Assembly: GCA_039586795.1 (NCBI GenBank)
Contig: JBDHJS010000011.1
Location: 70,793 to 134,792 of the forward strand
Origin: Gemmatimonadota bacterium
GTDB lineage: Bacteria > Gemmatimonadota > Gemmatimonadetes > Palauibacterales > KS3-K002
Reading direction: 5' to 3'
DNA length: 64,000 nucleotides
The translations under genes were made by a program, and so were the position numbers. The notes beneath the pieces were generated by a model. That model ran no database searches. It worked only from the letters and a program-made list of their open reading frames with translations, and was not told the DNA's origin. Position 1 is the first letter of the stretch. Each line of letters begins with the position of its first letter. Below, piece after piece: positions 1-64,000 of this stretch.

Positions 1-32
1 TCCACCGCTTAGATAAGCCCACTTGTAAGTGA

Positions 33-59
33 AGTGGGAGGGCGCGGAGCCCTCCCACT
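33..59 (-). terminator. Hairpin downstream of OmcE-like gene 1 (probable terminator)
   Basis: AGTGGGAGGGC-gcgga-GCCCTCCCACT, an 11-bp perfect stem 26 nt past the stop codon; U-tract is weak. Confidence 0.6.
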
Positions 60-85
60 CCGATTGCTGCTTCAGACTAAACTGA

Positions 86-787
86 CTACCCCTTCGCGTG
101 ACACGTCGTGCAGATCTGATCCTGCGACTTCGGGATGTTGAGCGAATGGGGGTTGTTGAACTTGTTATGAACGTCGTGGCAGCTCGAGCACTGCAGCTGC
201 CCACGGTCCAGCAACACTTCCTCCAGCGACCCAGAAACCACGTGGCCGTTGAAGGCGGTCAGATTCAGCGCCGTCGCCGAGGGCGCAACCAAGAACCCGT
301 CGGCCGTCGCGAGAGCGTCGTCATACACGAACGAAATCGGATGGGCATGGCTCAAGTCACCATTCTGCGGATGCGGAACCGTGTAGGTCGGGTCCGCCGG
401 CGCATACATCGCGCCCCATCCGTACTGATCGACGCCAACCGTACCGTCATGGCAGCTCAGGCACAGAATCGCCGTGCCCGTCGGCTGACCCACGGTGGCC
501 GCGCCGTCAAACGTCTCACTCTGAACGGCGTCGTACATCACATACGACGTGGTCGTCGACAGCTTGTGGAACCACAGCGGCTGGCCGACGCCCGGGGTGT
601 GAGCGTTGTGGCACACCGTGCACATATCCTCGCCGCCCACGTTCCAGGTGCCCTCACCCGTGTCGTACGAGCTAGGATTGTAGTGTGTGACCCCGTCACT
701 GAAGTCGTGCCCTGAGCCGGAGAACTGCGCCTGCGCCGGTGCGGCGACGAACAGCACAGCCAGCCCAATTAACCAGAGCTTCTTCAT
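86..787 (-). CDS. Secreted tetraheme c-type cytochrome, OmcE-like (paralog 1)
   Basis: Sec signal MKKLWLIG...AQA; four CxxCH (CTVCH, CLSCH, CSSCH, CTTCH); motif order HDFS / CxxCHxxH / CLSCHDG / DLSxxHPI / CxxCHDVH / terminal CxxCHxK; RBS AAGGAG favours ATG 787 over 811. Confidence 0.85.
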   Translation of the reverse strand: MKKLWLIGLAVLFVAAPAQAQFSGSGHDFSDGVTHYNPSSYDTGEGTWNVGGEDMCTVCHNAHTPGVGQPLWFHKLSTTTSYVMYDAVQSETFDGAATVGQPTGTAILCLSCHDGTVGVDQYGWGAMYAPADPTYTVPHPQNGDLSHAHPISFVYDDALATADGFLVAPSATALNLTAFNGHVVSGSLEEVLLDRGQLQCSSCHDVHNKFNNPHSLNIPKSQDQICTTCHAKG

Positions 788-853
788 TGTTTGGTCTCCT
801 TTGGATCCCATTGCTGCGAGCCGGGTTCTGGTCGTTCCCGGCCCAGTTAAAAG

Positions 854-887
854 TCCGGTTGGGGCTTAGTTACTTCCGGTTGGGGCT
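854..887. repeat. 13-bp direct repeat TCCGGTTGGGGCT, 21-bp period, upstream of paralog 1
   Basis: Identical copies at 854-866 and 875-887. Confidence 0.8.
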
Positions 888-1449
888 GACTACAACGGTC
901 GTTTACAACTTCCGTTTCAGTGCCTCTTCCGGCTCCTCCTTTCTTACTCGTCGGCCCGCAGATCTAACGGGGTCACGTTCCTTGATACACAACGGCGCCC
1001 GCCGGATCAGGTAGGGGGAGAGCGGTGCAATACGCATCCGTTGCCGCACAGCTCCCGAAACCGGGGGCGCCCTCAGCATGACAGGCCGCGAGTGGTCGTG
1101 GGTCCTCTCCGATGGCCCCGGCGTGCCACGCTCCCGGAGCCAAACCCATTTCCTGAATGGGCATTTCCTCAAGCAGATGTCGTACCAATCTGGGGTGGAA
1201 AGAACCACGTGTCCCAAACCGTCCGATTGGCCAGCACCGTCCGTGTAAGGCTAACAAGAATAACTATTTAGAGAGATTGCCCTGAAGGTGCGATATGTCC
1301 CGGCGAAGCGAGGCGTTCATGCCACGTGTCGCCCTGCCTCAACGACGGCATCCGCGTTGTGGCAATACGTCACGTCGTATCAACAAGCGTTCTCGATAAG
1401 CGGTGTTGGTCAGCCCCACGGCCTGATATCACCTGACCAAAGACGTCGA

Positions 1450-1475
1450 GCCCCGACAGCTTGCGCTGTCGGGGC
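1450..1475 (-). terminator. Hairpin after the 14-heme cytochrome gene
   Basis: GCCCCGACAGC/GCTGTCGGGGC 11-bp stem; loop reads GCAA (GNRA) on the minus strand. Confidence 0.65.
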
Positions 1476-1507
1476 CCGCCCTCCACCCAGTCCTCGAACC
1501 AGAGGAT

Positions 1508-3427
1508 CTAGAACCTTCCTCCATCGCCGTGGCGGTGGCAGTTGTAGCAGTTTTCCTTGCCCGTCATCGAGCTGCGATCGTGACAGGTGTTGCACCACCA
1601 CCCACCACTAGTCAGGTCGGCCTTGTCCAGGTTGTTGGTGATTCCGTATTCCCACTCGGCGGCGCCTTTGCGATCCCAAAACGCCAGCGCGGTGTCATCC
1701 GGCGCCATACCCAGCGTCTGATCGAGAACTCGGAACAAGGTCGTCGTGCCTATGCCGGCGCTCTGGTCGATGATCACGTGATTCGAATGGCACGACCAAC
1801 ACGGCATCACATCGCCTATGCCCCAGCCTATTCCGGCCCGCAGGTCCACACTCGAGCCGGTCCGAACTCCCATACCGTCGTTGACCCACGTCGTGCGGAT
1901 GTTCGTGATCGCCGTTGTCTGGTCCTGAACTGAGGACGGGAAGCTCCCATCATGACAGTCGAGACAGAATTCGCTGAGGATGTCTCCCGCCGACTGGTAT
2001 GCCGTAAAATACCAGTCCGTGCCGGGAATGTGGCCGTCGCTTGGATCGGGATCGATCAGGTACTTCTGCGCAGCGGTCAGCGTATGCGGATTATGGCAGT
2101 TCGTGCATTCAATCTTCGCCCCGCTACGGGCCTGTGCTGGCTGCTGGATGTCGTGTCGATCATTCAGGTTCGCGTTTGACCCCAGGCCGGTAGCCGTTTG
2201 GACCCAGTTGATCGCCCGCGCGAACCCGGTCGCCAGGTCGGTGGTTGCCGGGCCATCGGAGTCATGACAGTCGAGACAGAAACCCTCTTCTTCTTCGGTC
2301 CGCGTCGTGGGGTCGGGCGCGACGTCCCCAGGGGCGAGTATTCTGGCCTTTTGCGACCCGTGGCTCGCATGACACCCGAAACTGCCATCGCCAAAGCAGC
2401 CAACGATGGCCGCCGACTGTTTGTGGGAGGCGGTAGTCCACGCCGAGGCGTCGATTAGCGGGCGAGTCAATCCATCCGAGAACGGGGCGAGCGTTCCGTT
2501 CGCGCCATCTAGATCATGGCAAGAAACGCAGAACGCCTCCAGCTTCGCCGCCTCCGCCGACTGAGTTTGCGGGTCGCCCGTCAATATGTATACGGTCGTC
2601 GAATCATCCGCGTTCTTGAGGCGCACGTTACCCGCCTGGTGGGCGCTGAACTCGTGACAGACCAGGCAATCGCCATCCACGTACGACGCCCCGACATGGT
2701 TGCTGGCCCAGGACATCTCCGGAACGATCGGGCGGCGACTGTTCGGCCCGCTGGTGCCCTGCCCGCCCGTGTCGTGGCAGCTCCCGCACGGTCCGCCCCC
2801 GGCGAATCCGCTCTCGTGAGTGTGACAATCGGTGCAGGTCCGCCCGACTTCGTGCGTATGGTCACTGACGTCCGGAAGGTTCAGCCCGTTCTGATGGTTA
2901 CTCGTCTCCGTATGGCACGCCTCGCACACACCATCGTAATCACCGTCTCCATCCTCGTCGCCGTCGGCGAACGAATGAAGCGATGGCTGCCCCGCATCGG
3001 TCCCGCGACTCGTAAACGACACGGGCAGATCACCACTCACCGGCGTCGTCATCATCTCGCGGATCATCGATAGGTTCGCGGCCGTCTCTCCTTCATGGTC
3101 GTGACAGTCCCAACAGCCCGTTGCCGCTCGGCCGAACTCGGTGTGTCGGGCTCCGTTGTGTACCTCGAACGGACCCTTCGGAACATCTACCCAGACTCCA
3201 TCCCGGTCGACCTGCGCCGGACCGGCATCGCTGTGGCACGACCAACAGAGATCTTCAACGACGTCGAATTCTCGCAGCGCGCTGAACGAGCCGCCGTGCA
3301 GGTCATGGCAAAAGCTGCAGTTGTGACTGATCTGCGCGTGTGCCGTCGCCGATTCCTGAAGCGCCGGAATGACGGGCGCGATGAGGCTCCACCCCACGAG
3401 TCCCAAGAGCCAGGCGATCGGCCTCAT
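1508..3427 (-). CDS. Large secreted multiheme cytochrome c (14 CxxCH plus one CX7CH)
   Basis: Signal peptide ending AHA-Q; 14 canonical heme motifs counted, plus CFGDGSFGCH; acidic DGDEDGDGDYD loop. Confidence 0.9.
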   Translation of the reverse strand: MRPIAWLLGLVGWSLIAPVIPALQESATAHAQISHNCSFCHDLHGGSFSALREFDVVEDLCWSCHSDAGPAQVDRDGVWVDVPKGPFEVHNGARHTEFGRAATGCWDCHDHEGETAANLSMIREMMTTPVSGDLPVSFTSRGTDAGQPSLHSFADGDEDGDGDYDGVCEACHTETSNHQNGLNLPDVSDHTHEVGRTCTDCHTHESGFAGGGPCGSCHDTGGQGTSGPNSRRPIVPEMSWASNHVGASYVDGDCLVCHEFSAHQAGNVRLKNADDSTTVYILTGDPQTQSAEAAKLEAFCVSCHDLDGANGTLAPFSDGLTRPLIDASAWTTASHKQSAAIVGCFGDGSFGCHASHGSQKARILAPGDVAPDPTTRTEEEEGFCLDCHDSDGPATTDLATGFARAINWVQTATGLGSNANLNDRHDIQQPAQARSGAKIECTNCHNPHTLTAAQKYLIDPDPSDGHIPGTDWYFTAYQSAGDILSEFCLDCHDGSFPSSVQDQTTAITNIRTTWVNDGMGVRTGSSVDLRAGIGWGIGDVMPCWSCHSNHVIIDQSAGIGTTTLFRVLDQTLGMAPDDTALAFWDRKGAAEWEYGITNNLDKADLTSGGWWCNTCHDRSSMTGKENCYNCHRHGDGGRF

Positions 3428-4371
3428 TTCGCAGCGACCCCCGGATAGACCTTCACCGATGCGCTGCGATTGCTCACCACTAAGACGTCGCCATTCTTCG
3501 TGATCAGTACGTCGGTGGGCACTCTCAGCTCGGGGCGGCCGCCGATCTCGCCCGTCAACTCCTTCGTTGCCCGGTCAAAGACCAACACCGTGCCCAACAA
3601 GGCATCCGCGACATAGATCCTGCCCCGGTCGTCCACCGCCAGACCCTGCGGTCGAGAGAACCCTCCCGGACAACTCATGCCGCAGCTCACCTCACCAGGG
3701 ATCTGATCGACATGGCGACCATCATAGTCGAAGATCTTGATCGAGGCGGCGCCGCCATCCACTCCCCAGTCGCTCACCAGCAACTCGTTCCGAGCGCCGT
3801 TCACGGCGATCCCCATCGGCGTGGCCAGCTGCTCAGGGCCGCTTCCCGGACTCGAGATCACGCGCTGCAAACCGCCCAGCTCGTCAAACACCCTCACTTC
3901 TCGAGCGCGCCCATCGAGTACGAATACCAGCCCCTGGCCGTCGTCTGCCGCCAGGTCGATCGGATACTCGACCGCTCCGGCGCCGAACGTGCCCGTTGCG
4001 CTTCCAGTTGTCGTCGAGAAGATCTCTACCGTTCGACGGGTACCGTTGCCCACGAAGATGCGATCGCCCAGAGCGACGACGCCCAACGCCTGGCCCGAGA
4101 CGGCTATGCCGCGGGCTGGGGTCTGCGAGGTGGGATCGATCTCCACCACCAGGTCCAGGCGACTGTCCGTCACCAGGACTTGTCCACCTGAAGTCAGCGC
4201 GAGCCGCAACGGCGATCTAAGAGTTATCGCGCCGAGCAAGCCGAAGGTGACTTCCTCCCCGCCTTCTTCACCCCCGGTGGGCGTTCGTTCCTCTCTCCAA
4301 CAGCCGTGCGTGAATAACAGCATGCTGGCGAGCAGGCTGAACAGCACTCCACGGAAGGAAAAGACTCTCAT
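3424..4371 (-). CDS. NHL-repeat beta-propeller lipoprotein
   Basis: Lipobox-like LFTHGC; repeats PIDLAAD, PMGIAVN, PQGLAVD..GRIYVAD, PTDVLIT; stop overlaps the cytochrome start (ATGA). Confidence 0.85.
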   Translation of the reverse strand: MRVFSFRGVLFSLLASMLLFTHGCWREERTPTGGEEGGEEVTFGLLGAITLRSPLRLALTSGGQVLVTDSRLDLVVEIDPTSQTPARGIAVSGQALGVVALGDRIFVGNGTRRTVEIFSTTTGSATGTFGAGAVEYPIDLAADDGQGLVFVLDGRAREVRVFDELGGLQRVISSPGSGPEQLATPMGIAVNGARNELLVSDWGVDGGAASIKIFDYDGRHVDQIPGEVSCGMSCPGGFSRPQGLAVDDRGRIYVADALLGTVLVFDRATKELTGEIGGRPELRVPTDVLITKNGDVLVVSNRSASVKVYPGVAAK

Positions 4372-4413
4372 CGGTATGCTACCCTCGATTTACGACCGTA
4401 CTCCGATAGGAAT

Positions 4414-4432
4414 TTGGCAAGTAGCCTGCCAA
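4414..4432 (-). promoter_or_regulatory. sigma54 (-24/-12) promoter for the NHL/14-heme operon
   Basis: Minus strand TTGGCAGGCTACTTGC gives GG-N10-GC with TTGC, about 45 nt upstream of ATG 4371; the site is near-palindromic. Confidence 0.6.
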
Positions 4433-4813
4433 GGAAGAAAGGAAGCGGAGTGCCATAAAAGGGAGAACGATTATTAATAGCGGTTCTGGGCACGAGAATG
4501 GACCGTAATGAGCCACGTCGAGACATGGTGAGTCGTTATGGCACACCGTTGCTTGACTAACGGGGCATCTGTGTACTCAACGTTACTTATATACAGGTGC
4601 GTCCATGGTCCGCGCTTGAGAATGATAATTATTCGCGTTCGATGTTCTTCCTGAAAGTTGTTCGCGATTTGCTTGTAGAGAGCGCGTTCTGCAACGACTC
4701 CCAGTCGACGAGGAGCGGTCAATTCGTCGGAACTTGCAGAGCCGATAGGGTCAAGATGTCCATATCGCTAGCCATAATCGTGAAAACGATCGCAGAGCTA
4801 CTTCAACTTTCAA

Positions 4814-4830
4814 TCGGAACGACTTTTGCA
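4814..4830 (+). promoter_or_regulatory. sigma54 (-24/-12) promoter for the OmcE-like operon
   Basis: TCGGAACGACTTTTGCA versus consensus TGGCACG-N4-TTGCW, with exact GG-N10-GC spacing. Confidence 0.6.
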
Positions 4831-5100
4831 CTCTGTCGCAGCACTCCCCTCCGCCTATGGCGACATGTCTGAAGCCGTGAATCCCTGGAAACAACTGAGA
4901 GTCTAGCAGGACAAGCCCTAATTGTAGGGCAAGCGCTGTTTACAGGTCCCCCGCTCCGCCCCGCCAGGTCTGTCTCCCGCCGATTCCCCTGGCCCTGTTA
5001 CAGCAGTTTGGACATTAGCCCGTGAGTACCGACCACTGAGACTCGACGCGGGACGCCGCGGGGCTCACGGATGATCAAACCCCGAGTTGAGGAGGGACCA

Positions 5101-5745
5101 ATGAAACGGTTGTTCAGCCTGATCACCGCCTTCATCCTGGCGGCGGCGACGACGGCGAGCGCTCAGCAGATTTCGGGTAGCGCGCACGACTTCAGCGCGG
5201 CTGCTTGGAACAGTACGGGAGAGATCTGCATCGTCTGTCACGCGCCGCATAACAATCAGAGCCCTGCCGGTGAACTAATTTGGAACCGCACTGCCAGTGC
5301 CGCGTCCTACACGATGTACTCGAACACTAGCGGGACATTCCAGGCGTCTGCCACGATCGCGGCGACGCCAAACGCGGAGTCCAAGGTCTGCCTGAGTTGC
5401 CACGACGGCACTGTCGCACTCGAGTCATTTGGCGGCAACGGTGCCGTAACGACGACGGTGATGGGCGACGTCAACGCAGCAGCGGACGTCGGGTCGGACC
5501 TGTCGGACGACCATCCGATCTCGTTCGACTACACGAACGCGCTTGCGACAAGCGACGGCGATCTGGCTACTCCGGGCGACAACGGTACCGCTCCCGATGG
5601 CAACATGCCGTTGTTCGGCGCGACCTATCGGATGGAGTGCGCCACGTGCCACGACGTGCACAACGATGTACCGGTTGGCAATGCCAGCCTGCTTTATGTG
5701 GACAACGCGGCCAGCGCGCTCTGTCTTACTTGTCACACCAAGTAG
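5101..5745 (+). CDS. Secreted tetraheme c-type cytochrome, OmcE-like (paralog 2; candidate nanowire subunit)
   Basis: Strong RBS GAGGAGG; signal ending ASA-Q; CIVCHAPH, CLSCHDG, GSDLSDDHPI, MPLF, ECATCHDVH, LCLTCHTK; exactly 4 non-motif His for 4 hemes. Confidence 0.9.
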   Translation: MKRLFSLITAFILAAATTASAQQISGSAHDFSAAAWNSTGEICIVCHAPHNNQSPAGELIWNRTASAASYTMYSNTSGTFQASATIAATPNAESKVCLSCHDGTVALESFGGNGAVTTTVMGDVNAAADVGSDLSDDHPISFDYTNALATSDGDLATPGDNGTAPDGNMPLFGATYRMECATCHDVHNDVPVGNASLLYVDNAASALCLTCHTK

Positions 5746-5809
5746 CACACGCATAGGGCGGAGCGTCATCGAGAGTTCGAGTCGCCAGTTACCGCCATAC
5801 GAGAGGCCA

Positions 5810-5830
5810 GGGGGCGCTCCGGCGCCCCTT
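5810..5830 (+). terminator. Intercistronic GC hairpin after the OmcE-like gene
   Basis: GGGGCGC-tccg-GCGCCCC followed by only TT; leaky terminator or mRNA stabiliser. Confidence 0.5.
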
Positions 5831-5862
5831 CGCCTTAACGCTCTAGACCAACAACTCGATCG

Positions 5863-6981
5863 ATGAACAGCCACCGACTGATCCCAGTAGTGCTACTCGC
5901 CGCTGCCGCTGGAACACTGCTGACGGCGTGCTCCTCGACTGCTCCAACACCGGAGCTAACCCAGCCGCGAGAGCTGATCGTCTACCCCACCCCACCGGAC
6001 ACACCACGTATCCAATTCTTGACACGTTATTCGACTTCAGCTGACATCGAGCCGGAGCGACGCAGGTCGATTTGGGAGTCGATTGCGGGTGAAGACGATT
6101 CGGCGAACGAAGAGAAGCAGATCGTCAAGCCTTACGGCGTGGCCATGGCGCAGGGCAGAATCTACGTCTGTGACACGGGCGCCATCGCGGTTGATATCAT
6201 AGACATCCCGGCGCAGTCGTTGTCTCGTTTCCAGCCCCGCAGTTTTGGCAAGCTCAGTAAGCCGCTTGGCTGCTTCGCAGACGAGTCCGACGGCTCACTA
6301 TTCGTCGCCGATGCTGATCGCCAGCAAGTTGTCGTTTATGGGAACGACGGATCCTATCGAGCCAGCTTCGGAGAGCGAGAGAGCATCCGACCGAGTGCCG
6401 TATTCGTCGTCGGTGACAGTATCTTCGCGGCCGATCTGAACGGACAGCGCGTCGCGGTCTACGCGCGCAGCGACCAGCGACTGCTGGGCTTCATTCCAGC
6501 CGACACGACCGACCCGGCGGCAAGGCTATTCGCTCCCACCAACCTGTTCGTCACTAACGATCACGTGTACGTGACGGACTTCGGGTCCTTCCAGGTGAAG
6601 ATCTATGACCGCAACGGTCGGTTCGTTCGGACACTTGGGCGCTATGGGTCCGGGCTTGGACAGTTCGTTCGCCCCAAGGGCGTGGCCGTCGATCGCAACA
6701 GCAACGTCTACGTCGTCGATGCGGGCTTCGAGAACGTCCAGGTGTTCGATGCAGAGGGCAAGCTGCTGATGTTCTTTGGCGGCCCATACGAGGGCCCGGG
6801 CGACCTGTACCTGCCGGCCGGGATCACCATCGACTATGAGAACGTCGACCTGTTCCGACACCTCGTTCATCCCGGTTTCCAACTCAAGTATCTCGTCCTC
6901 GTAACCAGCCAATACGGTCCCGACAAAGTCAACGTCTACGGCTTCATCGGCCCCGAGGAGACCCCGTCCCATGCGCCTTGA
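5863..6981 (+). CDS. NHL-repeat beta-propeller lipoprotein
   Basis: Lipobox LLTAC; KPYGVA..GRIYVCD, GQFVRPKGVAVD..VYVVD, LYLPAGITID. Confidence 0.85.
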   Translation: MNSHRLIPVVLLAAAAGTLLTACSSTAPTPELTQPRELIVYPTPPDTPRIQFLTRYSTSADIEPERRRSIWESIAGEDDSANEEKQIVKPYGVAMAQGRIYVCDTGAIAVDIIDIPAQSLSRFQPRSFGKLSKPLGCFADESDGSLFVADADRQQVVVYGNDGSYRASFGERESIRPSAVFVVGDSIFAADLNGQRVAVYARSDQRLLGFIPADTTDPAARLFAPTNLFVTNDHVYVTDFGSFQVKIYDRNGRFVRTLGRYGSGLGQFVRPKGVAVDRNSNVYVVDAGFENVQVFDAEGKLLMFFGGPYEGPGDLYLPAGITIDYENVDLFRHLVHPGFQLKYLVLVTSQYGPDKVNVYGFIGPEETPSHAP

Positions 6982-7849
6982 TACAGGCAAAACGCTCCTC
7001 GCCATCTGTCTTACCGTTGGCGCCCTTTCATGCCGCTCGGCCGCCGAATTGTTCCTCGACATCTCCGAGCCGCCGGGGAACGAGCAATATGCGCCGGCTG
7101 CTAACGTCAGTCAGTCGCAGAGCGTTATGTTAGCGGTTCCAACCGACACCGCCCGACCCCCGATCGAGAGTGTGGACGGCATGGACTCTGTGCTGGTCAT
7201 GCTGCCACAGGCGCCCGACGGAAGCATCGACTGGGTTACGGCGATTCGCGATACGGTAATCCGACCTCGGAACGCACCGCGAGGAGTTGGATCTGTTCGG
7301 GAGTCACTCAGTTTCGATTTCTACTTCGGTGAATTCGAGACCTACTTCCCCCATTCCGCCCACGCGGAGTGGATGGAATGCACCAGTTGTCACCCAACCA
7401 TCTATCGCCGCCGCGGTGCCTCAACATCGATGAAGGAGATCGGGGAAGGCCAGTCCTGCGGTCGCTGCCACGGAAGTGTTGCATTCTCCACTGCCGCCTG
7501 CGAACGCTGCCACACGGCAATGAAGTTGCCGGAAGGTCGCCAAAAGCCGAATCTCGGTGCCGTCTACACGTTCTCGCGCTCGGAGACCGCAACCAATATC
7601 GCGACCGACTCCGTCTTCCCGCCCGCGGTGTTCTCGCATGGCTTCCACCGTATACGCTATACCTGCGCGGCTTGTCACAACGATCTGTTTCCCATGGCGC
7701 GCAGCGCGCCCGGAACGGTGACGATGAAGTCGATTCAAAATGGTGAGGCATGCGGGACGTGTCATAACGGTTCGACCGCGTTCGGCGTTCTGCAGTGCGG
7801 GCTCTGCCATCAGAAGGTCGAAAGCGACTCCGAGGGCAGTGGACCGTGA
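6971..7849 (+). CDS. Hexaheme c7-type cytochrome lipoprotein (two triheme domains)
   Basis: Lipobox GALSC; two repeats of FxHxxH..CxxCH..M..I..G..CGxCH..AF..CxxCH; six CxxCH. Confidence 0.85.
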   Translation: MRLDTGKTLLAICLTVGALSCRSAAELFLDISEPPGNEQYAPAANVSQSQSVMLAVPTDTARPPIESVDGMDSVLVMLPQAPDGSIDWVTAIRDTVIRPRNAPRGVGSVRESLSFDFYFGEFETYFPHSAHAEWMECTSCHPTIYRRRGASTSMKEIGEGQSCGRCHGSVAFSTAACERCHTAMKLPEGRQKPNLGAVYTFSRSETATNIATDSVFPPAVFSHGFHRIRYTCAACHNDLFPMARSAPGTVTMKSIQNGEACGTCHNGSTAFGVLQCGLCHQKVESDSEGSGP

Positions 7850-9771
7850 ATCGTCTGCAGTTCTTGACGGTTTGTGGACTTGCGGCGCTACTCACCGCCG
7901 GAGCGCGAGCGTCACCGGCACAGCACGTCATCAAGCTATCGCGGACCGGCGGTATCGTTGGATTGGAGTTTGATGGCTACAGTCTTCAGAACTCCTCTGG
8001 CTTCCACGATGGCCAACGGACCTTTCGCGAATACGTCAATCTTCAAATAACAGGGTCAGTACTCGACCCCCGGGTCCTGCTCTTCGACGTCGGCCTTAGA
8101 CCTCGAATAGAACAGACCTCGTGGAACGCCACCTACGAGTCATCGAGTGGCGGCTCCACGAACCTCGACGCCCGACTGGCCGCCCACCTGTTCAGCCGCG
8201 GCAAGATCTCGCTTCAGGCAGAGGCGATGCGCCTCTCGAACAACGCGCAAGTGCGCTTTGATGAAGAACAGAGCGTTTCCTATCAAGAGCTGCGACTGCG
8301 CCTCAACACCAGGTTCAGGCCCCTTCCCCTGTGGATCGAGCTTCGAAACCTGCAAAACAACCTCGATTTCTCTCGACCCCAGGGCGTCAGTCTCATGCGT
8401 GACGAGCAGAGTCGCTCTGTTTGGATGCGTGCTCAGAACAGCAAGACCTTTCTTGAATACCAGCACGTTGATTTCTCGGACAACCTGTACGACCGGAGAG
8501 TCGTCACCGACAGGGCTACCGCCACGCACCATATGGGTTGGGGCAAAGGTAGCAGTCTACGCTCGATTCTCACTTATTCTGATCGAGCGGGCGTTGGTCC
8601 GTTTCGCCGATTCGCTTGGAACGAATACGTCAACATCCGGCACACGCTTGACGTTCAGACTGATCTACGCTTCCGACTCTTCGACCAGGTTAGCCGCGGC
8701 CTGAAATCGAAAGGCTGGTTCGTCGATCTTCGACCGCAAACCAGACTGGCCAGAGAAGCCCACGTCGCGTTGAGTGGCCTGGCGGAACGGCGACAGTATG
8801 CGCTCGTAGACTTTCGACGTTATGAACTGAAACCGATGGCCGACGCCGCTTTCGATTTGCCTGCCGGCATGAGACTCATCGCCTCCGGCGCGGTGGGTTA
8901 TCGCTGGCAAGTCCAGTCGGCCGACGAAGCATCCGTCGGAGACGTGCTGGATGAACGGCACGAGGTCGACCAGTTCGGTCGGTTCATCCTCGATGAGATT
9001 TCGGTGATCTCGAGTTCCGTGCTCATCACCAGCGAAGACCGTTCCGTCGTTTTCGAGGAGGGGATCGACTACCAGATCTTTGAGCAGGGTCCGCGCACCG
9101 AAGTACTGTCCCTACCCGGAGGTCGTATACAGCCGCAGGACATTGTTCTGGTAAGCTATAGTTTCCGCCTCATCGATGATCTGAGCTCGGACGCTCTACT
9201 CGCCAACTACAACGTCAATCTCCAGCTTGGCCCACTCGCCTTCTTCAACCATATGAACCTGGTGGATCCAGCTCAGCAGAGTTCACCCAGGGCTCCAGGT
9301 TCGCCAGGCTATTACCAGAATTTGCAGGCGGGAGTTGCCTATCAAAGTCGTACTCCTTTCGGATCGGTAGACGTCAGGGCCGAGTACGATGCGACAACCA
9401 CCGATGCGATCACGTATCAGATGTTCCGCGTACGGGCAACGTTGTCGGCACGACTGCTTAGAGGGATGGGCAGCACCGTCGGCGTGGCATGGCAGAACGG
9501 CCTTGCTGACCGCGGGCGTCCAATCTCGCGCCTCGATGCAAATGCAGCGGTCAACTGGAGTCCTATCCCCCGCCTCGCACTCGTTGGCGCCCTGACGGCC
9601 TACAGGGGACACGCCGATTTTCAACGAGATACGTTCCTCGGCTTCGGTCTCGGTGCCGAGTGGAGCCTGCGGCGACTTCGCATGTTCGCCAGGTACGACT
9701 ATCGGTCATGGGACACCCGGACTCAGCAACAGGAAAGCCGTATCCGAACCGGCATAGCACGATTCTTCTGA
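7846..9771 (+). CDS. Outer-membrane beta-barrel protein (candidate porin or secretion channel)
   Basis: GTG start overlaps the upstream stop (GTGA); signal peptide ending ARA-S; alternating amphipathic strands; C-terminal Phe (GIARFF). Confidence 0.75.
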   Translation: MNRLQFLTVCGLAALLTAGARASPAQHVIKLSRTGGIVGLEFDGYSLQNSSGFHDGQRTFREYVNLQITGSVLDPRVLLFDVGLRPRIEQTSWNATYESSSGGSTNLDARLAAHLFSRGKISLQAEAMRLSNNAQVRFDEEQSVSYQELRLRLNTRFRPLPLWIELRNLQNNLDFSRPQGVSLMRDEQSRSVWMRAQNSKTFLEYQHVDFSDNLYDRRVVTDRATATHHMGWGKGSSLRSILTYSDRAGVGPFRRFAWNEYVNIRHTLDVQTDLRFRLFDQVSRGLKSKGWFVDLRPQTRLAREAHVALSGLAERRQYALVDFRRYELKPMADAAFDLPAGMRLIASGAVGYRWQVQSADEASVGDVLDERHEVDQFGRFILDEISVISSSVLITSEDRSVVFEEGIDYQIFEQGPRTEVLSLPGGRIQPQDIVLVSYSFRLIDDLSSDALLANYNVNLQLGPLAFFNHMNLVDPAQQSSPRAPGSPGYYQNLQAGVAYQSRTPFGSVDVRAEYDATTTDAITYQMFRVRATLSARLLRGMGSTVGVAWQNGLADRGRPISRLDANAAVNWSPIPRLALVGALTAYRGHADFQRDTFLGFGLGAEWSLRRLRMFARYDYRSWDTRTQQQESRIRTGIARFF

Positions 9772-10598
9772 TGGCTCGATCGACTCGACCGCTGAATCTG
9801 CTGCTGACCCTGGCCCTGCTATCTGCTGTCCAGGTGCCTGCGTTCGCCCAGCACGACGACATCTCCGTCACCACTCCAGAGAGGTCATCAAGTGGCTGCG
9901 TGTTGTGTCACGCGTCGCACGATGCCGGGCCAACCGTCAAGAGCCTACGCATTGATCCCTTGGTCGCATCCGAATACTCAGCCGCCGGCCTCTCTCCCGC
10001 ATCTCTCAGTTGCCTGCGATGTCATTCCACGTGGAGCGCCCGGCTGCGACAACCGGAGTACGTCAACTTGGGAGTGGCTCCATCCCCAGGCGGAAAGCTC
10101 TTCGGGACCTATCTGCAGGACGATCATCCGGTAGGCGAAGCTTCGCGCCCCGGGCTACCCATGAGGGGAGACGACGCGGATCCATGGTCTAGTTCCGTCG
10201 GGATTGGAAGCGTCGTTCCGAGCCCCGGGACCCACGTACCCGAGTGCAACACCTGCCACGACCCCCATTCTCGCAACGGGCTTCTCATCGCACCCGAGGA
10301 GGAGCATTTCTTCTGCGGCGCGTGCCACGACAGGACTCAGGCCTCATCGACCACGCATACAAACGTCCCCTGCACTGGCTGTCACGCCCTCCACAACGCA
10401 TCCTCGACCAAACTTCTGGCGGAACATGATGTCGACCGGCTCTGCCTCTCCTGTCACACTGCCGCTGGCGTTCCCTCCCTGTCACGCAACTACTCCGAAC
10501 GCCGAGCCGAGCTACTAAGCATGCTGGCAGTTCCACGAACGAACATGCATGGCGAGTCGCGTTCCGATCGCTGCACGGGCTGCCACCTGCCTCACTGA
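9771..10598 (+). CDS. Heptaheme c-type cytochrome with an OmcE-like N-terminal module
   Basis: TGATG coupling to the barrel gene; signal ending AFA-Q; seven CxxCH; SLSCLRCH..DDHPV..ECNTCHDPH pattern. Confidence 0.85.
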   Translation: MARSTRPLNLLLTLALLSAVQVPAFAQHDDISVTTPERSSSGCVLCHASHDAGPTVKSLRIDPLVASEYSAAGLSPASLSCLRCHSTWSARLRQPEYVNLGVAPSPGGKLFGTYLQDDHPVGEASRPGLPMRGDDADPWSSSVGIGSVVPSPGTHVPECNTCHDPHSRNGLLIAPEEEHFFCGACHDRTQASSTTHTNVPCTGCHALHNASSTKLLAEHDVDRLCLSCHTAAGVPSLSRNYSERRAELLSMLAVPRTNMHGESRSDRCTGCHLPH

Positions 10599-10719
10599 AC
10601 ACCAGCACTCTGCACCAAAAACGCCGCGGCAACTGCGCTCACGCGGGAGCGGTCGACGGCCGAGCTTCGTAAGTGCTACACTATTTGACTTTGGCTGATC
10701 GTGCCGCGATGTTGCAGCT

Positions 10720-10810
10720 GTAGAGAAGACCGAAGCCCCGGTCGTTAAAGGGTCCTTTTGGAAGACGTTTCATTGGTCCCTCCTCAACGGCGGCCGGGGC
10801 CTATTCTTTT
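10720..10810 (+). ncRNA. Candidate antisense sRNA against the OmcE-like gene translation start
   Basis: TTGACT-N17-GATGTT upstream; closing stem 10735-10744/10791-10800 followed by CTATTCTTTT; 10766-10788 is the exact reverse complement of 5086-5108. Confidence 0.65.
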
Positions 10811-10904
10811 GAAGTACGACCTCCCTCCCTCATCTGAGACCACCGCACTCGTTGGTGGTAGGTGGCCCTCAGGCTGACACGCATAGCAGCATACCCGGTA
10901 GTGA

Positions 10905-14255
<3,351 letters not shown>

Positions 14256-14302
14256 AAAGTGGGGAGTAGGGGGTGGTGGGTGATCCGGCTCCCCCTACTC
14301 GC

Positions 14303-15694
14303 CTAATGCTTGTCGAAATCGGCGACGAACGCTCGCAATACGTTTGCGTCCTCGGCGTAGTGTGTCCACAGGCACGCGACGCGACCGTCGTAGGCGCTGA
14401 TGCCGTTGTAGTCTCCGAAGAAGCGGTCCGTCTGCGGCTCGAACGGCTCGTCGCTGATCCGATACTCCTCGAACGATCGCCCGCCGTCCGTCGAACGCGC
14501 CAGGTAGACGTGGACGCCCTTGCCGTCTCGTGCCCGACGATCGTAGTAGACGATGTTGACGCTGCCATCCACCGGATCGACGCTCATCCAGGTGAAGAAC
14601 TGTGCTCGGTTGTTCTTCAGCCTGTCCTGGTTGACCCGTAACGGCTCGCTCCAGGTGACGCCGTGATCTGTGGAGCGGGATAGGAACACGTCGGGGTCGC
14701 CGTGCCGCTCGTCGACCCAGTTCACGTAGACCGTGCCGCGGTGTAAACCCTCCGATATGTCCACCGCTGTGACCGGCATGCCGTTGGCCCGAGGCGTCCC
14801 CTCGATCTCGATGTCCCAGCCGCCGGGCTGCTCGAGGATGGTCCACGCATCCTTCCAGCTCGCTCCGCCATCCTTCGATAATGTGAACTCGATGCCCCGG
14901 GGACCGCTCCATGCCATGTACACCGTGCCCTCGGGTCCCGCCGCCGGGACCGCGCCCTCCACCGTGTCGTCGCTGTCCACCGCGTCGCCGCCAGGCGCCG
15001 GTATCCGCTGCGGCCGCGAAAACGTGCGCCCACCGTCGTCAGATCGCACGACATATATAAAGGATGAGTCCCGCGGCGAGTCGCTGCCGTAGCGGGTGAA
15101 GCGAGTCCATGCGATGTAGATGCTGCCCTGGTACGGACTGTCCTTGGAGAGATCGATTCCTGGATAGGGCTTGTCCTCGAACGGAACGATGCTGTTCAGA
15201 TGCTCGACCAGGATAACTTCGTCGCCGTAGCTCAGGCCGCCATCGTCCGAGGCTCGCAGAAAGAGACCATTGCGCGGATAGACGCCCTCCGGATTCCGAA
15301 GGTGGCGGAAGCCCAGGTAGCTGCGATAGACCCGGCCTTCATGGTCGATCACGACCGCATCGTCGCCCTGCACCTTGTCCGCTGGGTTGGGCATGGCAAC
15401 GGATGTCCAGGTCTTGCCACCATCCCACGATACGTAGGTGAAGTTGCTGATCTTCCACCCGTTCCAGACGCGCAGCGTGACCACCGCCGAACCGACGATG
15501 TGGTTCACATTCGTCGGGTCGATGGCGATCGCCGTCTCAACAGCGCTGTGTGGTCCGGTCGTCACGGCGACCGGGGCCGGTAGGTCTCGCGCCAACCCCG
15601 CTTCCGGCGGTTGCGGGGTCTGGGCGCTCGCCGTTGCCGTGAAGGCACCGGCGAGCGTCAGGGTCATGCAAAGGGCCAGAAACCGCCGGAGCAT
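14303..15694 (-). CDS. Secreted BNR/Asp-box repeat (sialidase-like) protein
   Basis: Repeated SxDGGxTW/F boxes; C-terminal FFGDYNGI; signal peptide from MLRRF with RBS GGAGG. Confidence 0.8.
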   Translation of the reverse strand: MLRRFLALCMTLTLAGAFTATASAQTPQPPEAGLARDLPAPVAVTTGPHSAVETAIAIDPTNVNHIVGSAVVTLRVWNGWKISNFTYVSWDGGKTWTSVAMPNPADKVQGDDAVVIDHEGRVYRSYLGFRHLRNPEGVYPRNGLFLRASDDGGLSYGDEVILVEHLNSIVPFEDKPYPGIDLSKDSPYQGSIYIAWTRFTRYGSDSPRDSSFIYVVRSDDGGRTFSRPQRIPAPGGDAVDSDDTVEGAVPAAGPEGTVYMAWSGPRGIEFTLSKDGGASWKDAWTILEQPGGWDIEIEGTPRANGMPVTAVDISEGLHRGTVYVNWVDERHGDPDVFLSRSTDHGVTWSEPLRVNQDRLKNNRAQFFTWMSVDPVDGSVNIVYYDRRARDGKGVHVYLARSTDGGRSFEEYRISDEPFEPQTDRFFGDYNGISAYDGRVACLWTHYAEDANVLRAFVADFDKH

Positions 15695-15696
15695 CG

Positions 15697-17955
15697 TCAC
15701 TCCTCCGTCTCCGACGCCTGCGGCCCGGCCGGCATGTTCTCCATCAAGTAGTTGGTGAGCAGCGTGTACAGATGCAGCGTCGTGCCGCGACCTTCGTAGA
15801 TGCCGTGCGAACGGTTTGGGTACGGCATGATCGTGAACTGCTTGCCCGCCTCGACCAGCGCGTTGACCAACACCTCGGTGCCCTGATAGTGGACGTTGTC
15901 GTCTCCCGTACCGTGCACGATCAGAAGATTCCCTTGCAGCCGATCGGCAAACGTCACCGGCGACGACTGCTCGTACTCCGTCGGGTTGTCTTGGGGCAAC
16001 CCCATGTACCGTTCCTGATAGATCGTGTCGTACAGCCGAACGTCCGGTACCGGCGCGACGGCCATCGCCGTGCTGTAGAAATCCGGGTAGCGGAAGATCA
16101 TGTTGAGGCTCATCGAGCCGCCACCGCTCCAGCCCCAGATGCCGATCCGCGCCGGATCGACGTGGGACCACTGCCCAACCGCACGCGCGGCAGCGGCCTG
16201 ATCGAACGAGGCGTGGACACCGATCTTCTTGTAGACGACCTTGCGCCAGTCGCGACCGCGCGGCGCCGGCGTACCCCGATTATCGATGCTCATCACGATA
16301 TAGCCCTGCTGCGTCAGCATCAGATGCCACAGGTAGTTCCTGCCCATCCACGCGTCACGCACCGTCTGTCCCCACGGCTCGCCATAGACATAGAACAGGA
16401 CGGGGTATTTCTTCGACGGGTCGAAATCCGGCGGCCGCATCTCGAACCCATCCAGCATCACGCCTTCACCGTTGTCCACGCGGAAGAAACGCGACTCGCC
16501 GCGGTCCAGCGACTCGATCGTCGCCCGCAGTCGTGCGTTGTCGACCAGCGTTCTCACCACCTCATGGTCCGGCAATCTTACCAGCTCGATGATCGGCGGC
16601 GTCATGAAGCTCGAGTAGGTGTGGAAGGCGAAGCGCGCATCGCGCGAGATCTGATACGAGTGGGTGCCCGGCTGACCGGCGGGCGTCAGGCGTTCGGCCC
16701 TCCCGCTGCCGTCCAGCGGTGTGCGATACAGGTAGCGCTGCTTCGGATCGTCCGGTGACGCGATGTAGTAGAGCCAGCCGCCGTCCTCGTCGATGTGCTG
16801 AACGCTCACGATGTCGTAGTCGCCCGGCGTGATCAGCTGCATGTCCTGCCCATCTCGAGATATTATGTAGACATGCCGCCAACCGTCCCGCTCGCTCACC
16901 CAGGTGAAGCGCTTCCCATCGTCCAGCCATTCCAGATCCTCGACGACGTCGAGCCAGGCCTCATCCGTCTCGGTTACTATCGTCCGCGCTTCGCCGCTGC
17001 TCGCCTTGGCCAGCGTGAGCCAGTTCGTGTTCTGTAGGCGGTTCAAGTGCTGGATTACGACTTCGTCCGAATCGTCCGCCCACTCCATGCGCGGGATGTA
17101 GTTGTTCCGCGGATCGCCCTCCATCCCGATCCAGCGCGTATCACCGCCATCAGCGCTGACCACACCGACTTTGACGGCTGAGTTGGTTTCGCCGGCCTTC
17201 GGATACGGGAACTCGATAAGCCTCGGATAGAGCGAATCCGTGTTGTTGATCATCGTGAACCACGGCACGCCCTCGGTGTCGAACTGCCAGTAGGCGATCC
17301 GTTCGCCGTTCGGACTCCAGCGGAAGCCGTCGCGCAAAAAGAACTCTTCTTCGTAGACCCAATCGGACGTCCCGTTGACGATCCACTCCGATCCGTCATC
17401 GGTAAGCGCGATGATCTCGCCGCTCTCCAGGTCTTCGACGTAGATATTGTTCTCCTGGACATAGCCTACTCGGCCACCATCCGGCGAGAACTTGGCGAAC
17501 ATGAGCGTCGCCTCTTCGGCATCGCCGCCTACCTGGCGGAGCGCGCCCGACCCGAGATCCAGCACCCAGTAGTCGCCCCGCGTGTTCGATCGCCATACGC
17601 GCCGCGTATTGGTGAAGATCAGCAGCTTGGATCCGTCGTCCGACCATTGATAGCCGGAGATCCACAGCGGTTGCCTGGCACCTGCCGGCGTCAGCACCGC
17701 CGCCGAGACCAGAACTTCTCGAGCGCCCGTCTCGGGATCGTATTTCACGATCTCGCGGGCCCGCCGGTTGGCAGTGAACTCCAGGGTCGTGTAGCTGCCG
17801 TCCTCCATCCAGCGGGCCGGCCCGAAGAACTGGCCACTGAAATCGGCGGAGGCGAAGATCCGCTCAAGGGCGAGCTCTGACGGCTGCTGCGCTAGCAGCG
17901 ACGTGGCGAGCAGCATCAGGATCAGGACCGCGAAGGTCGTACGAATGCGATTCAC
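15697..17955 (-). CDS. S9B dipeptidyl-peptidase IV family protein
   Basis: DWVYEEE, GWSGGG nucleophile elbow, HGTGDDNVH, C-terminal HGI; GTG start with RBS AAGGAG. Confidence 0.92.
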   Translation of the reverse strand: MNRIRTTFAVLILMLLATSLLAQQPSELALERIFASADFSGQFFGPARWMEDGSYTTLEFTANRRAREIVKYDPETGAREVLVSAAVLTPAGARQPLWISGYQWSDDGSKLLIFTNTRRVWRSNTRGDYWVLDLGSGALRQVGGDAEEATLMFAKFSPDGGRVGYVQENNIYVEDLESGEIIALTDDGSEWIVNGTSDWVYEEEFFLRDGFRWSPNGERIAYWQFDTEGVPWFTMINNTDSLYPRLIEFPYPKAGETNSAVKVGVVSADGGDTRWIGMEGDPRNNYIPRMEWADDSDEVVIQHLNRLQNTNWLTLAKASSGEARTIVTETDEAWLDVVEDLEWLDDGKRFTWVSERDGWRHVYIISRDGQDMQLITPGDYDIVSVQHIDEDGGWLYYIASPDDPKQRYLYRTPLDGSGRAERLTPAGQPGTHSYQISRDARFAFHTYSSFMTPPIIELVRLPDHEVVRTLVDNARLRATIESLDRGESRFFRVDNGEGVMLDGFEMRPPDFDPSKKYPVLFYVYGEPWGQTVRDAWMGRNYLWHLMLTQQGYIVMSIDNRGTPAPRGRDWRKVVYKKIGVHASFDQAAAARAVGQWSHVDPARIGIWGWSGGGSMSLNMIFRYPDFYSTAMAVAPVPDVRLYDTIYQERYMGLPQDNPTEYEQSSPVTFADRLQGNLLIVHGTGDDNVHYQGTEVLVNALVEAGKQFTIMPYPNRSHGIYEGRGTTLHLYTLLTNYLMENMPAGPQASETEE

Positions 17956-18061
17956 GTGATTCTCCTTCGTTGGTTTGTTGAGGGCCGCGCGAAATCTACC
18001 CCGGGGCCGGGTTTCGCGCACCTGCTGAGATGGGGAGAATCCTAGGAGAACTGAGGAGTTC

Positions 18062-18093
18062 GAGGGGCGACCCGCCTTAGCGGGTGGCCCCTC
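18062..18093 (-). terminator. Hairpin downstream of the PilX-like gene
   Basis: GAGGGGCGACCCGC-ctta-GCGGGTGGCCCCTC. Confidence 0.55.
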
Positions 18094-18101
18094 AGATCTT
18101 T

Positions 18102-20327
18102 CTAATACGCTTCACGCATCGCGGTGCGGAACACGTATCCTACGTTCGGCGTGCCCGGAGGCAGGTTCGCGGGGTCGCGAAAATCGATATCGAACGCCCA
18201 GTTGCGCTGCGGGGGCGTATAGTACGTCCCGTTCCAGGTGCCCGTCGTCTTCTGACTGGTGAACGGGCTAATCAGCGAGCCCAGGTAGTTGAAGTCCACC
18301 TTATTGCTGCCATTCCGCCAGTGCTCAAGGAAGCGGGGGAAGTTCTCGAGACCGCCGCCATACCAATCCTTGTAGTAGGCGGTCGAGCCGTCGGCGGCGC
18401 ACGATGTTTCGTGATGATCGCAGGGAGTTGCCCAATGCCCGGCCAGGATGGCGCCGTTCACCGTAGTCTCGCTCGAGCTCTGCTTCTTCCACTTGGGCTG
18501 CCATTTCGTGTACTCGATACACGGGTTGGTCCAGCTCACAAGACCGGTGCATGTGTCGATGTCGTTCTGCGCAGGCCGATTGTCCGCATCATCCCAAGCG
18601 TTCGACAGAATCGTTATGCCGTCACCCATGAGTGAGGTGGACTTCTTGTCGATCGAGTTGTAATCGCCGCGTACGTAGAGCGGCCACTCTGTAGCGACGG
18701 TCAACCGGTTGGGGAGCAGCGAGCCGTTTACCAGTCGAACCGCCGGATCTACGGTGGCGTCCGGCAAGTAGTCGCGGGTTACCGGCGCGTAATTGCCGAC
18801 CTCCGCCGGAACGAGGAACTCGACGTAGACAATCTCCGTCTGACGAGCCGTGCTCACCGCCTCCCACGCAGCCAGCTGCGTCATGTCTATGTTGAGAACG
18901 TCCTTCAGTTCAGTCTCGCGTCCGTCGTAAAAATCCGACCATTCCCACTGAAAGATCTTGCACATGTCGGTTTGGGACAGTGCTTCCCCGCCCATGGACC
19001 GGTCGACCGTGATGTTCGGCCATAGCCTATCGGCCTCCGCCATCACGCTCAGCAAGTCGTGCCAGTAGGCCGTCCCGTCTACACCTTCACCGTCATTATC
19101 AGCGCCTAACACCTCAACGCGGATGCCATCGACGGCGCTGGGAATGTCAACCTTGAACCTGCACTCCCCAATCAGCTCTTTCGAATAGACCGTCGCACCG
19201 TCCGCGTATACTGTGACGTCTGCATTAAAACCGTCGCAGTTCACGCCCAGGATCTTGAAATCCACGCTGTTCCCTGGGATGACCGGGTCCAAGGCAGTGA
19301 TCGACAACACGCCGTCAACGGCATCCGGATCGTACTTGGGCGGAGTACCACCACAGACGTCGCCCAGCGTCCTGACGTTCACGAGATCCACTGTCACGTA
19401 AGTGTCAGCTTTCCAGGCCAGCTTGATCTGCCTTTCTGCCTCGCTGTCATCACCTTCCCGCGGTCGAATCACCTCATAGGCTGGTGTTCCCAGGGGGAGC
19501 GGAATGCGCAGTGAGTCAACGTCAAAAGCGCCCGTCATGACGCGGCAATCGAATGCCGAACAACTCTGAGCCTTGAACGCTTCGGGATCCGAGTACGTCC
19601 GGCTATCGAAATTCAAGGCAATTTCATTACCGCTGGCGTCGTTGATGAACACGCCGTTCTTGACGCTGTGAAAGTCCTTGCGGTCGTGGAATATCTCATT
19701 CGGGGTGGTGATGATGTCCCTGTACCAGGCGTTGTTTGAGCTCAGGTAGATGTTCCCGTTCGAATGAACTCGACCGAGAAACTCCATCGGCGGCCCGTTG
19801 GTCGCTTCCAGATCCTGTTCGAAGAACACGCCGAACTGGAAGATCGGGATCGCTTGCGCTTTTGCCCTCAGGATGATCGCCGAGCGGTCGCCCAACGGGT
19901 TCTTCGCCGAGGAGTAGATGTCGACGTTTTGCGTTAGCGCGTTGAGTCCCGCGTATGGACCGTCGGTCACAGTCTCGACGATGGCGTCGCCTAACCTCTC
20001 GACGTAGAAGCTGTCGAATTCGATGTAACTCAGAGTCGGCGGATTGATGTTGAGCAGATCGGCGTCCGAGAGATGGCCGTCAGATAGCATCGCCTTCAGC
20101 TGGGCCAGCGTCGCTTCGCCACCCGCCTCCGCCGCGTAATAGACCCGCGTGTCCTGGTAGTCGCTTCCTGATGTGCGAAGCGCGCTTACCGCTCCATTCA
20201 GCGCCGCCGCCGTCAGCATCGCCACCAACGCGATCAACATCAACGTCGCGATCAGAGCGAGCCCGCTACGGTCCTCAAGGTGCCGCAGCTCGATCAGTTG
20301 TTTGGCTGGTCTCCGCAACCTGTCCAT
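18102..20327 (-). CDS. Large PilX/GspK-type minor pilin (pilus assembly protein)
   Basis: Class III-like signal RSG|LALIATLMLIALV without Glu5; YYAAEAG; GRVHSNG; C-terminal GGLENFPRFLEHW..PPQRNWAFD. Confidence 0.75.
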   Translation of the reverse strand: MDRLRRPAKQLIELRHLEDRSGLALIATLMLIALVAMLTAAALNGAVSALRTSGSDYQDTRVYYAAEAGGEATLAQLKAMLSDGHLSDADLLNINPPTLSYIEFDSFYVERLGDAIVETVTDGPYAGLNALTQNVDIYSSAKNPLGDRSAIILRAKAQAIPIFQFGVFFEQDLEATNGPPMEFLGRVHSNGNIYLSSNNAWYRDIITTPNEIFHDRKDFHSVKNGVFINDASGNEIALNFDSRTYSDPEAFKAQSCSAFDCRVMTGAFDVDSLRIPLPLGTPAYEVIRPREGDDSEAERQIKLAWKADTYVTVDLVNVRTLGDVCGGTPPKYDPDAVDGVLSITALDPVIPGNSVDFKILGVNCDGFNADVTVYADGATVYSKELIGECRFKVDIPSAVDGIRVEVLGADNDGEGVDGTAYWHDLLSVMAEADRLWPNITVDRSMGGEALSQTDMCKIFQWEWSDFYDGRETELKDVLNIDMTQLAAWEAVSTARQTEIVYVEFLVPAEVGNYAPVTRDYLPDATVDPAVRLVNGSLLPNRLTVATEWPLYVRGDYNSIDKKSTSLMGDGITILSNAWDDADNRPAQNDIDTCTGLVSWTNPCIEYTKWQPKWKKQSSSETTVNGAILAGHWATPCDHHETSCAADGSTAYYKDWYGGGLENFPRFLEHWRNGSNKVDFNYLGSLISPFTSQKTTGTWNGTYYTPPQRNWAFDIDFRDPANLPPGTPNVGYVFRTAMREAY

Positions 20328-20796
20328 CTCTCACCCCATCGTGTGAGTTGCTCTGGCGATCCCCTTCGGGGACCGAACGGCATCCGTAACCTGCGATACC
20401 TCTGCTCAACTTCAGCGGCGGGTAAGAACCTACGGGCGGGTGCTTCGGCTAAGGATCGAGTGCTGCTGACGGGGAAAAGGCGGCTCCACGAACTGTGGCG
20501 TACGGTCCACACTCACTCCGGGATGAATCCCGCGAAATCCGTCATTTCCGTAGCATCGATGCCACAGTCATTCCGGGACGGTCCGCAGTAGCCTTTATAG
20601 TACTTGCCTTTCTGGCAACCCAGGGGGGCCGGGTCTGATGGGTTAAAAAGCAACCTGCGTACCAAGGCCTACAGAATTGCCGATCGGGCTGAGCCCGGTT
20701 CAGGGCGGCCTGGGAACCCGTTCGGAGCCATCCGGGTAACAGAATGCCCAGCGTCGCTCTCCCGGACGGCCCGTTTTCTCACAGCCTCAAGCTCTT

Positions 20797-23700
20797 TTGA
20801 CCGAGATCGTCTCCTTTCTGCTGGCGCTGATCCCCGCCTTCTACATCGGCTGGCTGGGCCGCGGATTGGTGCGTCGGATTGATGACCCGGCCTTCCCCGA
20901 GTTCCGCCTCGCCGCCGGCCGGCGCCTGGTCTTCGTCTTCATCATCTGTATCGCCGCCAGCGTCGCGGCGAACGTCAGCTACATCGCGGCGAAGGTGGGG
21001 CTCGCTGTGCTCACGTCGCTCGCCGCCGACTTCCCCGCGCGGCGCCGAATTTTCGGCGAAACGCGCGGGTTGTTTGCCTATCTCTCTCAAACGCTGCGCT
21101 TTTGGATCGCTATGCTAGGCGCGCTGCTCCTCCTGGCAGCCACGCCGCTCTTCGTCGGACCGATCCAAGGTGCCGCGATGCCGGTGGCCACCCTCGTGCT
21201 GACGATCTCTTTGCTCTGGACCCATTTCAACGCCCTACTCTTCCCTAAGATCATCGGGGCGAGTCCTCTGCGGGATCGTGCTCTGGAAAGCGGTTTCGAC
21301 TCGGTCATCGCCCGGGCACACTGTCCATCGCCTGCGCTTCATGTCGCCGATGCGCCGGGTGGCCACTGGGTAAACGCCTTCGCTCTGCCATCGCTCCATA
21401 GACCGGGTGTGCTGTTCACCGCGGGGCTGCTGGAATCGCTCACAGCGGACGAGACGCGGGCCATCTTCGCGCATGAGGTCGCCCATCTGGAGCAATTCAA
21501 CCGGCGTCGGCTGCTGCTGCGCGAGTTGGGTCTGGTGGTCCTGTCCCTCAGCCTATTGGGTGCGCTTGTCGCCTTCGGCGCCGATTCGGCGGTGTTCGGA
21601 ACGCTGGTCTGGGTTTGGCCACTGGTTGTCCTGGCCTTCGTAGCCGCGATGATGTCGAGCAGCCAGTCCCGGGAGCACGAGAGCGATCTGCGGGCACTAG
21701 AGCTGACGGACACACCGGAGCCGCTGATCGCAGCGCTCACAAAGCTACACGATCTCCTACGGCTGCCACGCCGTTGGCGCGAGGAGAGCGAAGGTCGCAT
21801 GTCACACCCGAGCCTTGCCAGGCGGCTGCGGGCGATTCGCGACGCGGCTGCGGAGCGAGGGCTGGACGTCGAGCGGGTCGACGACGTTTCGGACTTGGTG
21901 GTGCGGGATACCAAAGACCCCGGTCAGGTGGCGCTGCTGGCAGCGGATCGACTCTACTGGTTCCACGGTGTAGATGCTGAAGCGGGTCTCGACGCCGCTG
22001 CCGTCCTCGCCGCGGCGCAGGAATACCGATCGATACGCTACGCCGATCTAACAGATCTTCGATTGGTCGTCGCTGCTCCCGACAGTTATCGCTTGTTGGC
22101 CGTCGACAGCCGTGGCGCTAAGCTCGAGCTCGCCCTCGGGGTAGAAGACGTCCCCCGGGTCAAGGCCATGCTGGAGACGGTCGATCTACAAGTCCGCAGC
22201 ACATCGCTGGCGGAATCCAAGAAGATGGTTCAGCTGTCGGCCGGACAGATCAAAGACCGGCTCCTCGGGGCGTTGATCTCCCTGCTCGCGCTGCTTCCTC
22301 CCATCTCATTGCCGCTAACCCTCACGGGCCTTCTCGTTCTCGCCAAGCCTTCACGAGTCGCCTTGCTGGCGGCAGGGGCCATCGGCTTTGCAGCCGGCCT
22401 TCTGGGATTGAGAGCCTTTCCTGGAATGACCCTCGGCGGAGACGCCGCGCTGATCGTTCTGGTGCTCGAGGCTCTGCTGGGAATGCTGGCGATCATTCGT
22501 TCGACAGCGCGGCACCGAGCGCAACTGCCGGAACCGGGCAAGGCCTGGCGCTGGACGCTGGGTCTGCTGGGAGGCTTGGGAGCGCTGTACGTGGTGGGGT
22601 TCGCCGGACGGCTCGACTCTCCGTTGCCCATCATGCAGACCCACCTCTGGGCACGTCATGAGTTCGGGTTCATTCTTGTCCTGTTCGGTCTGGCGGCTCT
22701 TCTATTCACCGCGAGAGACCGCAGGTTGCGGATACCGGCTGCCATGGCGGTAGTGATGGCCGCCGTGCTCGTCACGCTCGGATCGACCTGGTTCGCGAGT
22801 CAATTCAGCGACGACCCGCTGGCCAGTCGGCCGGTGGTATTGACGACGGAGTGGATCGGTACAGAGCGAGTCCGCGAGGTCGCGCTCGATGGATACGCTG
22901 TGGAACTGAAACTGTCGCCCTCTGGGTCTAGGTTTGCCGTACGCCTCGCAGACTGGGGCGATGAGGATTATTGGTCGAGCGATCTCGGCTATCGCGTAGA
23001 GCTGGAGGATGGCGGTTTCGCGATTGTTAACGCGGACGATCTGGAATTCCTGGCGGACGATCGTGTCGCTACTCTGAGCTACTCTGAGACCGGCGAGCTG
23101 TTGCTGGAGACGCTACACCTGGATGGATCTGGCGCGGCGAAGTATAAGGTCACGCTACCTCCCATCGAACACCCCACCTTGCGGGTCGACCCTGAAGCCA
23201 GCGCCTGGGAAGTAATCGGCACCGACATATATGAGGGTCGCGCCACCCGAGTCTCCGGCAAGTTCGAGAGCGTCGACTACGTGAGAAGTGACTGGAATCT
23301 CGATGCGTCGGAGGACGCCTACACCTCGGACTTCGTGGTGAACGGCGGCCGGCAAGCGCTGGCCGTGCGCAGCCACTTCGCGATCGGCGGCCTCGGAAGT
23401 CTGGCGTTGGCCCTGGGCCCGATCTCCGGCTACGCCTCGACGTCTGAGCTCCTCACCGTCTATCAGGAAGAACACGAATCCCTAGCGCTCACATCCCTCA
23501 TGGTCTGGTGCGCCGAGCCGGCGGCGCTCCAAGATGATTTCGTTTGCGCCGCCAACGACCGAGAGTCGCGCACCGTCATCTGGTCGATCGATCCGAACGA
23601 GAAGCGGATAACGCCAATCGGCTCCGTGTTCGGTCATTACTATCAGTTGACCTCGATATCCGGCGACCGTCTGCTGTTGGGTGGCTATGGAAGCCAGCCG

Positions 23701-23958
23701 ATGATGCTGGATGTCACCGCTGAACGCGCGTGGGCGCTCGAGCTCGACAGTGAAGCACCAGCCGAGACTGCCACCGACACGCTATCTGGAGACCTCGGCG
23801 ATCTGTTCTGGGATGCGCTATTTGGTGCATCCTTCTCAGGACCCTCCTACGAAGTGCTGGCCATGCAAGGAAACGCTCTTGCGGTCGCGCTCCCGGCGGG
23901 GGATTCCACCCGCGTCACGGTATACCGGTTCCCAGACGACCGGTTCTCCTCCCGCTAG
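20797..23958 (+). CDS. M48 (HtpX/Ste24-like) membrane zinc protease with a very long C-terminal extension
   Basis: NAFA, AHEVAH (HExxH), SREHESD, SHPSL..RL; then further TM helices and a beta-rich acidic domain; start codon uncertain (TTG). Confidence 0.75.
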   Translation: MTEIVSFLLALIPAFYIGWLGRGLVRRIDDPAFPEFRLAAGRRLVFVFIICIAASVAANVSYIAAKVGLAVLTSLAADFPARRRIFGETRGLFAYLSQTLRFWIAMLGALLLLAATPLFVGPIQGAAMPVATLVLTISLLWTHFNALLFPKIIGASPLRDRALESGFDSVIARAHCPSPALHVADAPGGHWVNAFALPSLHRPGVLFTAGLLESLTADETRAIFAHEVAHLEQFNRRRLLLRELGLVVLSLSLLGALVAFGADSAVFGTLVWVWPLVVLAFVAAMMSSSQSREHESDLRALELTDTPEPLIAALTKLHDLLRLPRRWREESEGRMSHPSLARRLRAIRDAAAERGLDVERVDDVSDLVVRDTKDPGQVALLAADRLYWFHGVDAEAGLDAAAVLAAAQEYRSIRYADLTDLRLVVAAPDSYRLLAVDSRGAKLELALGVEDVPRVKAMLETVDLQVRSTSLAESKKMVQLSAGQIKDRLLGALISLLALLPPISLPLTLTGLLVLAKPSRVALLAAGAIGFAAGLLGLRAFPGMTLGGDAALIVLVLEALLGMLAIIRSTARHRAQLPEPGKAWRWTLGLLGGLGALYVVGFAGRLDSPLPIMQTHLWARHEFGFILVLFGLAALLFTARDRRLRIPAAMAVVMAAVLVTLGSTWFASQFSDDPLASRPVVLTTEWIGTERVREVALDGYAVELKLSPSGSRFAVRLADWGDEDYWSSDLGYRVELEDGGFAIVNADDLEFLADDRVATLSYSETGELLLETLHLDGSGAAKYKVTLPPIEHPTLRVDPEASAWEVIGTDIYEGRATRVSGKFESVDYVRSDWNLDASEDAYTSDFVVNGGRQALAVRSHFAIGGLGSLALALGPISGYASTSELLTVYQEEHESLALTSLMVWCAEPAALQDDFVCAANDRESRTVIWSIDPNEKRITPIGSVFGHYYQLTSISGDRLLLGGYGSQPMMLDVTAERAWALELDSEAPAETATDTLSGDLGDLFWDALFGASFSGPSYEVLAMQGNALAVALPAGDSTRVTVYRFPDDRFSSR

Positions 23959-23985
23959 GAGACAGCGAGCCCACCCCTCTCTCCG

Positions 23986-24114
23986 CTTGCCCTCCGCTCT
24001 TCGGCCGGGTAAGATGCCCCGCTGACGAACGACACTCCTTCTCAACTCGCGATCACCTTGGTCAACTTCACGGCATTGGACTGGTTCTGGGCCTGCACCT
24101 TCCTGCTGCCGATG
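23986..24114 (+). repeat. Diverged duplicate of the SSS gene promoter and first 19 codons (other copy 33076-33204)
   Basis: Both copies read TTGCCC-N17-TAAGAT...TTG; MVNFTALDWFWACTFLLPM versus MVTFTGLDWFWASTFLLLM. Confidence 0.9.
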
Positions 24115-24236
24115 AACACTGGCTTACTTGCCCGCCATCTTGCCCTCTCGCGGCCGGGCAGGATAACATGCCTCGCTGACAGCCTTTTCCAGCCATTAAC
24201 TCGAAACATGGGACTCCGCGGTTTGGGCGGGGTGCG

Positions 24237-27200
24237 ATGAGCGGACAGCCAAGAGTGAGCTCCCGAGAAGCAGCCACATTCTTTCGGGCGTCGGACGAAC
24301 AGCCGATTCGTGCCGAGATCTTCGGCATCGAGCGGCTGGAGCAACACGCCGAGAGCCTCGCACGGGCACAGGTAACGACCGGGAAACCAAGCCGCGGAAG
24401 GAACTTGCTCCCCAGGGTCCACGAGAACGGCCGCACGTTGCTGGCTGCGTATCGCAACATCGTCGATGCGGTCCGTGAAAAGAGCGAGATCACCCCGGCC
24501 GAGGAGTGGTTTCTTGACAACTTCCATATCGTCGAAGAGCAGCTGAGGGAGATTCGCGACCATCTTCCGCGCCGCTACTACCGCTTGTTGCCCAAGATCG
24601 CCGAGGGTCATCTCGCGCTCTATCCACGCGTCTACGGCCTGGCCTGGGCCTATGTCGCCCACACCGACAGTCGCTTCGAGTTGGAGACGCTGGAGCACTT
24701 CGTGGACGCCTATCAACGAGTTCAGCCACTCACGATCGGCGAAGTCTGGGCAGTTGCCATCCTGCTTCGCGTCGCACTGGTCGAGAATCTGCGACGCTTA
24801 GCACAGCAGATCATCAGCTCCCGGCAGGCGCGCGCCGCAGCCGACGATCTGGCGGATCGATTCCTCGGACTCGGCGGTCGACCGGTCGAGCAGGCGCATG
24901 ACATTCTGGACGGTCTCAGCGACGCTCCTTTGACGGATGCCTTTGCCGTCGAGCTCGTTCAGCGTCTGCGTGACCAGGACCCTTCGGTGATGCCAGCCCT
25001 TGACTGGCTGAACAGGAAGCTGAGTGCGCAGGGAACCTCCGCCGCCGAAATGGTCGCGCGCGAACACCAGGCTCAAGCCGCCGCCAACGCCACCGTTCGA
25101 AACATCATCGGCAGCATGCGATGGATGTCATCCATCGACTGGCTGGACTTCTTCGAGGACGTCAGCCTGACAGACCGCATCCTGCGCACGGCCCCTGGCT
25201 TCGCGGGGATGGACTTCGCGACCCGGAATGAATACCGGACGCAGATCGAGTTGCTGTCGCGAGGCTCGGATCGACCGGAGACCGAAATCGCGAGGGAGGC
25301 GGTGCGTCTTGCCGCCGCGGCGTCCGACACGGCGGCCGTCGAACGCGCCAACGCGGAGATCGGCTCACTCGAAGCCGCACCGCGACTACGGGACGTGCCG
25401 AAACACCCCGAGGAGGACCCCGGCTGCTACCTCATCTCGTATCGCCGGAGAGAATTCGAGCAGCACCTGGGTTTTCACGTCCCCCTGCAGCTCCGCGTCC
25501 GCCGCGCGGTACGGGCGCTGGCAACCGGCGGGTATCTGGGCGCAATCGCACTGCTCACAGCCGCCCTCGTTGCCGCACCGCTCTACTTCACGTGGAGCGC
25601 CGGCGCGAGGCCCTGGATACTGACGCTGTTGGGAATACTCGGCCTGGTACCCGCCTCTGACGTGGCCGTAGCGGTGGTCAACCGCCTGGTTCCAATCCTC
25701 GTTCCGCCGAAGCTTCTCCCAAAGCTCGAACTAGCCGACGGCGTACCTCGCGAACTCAGGAGCCTCGTTGTCGTTCCCACGCTGCTCAGTAGCCGTGCCG
25801 ACATCGAGGAGCAACTGGAGCGCCTTGAGGTGCACTACCTGGCGAATCCGGAAGGCCACCTTCACTTCGCATTGCTCAGCGACTGGAAGGATGCGCCCGA
25901 GGAGACGATGCCGGACGATGACGAGTTGCTGGCCGCTCTCGCCGAGGGTGTCCAACGCCTAAACGAACGACACGGTGGGCCATCTGGAGGCGGTGACCGC
26001 TTCCTGCTTTTGCACCGACGCCGAGCGTGGAACGAGAAGGAAGGCAAGCGAGGCAAGTGGATGGGTTGGGAGCGCAAGAGGGGCAAGCTTCATGAGTTGA
26101 ACCTGCTGCTGCGCGGGAACGTGGACACCAGCTATATGCCGGTCGGCGGAAAGCCGCCGACCGTGCCTGCCGATGTCCGGTTCGTCATCACCCTCGATGC
26201 CGATACGCGACTTCCGAAGGGAACCGCCTACCGTCTGGTCGGGACGATGGCGCACCCCTTGAACCGGCCGCGCTACGACTTCGGCAAGGGTCGTGTGGTC
26301 TCCGGGTACGGTATCCTTCAACCGCGAATCACGCCCTCCCTACCGACGGGGCCGCAAAGCACACCGTACCAGCGGATCATCTCGGGGCCGGGCGGCGTCG
26401 ACCCCTACGCGGCTGCAGTCTCCGACGTCTATCAAGACCTGTTCGACGAGGGATCCTTCACGGGAAAGGGCATCTATGATATTGACGCTTACGAGACCGC
26501 GCTGGCAGGCAAAGTCCCGGAGAATGCTTTGCTCAGCCACGACCTGTTCGAGAGCATATTCGCTCGCGCAGGATTAGTGACCGACGTCGACCTGTTCGAG
26601 GAATTTCCGTCCAACTACGAAGTCGCCGCTCGACGCATCCACCGCTGGGTGCGCGGTGACTGGCAGCTGCTACCCTGGATTCTGGGATACGCGAGGGACG
26701 GGCACGGATCCAAGGTCCGTATCCCCACAATCGGTCGCTGGAAGATGGTGGACAACCTCCGCCGCAGTCTCTCGCCGCCCACAGCCTACCTGCTTGCCGT
26801 TGCCGCTTGGGTTCTTCCCGCCGTCGATCCGTTCCTTTGGACCGGACTATTTGTTGGATCGATCCTGGTACCGCAGCTGATCCCGCTCATTGATGGCCTG
26901 ATCCCACAGCGCTGGGGGATCTCGAAGCGCAATCACCTTCGCGCCGTGCGCAACGACTTGATCGTGGCGTCGACGCAGTCGCTGCTGTCCCTGACCGTAC
27001 TGGCCCACCAGACCCGTCTGATGACGCATGCCATCACGCGCACGCTCTGGCGTCTCTACATCAGCAAGCGGAACCTCCTCGAGTGGGTTACGGCGGCGCA
27101 AGCGGGCTTCGGTATCGACCTGCGCCTCCGTTCCTTCTTTCAGCACCTTCGCTGGGGAGTGTTTCTCGGGGCACTCGCGGGGATCGCCTTCCTGGTGTTC

Positions 27201-30200
27201 AAGCCGAGCGCCTGGCCGGTGGCAGGGCCGCTGGCCCTGCTCTGGTTGCTGTCTCCCGTCACCGCGTGGCGCGTGAGCCGGCCACCGCGAGTACCGAGAG
27301 AGATGATCCTGACGGATGATGAAGTGCGCGCGCTGCGGCTCACAGCACGACGCACCTGGGCTTTCTTCGAGCGGTTTGTGACCGCGGAAGACAACTTCTT
27401 GCCGCCGGACAACTTTCAGGAAGACCCCGAGCCGGTCGTCGCGCATCGCACATCGCCAACGAACCTTGGTCTCTATCTCCTGAGCACCATGGTGGCCCGC
27501 GATTTCGGCTGGATCGGGATGGTGGAGATGATCGAGCGGCTCGAGGCCACGTTGAAGACGATGAACGACATGCAGCGCGTGCGCGGGCATTTCTTCAACT
27601 GGTACGGCACGCGGGACCTGCGACCGCTGGACCCCAGGTACGTCTCGACGGTGGACAGCGGCAATCTGGCCGGCCACCTGATCGGTCTGGCCCAGGGCTG
27701 CCGTGGCCTCCTGAATCGTCCGCTTATCGATTCGGAGATGACGGACGGGATCAGAGATGCGGTCTTGCTGCTCCTGGAAGCGGTGGAGCGGACCGCACAC
27801 CCTCAGCGCACGCAGACCGTGACGGCGGAGCAGCTTCGTGACGCCGCGTCAGAGATGTTTGCCCTGCTCGAGGATGCCCCGACTTCCCTCTCCGGCAGGC
27901 TTGCCCTGCTCGAGGAGATGGAGGCCCAGGCAGATACCACTCTCGACATCGCCCGCACCTTGTCCAGCGATGCGGAGGAAAGAGCCAAACCGGAGATCGT
28001 GGTTTGGGCGACGGCAATTCGGAACTCGATCCGAAGTCACGCCCGCGACCTCGAAACCACGATGCCGTGGCTCGGCCGGTTCGCTCACGAGTCGATCACG
28101 CGCGACGCGGTTCCGACGGCGGCCCAGATCCCCGCTCTCGCACACGCGGTGAAACGCGAGTTCGAGAGCCCCGTCCAAGATGGGAACGCGGGGGCGGAAT
28201 CGCTGTCGCCAGAGGAGCTCGAGGGACTGGAGTTGGCCGCGGGTGGATTGGTGCACCGCCTTTCCGGCCTCGCGCTGCTCGCCGAGCGAATGGTCCGCAC
28301 CATGGACTTTCGTTTCCTTTTCGACCGCTCGCGCAAGCTCTTCTCCATTGGCTACCGCGTTGCCGACGGCGCGCCCGACCCTAGCTACTACGACCTGCTG
28401 GCCTCCGAGGCGCGGCTCGCCAGCTTCGTGGCTATCGCCAAAGGCGACATCTCGCCCCGACACTGGTTCCTGCTTGGCCGCTCGCTCACACCGGTTGGCG
28501 GCGGCGCGGCCCTGCTCTCCTGGTCGGGTTCGATGTTCGAGTACTTGATGCCGTCGCTCGTGATGCGACAGCCGGCGCATAGCCTCCTCGACCTGACCAG
28601 CCGTCTGGTGGTCGGTCGCCAGATCCGCTACGGCGCCGAGCGCCGTGTCCCCTGGGGCGTCTCCGAGTCAGCCTACAACGTTCGCGACGTGGAACTGACG
28701 TATCAGTATTCCGATTTTGGCGTTCCAGGTCTCGGACTGAAGCGCGGACTGTTCGAGGACGTCGTCGTCGCGCCCTACGCCACCGCGCTCGCCGCCATGG
28801 TCGACCCGCAGGCCGCCGTGCTCAACTTCTCAGCCCTCGAAGCGGCCGAGGCGCTTGGATCCTTCGGGTTCTACGAGTCGCTCGACTACACGCCGTCTCG
28901 ACTCCCGGAGAACGAGCTGCTCGCAGTGGTCCGCGCCTACATGGCTCATCACCAGGGAATGACCATCGTCGCGCTCGGGAACGTACTGCACAACGGGCTT
29001 ATGCCGAGCCGCTTCCACGCGCACCCGATGGTGCAGGCGGCCGAGCTGCTGCTGCAAGAACGGACGCCGCGCTCCGTCGCCGTGGCACGGCCTCGCGGCG
29101 AGGAGGTGCAGGTCGCCGCGCACGTACGTGATGTCGTACCCCCTACACTGCGGCGCTTCGAGTCACCGCACGACATCACGCCGCGCACGCATATACTGTC
29201 CAACGGTCGCTTCACGACGATGGTCACGGCGGCGGGCTCCGGATTCACACGCCAGGGCGATCTCGCGATTACCCGCTGGCGGGAGGACACGACCCGCGAT
29301 TGCATGGGGCTCTTCGTCTTCCTTCGCGATGCGGAGTCAGGCGAAGTATGGTCGGCCGGTTTCCAGCCGAGCGGCACCGAAGCAGAGAACTACGAAGTGA
29401 TCTATTCCGAGGACCGGGCCAAGATCATCCAGAGTCACCGCTCGCTTACCATCACGCTCGAGGTCGTCGTCTCGCCGGAGGACGACGCCGATCTACGACG
29501 GTTGACGGTCAGCAATCTCGCGGATAGTGATCGCGAGATCGACTTCACCTCGTATGCCGAAGTGGCGCTCGCGCCCCAGGGCGCCGACGTAGCTCACCCA
29601 TCCTTCTCGAATCTGTTCGTCCACACCGAGTTCGTACCGGAACTCGGCGCGCTGCTGGCCACTCGACGCCCACGCTCGGCCGACGAGCCACGGGTGTGGC
29701 TGGCGCACGTCGCCGCGGTCGAAGGCGAGACGGTGGGCGAGTTGCAGTACGAGACGGACCGCGCGCGCTTTCTCGGTCGCGGACGCGGCATCAGGACTCC
29801 GATGTCCGTCGTCGACGGCGGCCCGCTCTCCGACACGGTGGGGCCCGTGCTCGACCCGATCGTCAGCCTCCGACACCGCGTGGTCGTACCGGCGGGCGGA
29901 ACGGCTCACGTCCTCTTCTCCACGCTCGTCGCGGCCACGCGCGAACAGGCGCTGGACGTGGCGGAGAAGTACCGCCAGCCCGCTACCTTCGAGCGCGAGA
30001 GCTCCCTCGCCTGGACGCAGGCCCAGGTCCAGCTGCACCACCTCCGCATCACGCAGGATGAGGCGCATCTCTTCCAGCGACTGGCTAACCGCCTGCTCTA
30101 CGCCGATCCCACACTGCGCGCGGCGCCGCAAGAACTGGCGAGAAACGAATTGGGGCGATTCGAGCTCTGGGGCTACGGTATCTCCGGCGACCTGCCCATC

Positions 30201-33023
30201 TGCCTGGTTCAGATCGAGAGCGATGAGCACCGCGATGTGGTGAGACAGCTGCTGCGCGCTCACGAGTACTGGCGCCTGAAGGGGATCTCCGCCGACCTGG
30301 TGATCCTCAATGCCCAGGCGACATCATACGTACAGGATCTTCAGGAGTCCCTCGAGGCGATGGTGGAAGCCATCCAATCCGCGGTCGGCCGTGCGGAGCA
30401 CGCCGAGCACGGAAACGTCTATGTTCTCCGGGCCGACCTCGTTCCGAGCCAGGACCAGTCGCTCTTGCGGGCTGCGGCACGCATCGCGCTGCTCGCCAGT
30501 CAGGGCTCGCTCTCCGAACAGGTGGTGCGGCTCGGGCGCGCGCGACCCGGCCCCGTCCCTACGACGCAACGGATACCCGGCGAGAAGGCGAAACCGGTAC
30601 CCGAACCGGCGCTCGACCTCGATTTCTTCAACGGGCTCGGTGGGTTCACGCGTGACGGCAGGGAGTACATCACGTTTCTCGGAAAGGGGCAGTGGACGCC
30701 GGCTCCGTGGATCAACGTGCTGGCTAATCCGCGCTTCGGGACGCAGGTCTCGGAGTCCGGCTCTTCCTATACCTGGTCGAAGAACAGTCGAGAGAACAAG
30801 CTGACGCCCTGGTCGAACGACCCGGTCAGCGACACTCCAGGCGAGATCTTCTACGTCCGTGATCGCGACACCGGTTGGGTCTGGGGCCCCACGGCCCTGC
30901 CGATCCGCGAAGAAGACTGGCCCTATGTCATTCGACACGGGCAGGGCTACACCGAGCTCGAGCACGTGTCGCACGGGATCGCGCTGGTCCTTCTCCAGTT
31001 CGTTCCACTGGACGATTCCATCAAGCTCGCGCGCCTGAGCGTGGAGAATCGTTCGCAGCGCAAGCGCCAGCTGACGGTTACGGCCTACGCCGAGTGGGTG
31101 CTGGGCGTCGAGCGGAGCGAGACGGCACCGTATGTGGTTACCGAGGTCGATGAGCAGACCGGCGCCCTCTTCGCCCGTAACGCCTGGAACGGAGAGTTCG
31201 CCAATCGCATCGCGTTCGCTGACCTGGGAGGGCAGCAGACGGCACTGACCGGCGATCGTCTCGAGTTCCTCGGCCGCAACGCGAGCCTCGACCACCCGGC
31301 ATCGCTCGAGCGGGGCATCGAGCTCAGCGGGAAAGTCGGGGCCGGTCTCGATCCCTGCGCCGCGCTCCAGACGGATCTCGAGCTCGAACCCGGCGACCGC
31401 GCCGAAGTCTTGTTCTTGCTGGGCGAGGATCAGACCCGTGAAGCGGCACGCTCGCTGGTCGAGCGTTACCGCCAGATCGATGTCGACGCGACGCTCCTCA
31501 AGGTCCGAGAGCATTGGGACGAAGTGCTGGGCGTCGTACAGGTGGAGACGCCCGATCCTTCGGTCGACCTGCTGCTCAACCGTTGGCTCCTTTACCAGTC
31601 GCTCGCCTGTCGCATATGGGCGCGCTCGGCCTTATACCAATCGGGTGGCGCGTTCGGTTTTCGAGACCAACTGCAGGACTTCATTGCTTTCACGGTGTCG
31701 CGACCCGATATCGTGCGCGAGCATCTGTTGCGAGCCTCGGCACGCCAGTTCCCCGAGGGTGACGTACAGCATTGGTGGCATCCGCCGACGGGCCGCGGCG
31801 TGCGAACCCGAATCTCCGACGATCTGCTCTGGCTCCCTTACGCGGTGGCTCACTACGTCCGGGTAACCGAGGACGTGTCCGTGCTCGACATAGCGACTCC
31901 CTGGCTGGAAGGACCCGAGCTCGAGGAGGACGAGCCGGAGGCGTATTACGAGCCTCAGGTCTCCGAGCACACTTCAACGCTCTACGAGCACTGCGCCCGG
32001 ACGCTGGATCGCAGTCTGAAGACGGGCGCTCACGGCCTTCCCCTCATCGGCGGCGGCGACTGGAACGACGGCATGAACCGTGTTGGTTGGCAGGGTGCCG
32101 GCGAGAGCGTCTGGTTGGGCTGGTTTCTGCACTACAACCTGATCGAGTTCGCACCGATCGCGGAGCAGCGGGGCGAGGTCGAGCGCGCCGCGCGCTGGCG
32201 CCAGGCGGCAGCGGCTCTGCAATCGGCGCTGGAAACGGAAGCGTGGGATGGTGAGTGGTATCGGCGCGCCTTCTACGACGACGGAACACCGCTCGGATCG
32301 GCGGAGAATGATGAATGCCAGATCGACTCGATCGCTCAGTCGTGGGCCGTGATCTCCGGCGCCGGCGACGAGACGCGGGCCCGCCGGGCCATGGCCTCGG
32401 TGGAGGAGAGACTGATCCGCTGGGGCGATCGCCTGGCCCTGCTGTTCGAGCCACCGTTCGACAAGACGCCTACCGACCCCGGGTACATCAAGGGCTACCT
32501 GCCCGGTATCCGCGAGAACGGCGGACAATACACGCACGCAGCGATTTGGAACGTCGTGGCCTTCGCCATGCTCGGCGAGGGTGACAAGGCGGTCGAGCTG
32601 TTCAACCTGCTGAGTCCCATCCATCACGCGAGCCGCCGTGCCGACATTCATCGCTACAAAGTCGAGCCCTACGTCGTCGCCGCAGACGTCTACTCGCAGC
32701 CGCCCCACGTGGGACGTGGGGGCTGGACCTGGTACACGGGCGCCGCCGGCTGGCTATATCGAGCCGGAATCGAGTGGATACTGGGGTTCCGCAAACGAGG
32801 CTCTGGCCTGCACATCGATCCGTGCATTCCCAGGGACTGGGAAGGGTTCCGGATCAGCTACCGTCACGGCGATGCCGTATACCGGATCAAAGTGGAGAAC
32901 CCCTCCGGCGTTTGCCGTGGCGTGTCGAGAATTGTCGTAGATGGGAACGTGCTCGATGATGGCGCGCCCGTGCCGCTGAGCGATGATGAAATCGAGCACG
33001 AAGTGCGCGTGATCTTGGGATGA
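24237..33023 (+). CDS. ndvB: Cyclic beta-1,2-glucan synthase (Cgs/NdvB/ChvB; GT84 plus glucoamylase-like and GH94 phosphorylase domains)
   Basis: 2928 aa; WMGWERKRGKL, ITLDADT, LLSHDLFE, RWVRGDWQL, LPPDNFQE, YDLLASEARL, YQSGGAFGFRDQLQD, GDWNDGMN, RENGGQYTH. Confidence 0.95.
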   Translation: MSGQPRVSSREAATFFRASDEQPIRAEIFGIERLEQHAESLARAQVTTGKPSRGRNLLPRVHENGRTLLAAYRNIVDAVREKSEITPAEEWFLDNFHIVEEQLREIRDHLPRRYYRLLPKIAEGHLALYPRVYGLAWAYVAHTDSRFELETLEHFVDAYQRVQPLTIGEVWAVAILLRVALVENLRRLAQQIISSRQARAAADDLADRFLGLGGRPVEQAHDILDGLSDAPLTDAFAVELVQRLRDQDPSVMPALDWLNRKLSAQGTSAAEMVAREHQAQAAANATVRNIIGSMRWMSSIDWLDFFEDVSLTDRILRTAPGFAGMDFATRNEYRTQIELLSRGSDRPETEIAREAVRLAAAASDTAAVERANAEIGSLEAAPRLRDVPKHPEEDPGCYLISYRRREFEQHLGFHVPLQLRVRRAVRALATGGYLGAIALLTAALVAAPLYFTWSAGARPWILTLLGILGLVPASDVAVAVVNRLVPILVPPKLLPKLELADGVPRELRSLVVVPTLLSSRADIEEQLERLEVHYLANPEGHLHFALLSDWKDAPEETMPDDDELLAALAEGVQRLNERHGGPSGGGDRFLLLHRRRAWNEKEGKRGKWMGWERKRGKLHELNLLLRGNVDTSYMPVGGKPPTVPADVRFVITLDADTRLPKGTAYRLVGTMAHPLNRPRYDFGKGRVVSGYGILQPRITPSLPTGPQSTPYQRIISGPGGVDPYAAAVSDVYQDLFDEGSFTGKGIYDIDAYETALAGKVPENALLSHDLFESIFARAGLVTDVDLFEEFPSNYEVAARRIHRWVRGDWQLLPWILGYARDGHGSKVRIPTIGRWKMVDNLRRSLSPPTAYLLAVAAWVLPAVDPFLWTGLFVGSILVPQLIPLIDGLIPQRWGISKRNHLRAVRNDLIVASTQSLLSLTVLAHQTRLMTHAITRTLWRLYISKRNLLEWVTAAQAGFGIDLRLRSFFQHLRWGVFLGALAGIAFLVFKPSAWPVAGPLALLWLLSPVTAWRVSRPPRVPREMILTDDEVRALRLTARRTWAFFERFVTAEDNFLPPDNFQEDPEPVVAHRTSPTNLGLYLLSTMVARDFGWIGMVEMIERLEATLKTMNDMQRVRGHFFNWYGTRDLRPLDPRYVSTVDSGNLAGHLIGLAQGCRGLLNRPLIDSEMTDGIRDAVLLLLEAVERTAHPQRTQTVTAEQLRDAASEMFALLEDAPTSLSGRLALLEEMEAQADTTLDIARTLSSDAEERAKPEIVVWATAIRNSIRSHARDLETTMPWLGRFAHESITRDAVPTAAQIPALAHAVKREFESPVQDGNAGAESLSPEELEGLELAAGGLVHRLSGLALLAERMVRTMDFRFLFDRSRKLFSIGYRVADGAPDPSYYDLLASEARLASFVAIAKGDISPRHWFLLGRSLTPVGGGAALLSWSGSMFEYLMPSLVMRQPAHSLLDLTSRLVVGRQIRYGAERRVPWGVSESAYNVRDVELTYQYSDFGVPGLGLKRGLFEDVVVAPYATALAAMVDPQAAVLNFSALEAAEALGSFGFYESLDYTPSRLPENELLAVVRAYMAHHQGMTIVALGNVLHNGLMPSRFHAHPMVQAAELLLQERTPRSVAVARPRGEEVQVAAHVRDVVPPTLRRFESPHDITPRTHILSNGRFTTMVTAAGSGFTRQGDLAITRWREDTTRDCMGLFVFLRDAESGEVWSAGFQPSGTEAENYEVIYSEDRAKIIQSHRSLTITLEVVVSPEDDADLRRLTVSNLADSDREIDFTSYAEVALAPQGADVAHPSFSNLFVHTEFVPELGALLATRRPRSADEPRVWLAHVAAVEGETVGELQYETDRARFLGRGRGIRTPMSVVDGGPLSDTVGPVLDPIVSLRHRVVVPAGGTAHVLFSTLVAATREQALDVAEKYRQPATFERESSLAWTQAQVQLHHLRITQDEAHLFQRLANRLLYADPTLRAAPQELARNELGRFELWGYGISGDLPICLVQIESDEHRDVVRQLLRAHEYWRLKGISADLVILNAQATSYVQDLQESLEAMVEAIQSAVGRAEHAEHGNVYVLRADLVPSQDQSLLRAAARIALLASQGSLSEQVVRLGRARPGPVPTTQRIPGEKAKPVPEPALDLDFFNGLGGFTRDGREYITFLGKGQWTPAPWINVLANPRFGTQVSESGSSYTWSKNSRENKLTPWSNDPVSDTPGEIFYVRDRDTGWVWGPTALPIREEDWPYVIRHGQGYTELEHVSHGIALVLLQFVPLDDSIKLARLSVENRSQRKRQLTVTAYAEWVLGVERSETAPYVVTEVDEQTGALFARNAWNGEFANRIAFADLGGQQTALTGDRLEFLGRNASLDHPASLERGIELSGKVGAGLDPCAALQTDLELEPGDRAEVLFLLGEDQTREAARSLVERYRQIDVDATLLKVREHWDEVLGVVQVETPDPSVDLLLNRWLLYQSLACRIWARSALYQSGGAFGFRDQLQDFIAFTVSRPDIVREHLLRASARQFPEGDVQHWWHPPTGRGVRTRISDDLLWLPYAVAHYVRVTEDVSVLDIATPWLEGPELEEDEPEAYYEPQVSEHTSTLYEHCARTLDRSLKTGAHGLPLIGGGDWNDGMNRVGWQGAGESVWLGWFLHYNLIEFAPIAEQRGEVERAARWRQAAAALQSALETEAWDGEWYRRAFYDDGTPLGSAENDECQIDSIAQSWAVISGAGDETRARRAMASVEERLIRWGDRLALLFEPPFDKTPTDPGYIKGYLPGIRENGGQYTHAAIWNVVAFAMLGEGDKAVELFNLLSPIHHASRRADIHRYKVEPYVVAADVYSQPPHVGRGGWTWYTGAAGWLYRAGIEWILGFRKRGSGLHIDPCIPRDWEGFRISYRHGDAVYRIKVENPSGVCRGVSRIVVDGNVLDDGAPVPLSDDEIEHEVRVILG

Positions 33024-33076
33024 TCCTCCGGCTGCCATGCGCTCCCATTCCGGAGCTCGTGCCGGTTCTGAGTGCC

Positions 33077-33105
33077 TTGCCCACCGCACTCCCGGCGGGT
33101 AAGAT
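33077..33105 (+). promoter_or_regulatory. sigma70-type promoter of the SSS-cydAB region
   Basis: TTGCCC-N17-TAAGAT; both hexamers are conserved in the duplicate at 23987-24015 while the spacer varies. Confidence 0.65.
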
Positions 33106-33147
33106 GTCCCGCTGACGAAACCCGACCCCAAACAACGCACAGACATC

Positions 33148-35058
33148 TTGGTCACGTTCACAGGATTAGACTGGTTCTGGGCCAGCACCTTCCTCCTGCT
33201 GATGGTGGGAGGCGCCTTCTTCTTCTATCGGCTGGCCCGCCGCTCCGAGTCCGATTTCTTCCTGGCCGGCCGCGGCCTGCCCTGGTGGCTGCCGGCCTCG
33301 TCGGTTTTCAGCACGCATACGGCGACCGACACGCCGATGTGGGTGACCGGCGTGATCTACGCCCACGGACTGCGGGGTCTCTGGTACACGTTCTTCACCG
33401 CCTGGACGGCGATCGCTTCGTTCGTCTCCGCTCGCATCTTCCGCCGCTCCCTCGCCTACACGCAAGCCGAGTGGCAGGTGATGCGGTTCGGCGGATTGGG
33501 CGCCGAGCTGCTGCGCGGCTGGATGGCCGGCTGGCAGGTGTTCATGAACATGTTCATCCTCGGCTGGGTGGGCATCGCCATGGGCAAGGTGGGGAATCTG
33601 GTGTTCGGCTGGCCGGTCTGGGTGGGGCTGGTCGGGCCGAGCGCCATCACCGCGATCTACACGCTGGCCGCTGGCTACTGGGGCGTGGTGATGGGCGACT
33701 TCCTACAGGGGATCGTCGCCGTCTTCGCCATTGTGATGGTCACGGTGGTCGGCATCATGGCGGTAGGCGGACCGGCGGAGGTATCGGCGCGCCTCATCGA
33801 CATGGGTGAGGCGTGGCGACTGGACGTGTTCGCGTTCACGGGAATATTCACTGGCGATTTCCCCGCCGCATGGTGGTTGACGATGCTTGTCATTGCCATC
33901 GTCGGGGGCTTCGGGATGGGGACGAGCATCGATTGGTACGTGGAGGCGCAGCGTATCCAGTCGGCGAAGACGGTCCGCGACGCGAGCTACGGTCTGTGGG
34001 CGGGCGGCGCGCTGACGCTGGTGCGCAACGGATTCTGGGCTGCGGTCATACTCGCCTTCTTCGTGCTTGCGCCCAACATCGCGAACGTAGCCGACTACGA
34101 GCTGGGCTGGTTCCGCATGGGCTTCGAGTTGCTGCCCGTGGGTATGGTGGGCGTGTTCATGGGCGCGATACTCGCCATACACCTGTCGACGATCTCCAGT
34201 CACCTGAACCTGGGCGCACTCTATTTCACCCGCGACCTATACCAGCGCTACATCAACCCGCGAGCATCGGAACGCCGGCTCGTCTGGATGGGTCGGGCCG
34301 CGACGTTCGTGTTGTTGCTCGGCTCGTTCTTCTACGGGTTGATGATGGAGGAGATCACCGCCTGGTTGATCTTCGCGCTCTGGCTGATGATGGCGGGCAT
34401 CTGGCTGCCCAACATCCTTCAGGTGGTCTGGTGGCGCTTCAACGCCTGGGGCTACCTGGCGTCCTGGATGGCGAACCTGGGAGTGTCGTGGTTGGTCGTC
34501 TGGATTCTGCCCGCGTTCGATGTGTTTCCGCCGCTGCCCGACTACGGTCAGTTCTGGCTGCTGATGGCATTGGGCGCGTTGGTCTTCATACCGGCCACAC
34601 TGCTCACGCCGCCGGAGAAGATTGATCACCTGGTCCACTACTACGTGCAGACGCGGCCGCTGGGTTGGTGGGGTCCGGTGCAACGGGAGGCGGAGCGCCG
34701 CGGTCTGATCGCCCCAGAGACGAAGCCGGCACAAGCGGGTCGGCGGCCTCTGATCCGCCGCAACTGGACGCCGGAGGAGGCCGACGGCTGGAGCCGCGAG
34801 GACTGGATCGCCATCATCCTGTCGCCCATCGTCTACGCGCTCATCATCATAGGCGTAGCACGACTGCTGCTGGGGCTGCTGGACGGGGCGTTGATCACGC
34901 TGGGTGCGCTTGTCGGAGCGTTCCTGCTCTACTGGGTGATCGACCCGAAGCTGCGGGCGGTCTCGTCCGAATACGAAGCGAAGCAAGCGCAATACCTCGA
35001 AGAACTTGAGCGCAGCGTGCGCTGGGATGAGAGCGCGCTGGACGCGACGGAGGGATAG
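33148..35058 (+). CDS. Sodium:solute symporter (SSS) family transporter
   Basis: DFFLAGRGLPWW, GYWGVVMGDFLQ, AQRIQSAK, STISSHLN; about 13-15 TM helices. Confidence 0.9.
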   Translation: MVTFTGLDWFWASTFLLLMVGGAFFFYRLARRSESDFFLAGRGLPWWLPASSVFSTHTATDTPMWVTGVIYAHGLRGLWYTFFTAWTAIASFVSARIFRRSLAYTQAEWQVMRFGGLGAELLRGWMAGWQVFMNMFILGWVGIAMGKVGNLVFGWPVWVGLVGPSAITAIYTLAAGYWGVVMGDFLQGIVAVFAIVMVTVVGIMAVGGPAEVSARLIDMGEAWRLDVFAFTGIFTGDFPAAWWLTMLVIAIVGGFGMGTSIDWYVEAQRIQSAKTVRDASYGLWAGGALTLVRNGFWAAVILAFFVLAPNIANVADYELGWFRMGFELLPVGMVGVFMGAILAIHLSTISSHLNLGALYFTRDLYQRYINPRASERRLVWMGRAATFVLLLGSFFYGLMMEEITAWLIFALWLMMAGIWLPNILQVVWWRFNAWGYLASWMANLGVSWLVVWILPAFDVFPPLPDYGQFWLLMALGALVFIPATLLTPPEKIDHLVHYYVQTRPLGWWGPVQREAERRGLIAPETKPAQAGRRPLIRRNWTPEEADGWSREDWIAIILSPIVYALIIIGVARLLLGLLDGALITLGALVGAFLLYWVIDPKLRAVSSEYEAKQAQYLEELERSVRWDESALDATEG

Positions 35059-35061
35059 GAT

Positions 35062-35193
35062 ATGGATCGCGGACTCGTCACTCTGATCGGAATGAGCATC
35101 GCGTACGTCGCCTCGTTCCTGGGCCTGGGGTTCGCGTACTGGGGTTGGAAGAAGCACCTGCGGTCGGATGCGAAACGGGAGGACTCGCGATGA
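35062..35193 (+). CDS. 43-aa single-TM membrane protein (below the ORF-track cutoff)
   Basis: MDRGLVTLIGMSIAYVASFLGLGFAYWGWKKHLRSDAKREDSR; starts 3 nt after the SSS stop, with RBS GGAGG. Confidence 0.7.
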   Translation: MDRGLVTLIGMSIAYVASFLGLGFAYWGWKKHLRSDAKREDSR

Positions 35194-35369
35194 CGCCCAC
35201 ATCGCTACTTGGGATCGCCGTGATGCAGTCGAGCGACGTGGCGCCTCTGGCAGCGGAAGCCCCTATCGGTGGGCCGCTGTGGAGCTACGTGGTTCCCGCT
35301 CTGCTGCTGTTAGTGGCGACGGCCAGCACGTTTGCGCTGTATCGGCACTTCGCGAAAGAAGGTGAATAG
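35190..35369 (+). CDS. 59-aa small membrane protein
   Basis: ATGA-coupled to the previous ORF; RBS GGGAGG; TM segment WSYVVPALLLLVATASTFALY followed by RHFAK. Confidence 0.65.
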   Translation: MTPTSLLGIAVMQSSDVAPLAAEAPIGGPLWSYVVPALLLLVATASTFALYRHFAKEGE

Positions 35370-35399
35370 GCCGCCTGTCCGGGAGTCAGGGGGTTTGTC

Positions 35400-36743
35400 A
35401 TGGACGTCGAGATACTGTCGCGTCTGCAGTTCGCTGTCACTATAGCTTTCCACTACATCTTTCCGCCCATGAGCATCGGACTGGGTTTGCTCCTCGTGTT
35501 CATGGAGGGGATGTACCTGAAGACTGGCAAGCAGCTCTATCACGAGATGACCCGTTTCTGGGTTAAGATTTTTGGTCTAATCTTCGCCCTCGGTGTGGCC
35601 TCGGGGATCGTCATGGAGTTCCAGTTTGGCACCAACTGGGCCGAGTACTCGCGCTACGTGGGCGACATCTTCGGCGCCGCGCTGGCGGCCGAGGGGATCT
35701 TTGCCTTCTTCCTCGAGTCGGGCTTCCTGGCGATTCTGCTGTTCGGCTGGGACAAGGTGAAACCACGCACCCATTTCCTCGCCACGGTGATGGTGGCAGC
35801 GGGAGCTCACTTCAGCGCCATTTGGATCGTGGTGGCGAATTCGTGGCAGCAGACGCCGGCCGGCTACCACATCGTTGAGAAGGTCGGCGGCGGCTTCCGG
35901 GCCGAATTGACGAGCTTCTGGGAGGCGGTGCTCAATCCTTCGTTCCTCGACCGCATCACTCACGTCTACATGGGGGCCTGGCAGGCGGGTGCTTTCCTGG
36001 TGTTGAGCGTCAGCGCCTATTACATGCTGCGAGGAAAGCATCAAGAGTTCGCCAGGGCGTCGATTAAGATCGCCCTCGTGCTGGCGGTTGCCGCCTCGCT
36101 TTTGCAGCTGGTGACCGGTCACAGCAGCGCCGTTGGTGTGGCCGCCAACCAGCCTGTAAAGCTCGCCGCCTTCGAAGGTCATTTCGAGACAGCGCCGGCG
36201 CCGCTCTACATCGCCGGCTGGGTCAATGAGGATGCGGGTAGCACGGCAGGCGTGAAGATTCCCGGCATGCTGAGCTGGCTGGTTCACGGCGACGCCAGCG
36301 TTTCGGTTACTGGCCTGGATAGGTTCGACGATGCGGACCGACCGCCGGTCAATATCGTCTTCCAGTCCTTCCATCTAATGGTGGGAATCGGTTTCCTGCT
36401 AATCATCGTCGCTGTGCTTGGCACGCTCTTCTGGTGGCGCGGCAGGCTGTTCCAGACGCGCTGGTTGCTGTGGGTCTTCGTCTTCTCCGTGCTCGGCCCG
36501 CAGTTCGCCAACCAGCTGGGCTGGCTGTCGGCAGAAGTCGGGCGTCAGCCGTGGATCGTCTACAACCTACTACGCACATCAGACGCGCTCTCGAACGTCG
36601 TCTCGGCTAATCAGGTGATCGCGTCGCTGGTGATGTTCGGACTCATCTACCTGTTCTTGCTCGCGCTCTTCATCTACCTGCTGAACGAGAAGATCCAACA
36701 CGGTCCGGGCGAGACTGCGCTCGAAGAGGGGAGGCGCGCATGA
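35400..36743 (+). CDS. cydA: Cytochrome bd ubiquinol oxidase subunit I (short Q-loop)
   Basis: [48 protein letters not shown]. Confidence 0.97.
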
Positions 36744-37762
36744 GTCTCGACCTGAATACAGTATGGTTCGTCTTGGTCGGAGCGCTGCTGGCTGGCTACG
36801 CCGTACTCGACGGCTTCGATCTGGGCGTCGGCGCTCTCCACCTTTTTACGAAATCGGATCATGACCGGCGCATCATGCTGAACGCCATCGGGCCGGTTTG
36901 GGACGGAAACGAGGTCTGGCTGGTGACAGGCGGTGGCGCTCTGTTCGCCGCCTTCCCCGAGGTATACGCCAGCGCATTCTCTGGCTTTTACATCGCCTTC
37001 ATGCTACTGCTCGCTGCCCTCATCTTCCGGGCCGTCGCCATTGAATTCCGCAGCAAGCGCGAGCCGCCGACCTGGCGAAAGGGGTGGGACATGAGTTTTG
37101 CCGTCAGCAGCATCGTCTCATCGCTGCTGATCGGCGTCGCGCTGGGCAACATCGCACTGGGCATCCCGTTGAACGCCAGCGGCGAGTATACCGGCGGCCT
37201 ATTTGGCCTGCTGCGGCCGTACCCCCTGGTGGTCGGCGTCACCACGCTGGCTCTCTTCTCGATGCATGGCGCCATCTACGTGGTGATGAAGAGCGAGGGG
37301 GAGTTGCAGGAACAGGTGCGAAGTTGGATACCGCGGCTCATCGCCTTCTTCGCGATCGGCTACATGTTCACCACGATGCTGACCCTCGTCTTCGCGCCGC
37401 ACATGCAGGACACCTTGCTCGCCCACCCGGTGCTCTTCCTCGTCCCGCTGCTCAACGTCATGGTCATCGCCAACATCCCGCGGGAGGTGTTCCACGGAAA
37501 CGAGTTCCGGGCCTTTCTCTCGTCCTGTGCCGCGATGGTGCTCCTGATGGCGCTGTTCGGTATCGGCATGTATCCCAACATGATTCTGTCGAGCCCGATC
37601 GCCGAGCACAGCTTGACCATCTACAACGCCGCCTCGTCAGTGAAGACGCACACGATCATGCTGATCATCGCGCTGATCGGCATGCCGATCGTGGTGGCCT
37701 ATACGTTCAGTATCTACTGGATCTTCCGCGGCAAGGTGAAGCTGGATGCAACGAGCTACTGA
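36740..37762 (+). CDS. cydB: Cytochrome bd ubiquinol oxidase subunit II
   Basis: LDGFDLGVG, IGPVWDGNEVWL, FAAFP, AIEFRSK. Confidence 0.97.
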   Translation: MSLDLNTVWFVLVGALLAGYAVLDGFDLGVGALHLFTKSDHDRRIMLNAIGPVWDGNEVWLVTGGGALFAAFPEVYASAFSGFYIAFMLLLAALIFRAVAIEFRSKREPPTWRKGWDMSFAVSSIVSSLLIGVALGNIALGIPLNASGEYTGGLFGLLRPYPLVVGVTTLALFSMHGAIYVVMKSEGELQEQVRSWIPRLIAFFAIGYMFTTMLTLVFAPHMQDTLLAHPVLFLVPLLNVMVIANIPREVFHGNEFRAFLSSCAAMVLLMALFGIGMYPNMILSSPIAEHSLTIYNAASSVKTHTIMLIIALIGMPIVVAYTFSIYWIFRGKVKLDATSY

Positions 37763-37834
37763 ACATTGAACATTGAGCACGGCACATTGGACATTGACAA
37801 TGTTGAATGTGCCGTGCTGAATGTTCATTGTTCA
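37760..37834. repeat. 75-bp palindrome built from ACATTGA-type heptamers between convergent cydB and GH47 genes
   Basis: TGAACATTGAACATTGAGCACGGCACATTGGACATTG and its near-perfect inverse; the arms contain both stop codons. Confidence 0.85.
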
Positions 37835-39186
37835 ACTGCAAACGGATGCGCTTCGGTGTTGAAGACCACCTTGTCGAAGTCTAGAACTTCCGGTGACGCG
37901 AACAACAGATAGGCGTACTTAAGGGTCTCCGCCAAGAAGAACGACTCCATCTGGTCGCCCTGTTCCATCGTCGTCACATCGTTGAGCATAGTGTAGCCAC
38001 TCTCCGTCCGCGTATGCTCGACGATTCGCTCGAACATGCGGCGGCCCATTTCTAGATAGATTGCGTCTCCGGTTAGTCGATACAGGTAATACGCCGATTC
38101 TATGGCCTCGGGCCGCAGGTAGTAGGCCGGATACACGACTTCCATCGTCACGTAGTCCAGCTGTTCCGGCTCGATCTGGAACGTCTCCCACATCAAGAAC
38201 ACCGATCCCATTAGCCTCTCAGCGCGCTCCACATCGCCGCCCATCGCTAGTACCGCCGGCATGAAGGCGTCCAACGATCCGAAGCGCGTGGCGGTCCGCT
38301 CACCGGTATTCATGTCGACATGCCCGTACCAGTAGCCGCTGTCGCGCTCGTCAGGCAGATACGTGTTCACCGCCGCGATGCTCGTTTCCCACATCTCCCG
38401 AAAGTCTTCGTCATCGAATAGCAGCCAGGCCTTGAGCAGGTACTCGTAGTACGAGTCGATCATCCCCGTTATATGGCTCTTCGTGTTCACCCACTCGCCG
38501 GTCTCCACGTTGATCGTCGTGCCGACCAGACCGATCTCAGAGCGGCGCTCGAACAGCGCGACGACGCCTCGCTTCACCGTATCGTAGTAGACGGGGTTCC
38601 CCGTCAACTTGCTTAGCGTCCCGAACTCCAGCGTCAGCGTGCCGATCTCTGCCGGGTTCATGACCGGGCCGCGCGTCTCACCGGTGCGCAGGTTCACGCC
38701 CCAGTACGGCATCCCGGTGGGCGAACCGAACGCCGGCAATAACCGGTCGGCCAGATCGACGGCCAACTCCAGAAAGCGCGGGTCGCCGTCCATCTGATAG
38801 GCCGAGATCAAACCGCCCAGGTGCCGGATCGTGATCTCGAAGACCTGAACGGTGAAATCCTGATCGAACGACAGGTTCTCGAGCACAAGCTGCTTCGCCC
38901 GCTCCGCTTCCTCGTCGAGCCCCATCAGCAGCATCGTGTCGAACGCGTCGAGGGGCGTCATGTAGAGTGACGCGTCGTGCCAGTCGTAGCCGGTGCGGCT
39001 CAGCGGTCGCAAACCATCGTGCCCCCAGGCGTGCTCGACATAACCATTCCAGGCGTGCAGAAACTCCGCCTTCACCTGCTCGGCGAGCATAGGGTCGCCG
39101 AGCGCATCTGGTCTCGGTCGCTCGCACGCAGCGCCGGTGGTGAAGGTTAGAGTCGCGATCAGAAGTCCACGTACGCACGTGTTCAT
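37825..39186 (-). CDS. GH47 alpha-1,2-mannosidase family lipoprotein
   Basis: AWNGYVEHAWGHD, VFEITIR, AEIGTLTLEF, DSYYEYLLK, LRPEAIES, MESFFLAETLKY, FNTEAHP; probable start MNTCVRG. Confidence 0.92.
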   Translation of the reverse strand: MNTCVRGLLIATLTFTTGAACERPRPDALGDPMLAEQVKAEFLHAWNGYVEHAWGHDGLRPLSRTGYDWHDASLYMTPLDAFDTMLLMGLDEEAERAKQLVLENLSFDQDFTVQVFEITIRHLGGLISAYQMDGDPRFLELAVDLADRLLPAFGSPTGMPYWGVNLRTGETRGPVMNPAEIGTLTLEFGTLSKLTGNPVYYDTVKRGVVALFERRSEIGLVGTTINVETGEWVNTKSHITGMIDSYYEYLLKAWLLFDDEDFREMWETSIAAVNTYLPDERDSGYWYGHVDMNTGERTATRFGSLDAFMPAVLAMGGDVERAERLMGSVFLMWETFQIEPEQLDYVTMEVVYPAYYLRPEAIESAYYLYRLTGDAIYLEMGRRMFERIVEHTRTESGYTMLNDVTTMEQGDQMESFFLAETLKYAYLLFASPEVLDFDKVVFNTEAHPFAVEQ

Positions 39187-39223
39187 TTTGGTCACCCGGT
39201 CGTTCGATGGTCTGCGGCCGATA

Positions 39224-40279
39224 CTACGCCCACAAGTCTCCCAGCGTGAACCCTTCCGGGAACGGATCCTCCGCATCCAGCACGTATTGCGCGATCCCGC
39301 TGATCCACGCCCGGCCCGTGAGTGTCGGAACGATCGCCTTGTACGAACCAAGCTCCGTCTCTTTGATGATGCGACCGGTGAAGATCGTTCCCAGCGGTCC
39401 TTCGTGATGAAAGTCTTCGCCGACGCCCAGGGCGCCGCGGGCATGCAGCGTCGCCATCTTGGCACACGTCCCCGTGCCGCACGGCGAGCGATCGAGGGCG
39501 CCGGCCCACGTGTCGGGGCGGTTCCAGTCGACCGTGCCGGTGGACACGGTGACGGCGTTCTTCCAGCTCGCGTTTGGTGCGCTGGGCGGGCCCGAAAGCT
39601 GGGAGATCGATACGCCGGAGATTTCAGGGTTCTCCGGATGAACGGCGGGTAGCTGCTCTCGAGCCGCGGCCGTAAGCATCGCGCCGACCCGCGCGATCTC
39701 TCCACCTTCATCTGGAACCAGCTCAAGCCCGAACTGATCGGCGCTGGCGATGACGTAGAACATACCGCCGTAAGCGACGTCGACTTTTACTAACCCAAGA
39801 GTCGGTACATCCAGCTCAGCATCCAGATGAACGGCGAAGGCCGGCACGTTCTCGAAGGTCACGCTCTTCACTTTGCCGTTGGCGACCTCAGCGCGGATCG
39901 GGATCAAGCCGGCCGGAGCCTCGAGCAACAACTCGGTGATCGGTTCCGAGACCGGGACCATCCCGGTCTCGATGAGCACCGTCGCCACGCAGATCGTGTT
40001 GCTCCCCGACATCACCGGGTACTCGGTCTGCTCCATGATGACGAAGCCGGCGTCGGCGTCCGGGTGGGTGGGCGGCAGCACCAGGTTGCAGCACAGCGCC
40101 GGATAGCCTCGCGGCTCCCGCAGCATTCGCAAGCGCAGCTCGTCGGCCTGGCTCTCCAGGTAGACCTTCTTTTCGAACATCGTAGCACCCGGAACATCCA
40201 CCACGCCTCCGATGATGACCCGCCCGGGCTCGCCGCAGGCATGGGCATCGACGGCAGTGATCATATTAGAGAGACGCAT
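39224..40279 (-). CDS. Proline racemase family protein (Ser/Cys dyad)
   Basis: DAHACGEPGR, EPRG, MSGSNT, DVAYGG, DRSPCGTGT; RBS GAGG before ATG 40279. Confidence 0.9.
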   Translation of the reverse strand: MRLSNMITAVDAHACGEPGRVIIGGVVDVPGATMFEKKVYLESQADELRLRMLREPRGYPALCCNLVLPPTHPDADAGFVIMEQTEYPVMSGSNTICVATVLIETGMVPVSEPITELLLEAPAGLIPIRAEVANGKVKSVTFENVPAFAVHLDAELDVPTLGLVKVDVAYGGMFYVIASADQFGLELVPDEGGEIARVGAMLTAAAREQLPAVHPENPEISGVSISQLSGPPSAPNASWKNAVTVSTGTVDWNRPDTWAGALDRSPCGTGTCAKMATLHARGALGVGEDFHHEGPLGTIFTGRIIKETELGSYKAIVPTLTGRAWISGIAQYVLDAEDPFPEGFTLGDLWA

Positions 40280-40633
40280 CGCAACCTCATTGCGTGGGTT
40301 CCCATGTGCCAAATAGTCTGCTGGACTCGCGCTTAAGATGCCCTTCGTCCCCGATCCGGCAATAAGCCCCCTTGTTGGGCGCTCTGCCAGAGCTGCTGAC
40401 CCCAGAATCCCCATCATATAAAGCTTTTCGGCTGTCGCCGTGGCCGCGGCATCAACGGTTTTGGCCTCGAGTGCATCTAATAGTCAGAAACAGGGCAGAT
40501 GATGGCTCGCTGGAACCCCGTTCTGAGCCGATTCGTAGTGATAGTAGAAAACCGTGAAACCGCAGGAGAATCGTTGTGTCTGAACTAAGCTGGCTTTTCT
40601 GGGTGCTGTTGCTGGCTCTCTACGCAGAGAGCT

Positions 40634-40766
40634 GGGGCCGTGCCTGGGCAATGCACAGTCGAGACTCGGAGGCCCGCACCTCCGAAGGGAGATTTCGATC
40701 GGAATAGCTCGACGGTAGGCATGCCCAGCCGCCCCGCGCGCCCGCTTCCCCCATGCGGGCAGGCGC
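40634..40766. ncRNA. Unassigned multi-stem structured element
   Basis: Nested pairs GGGGC/GCCCC, CTGGGCA.TGC/GCATGCCCAG, GTCGAG/CTCGAC; inner CGGAGG/CCTCCG; trailing GCCCGC/GCGGGC hairpin. Confidence 0.3.
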
Positions 40767-40849
40767 CATATCTGATCTTCTTCATAGCCCAATGCCGTAT
40801 TCGTCCGTCGACTTTCGACGGTCGACGCACTACGTCCGCCGGTCGTTAT

Positions 40850-41032
40850 CTATTTCGACAGCCGACAGCGGACAGCCGCGTACCCGCGACCGAGGACAGT
40901 TCGGCGACCGACGTTCGACTTTCGATGTACGTCGTGCGACTGTCGCTCGATGTGAGTCGGGCGTCGGGCGTCGGTCGCCGAACAGGACTCGAGCGTCGGT
41001 ACGCGGCTGTCGGCTGTTGGCTGTCGAAATAG
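40850..41032. repeat. ~183-bp palindromic REP/MITE-like element, copy 1
   Basis: Terminal inverted arms CTATTTCGACAGCC(G/A)ACAGC(G/C)GACAGCCGCGTACC with CCGACAG heptamers. Confidence 0.85.
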
Positions 41033-41076
41033 TGCAGTCCATTTGACACATCTTCCCTTCAAACCCATCCTGCGGA

Positions 41077-41677
41077 GTGCACACCCAGCCCGATCTCAAG
41101 CGGAGCCTGACAAAATTCGACTCGATGATGATGATGGTCGGAATCGTCATCGGCCCCGGCATCTTCCTCACCACTGGCATCATGGCGCAAAGCATCCCGT
41201 CGGCGCCGCTCCTGATGCTGGCCTGGCTGGTCGGGGGCCTCGTCACTCTCGCCGGCGCTTTGACGTTCGCCGAGCTGGGCGCCGCGATGCCGCACGCCGG
41301 CGGACAATACGTCTACCTGCGTGCAGGCCATCTAGGCCGGCGCCCTCACCCTCACCGGCTCGTACGAACAACTCTTCACCTACGTCGTCTTCGTCTCGTT
41401 GATTTTCTGGATCGCCGCCATCGCCGCCGTCTTCGTTCTCCGAAAGCGCCGGCCCGAGATGCCGCGACCTTATCGGACCTGGGGCTATCCCGTGGTCCCC
41501 ATCGTGTTCATCGCGACGTCGGCGGCTATCCTCATCAACACGCTGTTCGCCCGACCGGCGGAATCGTTGGCCGGGCTGGGTCTCACGCTGCTTGGCGTGC
41601 CCGCCTACCACTACTGGCGGAGCCGATCGAATCGGTCCGCCACCAACGACTCGAGAAGCCAAGATGCTCAGACATGA
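41077..41677 (+). pseudogene. APC amino-acid permease remnant with a large internal deletion
   Basis: N-terminus (VIGPGIF, FAELGAAMPHAGGQYVYL) joined out of frame to the C-terminus (I*AGALTLTGSYEQLFTY..RPYRTWGYP); about 600 bp versus about 1.35 kb expected. Confidence 0.85.
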
Positions 41678-42476
41678 AGCTGACCGACTGACCCGCGTCG
41701 TCGTCTCGACACCTGGCGACGCCTACTTCGATGTGACGACCCACGAGGGCGCCAACATCCCGGAGCTGGCGGACCGCGAACTGACCATCCAGCAACACAA
41801 TAAGCTGAAGGCACTGATGGCCGAGTTCGGGTGCGAGGTGATCGATGTGCCGGAGCTGGCGAACGATCCAAACTCCGTCTTCACGCGGGACGTAGCGCTG
41901 TGCACGCCCGAAGGTCACATCAAGCTGCGCATGGGGCTGGAAGCGCGCCGCGGCGAGGAAACGTGGATGTCCGAGGCGCTGGAAAAGATCGGTGAGCCGT
42001 GCGTCGGCGTCATCGATGAGCCCGGCGCCGTGGAAGGCGGCGATGTCGTGCTCGCCGGGGAGGTCGCGTTCGTCGGCCTCTCGCGACGCACCAACACCGA
42101 AGGCGGCTGGCAGATCTCCGGCATGCTCGCCGACATGGGCTATGAAGTGCGCACCGCCTACCTGCCGAACGAGTACATGCACATCGGCGGCCCGATGAGC
42201 GTCATCGGTAAGGAACGCATTCTCTGCTGCCGCGACGTCTTTCCCGACGGCTACTTCGACGGCTTCGAGACGATCGAGGTCGCCTCCGAGGGCCCATCCA
42301 CCGGCAACGTCATATGCCTTGGCGAGAACGAGGTGATCGCGAATGGCTCAGATAACGAGCTGGTCTGCCAGGTGCTTGAAACGCATGGCGTAACCGTGCA
42401 TCGCCTCGACCTCTCCGAATTCCGCAAAGGAGCCGGTGGCCCAACGTGTCTTATTCTGCCTGTTGAGAGGAAATGA
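41664..42476 (+). CDS. Amidinotransferase superfamily enzyme (DDAH/arginine deiminase-like)
   Basis: FTRD, EGGDV, GLSRRTN, MH, GGPTCL (catalytic Cys). Confidence 0.88.
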   Translation: MLRHEADRLTRVVVSTPGDAYFDVTTHEGANIPELADRELTIQQHNKLKALMAEFGCEVIDVPELANDPNSVFTRDVALCTPEGHIKLRMGLEARRGEETWMSEALEKIGEPCVGVIDEPGAVEGGDVVLAGEVAFVGLSRRTNTEGGWQISGMLADMGYEVRTAYLPNEYMHIGGPMSVIGKERILCCRDVFPDGYFDGFETIEVASEGPSTGNVICLGENEVIANGSDNELVCQVLETHGVTVHRLDLSEFRKGAGGPTCLILPVERK

Positions 42477-42479
42477 AGA

Positions 42480-42684
42480 GGACCTAGCGGTCATCTGGAC
42501 AGCCAACAGCCGACAGCCGCGTACCAACGACCGAGGACAATTCCGCGACCGACGCCCGACTCACGACTCTCATCGTCCGGCAGTCGCACGACGAACATCG
42601 AGAGTCGAACGTCGATCGCCGAATTGTCCTCGAACGTCGAGCGGCAGCTGTCGGCTGTCCGCTGTCGAAATGACCGCCAGGTCC
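42480..42684. repeat. Palindromic REP/MITE-like element, copy 2 (inverted relative to copy 1)
   Basis: Matches the reverse complement of 40850-41032 including the internal CAGTCGCACGACG.ACATCGA.AGTCGAACGTCG; fills the gap between two convergent stops. Confidence 0.85.
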
Positions 42685-43983
42685 CTATTCCGAGGACTTA
42701 ACCGTAATCGTCTCCAGCCCATGCGCGTGTGGCCCGCGCTCTTCTTTGCGAAGCATCCAGGCAAAGAAGAACCCCAAGAAGCCGAGAATCGAGAAGATCC
42801 ACATGCCTAACGCATAGCCACCCGGATTTTCCGGCCCGGCCACAGAGTAGTCGTTTGCCCAGCCTATCATGAAGTTGAACCCCGCCAGCCCGATGTTCTG
42901 GATCATCGTCATCAAGCCGTAGGCGGTACCCAGCTTCCCTTCCTCCACAATGTAGGCAACGCTCGGCCACATGATCGCCGGCACCAGGGAGAACGCGATC
43001 CCCATCGTCGCCATCGGCACGAGCAACGGTACCTGCGTATACGCCATGATCAGGTAGATGGGCACGAGCAGCAGCGAGCCGAACATCATGAACAGCGAGC
43101 GCTTGCCGATCCGATCCACCATATAGCCGAAGATCGGCGTGAAGATCATCGCGAACAGCGTGATTAGGCTGGATAACCAACCGGCGTATTCACGCGTCGT
43201 GCCGTGCGCATCCTGGAAGAACTTGATCGCGAAAGTCTGGAACGGGAAGATCGCCGAGTAGAACGTCACGCACAGCATGACCACCCACAAGTACGACTTC
43301 CCGAATTTGAAGATGTCGGCGAAGACGATCTTGTCCGTCTCCCCGGCTTCTCCCATGTCGTACTGGGCCGTCGCCTTGTCCTCCATCACCCAGTAGACGA
43401 CGGCGCCGACGATGCAGAACGTGGCAAGCGCAACCGAGATCAGCAGCGGCCACTGCCAGTTCGAGTACGCACGCTCCGCCCACGTCGGTGAGTTGAGCGC
43501 CGCGAACGAGCCGAACCGCGCAATCGTCAGGTTGACGCCGAACGCGAAGCTCAGCTCCTTGCCCTTGAACCAGCGGGCGATCGCGCAGGTGACCGAGACG
43601 ATCAACGATTCGGCGCCGATTCCAAAGATCAGCCGCCCCGTCGCCATCACCGCCAGGCTACCGGTCGCCGCCGTCACCGCCGCCCCCACGAAACAGAGGA
43701 CGCCGAACACCATCGTCGCCTTCTTCACGCCGATGCGATCGATGATGATGCCGCCGATCAACACCATGATGACGTTCGGCACGCTGTAGATCGCGTTCAG
43801 CAACCCGATGTTCTTGTCCGAGAACCCGAGCTGATCCCTCAGCAAATCGGCGATCGGGCTGATCGCGTCGTACACGTAGTAGTTGCCGAACATTGCCAGG
43901 CTGATCACGACCAGCACCGCCCAGCGGTAGAACATCGGCGCCTGCGGCTTCTCCACGTACGGCATCGTCTCCGGTTCAGTCAT
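42685..43983 (-). CDS. MFS transporter
   Basis: 12-TM pattern; GGIIIDRIGVK and GYMVDRIGKR motif A; GRLIFGIGAES. Confidence 0.92.
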   Translation of the reverse strand: MTEPETMPYVEKPQAPMFYRWAVLVVISLAMFGNYYVYDAISPIADLLRDQLGFSDKNIGLLNAIYSVPNVIMVLIGGIIIDRIGVKKATMVFGVLCFVGAAVTAATGSLAVMATGRLIFGIGAESLIVSVTCAIARWFKGKELSFAFGVNLTIARFGSFAALNSPTWAERAYSNWQWPLLISVALATFCIVGAVVYWVMEDKATAQYDMGEAGETDKIVFADIFKFGKSYLWVVMLCVTFYSAIFPFQTFAIKFFQDAHGTTREYAGWLSSLITLFAMIFTPIFGYMVDRIGKRSLFMMFGSLLLVPIYLIMAYTQVPLLVPMATMGIAFSLVPAIMWPSVAYIVEEGKLGTAYGLMTMIQNIGLAGFNFMIGWANDYSVAGPENPGGYALGMWIFSILGFLGFFFAWMLRKEERGPHAHGLETITVKSSE

Positions 43984-44169
43984 TCGGGCGACTCCCTAGA
44001 GTACAACCGCTAACGGCGGTTTTCGGTACCAGTTCGCATACTGCAACGCGCGAGACCAGGCGACATAATGGCCCGATCAGGGCCGTGGATCAATCCACCA
44101 AGCCGGGTGGGAGTGGGGCCGGTGATCCGGTGGTAGTGTACGGGGTTCAAAGTCGCTACCATAGACGCG

Positions 44170-45231
44170 ATGAGCGCCGAGATGCACGACCGCATCCTGG
44201 CCATCCTCTCGTCCCGCCCGGTTACTGAAGATACAGGTGAGGAGATTGGGCGGTCCCGAGAGGGGCGGCCGATACACGCGTGGCGACTGGGCAGCGGTTC
44301 ACGCCGCGTCAGCCTGCTCGCCGGTTGCCATGCCGACGAGCCCGTTGGACCACGCCTGCTCCGTCACTTCGCTAGCTACCTCACCGGGCTTCAGGAAGAC
44401 GATCCGCTGCGCGCCGACTACGAGTGGTGGATCGTTCCGCACATCAACCCGGACGGCGCGGAGCGCAATCGAAGCTGGCAAATCGAGACCGCCGTCTTCT
44501 ATGACCTGCCGGAGTACCTGACCGACGTCGTTCGTGAGTTGCCCGGCGACGATATTGAGTTCTGTTTCCCGCGCGACTCCGATGATGATGGTGCGCGCCC
44601 GGAGAACCGTGCGGTCTATGATTGGTGGCGTAGCGCGAAGGGAGAGTTCGACCTTCACGTCTCGCTCCACGGGATGGGCTTCGCGGCAGGACCCTGGTTC
44701 TTGATCGAACCGGAGTGGAAGGACCGCTGCGCACTGCTCAAAGAGACGTGCGCCGCACGCGTTCACGAGTTGGGCTACACGCTCCACGATGTAGAGCGCC
44801 AGGGCGAAAAGGGATTCTTCCGGATCGAGCGCGGCTTCTCCACGCGACCCGACTCCCGCTTCATGCGTGAGTACTTCATCGAGCAAGGTAATCAGGAGAC
44901 GGCCGACCTGTTCCGGCCCAGCTCGATGGAAACGGTACGATCCATGGGCGGCGATACCCTCACGCTGGTCTCCGAGATGCCGCTGTTCATCACGTCGGGC
45001 GTCGGCGAACGCATCGGCCCGCCCGACGCCGTAGCCGATCTGTGGAAAACGCGGATCGAAGAGTGGCGAGCGCAGCTGGCCGAAGACGGCGACCCCAAGA
45101 CCGTCGCCGCGGAGGCGGCCGCCCAAGGGCTCCGAGCCATGCCGGTGCACGACCAGATGGCACTGCAGTGGACGTTCATCGTGGCCGGAATCGAACAACT
45201 GGAAGACGCAGGCGTCTGGAATAACGACTAG
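44170..45231 (+). CDS. M14 zinc carboxypeptidase family protein
   Basis: IGRSREGRPI, GCHADEP (HxxE), PHINPDG, SLH. Confidence 0.85.
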   Translation: MSAEMHDRILAILSSRPVTEDTGEEIGRSREGRPIHAWRLGSGSRRVSLLAGCHADEPVGPRLLRHFASYLTGLQEDDPLRADYEWWIVPHINPDGAERNRSWQIETAVFYDLPEYLTDVVRELPGDDIEFCFPRDSDDDGARPENRAVYDWWRSAKGEFDLHVSLHGMGFAAGPWFLIEPEWKDRCALLKETCAARVHELGYTLHDVERQGEKGFFRIERGFSTRPDSRFMREYFIEQGNQETADLFRPSSMETVRSMGGDTLTLVSEMPLFITSGVGERIGPPDAVADLWKTRIEEWRAQLAEDGDPKTVAAEAAAQGLRAMPVHDQMALQWTFIVAGIEQLEDAGVWNND

Positions 45232-45275
45232 TCCCCCGCTATACTCCCGGCGCACCGGCACACCGGGAGGCCATC

Positions 45276-46586
45276 CTGCAGCTCACAAACGCCAAGATCG
45301 CCAGGTTCTGGGCGCCGCTCGCCGCGACCTGGCTGATGATGGCGATCGAGGGTCCGTTCCTCGCCGCCGTCATCGCCCGGCTGCCCGACCCGAAGTTCAA
45401 CCTGGCCGCCTACGGCGTCGCTTTCGCCTTCGCCATCCTGGTGGAGTCGCCGATCATCATGATCATGAGCGCCTCCACGGCGCTGGCCGAGGATGAGGTC
45501 AGCTTCCGCCGGCTCCGCGCCTTCACCTACATCGGCAACGGGATCATCACCGGCATCATGCTTCTTGTATTGGTGCCGGCAATCTTCAACTTCGTCGCGC
45601 TGACTTTGATCGGCCTGCCCCAGGAAGTCGCTCAGCTCACCTACTGGTCGCTCTGGTTACTGCTCCCCTGGCCCGGCGCCATCGGCTATCGCCGCTTCTT
45701 CCAGGGCACGCTGATCCGCGATGGTCGCACCCGCCTGGTCGCCTACGGCACGGTGATCCGTCTGACGGGGATGGGGGTGACGGCTCTCATCATCTACTTC
45801 ACGCTATCGCCGCCTGGCGCGTTTCTCGGAGCGGCAGCTCTATCCGTCGGCGTCTGTGCCGAGGCAATCGCCGCGCGACTCATGGCGCAAGGAACGGTTC
45901 GCCGGCTCCTCGATACGCCCCGCGAGTCCACGGAGCCCATCGACTACCGACGCATCTTCGTGTTCTACTATCCGCTGGCGTTGACCTCGATGATCGGGTT
46001 GGCCGTTCACCCCATGGTCACATTCTTCATGGGGCGAGCCCGCTTCCCCGTGGAGTCGCTGGCGGTGTTACCGGTAGTCAACTCGCTGTCATTCATCTTC
46101 CGAGCCATGGGACTCAGCTTTCAGGAAGTTGGCATCGCGCTCATGGGCAAGGGATTCGAGCACGCGAAGGAGTTGGCTCGCTTTGCCGTCGGACTCGGGC
46201 TGGCGTCTACTGCCGCGATGGTGCTCATCGCTTACACCCCGTTGGCGCATGTCTGGTATGAAACGATATCGGGCCTGAGTCTCGAGCTCAGCGCCTTCGC
46301 CATTCCGCCGACGCGGATTCTTGTACCGCTGCCGTTCCTGTCGGTGATCCTATCGTATCAGCGCGGCATCCTGGTGCAGGGTCGGAGGACCGGACATATC
46401 ACGGTAGCGACGGCGATAGAGGTCGGTGGAATACTGCTGGTGCTGGCGGCGCTCATCGGATGGGTCGGGGTGGTCGGGGCGACCGCGGCCGCCATCGCGT
46501 TCCTGGCCGGGCGGCTGGGCGGCAACGTCTACCTGGTAAAGCCCTGCGCGAATTTGCTGCTCAGAAGCAAGGGGTCCAACGGCTAG
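45276..46586 (+). CDS. MATE/MurJ/ANKH-like multi-TM exporter (probable CTG start)
   Basis: Two-repeat membrane protein (FWAPLAAT.. / FYYPLALT..); the first helix lies upstream of ATG 45336; GGGAGG sits 5 nt before an in-frame CTG. Confidence 0.75.
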   Translation: MQLTNAKIARFWAPLAATWLMMAIEGPFLAAVIARLPDPKFNLAAYGVAFAFAILVESPIIMIMSASTALAEDEVSFRRLRAFTYIGNGIITGIMLLVLVPAIFNFVALTLIGLPQEVAQLTYWSLWLLLPWPGAIGYRRFFQGTLIRDGRTRLVAYGTVIRLTGMGVTALIIYFTLSPPGAFLGAAALSVGVCAEAIAARLMAQGTVRRLLDTPRESTEPIDYRRIFVFYYPLALTSMIGLAVHPMVTFFMGRARFPVESLAVLPVVNSLSFIFRAMGLSFQEVGIALMGKGFEHAKELARFAVGLGLASTAAMVLIAYTPLAHVWYETISGLSLELSAFAIPPTRILVPLPFLSVILSYQRGILVQGRRTGHITVATAIEVGGILLVLAALIGWVGVVGATAAAIAFLAGRLGGNVYLVKPCANLLLRSKGSNG

Positions 46587-47041
46587 GGGTCGAGACTTGC
46601 CGCTCGACCACTCACCGTTATCCGCCCGATGGCCACGCCGGTCGTGGACGCGTCCGCCGCTCCCAAAAAACCCGGCTGCTTGCCACCTACACTTACCTCG
46701 ATCGTGCCGGGCCCCACGACACCCCGGTTCTGAGAATCAATGAACGATATCGCTCGCGCAGATACCTTGAAGGTGACTTCCCGGCTCTCTCCCGGTTCTA
46801 GCGATACGCGCCTGAACCCGGCGAGCGAACGAATGGGCGCCGGGTCCGATGCCTCAACGATGCTCACGTAGAGCTGCACGACCTCGTCGCCGGCCCGCGT
46901 TCCGGTGTTGGTCACCAGCACCGTGACTTCAACGTCGTCGCCGGCATCGATCTCGTCGGGCAACGCCAGCTCGGAATAGGCGAACGTCGTGTAGAGGAGG
47001 CCATGGCCAAACGGGAAGAGCGGCTGACCTTCGAAGTAGCG
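46583..47041 (-). pseudogene. Orphan 3' fragment of a GH3 gene (Fn3-like domain), diverged copy of 50212-50673
   Basis: RYFEGQPLFPFGHGL..EVVQLY..PIRSLAGF..EVSVGGKQPGF; no catalytic domain upstream. Confidence 0.88.
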
Positions 47042-47234
47042 GTCATTCTCCTTCAAAGCTACGCAACCTTTTCTTTGTGCTGGTTGTCCTAGTAGCCGTG
47101 GGGGTCCTGTGTGCTGGTCCCTTTGTCCCTGATTACGGACAGTTCCGTATGTCCTCAAGGTGAATGGTGTGCGCTGGCTGGCCGCCTAAGACATGCGAAG
47201 ACAGAAGACATTCATGCCAACAGATCTAACGCTA

Positions 47235-49082
47235 ATGAAGCGAATCCTGATTCTCTCGATGGTGCCGGGCGCCTTGCTTGTTGGCGCGCTGTCGGCGACA
47301 GCCCAAGTGCGTCTGACCTTTTCTCCTTCACCAGCACGTGCTGGGAGTGATGCCAAGGTTGTTTACATAGCCACGACCGACCTGGCGGCTCAGCCGTACT
47401 TGATCCTGCGTGGCCGGTATCGCACGCCGGACGCCGGATACCGACGAGTTGGAACGATCGTGCAAACTGCCGGGCGCCTGCTACCGAACTCAGCGGGCGT
47501 CTATGAAGGGACCATCTCCGTTCCAGATTTTGCCGTTTTCGCAGCCTTTGCGGTTGAGGACTCCACGGGTGAAATCATAGACGCCAACGATGGCAGATCA
47601 TTCGAACTCCTCTTCTCTGACGGCACGAGCATACACGAAGAATCGCTTCAACAGAGGGCTTACGAGCTGATGGACCGTTTCTGGCCCGAGGCGGTGGTGG
47701 CGCTCGAAGAGGCCGCGCAGGAGTTCCCCGACCACGCCTGGCGTTGGGCCATCTTGCGAGCCTCCATCATCGAGACGCCGGAAGCGCTGGAGTGGCACAA
47801 TCGGAAGTTCGAAGAGTTGGACGATCAATTATCACGCAGGGACTATCTGGAGGCCGATGACGTATCCGCGATGCAGCTGTACTCCGCGCTGACCGCGTCG
47901 ACCAGCCTATCGGAAGCCGACCCGGCTAGGCAGCGAGCAGTTTACTGGCATGAACGCCTCTTACGTGAGGCCCCCGGGCACATTCGCGCCGTCGACCTGC
48001 GCGTCCTCGACATCAACTGGCGTTACCGAGAAGATCCGCAACAGCGGCTGGCGGAGCTGGAGGCGATCTGGGAGCAGGTCGGTCCATCCCACCCGCGACT
48101 GTTCGACGCCGGGATTGCCGCTGCGGAAGCGAACGCTCGCGATGCGGACGTGATCCGTTGGGCGGACCGCTGGATCGCCGCTGATTCGACGCGCCTCACG
48201 CGCCTGTCGATCGCCTTGAGTCGCCGGTCCGGTACGCGTTCGTACGGCATGGATCTGCTTCGTACTGCTTTGTCGACGCTCCCAACCTCCATGGATACTC
48301 GACGAGACTTGCATGTCTCTCGGTCGCAGCAGGCGCGCCTCGACCTCTCCCCCCGGCGCCGTTTGCTGACGGCGCTCGGCCAGGCCCTCATCGCGGAGGG
48401 AAGTTTTGCGGCCGCGACTGACACGCTCCGTCTGGCGGCCGATGCAGGTTGGAGCGTTGATGCCGCAAGCGCGTATGCCCAGGCTCAACTCCAGGTAGGC
48501 GACAGTCTTGGCGCGGCGGTAACCCTGGCTCGCGTCGCCGTCGATCCGTTGGCCGATTCCGCCGCAGCCGATTCCGCTCGACTCCTCGCGTTGTCAGTAG
48601 TGGAGGTCTCCGAATGGAAAGAGAACCAGGCTGCGGCACGCCGGTTGTTCGTGCGTGAGATGATGGCCGACACCATAGGTACGCGAAGCGAGACCATCCG
48701 GGAGGCGCTGCCAGGCACTACAGCTGATGGGCTCGTGCTCGTCGTCTTCTGGTCCCACCGATGCGTCTACTCGCGGTCTGCCCTGCCCCGCTTGTTGAGA
48801 TCTCTGCAGCAGGGACCGCTGGCTGGCTTGCCGATGATCGCCGCGACTGGCGAACAGGACCCGGAAGGCGCCTACGAGTACGCGCGGGCCGTCGACCTGG
48901 CCCAGAGCGCCATCCTTCAGGACCAACGATACGAGCTGGCGAACGCGCTGAACGCGCAAGGCACGCCAGCCTTCGTGCTGATTCAGGGCGACCGGCAGCT
49001 GTTCGCGGCGACTTCGTCGCTACAGACAACCTCTCTCAGAGCGATCGCGGTCCTGCGGGCGTCCGAATGGGGCAGTGAATGA
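47235..49082 (+). CDS. Secreted protein with a helical-repeat middle and a C-terminal TlpA/thioredoxin-like domain (CxxS)
   Basis: Signal ending ATA-Q; VLVVFWSHRCVYS and GTPAFVLI (cis-Pro loop). Confidence 0.65.
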   Translation: MKRILILSMVPGALLVGALSATAQVRLTFSPSPARAGSDAKVVYIATTDLAAQPYLILRGRYRTPDAGYRRVGTIVQTAGRLLPNSAGVYEGTISVPDFAVFAAFAVEDSTGEIIDANDGRSFELLFSDGTSIHEESLQQRAYELMDRFWPEAVVALEEAAQEFPDHAWRWAILRASIIETPEALEWHNRKFEELDDQLSRRDYLEADDVSAMQLYSALTASTSLSEADPARQRAVYWHERLLREAPGHIRAVDLRVLDINWRYREDPQQRLAELEAIWEQVGPSHPRLFDAGIAAAEANARDADVIRWADRWIAADSTRLTRLSIALSRRSGTRSYGMDLLRTALSTLPTSMDTRRDLHVSRSQQARLDLSPRRRLLTALGQALIAEGSFAAATDTLRLAADAGWSVDAASAYAQAQLQVGDSLGAAVTLARVAVDPLADSAAADSARLLALSVVEVSEWKENQAAARRLFVREMMADTIGTRSETIREALPGTTADGLVLVVFWSHRCVYSRSALPRLLRSLQQGPLAGLPMIAATGEQDPEGAYEYARAVDLAQSAILQDQRYELANALNAQGTPAFVLIQGDRQLFAATSSLQTTSLRAIAVLRASEWGSE

Positions 49083-49164
49083 ACCTACGGTCCCTTGCCC
49101 GGCTCAGAAGCATGGTACCTGCCAACGCGGGATGGAGTCGAGCGGGGTAAGAACACCCGGCACG

Positions 49165-49471
49165 GAGCTCAGCGGTCGTCGCCGCTCCCACCCAGATCCT
49201 CGTCCCCCTGCCCTTCCTCTCGGTGATCCTATCCTATCAGAGAGGCATCCTGGTGCAGGGTCGGCGGACCGGTCACATCACGGTCGCCACGGCGATCGAG
49301 GTGGGTGGCATTCTGTTGATGTTGGCGGCACTCATCGGATGGGTCGACGTGATCGGAGCGACGGCGGCCGCCATCGCCTTCCTGTCCGGCCGGTTGGGCG
49401 GCAACCTCTACCTGGTGAAGCCCTGCGCGAACCAGTTGATCAGCCGCAGTCCAGTCGTCAGCGACCGCTGA
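49165..49471 (+). pseudogene. Orphan 3' fragment of the MATE-like gene (diverged copy of ~46284-46566)
   Basis: ILVPLPFLSVILSYQRGILVQGRRTGHITVATAIEVGG..GRLGGNLYLVKPCAN; many synonymous differences from the intact gene. Confidence 0.9.
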
Positions 49472-50228
49472 CCGCTTTTAGGTGGGCGCGGATGACTGCG
49501 TGCGCCTCAGGGTCGGACCAGGCTCGGTCCACCGATTCTTCTCGCGCCGGGTCGCGCGCAGCCAGCTCGACTACGCGTTGACGCTCACGACGCTTGTTCA
49601 CGGCGAACGTGCTGGGCTGCGCTGCGGTGAGCCGCTCCGCCACATCCCAGGCCCGCTCCAACAGACGCTTCGACGGCACGACCTCGTTCACGAGTCCTTG
49701 TGCCTGAGCTCGCTCCGGGGAATAGATCTCCCCGCCGTAGACCAGCCGCTCCTTCCCGATCTGTGGCGCGACGAACTGCAAGATCTCAAGCACGAGGCTC
49801 GGATACGGCATGCGGACCCCGAAGGAGGGGAAACCGATCTTCGCCGCGCCGACCGCCATGACCCGGTAATCGCAGGCGCAGGCGAGCGCGCACCCGCCGG
49901 CTATCGCGTGGCCGTTGATCGCGGCGACCACAGGCAGCGGGAAGGTGAACAGACGGGCGACGACCCGGCGGACCGCGGCGAGCAGCTCGCGTACGTAGGG
50001 CTCGCCGCCGTCCAGAATCCGCTTGAGATCGAGTCCGGCGGAAAAGCAGGACCCGGTGCCGGTGAGGACGACGGCCTTGGCGTCAGTTCTCTCGATCTCG
50101 TCCAGTCGCGACGCCAGCATTCCCAGCAGCTCGGTATCGATGGCACCGACCTTTCCATGGTCGATGCGCAGAACGGTGACGGGCCCGCGGTCCTCGCGGC
50201 GGAGACCCGGCCTATCTTGCACCGACAA
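49458..50228 (-). CDS. Enoyl-CoA hydratase/isomerase (crotonase) family protein
   Basis: VVLTGTGSCFSAGLDL, PVVAAINGHAIAGG, ACDYR; start uncertain (TTG). Confidence 0.85.
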   Translation of the reverse strand: MSVQDRPGLRREDRGPVTVLRIDHGKVGAIDTELLGMLASRLDEIERTDAKAVVLTGTGSCFSAGLDLKRILDGGEPYVRELLAAVRRVVARLFTFPLPVVAAINGHAIAGGCALACACDYRVMAVGAAKIGFPSFGVRMPYPSLVLEILQFVAPQIGKERLVYGGEIYSPERAQAQGLVNEVVPSKRLLERAWDVAERLTAAQPSTFAVNKRRERQRVVELAARDPAREESVDRAWSDPEAHAVIRAHLKAVSGR

Positions 50229-52896
50229 CCGCCACCCGCCCGGTGATCCGGAACCGTCCGCTCACGACACCGCTCGTTGATGTGTCTGCCGTGCCCGCGA
50301 ACCCCGGCTGCTTTCCGCCGACGCTGACCTCGATCGTCCCCGGCTCCACCACGCGCCGGTTCTGCGAATCGATGTGCGATAGCGATCGTGCGCTGAGCGT
50401 GAAGCTGACCTCCCTGATCTCTCCCGGCTGGAGCGAGACGCGCTGGAAGCCGGCCAACGAGCGGATGGGCACCGGATCTGACGTCTCCAGGATGCTGGCG
50501 TAGAGCTGCACGACCTCTTCCCCAACTCGTGAACCCGTGTTGGTCACGAGCGCGGTGACCTGGACGTCGTCGCCGGCTCGGACTTCATCCGGCAAGACCA
50601 AGTTTGAGTAGGCGAACGTCGTGTAGCTGAGGCCGTGACCGAAGGGGAACAGCGGCTCGCCGTCGAAGTAACGATAGGTCTTGCCGTTCATATTATAGTC
50701 TGAGAACGGCGGCAGCTGCTCGATCGAGCGGTAAAAGGTGACGGGGAGCCGACCCGCCGGGTTGTAGTCGCCGAACAGCACATCGGCGATGGCGGTGCCC
50801 GCGGCCTGCCCCGGGTACCACGCTTCCACGATCGCCGGCACGTTCTCCGCCGCCCAATTCACGGCCAGCGCGCTTCCGTTCAGCAGCACCAGGACCACCG
50901 GCTTCCCCAGCGCCGTGATCTCACGGAGCAGCTCTTCCTGTGGCGCGGGTAGCTTCATGTCCAGGCGATCTCCGCCGGCGAAACCTGGTACGTTGACCGG
51001 CATCTCCTCGCCCTCCAAGCGCGGAGACAGGCCCATCATCATGACGACGGCGTCCGCCTGCCTCGCCGCTTCCAGCGCCTCGTCTCTCAGCCGCGGATTT
51101 GGTGGCGACCAGACCAGCTGAACGATCGCATCCGCCCGGCGGTCGAAGTAGTCCACGCGAATCTCATGCGGCACACCCGCCTCGAGCTCCACGTACTTCC
51201 AGCGCGTCATGACCACGTGGCGGTCCGAGTACTCGAACAGATTCTCGCCATCCAGGTACAGCCCGGTGCCGCCGAACACGCGCACCCCTAGCGCGTATTG
51301 GCCGCTCACCGGCGGTACCAGCGTGCCCGTCCACCGCGCCGAGAAGCTATCGACGGGAATCCCCAGCACGGGAACGGTGTCCCACCAGGTGAAATCGAGC
51401 GCCGGGTCGATGCGGGTGACCACCGGAGTACCCTCGAACTCGTGGTTGTCGAAGTACTCTCCCTTGAGCCCGTTCACACGGCGGCCGTCGTGTTCGGTGA
51501 ACAACACATCGGATGGCACGCGCTCGATTGAGGGCGAATTCTCTGCCAGGTCGCCGCCCCGAGAATACAGAACGGTCGTGCCGCTGCCCACCGCCCGCCG
51601 GATTCCCTGCAACGGAGTCACCGGGTTCGACGGAACGCCGTTATAGTTGCCGAGCAGCAGGTCGACGTCGGCGGCGTTTGGACCGATGACCGCGATCGTC
51701 CCCAGGTTCTTGTCGAGGGGAAGCACGCCATCGTTTTTCAGTAGCACCATCGATTTGCGCGCCGTCTCCAGTGCAAGCTGCGCGTGCTCTTCCGACTCGT
51801 TGACGCTGAACGGAATGTTCTGATAGGGCACCAGCTCTGGAGGATCGAACATCCCCAGCATGAAACGGGCTCGGAACAGCCGCTTCACCGCGACATCGAT
51901 CTCCGCCTCACTGACCCAACCCTGCGCGACCGCCTCGGTCAGCTTGGGGAAGGTGACACCGCAGTTCAGATCGGTGCCGGCAGCCACGCTCATCGCCGCG
52001 GCCTCGGCGCCCGTCTCAACCACTTTGTGGGTCGTGTAGATGTCCATGATCGCCCAGCAGTCCGAGACGACGTAACCGTCGAAGCCCCACTCGTCTCTCA
52101 GGATGTCTCCCAGCAGCTCGGTGCTGGCGCAGGCCGGCGCGTTGTCGACGCGGTTGTACGCGCACATCACTGACTGGGCGTTCGCGTCGACGATCGTCGA
52201 ACGAAACGCCGGCAGATACGTCTCACGCAGATCTCGCTCGCTGACGATGGCGTTGAAGGTGTGCCGATCCGGCTCCGGTCCGCTGTGCACGGCGAAGTGC
52301 TTCGGCGTCGCGACGGTCTTCAGGTAACGGGGGTCGTCCCCCTGCAGTCCCTTCACGAACTCCACCGCCAGCTGCCCCGTCAGGTACGGGTCTTCGCCGT
52401 AGGTCTCCATGCCGCGGCCCCACCGCGGGTCGCGGAAGATATTTATGTTGGGCGACCAAAAGGTGAGCCCTTCATAAATCCCGCGCCGACCCTGACGCAC
52501 CGACTCGTGGTGCTTTGCCCGCGCTTCGCCGGAGATCGCCGTCGCGACCCGGAGCATCAGCTCGGTGTCCCACGTCGCCGCCAACCCGATCGCCTGGGGG
52601 AAGACCGTCGCGCGGCCGGCGCGCGCCACGCCGTGCAAGGCTTCGTTCCACCAGTTGTAGGCCGGAATGCCCAACCGCTCGATCGCCGGCGCGTTGTAGA
52701 GCGTTTGCCCGACCTTCTCCTCCAGGGTCATCCGCGAGACGATGTCGTCGACGCGTTCGTCGATCGAGAGATCCGGATTCAGATACGGTGGCGTGCTGGG
52801 GTCCTCGCTCGGTTGGACTGAAGCGCTCGGAGCGCAGGTCAGTACACTGCAGACAGCAAGCGCGGTAAGGACGGCGACCGCTGCGTTGCGATTCAT
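50212..52896 (-). CDS. Secreted GH3 beta-glucosidase/xylosidase with PA14 insert
   Basis: WWNEALHG, RDPRWGRGMETYGEDP, KHFAVH, YVVSDC (nucleophile), GLKGEYF..FSARWTG (PA14), EGEE, Fn3-like tail. Confidence 0.95.
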   Translation of the reverse strand: MNRNAAVAVLTALAVCSVLTCAPSASVQPSEDPSTPPYLNPDLSIDERVDDIVSRMTLEEKVGQTLYNAPAIERLGIPAYNWWNEALHGVARAGRATVFPQAIGLAATWDTELMLRVATAISGEARAKHHESVRQGRRGIYEGLTFWSPNINIFRDPRWGRGMETYGEDPYLTGQLAVEFVKGLQGDDPRYLKTVATPKHFAVHSGPEPDRHTFNAIVSERDLRETYLPAFRSTIVDANAQSVMCAYNRVDNAPACASTELLGDILRDEWGFDGYVVSDCWAIMDIYTTHKVVETGAEAAAMSVAAGTDLNCGVTFPKLTEAVAQGWVSEAEIDVAVKRLFRARFMLGMFDPPELVPYQNIPFSVNESEEHAQLALETARKSMVLLKNDGVLPLDKNLGTIAVIGPNAADVDLLLGNYNGVPSNPVTPLQGIRRAVGSGTTVLYSRGGDLAENSPSIERVPSDVLFTEHDGRRVNGLKGEYFDNHEFEGTPVVTRIDPALDFTWWDTVPVLGIPVDSFSARWTGTLVPPVSGQYALGVRVFGGTGLYLDGENLFEYSDRHVVMTRWKYVELEAGVPHEIRVDYFDRRADAIVQLVWSPPNPRLRDEALEAARQADAVVMMMGLSPRLEGEEMPVNVPGFAGGDRLDMKLPAPQEELLREITALGKPVVLVLLNGSALAVNWAAENVPAIVEAWYPGQAAGTAIADVLFGDYNPAGRLPVTFYRSIEQLPPFSDYNMNGKTYRYFDGEPLFPFGHGLSYTTFAYSNLVLPDEVRAGDDVQVTALVTNTGSRVGEEVVQLYASILETSDPVPIRSLAGFQRVSLQPGEIREVSFTLSARSLSHIDSQNRRVVEPGTIEVSVGGKQPGFAGTADTSTSGVVSGRFRITGRVAVVGAR

Positions 52897-52938
52897 CGGG
52901 TCCCTCCAGACAGGGCTACAAGGGTAGCGCTTCTCTTT

Positions 52939-53280
52939 CTATCTGTTGTCGCCGCTTCCCTGGATCACACCACGCTCTGCACGACTGGCCAGCTTCTCGA
53001 TGTTGCGCTCTCCCACTTCGCCCAGATCCAGGTCGAGTACCGTCGCCACCTCGGCCACGTACCACAGCACGTCGCCTAACTCCCCGGAAAGAGCGGCGCG
53101 ATCTTCCTGGCTGATCACACCCTGCTTGTCCCGCAACAGCTTTCCGACCTTCTCGGCGAACTCCCCCGCTTCGCCGGCGAGCTTCAGCGTGGGGTAGATG
53201 AGTCGCGCGACATCAGCGTCGCCGTAGGTCGTGTTCAGGCTGGTGAGATGTGCGGCTTTCTGGTATTCGCTCAGTTGCAC
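52939..53280 (-). CDS. MazG-like nucleoside triphosphate pyrophosphohydrolase
   Basis: YQKAA, LAGEAGEFAEKVGK, ELGDVLWYVA, NIEKL..R..RG.I.GSGDNR. Confidence 0.92.
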   Translation of the reverse strand: MQLSEYQKAAHLTSLNTTYGDADVARLIYPTLKLAGEAGEFAEKVGKLLRDKQGVISQEDRAALSGELGDVLWYVAEVATVLDLDLGEVGERNIEKLASRAERGVIQGSGDNR

Positions 53281-53380
53281 GAGGTCCCCATTCCAGTTGT
53301 TGTCAGATGAACTTGGGCCGGACGATCAGGATACTACGTCGAATCGTCCGGCCCGAAAAGGTAGACGGGTACTGCTGCGG

Positions 53381-55810
53381 CTAGTCCTGTCGCAACGTCG
53401 TCATCGGGTCGGTGCGCACCGCGCGCCGCGCCGGAATCAAGCTGGCCAACAGCCCGACGCCGGCAAACAGAACGACGATGCTGCCAAACGCCACAGGATC
53501 GGCGGGACTCACCCCAAACAGCATCCCCCGTATCAGCTGCGCCGTCGCGAACGCCACCGCGCACCCGATCACTAGACCGCTGGCCGTCAGCCTAACGCCC
53601 TGACCGACGACGATCCGCTGAACCTGCCGGGCGTCGGCCCCGAGCGCCATGCGAATCCCAATCTCACGTCTCCGTTGCGTGACGCCGTAGGACAGGACGC
53701 CAAACAGCCCCACCGAAGCCAGCACCAGACCCAGCCCGCCGAAACCCAACGCCATCCAGCTGACGATCCGGCTGGGTAGCAAGGCCAGTCCGACGACCTG
53801 CGCGTACGGCGCGTTGGTCGTCACCGGCAGATCCGGATCGAGCGCCAGCGCCACCTCGCGGACCGCTCGATCGATGCGCGCCGCGCCCGGCTCCGTCCTG
53901 ACGATGAGCGATGTCTCAGCGTTATAGCGCTGCGCGTAAGCCGCGTAGACCAGCGGCTCGGGCTCGGCGGTGATCGATGCGTGCTTCCCATCCCTGGAGA
54001 CGCCGATGACCTCGTGCTGCGTCTCACCCCAGACGATCGTCTTTCCGACGGCTGACTCACCAGGCCAGAACCGCTGGGCCGCCGTCTCGTTCACGATCAA
54101 GACCGGCGCGGTCCCCTGGCGATCGGTCTCATCGAAGGCGCGGCCCGTCATGATCGGGATACGCAACGTCTCGAAGTAACCGCCCGACACGAAGCTGAAG
54201 TACGCTCTGCGCAGCCCGTCTCCCATGACCGGCTCCCGACCCGGCAACGTGAACATGGAGGACGCCGTGCCGAAGCCGAGGGGCAGCATCGATGCGAGGC
54301 CCGCCGATTGCACGCCGGGCAGCGCGGCGGCCCGCTCCAAGAGTTGATCAAAAAAGGCCTGCGTTTCCTCCGGCGTATAGCGATGGAGCGATACGTCGAT
54401 GGTCAACAGGTGGACATCGTGTGGATCGAAGCCCAGGTCGAGCGAATCGGCCCTATCCATCGCCCGCAGGAACATCCCGGCGGCGACGAGCAACACCACC
54501 GAACCCGCGACCTGAGCGACGACGAAGGCATTCCTCAACCTGCTACGCCCGCCGGGAGCCTCGCCCGGATTGGCCTTGAGCGAGCTGACCAGATCCTGCC
54601 GAGTCGCCTGCAACGCCGGCGCCAACCCGAACACGGTGCCGGAGACGAACGCTACGACCACGGTGAAGACCAGCACCCGCCAGTCGGGTGTGAAATCGAA
54701 CGCGACGGGGATGGGCACCGGAAGCTGAATCGCCGACAGCACCTGCGCGGCCCAGAAGGCGATGACGATGCCGGCCGCGCCGCCCAGTGAGAAGAGCAGT
54801 ACGCTCTCCGTCAGCAGCTGCCGAACCAACCGCCCGCGGCCCGCTCCCACCGCAAGCCGCACCGCCACCTCACGGGAGCGGCCCACCGCTCGTGTGAGCA
54901 TCACGCTGCCAACGTTCACACTGGCGATCAGCAGCACCAATCCGGTGACGACCAATAACAGGGCCATGAAAAGCGCCACCGGGCCCCTGGCCTCATCGAT
55001 CATTACAGAGTACGGCGTCAGCTTGATTGATTTGTCCTCGAAGGTCTCCGGGTAGGCGGTGCGAATCCGCGGCGCGATGACGGATGCCGCTTCGGCAGCG
55101 CGCTCCGCCGTCCAACCCTCGGCCAGCCGACCGACGCCGACGATACCGGTGCTGGAGTCGGACAGGTCGCGGCCGATCATCGCTTCACGCATCCCGATCG
55201 GAACCCAGAGCCCGACGTCGTATGCCGCCACGTGCCCGTCGAACCCCGGCTCCGCTACTCCAATTACCGTGAACGACGTCCGGTTCAGGTTGACGGTGGC
55301 GCCGATTACGTTCGGATCGGCCCCGAACCGCTGCTCCCACAATCGGTAACTCAGAATGACCACCGCGTTCTGGTTCGGCGCATCGTCCTCGTCCGGGTCG
55401 AAGAAGCGTCCCAGCGCCGGCCGCGTTCCCAGGATCTCGAAGTAGCTCCATGACGTGGCCAGTCCGATCGCCATCTCCGGCTCGCCTTGCCGTCGCGTCG
55501 AGAGACTGGCCGGGAAGCCCTCTATCGCTGCGATTTCGGCCAGCCCGGTCTCCGAGTCACGATATTCGCTGAACACGGGATACGAGCAGGTGCCCCAGGT
55601 AAAGTCAGCTCCCGAGCAATACAGCGTTACCAAGCCCGCCGGCTGCCTCACGCCATCCGGCGTCCGGTGAAGCAGCGAGTTGGCAACGCTGAAGATCGTG
55701 CTGGTCGGGCCGATGCCCAGAGCGATGATGAAGACGGCGACGAGCGTGTATCCGGGGGAGCGTCTCAATAATCGTAATGCGTAGCCGATGTCTTGCTTGA
55801 GTCTGTCCAT
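53381..55810 (-). CDS. ADOP-type duplicated MacB/FtsX ABC permease (no ATPase adjacent)
   Basis: QDIGYALRLLRRSPG, REVAVRLAVGAGRGRLVRQLLTES, REIGIRMALGA, PARRA..DPM..LR. Confidence 0.92.
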   Translation of the reverse strand: MDRLKQDIGYALRLLRRSPGYTLVAVFIIALGIGPTSTIFSVANSLLHRTPDGVRQPAGLVTLYCSGADFTWGTCSYPVFSEYRDSETGLAEIAAIEGFPASLSTRRQGEPEMAIGLATSWSYFEILGTRPALGRFFDPDEDDAPNQNAVVILSYRLWEQRFGADPNVIGATVNLNRTSFTVIGVAEPGFDGHVAAYDVGLWVPIGMREAMIGRDLSDSSTGIVGVGRLAEGWTAERAAEAASVIAPRIRTAYPETFEDKSIKLTPYSVMIDEARGPVALFMALLLVVTGLVLLIASVNVGSVMLTRAVGRSREVAVRLAVGAGRGRLVRQLLTESVLLFSLGGAAGIVIAFWAAQVLSAIQLPVPIPVAFDFTPDWRVLVFTVVVAFVSGTVFGLAPALQATRQDLVSSLKANPGEAPGGRSRLRNAFVVAQVAGSVVLLVAAGMFLRAMDRADSLDLGFDPHDVHLLTIDVSLHRYTPEETQAFFDQLLERAAALPGVQSAGLASMLPLGFGTASSMFTLPGREPVMGDGLRRAYFSFVSGGYFETLRIPIMTGRAFDETDRQGTAPVLIVNETAAQRFWPGESAVGKTIVWGETQHEVIGVSRDGKHASITAEPEPLVYAAYAQRYNAETSLIVRTEPGAARIDRAVREVALALDPDLPVTTNAPYAQVVGLALLPSRIVSWMALGFGGLGLVLASVGLFGVLSYGVTQRRREIGIRMALGADARQVQRIVVGQGVRLTASGLVIGCAVAFATAQLIRGMLFGVSPADPVAFGSIVVLFAGVGLLASLIPARRAVRTDPMTTLRQD

Positions 55811-56014
55811 GCGCGGATCGCTTATCTCGTGAGCGTGGGATGGGGGGCGTGAAATCGCTTACCGATCTCTACGCGGCGCTGCGGAGCCCTGTTTCAGTCA
55901 TGGCGACGCTGATGCAGGGAACTCGTCGCGCAACCGCAACAGACGTTCAGCTATGCCATAACGCTCCGGGGGCCCCGACACGCGTAACCCTATACGGCTC
56001 AACGATCCGGCATG

Positions 56015-56030
56015 TGGCACAGGACTTGTA
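56015..56030 (+). promoter_or_regulatory. sigma54-like promoter, copy 1
   Basis: TGGCACAGGACTTGTA (GG-N10-GT; -12 variant). Confidence 0.55.
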
Positions 56031-56040
56031 CTACCCTATT

Positions 56041-56149
56041 GGCAAGTACCTCCTTGTAGCTTCCTTTTGGCGGGGGAACTGCCGGGTTTGTCGATGCCGT
56101 AAAGCGGGTTACGGCTCTGAGCCCAACGCAGTGACCCCGCCGTCTTTTT
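56041..56149 (+). ncRNA. Candidate sigma54-dependent sRNA 1 with anti-SD seed
   Basis: Starts 12 nt after the -12 element; AGTACCTCCTTGTA; stem closed by a TGGC loop; terminal GCGGG..CCCGC stem followed by TCTTTTT. Confidence 0.55.
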
Positions 56150-56289
56150 GTGGCCCTCGATGCATCTACTCGAACCACGGGCGCCCAGCGGTATCCGCGT
56201 CGCGTTCCCGCTACAAGAGTGTTGCCGATGCCATAGCGTCTTTGGCCACACACCATCACCCAATCCCAGCAATTCCGCGCGATGACTAT

Positions 56290-56305
56290 TGGCATGAGAC
56301 TTGTA
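56290..56305 (+). promoter_or_regulatory. sigma54-like promoter, copy 2
   Basis: TGGCATGAGACTTGTA, same spacing as copy 1. Confidence 0.55.
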
Positions 56306-56315
56306 ATACCTTACA

Positions 56316-56400
56316 GCCAGTACCTCCTTGTAACTCCCCCTGGCGGGGCGACTGCCGGGCCTCCCCAGTGCCGCATGCGGATTCGGTACTGGACCCTCGC
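56316..56400 (+). ncRNA. Candidate sigma54-dependent sRNA 2 (paralog of sRNA 1); 3' end uncertain
   Basis: Same AGTACCTCCTTGTA and TGGCGGGG..ACTGCCGGG; different 3' hairpin CCAGTGCCG/CGGTACTGG. Confidence 0.5.
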
Positions 56401-56495
56401 AGCTCGCCCCGCCGCCACATCTGGGCCTGCCGAGCCTGCCAATATTCACCGGTTTGTAAGGAAGAAGAGGAGCGCTAGGCGACGGCGCGGCGCGG

Positions 56496-57785
56496 TCACT
56501 CCAGCGCGTCGGACTTCGGTTGCGCCGGTTCGCTATGGTTTGCTTTAGAGCTTCCCAGCAGTCTACCGGCCCGATTGAGCACGTAACGGAAGACGCGCCG
56601 GCCCCAATAGTCCGCAGCCCCCAGGACCATCTTGGGATCGGAGATCTCCCACACGGCGAACTTCTTCGGGCCTCTAATGGACTTCAAGTAATCGGTCCAC
56701 GTAATCTCCGACTTGCTGATGTAGTGACGAGCCGACCGGAGGTCGGACTTGAAGATGATCCACTTCTTGTGGTAGGTCCGCTGCGTCGGCTTCGGGTATG
56801 ACTGCCCGATCATGTGGTAGTAGCCCTGCGAGATGATATCGACTCCATTGGCCAGGGCGACGCCAACCTGCATGTTCGGCCTGCCCACCGTCGGCTCGGT
56901 GATGAAGTAGCTGCCACTGGCCGGGTCGCGCTTGTACTCGACGGAGCCGAAACCGGCGCATCCCGCCGACGTCAGCAGATCGCGCGCGGCATTCGCCAGT
57001 TCCTCGTTCTGCACGCCGACAGCGCTGGCGGTGCTGCCGCATTCCGGTCTGTACTGCCGGATCTTCTTGCCCTGATACGTGCACACCTCGGTCATGTCCG
57101 ACGCCAGGTAGTGAAATGAGAAATAGACGTCGCTGTCGGTGCCCCGGATGAACTCCTGGACGATCGCCTCCGATTCCCACTGCGCCATCAGCCCGTAGCT
57201 GGAGAGCAGCTCCTCGCGGTCGGCGCACTTGAACGCCTTCCGAGGAGAGTTGGCACGAAAATCTCTCGTCTTCGTTTGCGGCTTGACGATGACAGGGTAC
57301 CTGAGATCCGGCGCCACACGCGTCAGCTCCTCGGTGCTGTTGCACAAGAAGGTGCGCGGAACCGGCCAGTTGTTCTCCAAAGCCAGATCGTAGAACGCGC
57401 CCTTGTCGCCCAGAGATTTCACCGCTTCGGGGCTCGGGAACTCGAAGTGGTAGTCTTCCTTCAGTCCCTGTCCATGTTCGCCGATCACGTTGACCGGCTC
57501 ATCCATCGTCAGGATCAGCGCGGCCTTGCGTGGCAGGTATCCGGCGAAGTCGTGCAGGAAGGATGCAAGATCCGCAGTGTGGAACGTATCGCTCGGTATC
57601 AGCAGCAGATGGAAGGCGCCTGAATAGCTGGTATAGCGTCGCCTCCGGTGATCGATGGCGATCACCGGCGCGCCGTGCCGAGCCAGAGCGCGCGCCACCG
57701 TGAGACCGATCAGGCTGGTCCCTACGACGACGGCCGGCGGCAGGTCGGCTCTGTTAATCCAGCGGATCAGTTTGTTGCTAAGCAT
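56496..57785 (-). CDS. ATP-grasp carboxylate-amine ligase (D-aspartate ligase-like)
   Basis: DKGAFY, YPVIVKP, IVQEFIRG, GFGSVEYKRD..YFITE..GR. Confidence 0.85.
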   Translation of the reverse strand: MLSNKLIRWINRADLPPAVVVGTSLIGLTVARALARHGAPVIAIDHRRRRYTSYSGAFHLLLIPSDTFHTADLASFLHDFAGYLPRKAALILTMDEPVNVIGEHGQGLKEDYHFEFPSPEAVKSLGDKGAFYDLALENNWPVPRTFLCNSTEELTRVAPDLRYPVIVKPQTKTRDFRANSPRKAFKCADREELLSSYGLMAQWESEAIVQEFIRGTDSDVYFSFHYLASDMTEVCTYQGKKIRQYRPECGSTASAVGVQNEELANAARDLLTSAGCAGFGSVEYKRDPASGSYFITEPTVGRPNMQVGVALANGVDIISQGYYHMIGQSYPKPTQRTYHKKWIIFKSDLRSARHYISKSEITWTDYLKSIRGPKKFAVWEISDPKMVLGAADYWGRRVFRYVLNRAGRLLGSSKANHSEPAQPKSDALE

Positions 57786-58015
57786 TCAATTGGTCCGGCC
57801 CACGCCGGGTTAGCTGCGTTTGTCCGACCTTGAATCGCTTCTAGGGCTGGTTTGGTTCCGGCGCTTCCCGGGTCCGAGGGGTCCGGAAGCACAAGTTTGT
57901 GTGGCGCGGGCTTTGACCTTCAACTACACAATAATCTCCCTCCGCCGTGATCTCCACCGTCAGGCCCAGCGCTTTCAGCGCCCAACGCCTGAGCCCGCCA
58001 CCACGCCGGGCCAGT

Positions 58016-59185
58016 CTACCTCTCGATCTGCAGGATCACCAGTCTATCGACGTCGAGCTCGTCGCGCTCGACCACGCCGATACGTGATTCGGTGAGAAAC
58101 AGGACCGGAAACGGGGTGCCGTCGGGCAGCGTCCCGACGTATGCCGCGTCTCGATCGTAGATGTCGATAGGCCCGGCTTCTTCTCCAGCGACCTTGCGCT
58201 GCGCCCACAGCTGCCCGTCGGGCGTCAACTTTATCCCGGCAATCGTGGGGACGAGCTCGGCGAAGCCTCTACCGTCGACGAGCTTTTCGGCGGTGATGAG
58301 GCAAGGCCCGCGACCGAAATTGACTCGCATACCCTCGCCGAGCTCCGCCATCGCCAGGTCGCTAGACGCCGTTACAGGCACGAGCGGACGATAGATCTTG
58401 CGCACCAGCGAGCCACCCTCGAATACGGCAATCGCGTATTCGGCGGATGAGTTTACCCCGACGGTTGAACTGTAGAGATCCCAGGTGATCTGGGGCGCGA
58501 AGATCGGGGCCAGGTTCAGGCCGCCGCCACACTCCTCATACACCACCATCTCTCCGCCCATGTGAGACACGCTGGCCAGCACGGTAGAGTCAGAGTCCGC
58601 GACGGAGACAAGGTCATAGCCCATAATCTGCGACCCACCCGTCCAGTTGTAGGTGGTCATCACGAGCCCGGCAGTGGAGACGGCGAAGAATCGGCTGTCC
58701 GCCGCAGGTGGTCTCGCCACCGGCACCTGAGGCAAGACTCCGCCCTCGGCATCGAACCTCACGACCGCGCCTTTTCCAAAGTCGTATACAGAGACGATGC
58801 CGTCCGGTGTCACCCAAAGCGCGGCCGGGTTTCTGAACTCACTCGGTCCACCACCTTCCCCGCCCATCGCCGCTTCGAACTCGCCGTCCGGCGTGAACTT
58901 CACAACGCGGTGCGCATCATAGTCGAGCACGTAGATGTTGCCCGCCGCATCGGACCCGACGCTGTGCATGGTGACGCGGTAGAACGAGCCCGGGCCGCTG
59001 TCGTCGCCGCCGAGCGCGAACAGACGTTGGAACTCCCAAGGCAATACCATGTCTTCGCCTTCATAGGTGACGAGCTCGACGCCGGCGGAATCACTTCGCT
59101 GCATCCGGACCTCGGCAACCTGAGCCTCACACCCAACGTGAACGGTCAAGGACAGAAAGAGAATGAGGAGATACGAGCGTTTCAT
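58016..59185 (-). CDS. 6-bladed beta-propeller lipoprotein
   Basis: Lipobox VHVGC; DSAGVE, GNIYVLD, GGEGGGPSEFRNP, C-terminal RDELDV. Confidence 0.8.
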   Translation of the reverse strand: MKRSYLLILFLSLTVHVGCEAQVAEVRMQRSDSAGVELVTYEGEDMVLPWEFQRLFALGGDDSGPGSFYRVTMHSVGSDAAGNIYVLDYDAHRVVKFTPDGEFEAAMGGEGGGPSEFRNPAALWVTPDGIVSVYDFGKGAVVRFDAEGGVLPQVPVARPPAADSRFFAVSTAGLVMTTYNWTGGSQIMGYDLVSVADSDSTVLASVSHMGGEMVVYEECGGGLNLAPIFAPQITWDLYSSTVGVNSSAEYAIAVFEGGSLVRKIYRPLVPVTASSDLAMAELGEGMRVNFGRGPCLITAEKLVDGRGFAELVPTIAGIKLTPDGQLWAQRKVAGEEAGPIDIYDRDAAYVGTLPDGTPFPVLFLTESRIGVVERDELDVDRLVILQIER

Positions 59186-59267
59186 GATTTCCCCGGGACG
59201 GTATAGGGGTAGGATGGTTGGGTCGTAACAAGATGTGCGTGCGAAGCGCGGCGGGCAATTGCTCGGT

Positions 59268-60548
59268 TTACAAGCCCAGGTGTCGCGCTATGGATGACGC
59301 GATGTGCTCTGCATCCTCCTTGATGCCCAGCACGATTCCGGATTTGCGGCTGTGGAGCCACGGGAATCCCAGAAAGTAGACACCGGGCACCGAAGTCACC
59401 CCCCGCTCGTGCAGCGGCAGTCCGTCGCCATCCAGGACGGGCAGACGAATCCAGCCGAAGTCGGCGGTGAAGCCGGTGCACCATATGATAGTGCTTACCT
59501 CGGCCTCCCGAAGATCTAGACGGGTAGGCGCATCGCGACCTGCGCTTGACGCGGCTGGCTCATCGGCGGGATCGCTCTCGAGCGGGGGTGGCTCTATGCC
59601 GGCTCGTGCGAGATAGTCATCGATTTCCTGTTTGAACTTGGCCGATCGCTCGTCGGCAAACGCGATGTACTCGGCCAGCCGATCATCTGTCACCAGCACG
59701 CCATCCTCGACGCCGATCGAGCGGCCCATCAGTCTCGCCCCGTCCTGCTCCAACTGTTGCAGGCTTACCGTATGGCCATAACGACCGAGACCTGAGATCT
59801 GCGGTTGGGTCGCGTACTGGATCGCCGGATCCTCCAGTTCTTCCACCGCCACATCGAGAAAGCCCATGTCCACCCACCACTCCAGTATCTCACGACCGCG
59901 GTAGCGACGGGGCAGCCGCGCAACCTTACTGGTGCAGAGATAGACGCTGCGACCTGCGGCCATCAGGTCCTCAACGATCTGACACCCTGACTGACCGCCG
60001 CCAACCACGACCACGGCGCCCGACGGAAGCTCGTCCGCCGATCTGTAGTTGGCGGTGTGCAGCTGCCGAATCGTACCGGGGATCTCGGCCTTGAACGACG
60101 GGACGTTGGGCGTCTGCATGGCGCCCGAGGCGACGACGACCGCGCGAGTCTCGAGCGTAGACAGTTCAGGATCGTCCGTGTGTACGATGAAGCCGTCACC
60201 GTCTTTCGCCGATTCCACCACGGTGACGGTCACCCCGGTGCGAACCGGGAGATCGTGCCTTGCGGCGTAGTCTTGGAAGTACGCGACGAGCTCATCACGA
60301 TGCCAAAACCCGTCAGGCTCAGGCCCCTCATAATCCTCGCCCGGCAGCGCGTTCGACCAGTTCGGCGTGTTGAGCGCGAACGAATCCCAGCGCTGGGAGA
60401 GCCAGGTCTCCCCCACCCTCCCCCGCTCCAGCATCACGAACCGGCGTCCGTCACGCTTCAAGTAGAAGCCCATGCCGAGACCGGCCTGCCCGGCACCGAT
60501 CACCACCACGTCGAACCTCTTGTCAGCGTCTATAGCGTAAACCTCCAC
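59268..60548 (-). CDS. Flavin-containing monooxygenase-like FAD/NAD(P)-dependent oxidoreductase
   Basis: GAGQAG, RWDSF..TP, QLHTANYR, VGGGQSG, WCTGF. Confidence 0.9.
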   Translation of the reverse strand: MEVYAIDADKRFDVVVIGAGQAGLGMGFYLKRDGRRFVMLERGRVGETWLSQRWDSFALNTPNWSNALPGEDYEGPEPDGFWHRDELVAYFQDYAARHDLPVRTGVTVTVVESAKDGDGFIVHTDDPELSTLETRAVVVASGAMQTPNVPSFKAEIPGTIRQLHTANYRSADELPSGAVVVVGGGQSGCQIVEDLMAAGRSVYLCTSKVARLPRRYRGREILEWWVDMGFLDVAVEELEDPAIQYATQPQISGLGRYGHTVSLQQLEQDGARLMGRSIGVEDGVLVTDDRLAEYIAFADERSAKFKQEIDDYLARAGIEPPPLESDPADEPAASSAGRDAPTRLDLREAEVSTIIWCTGFTADFGWIRLPVLDGDGLPLHERGVTSVPGVYFLGFPWLHSRKSGIVLGIKEDAEHIASSIARHLGL

Positions 60549-60568
60549 CGAAGGTTCGGGAGGGGACC

Positions 60569-60772
60569 TTAGCCCACAGGGATCCGCTTGCTAGCATCAA
60601 CAAAAGGCATCTCGACGACGGTTGCACTCGATTTCGGGCCCTGCACCTGGAGCGGAGCCACGTCCACCTCCCGAATCGTCACGTCCAGATCGGGATACGC
60701 GTTCTTCAGTCCGCGAGCGAACAGCAGTGCGTCGCTCGAGGCGAGGGCGAACCAGAACGTCGAATTCGGCCA
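60569..60772 (-). pseudogene. Collapsed GcvT/aminomethyltransferase-family remnant
   Basis: Mid-protein FWFALASSD..DVAPLQVQGPKS fused directly to the family C-terminus ATVVEMPFVD..K; N-terminus absent. Confidence 0.75.
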
Positions 60773-60911
60773 TGCTCGCTTCTCCTGGTTGGGATGGTTC
60801 TGATCGCACAAACAGATGAAGATGGGGTTCGAGGGCGCCGATGGGAACCGCGCTGACTGCCCTTCGTTTTAGGCCTTCTTGCGTAGCGCTTCAGCATGGC
60901 TGGCGAGTCGA

Positions 60912-62021
60912 CTAGTTACCGTCCCTCACCGCAGGTAGAATATCGCTGTAGAGGAACTCGATCGGGCGCTGCATGTCGGTTCTCGTGCGCGCGCCTGCCG
61001 TGACGGTCACGACCATCTGGTGTTCGGGGATCACGAAGATGAACTGGCCCATGAACCCGGCGGCGGCGTAGATGTAGTCACCGCCCGTGCGTGGGTCAGG
61101 TGGGAGAATCCACCACAGGTAACCGTAGCCCACGTTCCGGCCTCGGGGCGGGTCGAACGTGACGTGGCGCTGGAACGATTGCTCGACCCAGTCGCGCGGC
61201 ACGATCTGCCGATCGCCCCACCGTCCGCCCTGAAGGTAGAGCTGGCCGAACCGCGCCATCGCCCGGGAGGTCACCATTAGGCCGCCGCCCATGTGCGGAT
61301 GCCCCTCGCGGTTCGCGTACCACCTGTCGCCGGCGATCCCCAACGGCCGCATGAGGTACTCCCGGGAAAAGCCGATGACGTGCTCGCCAGTGCGCTGCTT
61401 GAACAGGCTAGAGAGCAAGATCACGCCGCCGGAATCGTACTGCCAGTACGTGCCCGGCTCCCGCACCATCGGGCGCTCGAGCCAGAAACGGTCCCAGCCG
61501 GTCTGCAACGCGTTCAGCTGATCGTGCGGCGAGCCCGGGAAGCCCTCCCGATAGTCCGTACCGGTTCGCATCGTGAGGATGTCTTCGATGGTGATCCGCC
61601 CACGACGCGGATCGCCGTCCAGCGAGTCGACCCATTGCGGGAAGAAGTCGAGCACGCGCTCGTCCACGCCCTCGAACACGCCGCGCTCGATCCCAATGCC
61701 GACCAGCGCCGAGGCGAAGCTCTTGCTCACCGACTGCTGCGTGTGGATGCTGTCGGCGGGCCAGCCGTTGAAATATTCCTCCAGCGCCAGCCTCCCGTAG
61801 CGGACGATCAGCAAGCTGTGGATGTCGCGGTATTCTCCGGACCGGATCCGCTCAACCAGGAGACCGAGCTGCACGGGATCGAGCCCCACGTCGGCGGGCG
61901 CCGCCGCCACCAGCGAATCGACCGGCATATCTTGCGCGTTGACCGCGGTGATCCCCCGGTCGCAGCCGGCCGTCGCCATGAGCGCGATGGCGATGGAGCA
62001 CAATGCGCGTGGCATCTTCAT
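60912..62021 (-). CDS. Serine hydrolase, beta-lactamase/class C-like lipoprotein
   Basis: Lipobox ATAGC; QSVSKS (SxxK), LTMRTG, QYDS, YGYLWW, AAGFMGQ. Confidence 0.9.
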   Translation of the reverse strand: MKMPRALCSIAIALMATAGCDRGITAVNAQDMPVDSLVAAAPADVGLDPVQLGLLVERIRSGEYRDIHSLLIVRYGRLALEEYFNGWPADSIHTQQSVSKSFASALVGIGIERGVFEGVDERVLDFFPQWVDSLDGDPRRGRITIEDILTMRTGTDYREGFPGSPHDQLNALQTGWDRFWLERPMVREPGTYWQYDSGGVILLSSLFKQRTGEHVIGFSREYLMRPLGIAGDRWYANREGHPHMGGGLMVTSRAMARFGQLYLQGGRWGDRQIVPRDWVEQSFQRHVTFDPPRGRNVGYGYLWWILPPDPRTGGDYIYAAAGFMGQFIFVIPEHQMVVTVTAGARTRTDMQRPIEFLYSDILPAVRDGN

Positions 62022-62198
62022 ATCATCTCCAGCAGCTCCATACTATCCCTGCCGTAGTATTTGATGCGTACGGCGCCTGAGAGGTTGCGGGGCCATCCAT
62101 CAACCGTTGACCGGATTAACGCAAGCGATAACAACTACTCTTGACTCACACTTGTTATGATCCCGCTACGGTAGGAAAGCGTCTACTGGAGGTGAGCC

Positions 62199-62600
62199 AT
62201 GAGGTTCCGACGCTTCATAGCGGCAGTGCTTCTGCCGCCCACGTTCTCTCTGGTTACGGGATGCTACACCAACCAGAGAATTCCGCCTGACGAGCTCAGA
62301 CCGGAGACCCCGCTTCGTTTCGCTGAGCCTGTGAAAGGCGTGGTGACACCGGGCGGTTACGAAGTGCTATTCGATGAGCCGGTCGAGCCGCAGGCCGACA
62401 CGTTGCACGCCACGGTCAACGGTGAGCCTTACGTGGTCGCTCTAGATCAAGTTGATACGGTCATAGTAAAACGGGAGTTTCCCTCACCCTCCATAACTGG
62501 TGGCCTTGTCATCTTCGGCATCATTGCCGGTGTGGCCTTTTTCGCTGCGCTGATAGCCTTAAAGGAGGGTTGGAAATCGTCCGCAGTGCCGTGTTGTTGA
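62199..62600 (+). CDS. Hypothetical lipoprotein with a C-terminal TM helix
   Basis: RBS GGAGGT; lipobox LVTGC; C-terminal hydrophobic stretch. Confidence 0.65.
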   Translation: MRFRRFIAAVLLPPTFSLVTGCYTNQRIPPDELRPETPLRFAEPVKGVVTPGGYEVLFDEPVEPQADTLHATVNGEPYVVALDQVDTVIVKREFPSPSITGGLVIFGIIAGVAFFAALIALKEGWKSSAVPCC

Positions 62601-62690
62601 CGAGACCGCCCTACTCCGCACGGACTTGGCTCCGCCATCTTCCAACCCGATGAGGAGCCAACTAACGCCGCGCCTGCATGACAAACCGGG

Positions 62691-63170
62691 TCACCCCACT
62701 TCCAACTCCTCGGGCTTCGTCCACCGTCGGGTCAACAGGGCGTCCACCGAGTAGCGACCCCCACCCCGGATCATGACGATCAGTCCCAGGGCCAAAGCAA
62801 GAAGGTGGAACTCGAATCCCTCCCCGTACTGAGGCTGGTTGTACCAGTTCATGAAGAAGTGGCCCCGGGTCACGAAGACGATGGCCCCGGCCATGACCAG
62901 CACGATGGCTGCGGACATGAACCGCGCGAAGAGACCGATGACCAGCGCGATGGCCCCGAGAAACTCCGCGGCAGCCACCAGCACGGTGATGGCATAAGGG
63001 AATCCGAACCACTGCTGGAAGGCGTCCATCGTGGCCTGCAGCCCATGGCCGCCCCAAATCCCCAAGACCTTCTGGGCTCCGTGTGGGAAGATCACCAGGC
63101 CGAGCCCGATGCGGGCGATCAGGGGGGCAGCGTCATCGTCGGTGTGCAAGAGCTTCTTGATCATATTCAC
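62691..63170 (-). CDS. DoxX family membrane protein
   Basis: RIGLG..FPHGAQK, AEFLG, GEGFEFH, GGGRYSVD. Confidence 0.92.
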   Translation of the reverse strand: MNMIKKLLHTDDDAAPLIARIGLGLVIFPHGAQKVLGIWGGHGLQATMDAFQQWFGFPYAITVLVAAAEFLGAIALVIGLFARFMSAAIVLVMAGAIVFVTRGHFFMNWYNQPQYGEGFEFHLLALALGLIVMIRGGGRYSVDALLTRRWTKPEELEVG

Positions 63171-63292
63171 GTGGCGATTTCCTCCCTACCTCGGCTCCGG
63201 ACGGAACGTCGAAATCGTGCCTGCATACGGCGGAGAATGAGATCAGCGGCCGTCGTCCTATCTCTCTCTGGATTACAGGCGCTTGGGGAAAG

Positions 63293-63375
63293 TGCCGGGG
63301 GCGGGGGTCGAACCCGCACGCCCCGAAGGGCCAGGGATTTTAAGTCCCTTGCGTCTGCCATTCCGCCACCCCGGC
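63293..63375 (-). tRNA. tRNA-Leu (anticodon TAA), long variable arm, CCA not encoded
   Basis: GCCGGGG acceptor stem, GGCGGAATGGCAGACGC D arm, GGGA-CTTAAAA-TCCC anticodon arm, GGGTTCGACCC T arm. Confidence 0.97.
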
Positions 63376-63451
63376 AATCCATGCAATATAAGGGTCTTCA
63401 GCTCACCACGTGCAGCCGCTGTGGGCTAAACTGTAACGCCAACGTGAGCCG

Positions 63452-64000
63452 CTAGTTTCTCGATAGCGCCGCGTTTGCCCCGTGTGCCGGGAATTTCCAT
63501 CTGAAATCGCAATGCGCAGCGCCATCCGCGATGGTTTGTAAACGAACCAAGTCGACGCCCCATGCGCGCGCCGCGCAGTAGTCCAGGTTACACGCCGCAT
63601 GCGCGGTGAGCTCAGGAACGCCTTGTTTCTTGAAGTAGTTGGCAAGCGGACAAAGGGTAACGTCGAACGCCACGCCCGCCTCCGAGGGGAGATGCCGATG
63701 ACGGAACGGAGAGGAGAAGAAATACCGGGTTATCATGCCCAGTAGCCATTTGACCCTGGTTTCTCGTTTGGCGCTGCGGAGGCGTGAAAGTTTGAAAAAG
63801 GCAGCCGGCACGGGTTGATAAGCGTCCATCATGATCGTCTCGACAAGCGTGCCGGCCTCGGCTTGGCTCATGCCGTGTTCCTGCAAGGCTCGATAGAGTG
63901 CGAAACTCCACTCCATATATCGCATCACGAGGTTGACCGAGGCGCTATGGCGGGGGCGGTTGGGCGCCAACCGAGATTGCCAAGTGCGCGTTGAGCGCCA
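63452..64000 (-). CDS. L-2-amino-thiazoline-4-carboxylic acid hydrolase-like protein, 5' end outside the window
   Basis: FDVTLCPLANYF, ACNLDY, RLQTIADGAAHCDFR; frame open to the window edge. Confidence 0.8.
   Translation of the reverse strand, partial: WRSTRTWQSRLAPNRPRHSASVNLVMRYMEWSFALYRALQEHGMSQAEAGTLVETIMMDAYQPVPAAFFKLSRLRSAKRETRVKWLLGMITRYFFSSPFRHRHLPSEAGVAFDVTLCPLANYFKKQGVPELTAHAACNLDYCAARAWGVDLVRLQTIADGAAHCDFRWKFPAHGANAALSRN

Follow-up and report, generated by a model that had tools for sequence, protein, structure and literature searches.

A conserved hairpin complementary to the translation start of an OmcE-like cytochrome gene, a candidate small RNA in a family of Gemmatimonadota

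Small RNAs (sRNAs) that act at ribosome-binding sites (RBSs) come in several kinds. RsaE, RepG and CJnc190 are Hfq-independent and C/U-rich: a single-stranded anti-Shine-Dalgarno (anti-SD) motif pairs with G-rich RBSs, and several targets are possible for the same RNA. In Vibrio cholerae, CarZ and OppZ are cut from mRNA 3' untranslated regions (3' UTRs) by RNase E, and they require Hfq (PMC7398697). The type I antitoxins OrzO and OhsC use 18-19 nt of uninterrupted complementarity, OrzO and IstR-1 being Hfq-independent, while OrzO requires RNase III (PMC3919570). As for extracellular electron transfer, sRNAs have been proposed to tune the corresponding genes in Geobacter soli and Shewanella oneidensis, with targets that are short computed pairings (PMC6013743, PMC13634483), and omcE is not in the sRNA target table given for G. 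soli (PMC6013743). The cluster that encodes the OmcE nanowire has been described (PMC13712944, section 8) as comprising OmcE, beta-propeller proteins, multiheme cytochromes and a large protein presumed to form a beta-barrel. Our search of the literature, which left most subscription papers and bioRxiv supplements outside its reach, gave, among the papers it listed, no antisense or small RNA regulator of omcE or omcS translation; within that incomplete coverage it agrees with an earlier reading of the DNA, made from the sequence only, whose author knew of no such regulator for cytochrome filaments.

The locus considered here lies in a stretch of 64,000 nucleotides, analysed as a whole and called the window, on contig C79 of a Gemmatimonadota genome (G000, 4.68 Mb, 97.8% complete). 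Its relevant features, in window positions, are these:

86..787, minus strand: second OmcE-like paralogue with four CxxCH motifs, head of a second cluster
5086..5108, plus strand: target site, made of the SD sequence GAGGAGG (5089-5095), a spacer, the ATG (5101-5103) and the following codons of the omcE-like gene
5101..5745, plus strand: OmcE-like tetraheme cytochrome of 214 aa with four CxxCH motifs, the predicted target and first gene of its cluster
5863..10598, plus strand: remaining cluster genes, coding for an NHL beta-propeller, a c7-type cytochrome, a 658-aa protein and a multiheme cytochrome
10685..10690, plus strand: -35-like box TTGACT of the predicted sRNA promoter, where TTGACTTT is invariant in the four known sequences of the element while adjacent bases have diverged
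10708..10713, plus strand: -10-like hexamer GATGTT after a 17-nt spacer, below the threshold of a consensus scan
10720..10810, plus strand: predicted small RNA of about 90 nt, its start placed from the -10 box and its end from the U-rich tail
10735..10800, plus strand: hairpin with a GC-rich closing stem (10735-10746 with 10789-10800) and a weak, variable inner helix
10766..10788, plus strand: antisense arm of 23 nt, with an invariant 14-nt core (10775-10788) of which the 3' part, CUCAAC, is predicted to be single-stranded

The arm at 10766-10788 is 100% complementary to 5086-5108. The two arms, 23 nt each, stand 5657 nt apart, their complementarity breaks off abruptly at either end, and no further copy of the 23-mer exists in the 4.68 Mb of G000 at up to 3 mismatches. 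The sequence-only reading was thus right in seeing an exact reverse complement, and right also in placing it on the SD sequence, the start codon and the next codons of a tetraheme gene 5.7 kb away, as coordinates and the four CxxCH motifs confirm. The hairpin copy is intergenic, with the last cluster gene (ending at 10598) before it and a beta-galactosidase gene behind it. A chance origin had been held implausible, and this judgement is upheld by two counts. Only 12 of the 3488 SD-bearing candidate starts of G000 have an exact copy of at least 23 nt elsewhere that spans SD and start, and the remaining 11 turn out, upon inspection of the list by eye, to be overlaps of contig ends, longer duplications or a simple repeat of dispersed occurrence. 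At distant omcE-like loci the best own-strand antisense match is at most 12 nt in 52 of 52, with no antisense element nearby. An assembly artefact at the hairpin copy, a concern raised at the outset, was checked as well: a single contig of the public run X1 covers 10469-10966 with no difference, which argues against misassembly, with the reservation that X1 is possibly the source sample. The window stretch is present in sediment runs from several studies.

The predicted target belongs to a recognizable family. The open reading frame (ORF) at 5101-5745 aligns nearly end to end with PDB 7TFS (E 6e-26), which we take to be the OmcE of G. sulfurreducens. Its alignment with PDB 9YUQ (E 4e-30), the OmcE nanowire model of D. 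soudanensis (PMC13712944), is full-length. Further along, the 658-aa protein has no Pfam hit, and its size and position suggest a beta-barrel. With OmcE, beta-propeller, multiheme and large putative barrel genes, the region 5101-10598 has the gene content of the OmcE nanowire cluster described in PMC13712944 and would specify a filament, predicted here from the genes; it differs from the latter in belonging to another lineage and in that G000 has two clusters back to back. The second complete cluster, with the same omcE-NHL-c7-barrel-multiheme order, occupies the other strand (C79 ~66200-71500, or L041:14175-19433), and an NHL gene shared by both, together with a gene for a 639-aa multiheme protein, lies between the two. 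The RBS of the paralogue that heads it (86-787) is unmatched by the sRNA, the duplex reaching just -14.7 kcal/mol, and its start region has no 14-nt copy elsewhere in G000. Homologues of omcE were found in 9 of the 31 genomes of the family, with a gene order that is mostly kept; in G018 and G012, glycosylation genes come after the cluster.

The hairpin element is known as four distinct sequences, three of them from as many genera of one family (G000, G018 and G003) and the fourth from a metagenome contig, L072. The G018 copy came from a DNA search of 41 genomes and is 86% identical to that of G000 over 75 nt; the G003 copy was added by a covariance model, which also matches G018 and L072, and the L072 copy by a pattern scan of metagenomes. 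All four share TTGACTTT, a GC-rich closing stem of 12-13 bp and the 14-nt core GGUCCCUCCUCAAC. The distance from the TTGACT box to the core is 87-92 nt throughout, and a -10-like hexamer with A at position 2 and T at position 6 follows in every copy after a spacer of 16-18 nt. By comparison, G000 and G018 align at 382 of 681 columns across the omcE coding sequence and at 31 of 80 in the leader immediately before the target site, and a long branch separates the two operons in the operon tree. The element is better conserved than the coding sequences. Its distribution is narrow. A refined covariance model returned the same 3 of 31 family genomes and no further carriers; the first RNA model had no true match in 114 genomes of the sister family, where weak matches in G089 and G093 were rejected as short terminator hairpins devoid of the core; the exact pattern was absent from 400 other genomes of the phylum and from viral contigs. 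Among the 31 matches of the metagenome scan, three are the element (L072, L079 and L090), L079 and L090 agreeing with the G018 copy over the part compared; L082, truncated where its contig ends, falls in neither group, and the other 27 were dropped as chance.

In all four sequences the element is intergenic, while its surroundings vary. In G000 it lies 5.7 kb from its target, in G018 17 kb, and it remains linked to the omcE region in both. The G018 copy stands 11.5 kb past the operon, beyond the glycosylation genes and between two minus-strand ORFs, and would therefore need a promoter of its own; L072 has the same neighbours as G018. In G003 the element precedes a methyltransferase-like ORF, 160 nt from the contig start. 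Since the downstream gene is different in each case, the element is not a leader. G012, which groups with G018 as its sister in the tree of operons (100/100), is without the stretch of about 1.8 kb that carries the element.

Folding favours the strand that would be transcribed. On the plus strand, 10716-10815 has a folding energy of -38.2 kcal/mol (z -2.7), a stability that no shuffle out of 200 attains, and the minus strand of the same interval is unremarkable (z -0.9); the plus strand is the better folder in all four copies. The imperfect hairpin reported from the sequence thus stands, with a closing stem that is 12 bp long in G000, G:U pairs included, rather than the 10 bp first counted, and 13 bp in the four-sequence consensus. 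The U-rich tail is there, but it is short and weak. As for the promoter, the TTGACT box of the proposed TTGACT-N17-GATGTT site is conserved in every copy, but a consensus scan for promoters and terminators called neither that site nor the hairpin, so that the case for a promoter is one of conservation, not of consensus. The closing helix is 98% paired across the four sequences and both sides have changed in 2 of its 13 pairs; with as few as four sequences this covariation is not significant (56 of 500 shuffles). In predicted folds the CUCAAC end of the core is clearly unpaired in three copies and partly so in G003. No Rfam 15 family matched, be it at E<=5 in positions 1-20000 of the window or at E<=1 in the G018, G003 and L072 loci. 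The left arm of the hairpin resembles the sense sequence of the target, as the left arm of any hairpin with this right arm would, which makes the likeness no evidence for an origin by inverted duplication. Right behind the G000 hairpin, a second C/U-rich, anti-SD-like run (10820-10834) is not kept in G018. In run X2, two contigs carry insertions within the antisense arm (at 10774 and 10787 of the window), which suggest that more variants of the element exist among sediment relatives.

Pairing energies point to the omcE start. It ranks first among the 3488 candidate starts of G000, with a duplex at -49.4 kcal/mol (mean -18.9, sd 4.3), and when the cost of opening both RNAs is included the net binding is -17.7, to be compared with -2.5 +/- 2.0 for 200 random SD+ATG sites. 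The G018 RNA forms 16 uninterrupted pairs on the RBS of its own omcE, then a bulge and a G:U pair across the AUG; this duplex reaches -44.0, the next best site of the 25-kb contig -32.7, and the exact central 12-mer of the target has just two places in G018, the omcE RBS and the element. Placed on the G018 target, the G000 RNA does about as well (-45.0) as the RNA of G018 itself. The search of homologous clusters for a hairpin changing in concert with the cytochrome RBS, advised by the sequence-only reading, turned up in G018 a hairpin together with its own target, but the two element-target pairs available for comparison (G000 and G018) display no compensatory change, since core and target are both invariant. 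In predicted folds and in sequence, this 14-nt core with its unpaired CUCAAC fits the omcE RBS of both genomes.

The target site itself varies with the presence of the element. The core match at the omcE RBS is 14 of 14 in the two genomes that have both element and target, whereas it falls to 12 (G005), 11 (G011), 10 (G012) and 9 (G020) of 14 where the slot running from the operon to the BNR/DPP IV genes is assembled and lacks the element, a pattern which, the genomes being related, is no statistical test. The sister-family genome G030 was left out of this comparison, its RBS being cut by a contig end. G010 (14/14) and G017 (13/14) have near-perfect target sites with no element found, and in both the slot is unassembled; G002 has no element, and its omcE start is unassembled. 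More generally, no antisense element was present in the fetched regions of G005, G011, G012, G017, G020 and G002, and the best match in G010 (-36.1) was rejected because it lies within a coding region. A G011 hairpin (L052:1440-1545, on C468) has a 12-nt match to its own omcE RBS; it scores with neither model, stays within chance, has no Rfam match and was not counted. As for G003, a 71% complete assembly, neither omcE nor the NHL gene was found in it, nor any exact 12-mer target.

How does this locus relate to the systems evoked above? It resembles CarZ and OppZ in that an sRNA from the distal end of an operon base-pairs where translation of one of its genes begins, this gene being the first for CarZ, as would be the case here; by contrast with what PMC7398697 reports of these RNAs, a promoter box of its own is conserved, the G018 gene is off the operon and Hfq was not found. 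With OrzO, OhsC and IstR-1 it has in common a separate gene near the target, long uninterrupted pairing (as in OrzO and OhsC) and, presumably, Hfq independence (as in OrzO and IstR-1). It differs from them, as depicted in PMC3919570, in several ways: a 214-aa cytochrome takes the place of the small toxin as target, pairing falls directly on SD and AUG, the antisense stretch lies inside the RNA, partly sequestered, instead of at its 5' end, and RNase III, which OrzO requires, was found in none of the 31 family genomes. In the sRNAs proposed for G. soli and S. oneidensis, a conserved long antisense to the RBS of a filament subunit, as seen here, does not appear in the passages of PMC6013743 and PMC13634483 that describe them. 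On the features tested the element falls outside the Hfq-dependent, the 3' UTR-derived and the type I antitoxin groups, and what it resembles in its likely mode of action is a trans-encoded sRNA that blocks translation. A C/U-rich single-stranded motif facing a G-rich RBS is also the hallmark of RsaE, RepG and CJnc190, from which it is set apart by a much longer pairing (23 nt) and by having no match in Rfam.

A plausible course of events may be proposed. A sigma70-type promoter would drive an RNA of about 90 nt that folds into a single long hairpin, protected by its GC-rich base, with the CUCAAC end of the core left unpaired. This end would act as a toehold, nucleating on the bases at the 5' edge of the omcE SD; pairing would then displace the weak inner helix and extend across SD and AUG, over 23 bp in G000. 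With SD and AUG covered, ribosomes would not load on the first gene of the OmcE cluster, polarity on the downstream genes being possible by analogy with CarZ, and in G000 read-through of the operon may add a feedback component. The pairing being long, an RNA chaperone would be unnecessary. Neither Hfq nor ProQ (PF17209, PF04352) was found in G000, nor a Piwi domain. RNase III was found in none of the 31 family genomes by PF00636, in a search where controls scored in 8 of 14, nor in G000 by PF14622, and this makes a steric block more probable than cleavage of the duplex. That Hfq, ProQ and RNase III went undetected fits a long, chaperone-free pairing with a steric block.

We regard this as a real, conserved and hitherto undescribed RNA element, and most likely it is an sRNA repressing the OmcE nanowire subunit. 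In our opinion omcE translation is probably blocked by an independently transcribed RNA of about 90 nt, and this in a lineage where searches for Hfq, ProQ and RNase III found none. The G018 copy, detached from the operon and still pairing with its own omcE start, speaks against a 3' UTR, an invertible repeat and the relic of a gene start alike. The main competitor is of another kind: the sRNA would be real but a general anti-SD regulator, with omcE as one of several targets and not the reason why the RNA was kept. The core does include the anti-SD-like CCUCCU, G003 has the element while omcE went undetected there, and the RBS of a gene for an SSS sugar transporter (L154:7336-7360, that is G000:C30:67335-67359) is a second strong candidate target in G000, at -47.8 (net -16.1) and widely separated from the next site (-35.6). 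Yet this RBS is mismatched in the five orthologues with a readable start (-17 to -26), and as the genomes of the latter have no element, while no close orthologue was found in G018 or G003, the match cannot be shown to be conserved; it may be a second target gained in G000 or a chance resemblance between strong SD sequences. As omcE is moreover the sole exact 12-mer target in G018, and its linkage to the element is kept in G000 and G018, we see a general regulator as rather unlikely. In G000 the transporter gene is divergent from xylose-isomerase-like and FGGY kinase genes. The second candidate target, together with a G003 assembly that carries the element without omcE, does leave uncertain the word "dedicated" in the trans-acting sRNA of the sequence-only reading; its trans-acting nature gains support from the conserved box, stem and core, from the target in G018 and from the drift of target sites where the element is absent.

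Could the hairpin rather be the 3' end of the omcE operon mRNA, acting on the first gene after processing in the manner of CarZ and OppZ, or by folding back? In G000 it lies about 120 nt past the last gene, on the same strand and with no terminator called in between. Two exact contigs of the RNA run X19 (10343-10602 and 10602-10783), at a depth of 2.5-3.4, strandless and without ends, reach out of the last gene as far as the hairpin; were they RNA, they would suggest that transcription runs on past the operon, but with a depth as low as that of pieces elsewhere in the stretch they may be DNA. Here as elsewhere the read data are assembled contigs only, and gaps in coverage were not used. Such co-transcription is possible in G000 only: in G018 it is excluded by opposite-strand neighbours, the upstream gene pointing away there and in L072, and the promoter box is conserved in G000 as well, which makes the operon mRNA, an alternative raised from the sequence, a quite unlikely explanation. 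It is very unlikely that the hairpin serves a protein as guide or scaffold, either Argonaute-like or a nuclease-dead RNA-guided repressor, acting on DNA or RNA at the omcE start: a perfect 23-nt arm facing an imperfect partner does look like a guide precursor, but the Piwi domain is missing from G000, the flanking genes vary between carriers with none effector-like, and pairing in G018 depends on a G:U pair and a bulge, which suits RNA:RNA contacts. The perfect inverted repeat around the whole G000 cluster had also evoked the ends of an invertible 5.7-kb segment (5086-10788). This is extremely improbable, for in G018 the repeat is imperfect, held by G:U pairing and 17 kb apart, no recombinase family occurs among the 9 + 37 C79 proteins scanned, all from beyond the first 52 kb of the contig, none of the 15 joints listed from four runs, as contigs only, changes strand, and a repeat would explain neither the stem nor the promoter box. 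Hardly credible, finally, is the idea that the element is, on the minus strand, what remains of the start of a third paralogue, or else an ORF of 30 codons. The G000 minus strand does have a 30-aa ORF starting from the matching ATG, and two relatives bear a second omcE paralogue right before lacZ, but the latter lies on the plus strand, identity stops sharply past 23 nt, and the element is conserved above coding sequences. Above all, three of the four copies (G018, G003 and L072) have no ATG in register after the core, so that the element is neither a small ORF nor a relic start, a reading that the unkept start codon largely refutes.

The two relatives just mentioned deserve a remark of their own. 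In G002 (L038:5228-5470) and G010 (L010:1100-1240) the second paralogue occupies the position of the G000 hairpin, and its leader comprises a conserved promoter-like stretch and a short inverted repeat in cis, which could pair over the GTG start. Elsewhere in the window, long self-complementary repeats (40850-41032, 42480-42684 and 37760-37834) surround a pair of genes for an amino-acid permease and an amidinotransferase-like protein, and comparable simple-sequence palindromes recur between genes throughout G000. Pieces of a GH3/Fn3-like gene are duplicated as well, 46308-46898 being 73-84% identical to 49187-49448 and 50231-50530.

To return to the sRNA that would repress omcE, a bolder picture is possible, though we hold it only tentatively and with more doubt than belief. 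It would be a self-sufficient hairpin of a new class, reminiscent of a microRNA precursor, with a perfect guide arm, an imperfect partner and an exposed toehold. Of the two nanowire clusters that lie back to back, it would be the dedicated off-switch of one, needing neither Hfq nor ProQ nor RNase III, and would thereby select the filament that is made. Should repression by this RNA be true, cytochrome nanowires would have a sequence-specific sRNA switch on their subunit, with a target site known to the base. The pair would be directly testable, in an uncultured sediment lineage where our literature search found no sRNA study. Antisense control would then be workable in bacteria in which searches for the usual RNA chaperones and for RNase III found none, and the locus suggests that these bacteria may regulate OmcE filaments tightly, telling two paralogues apart.
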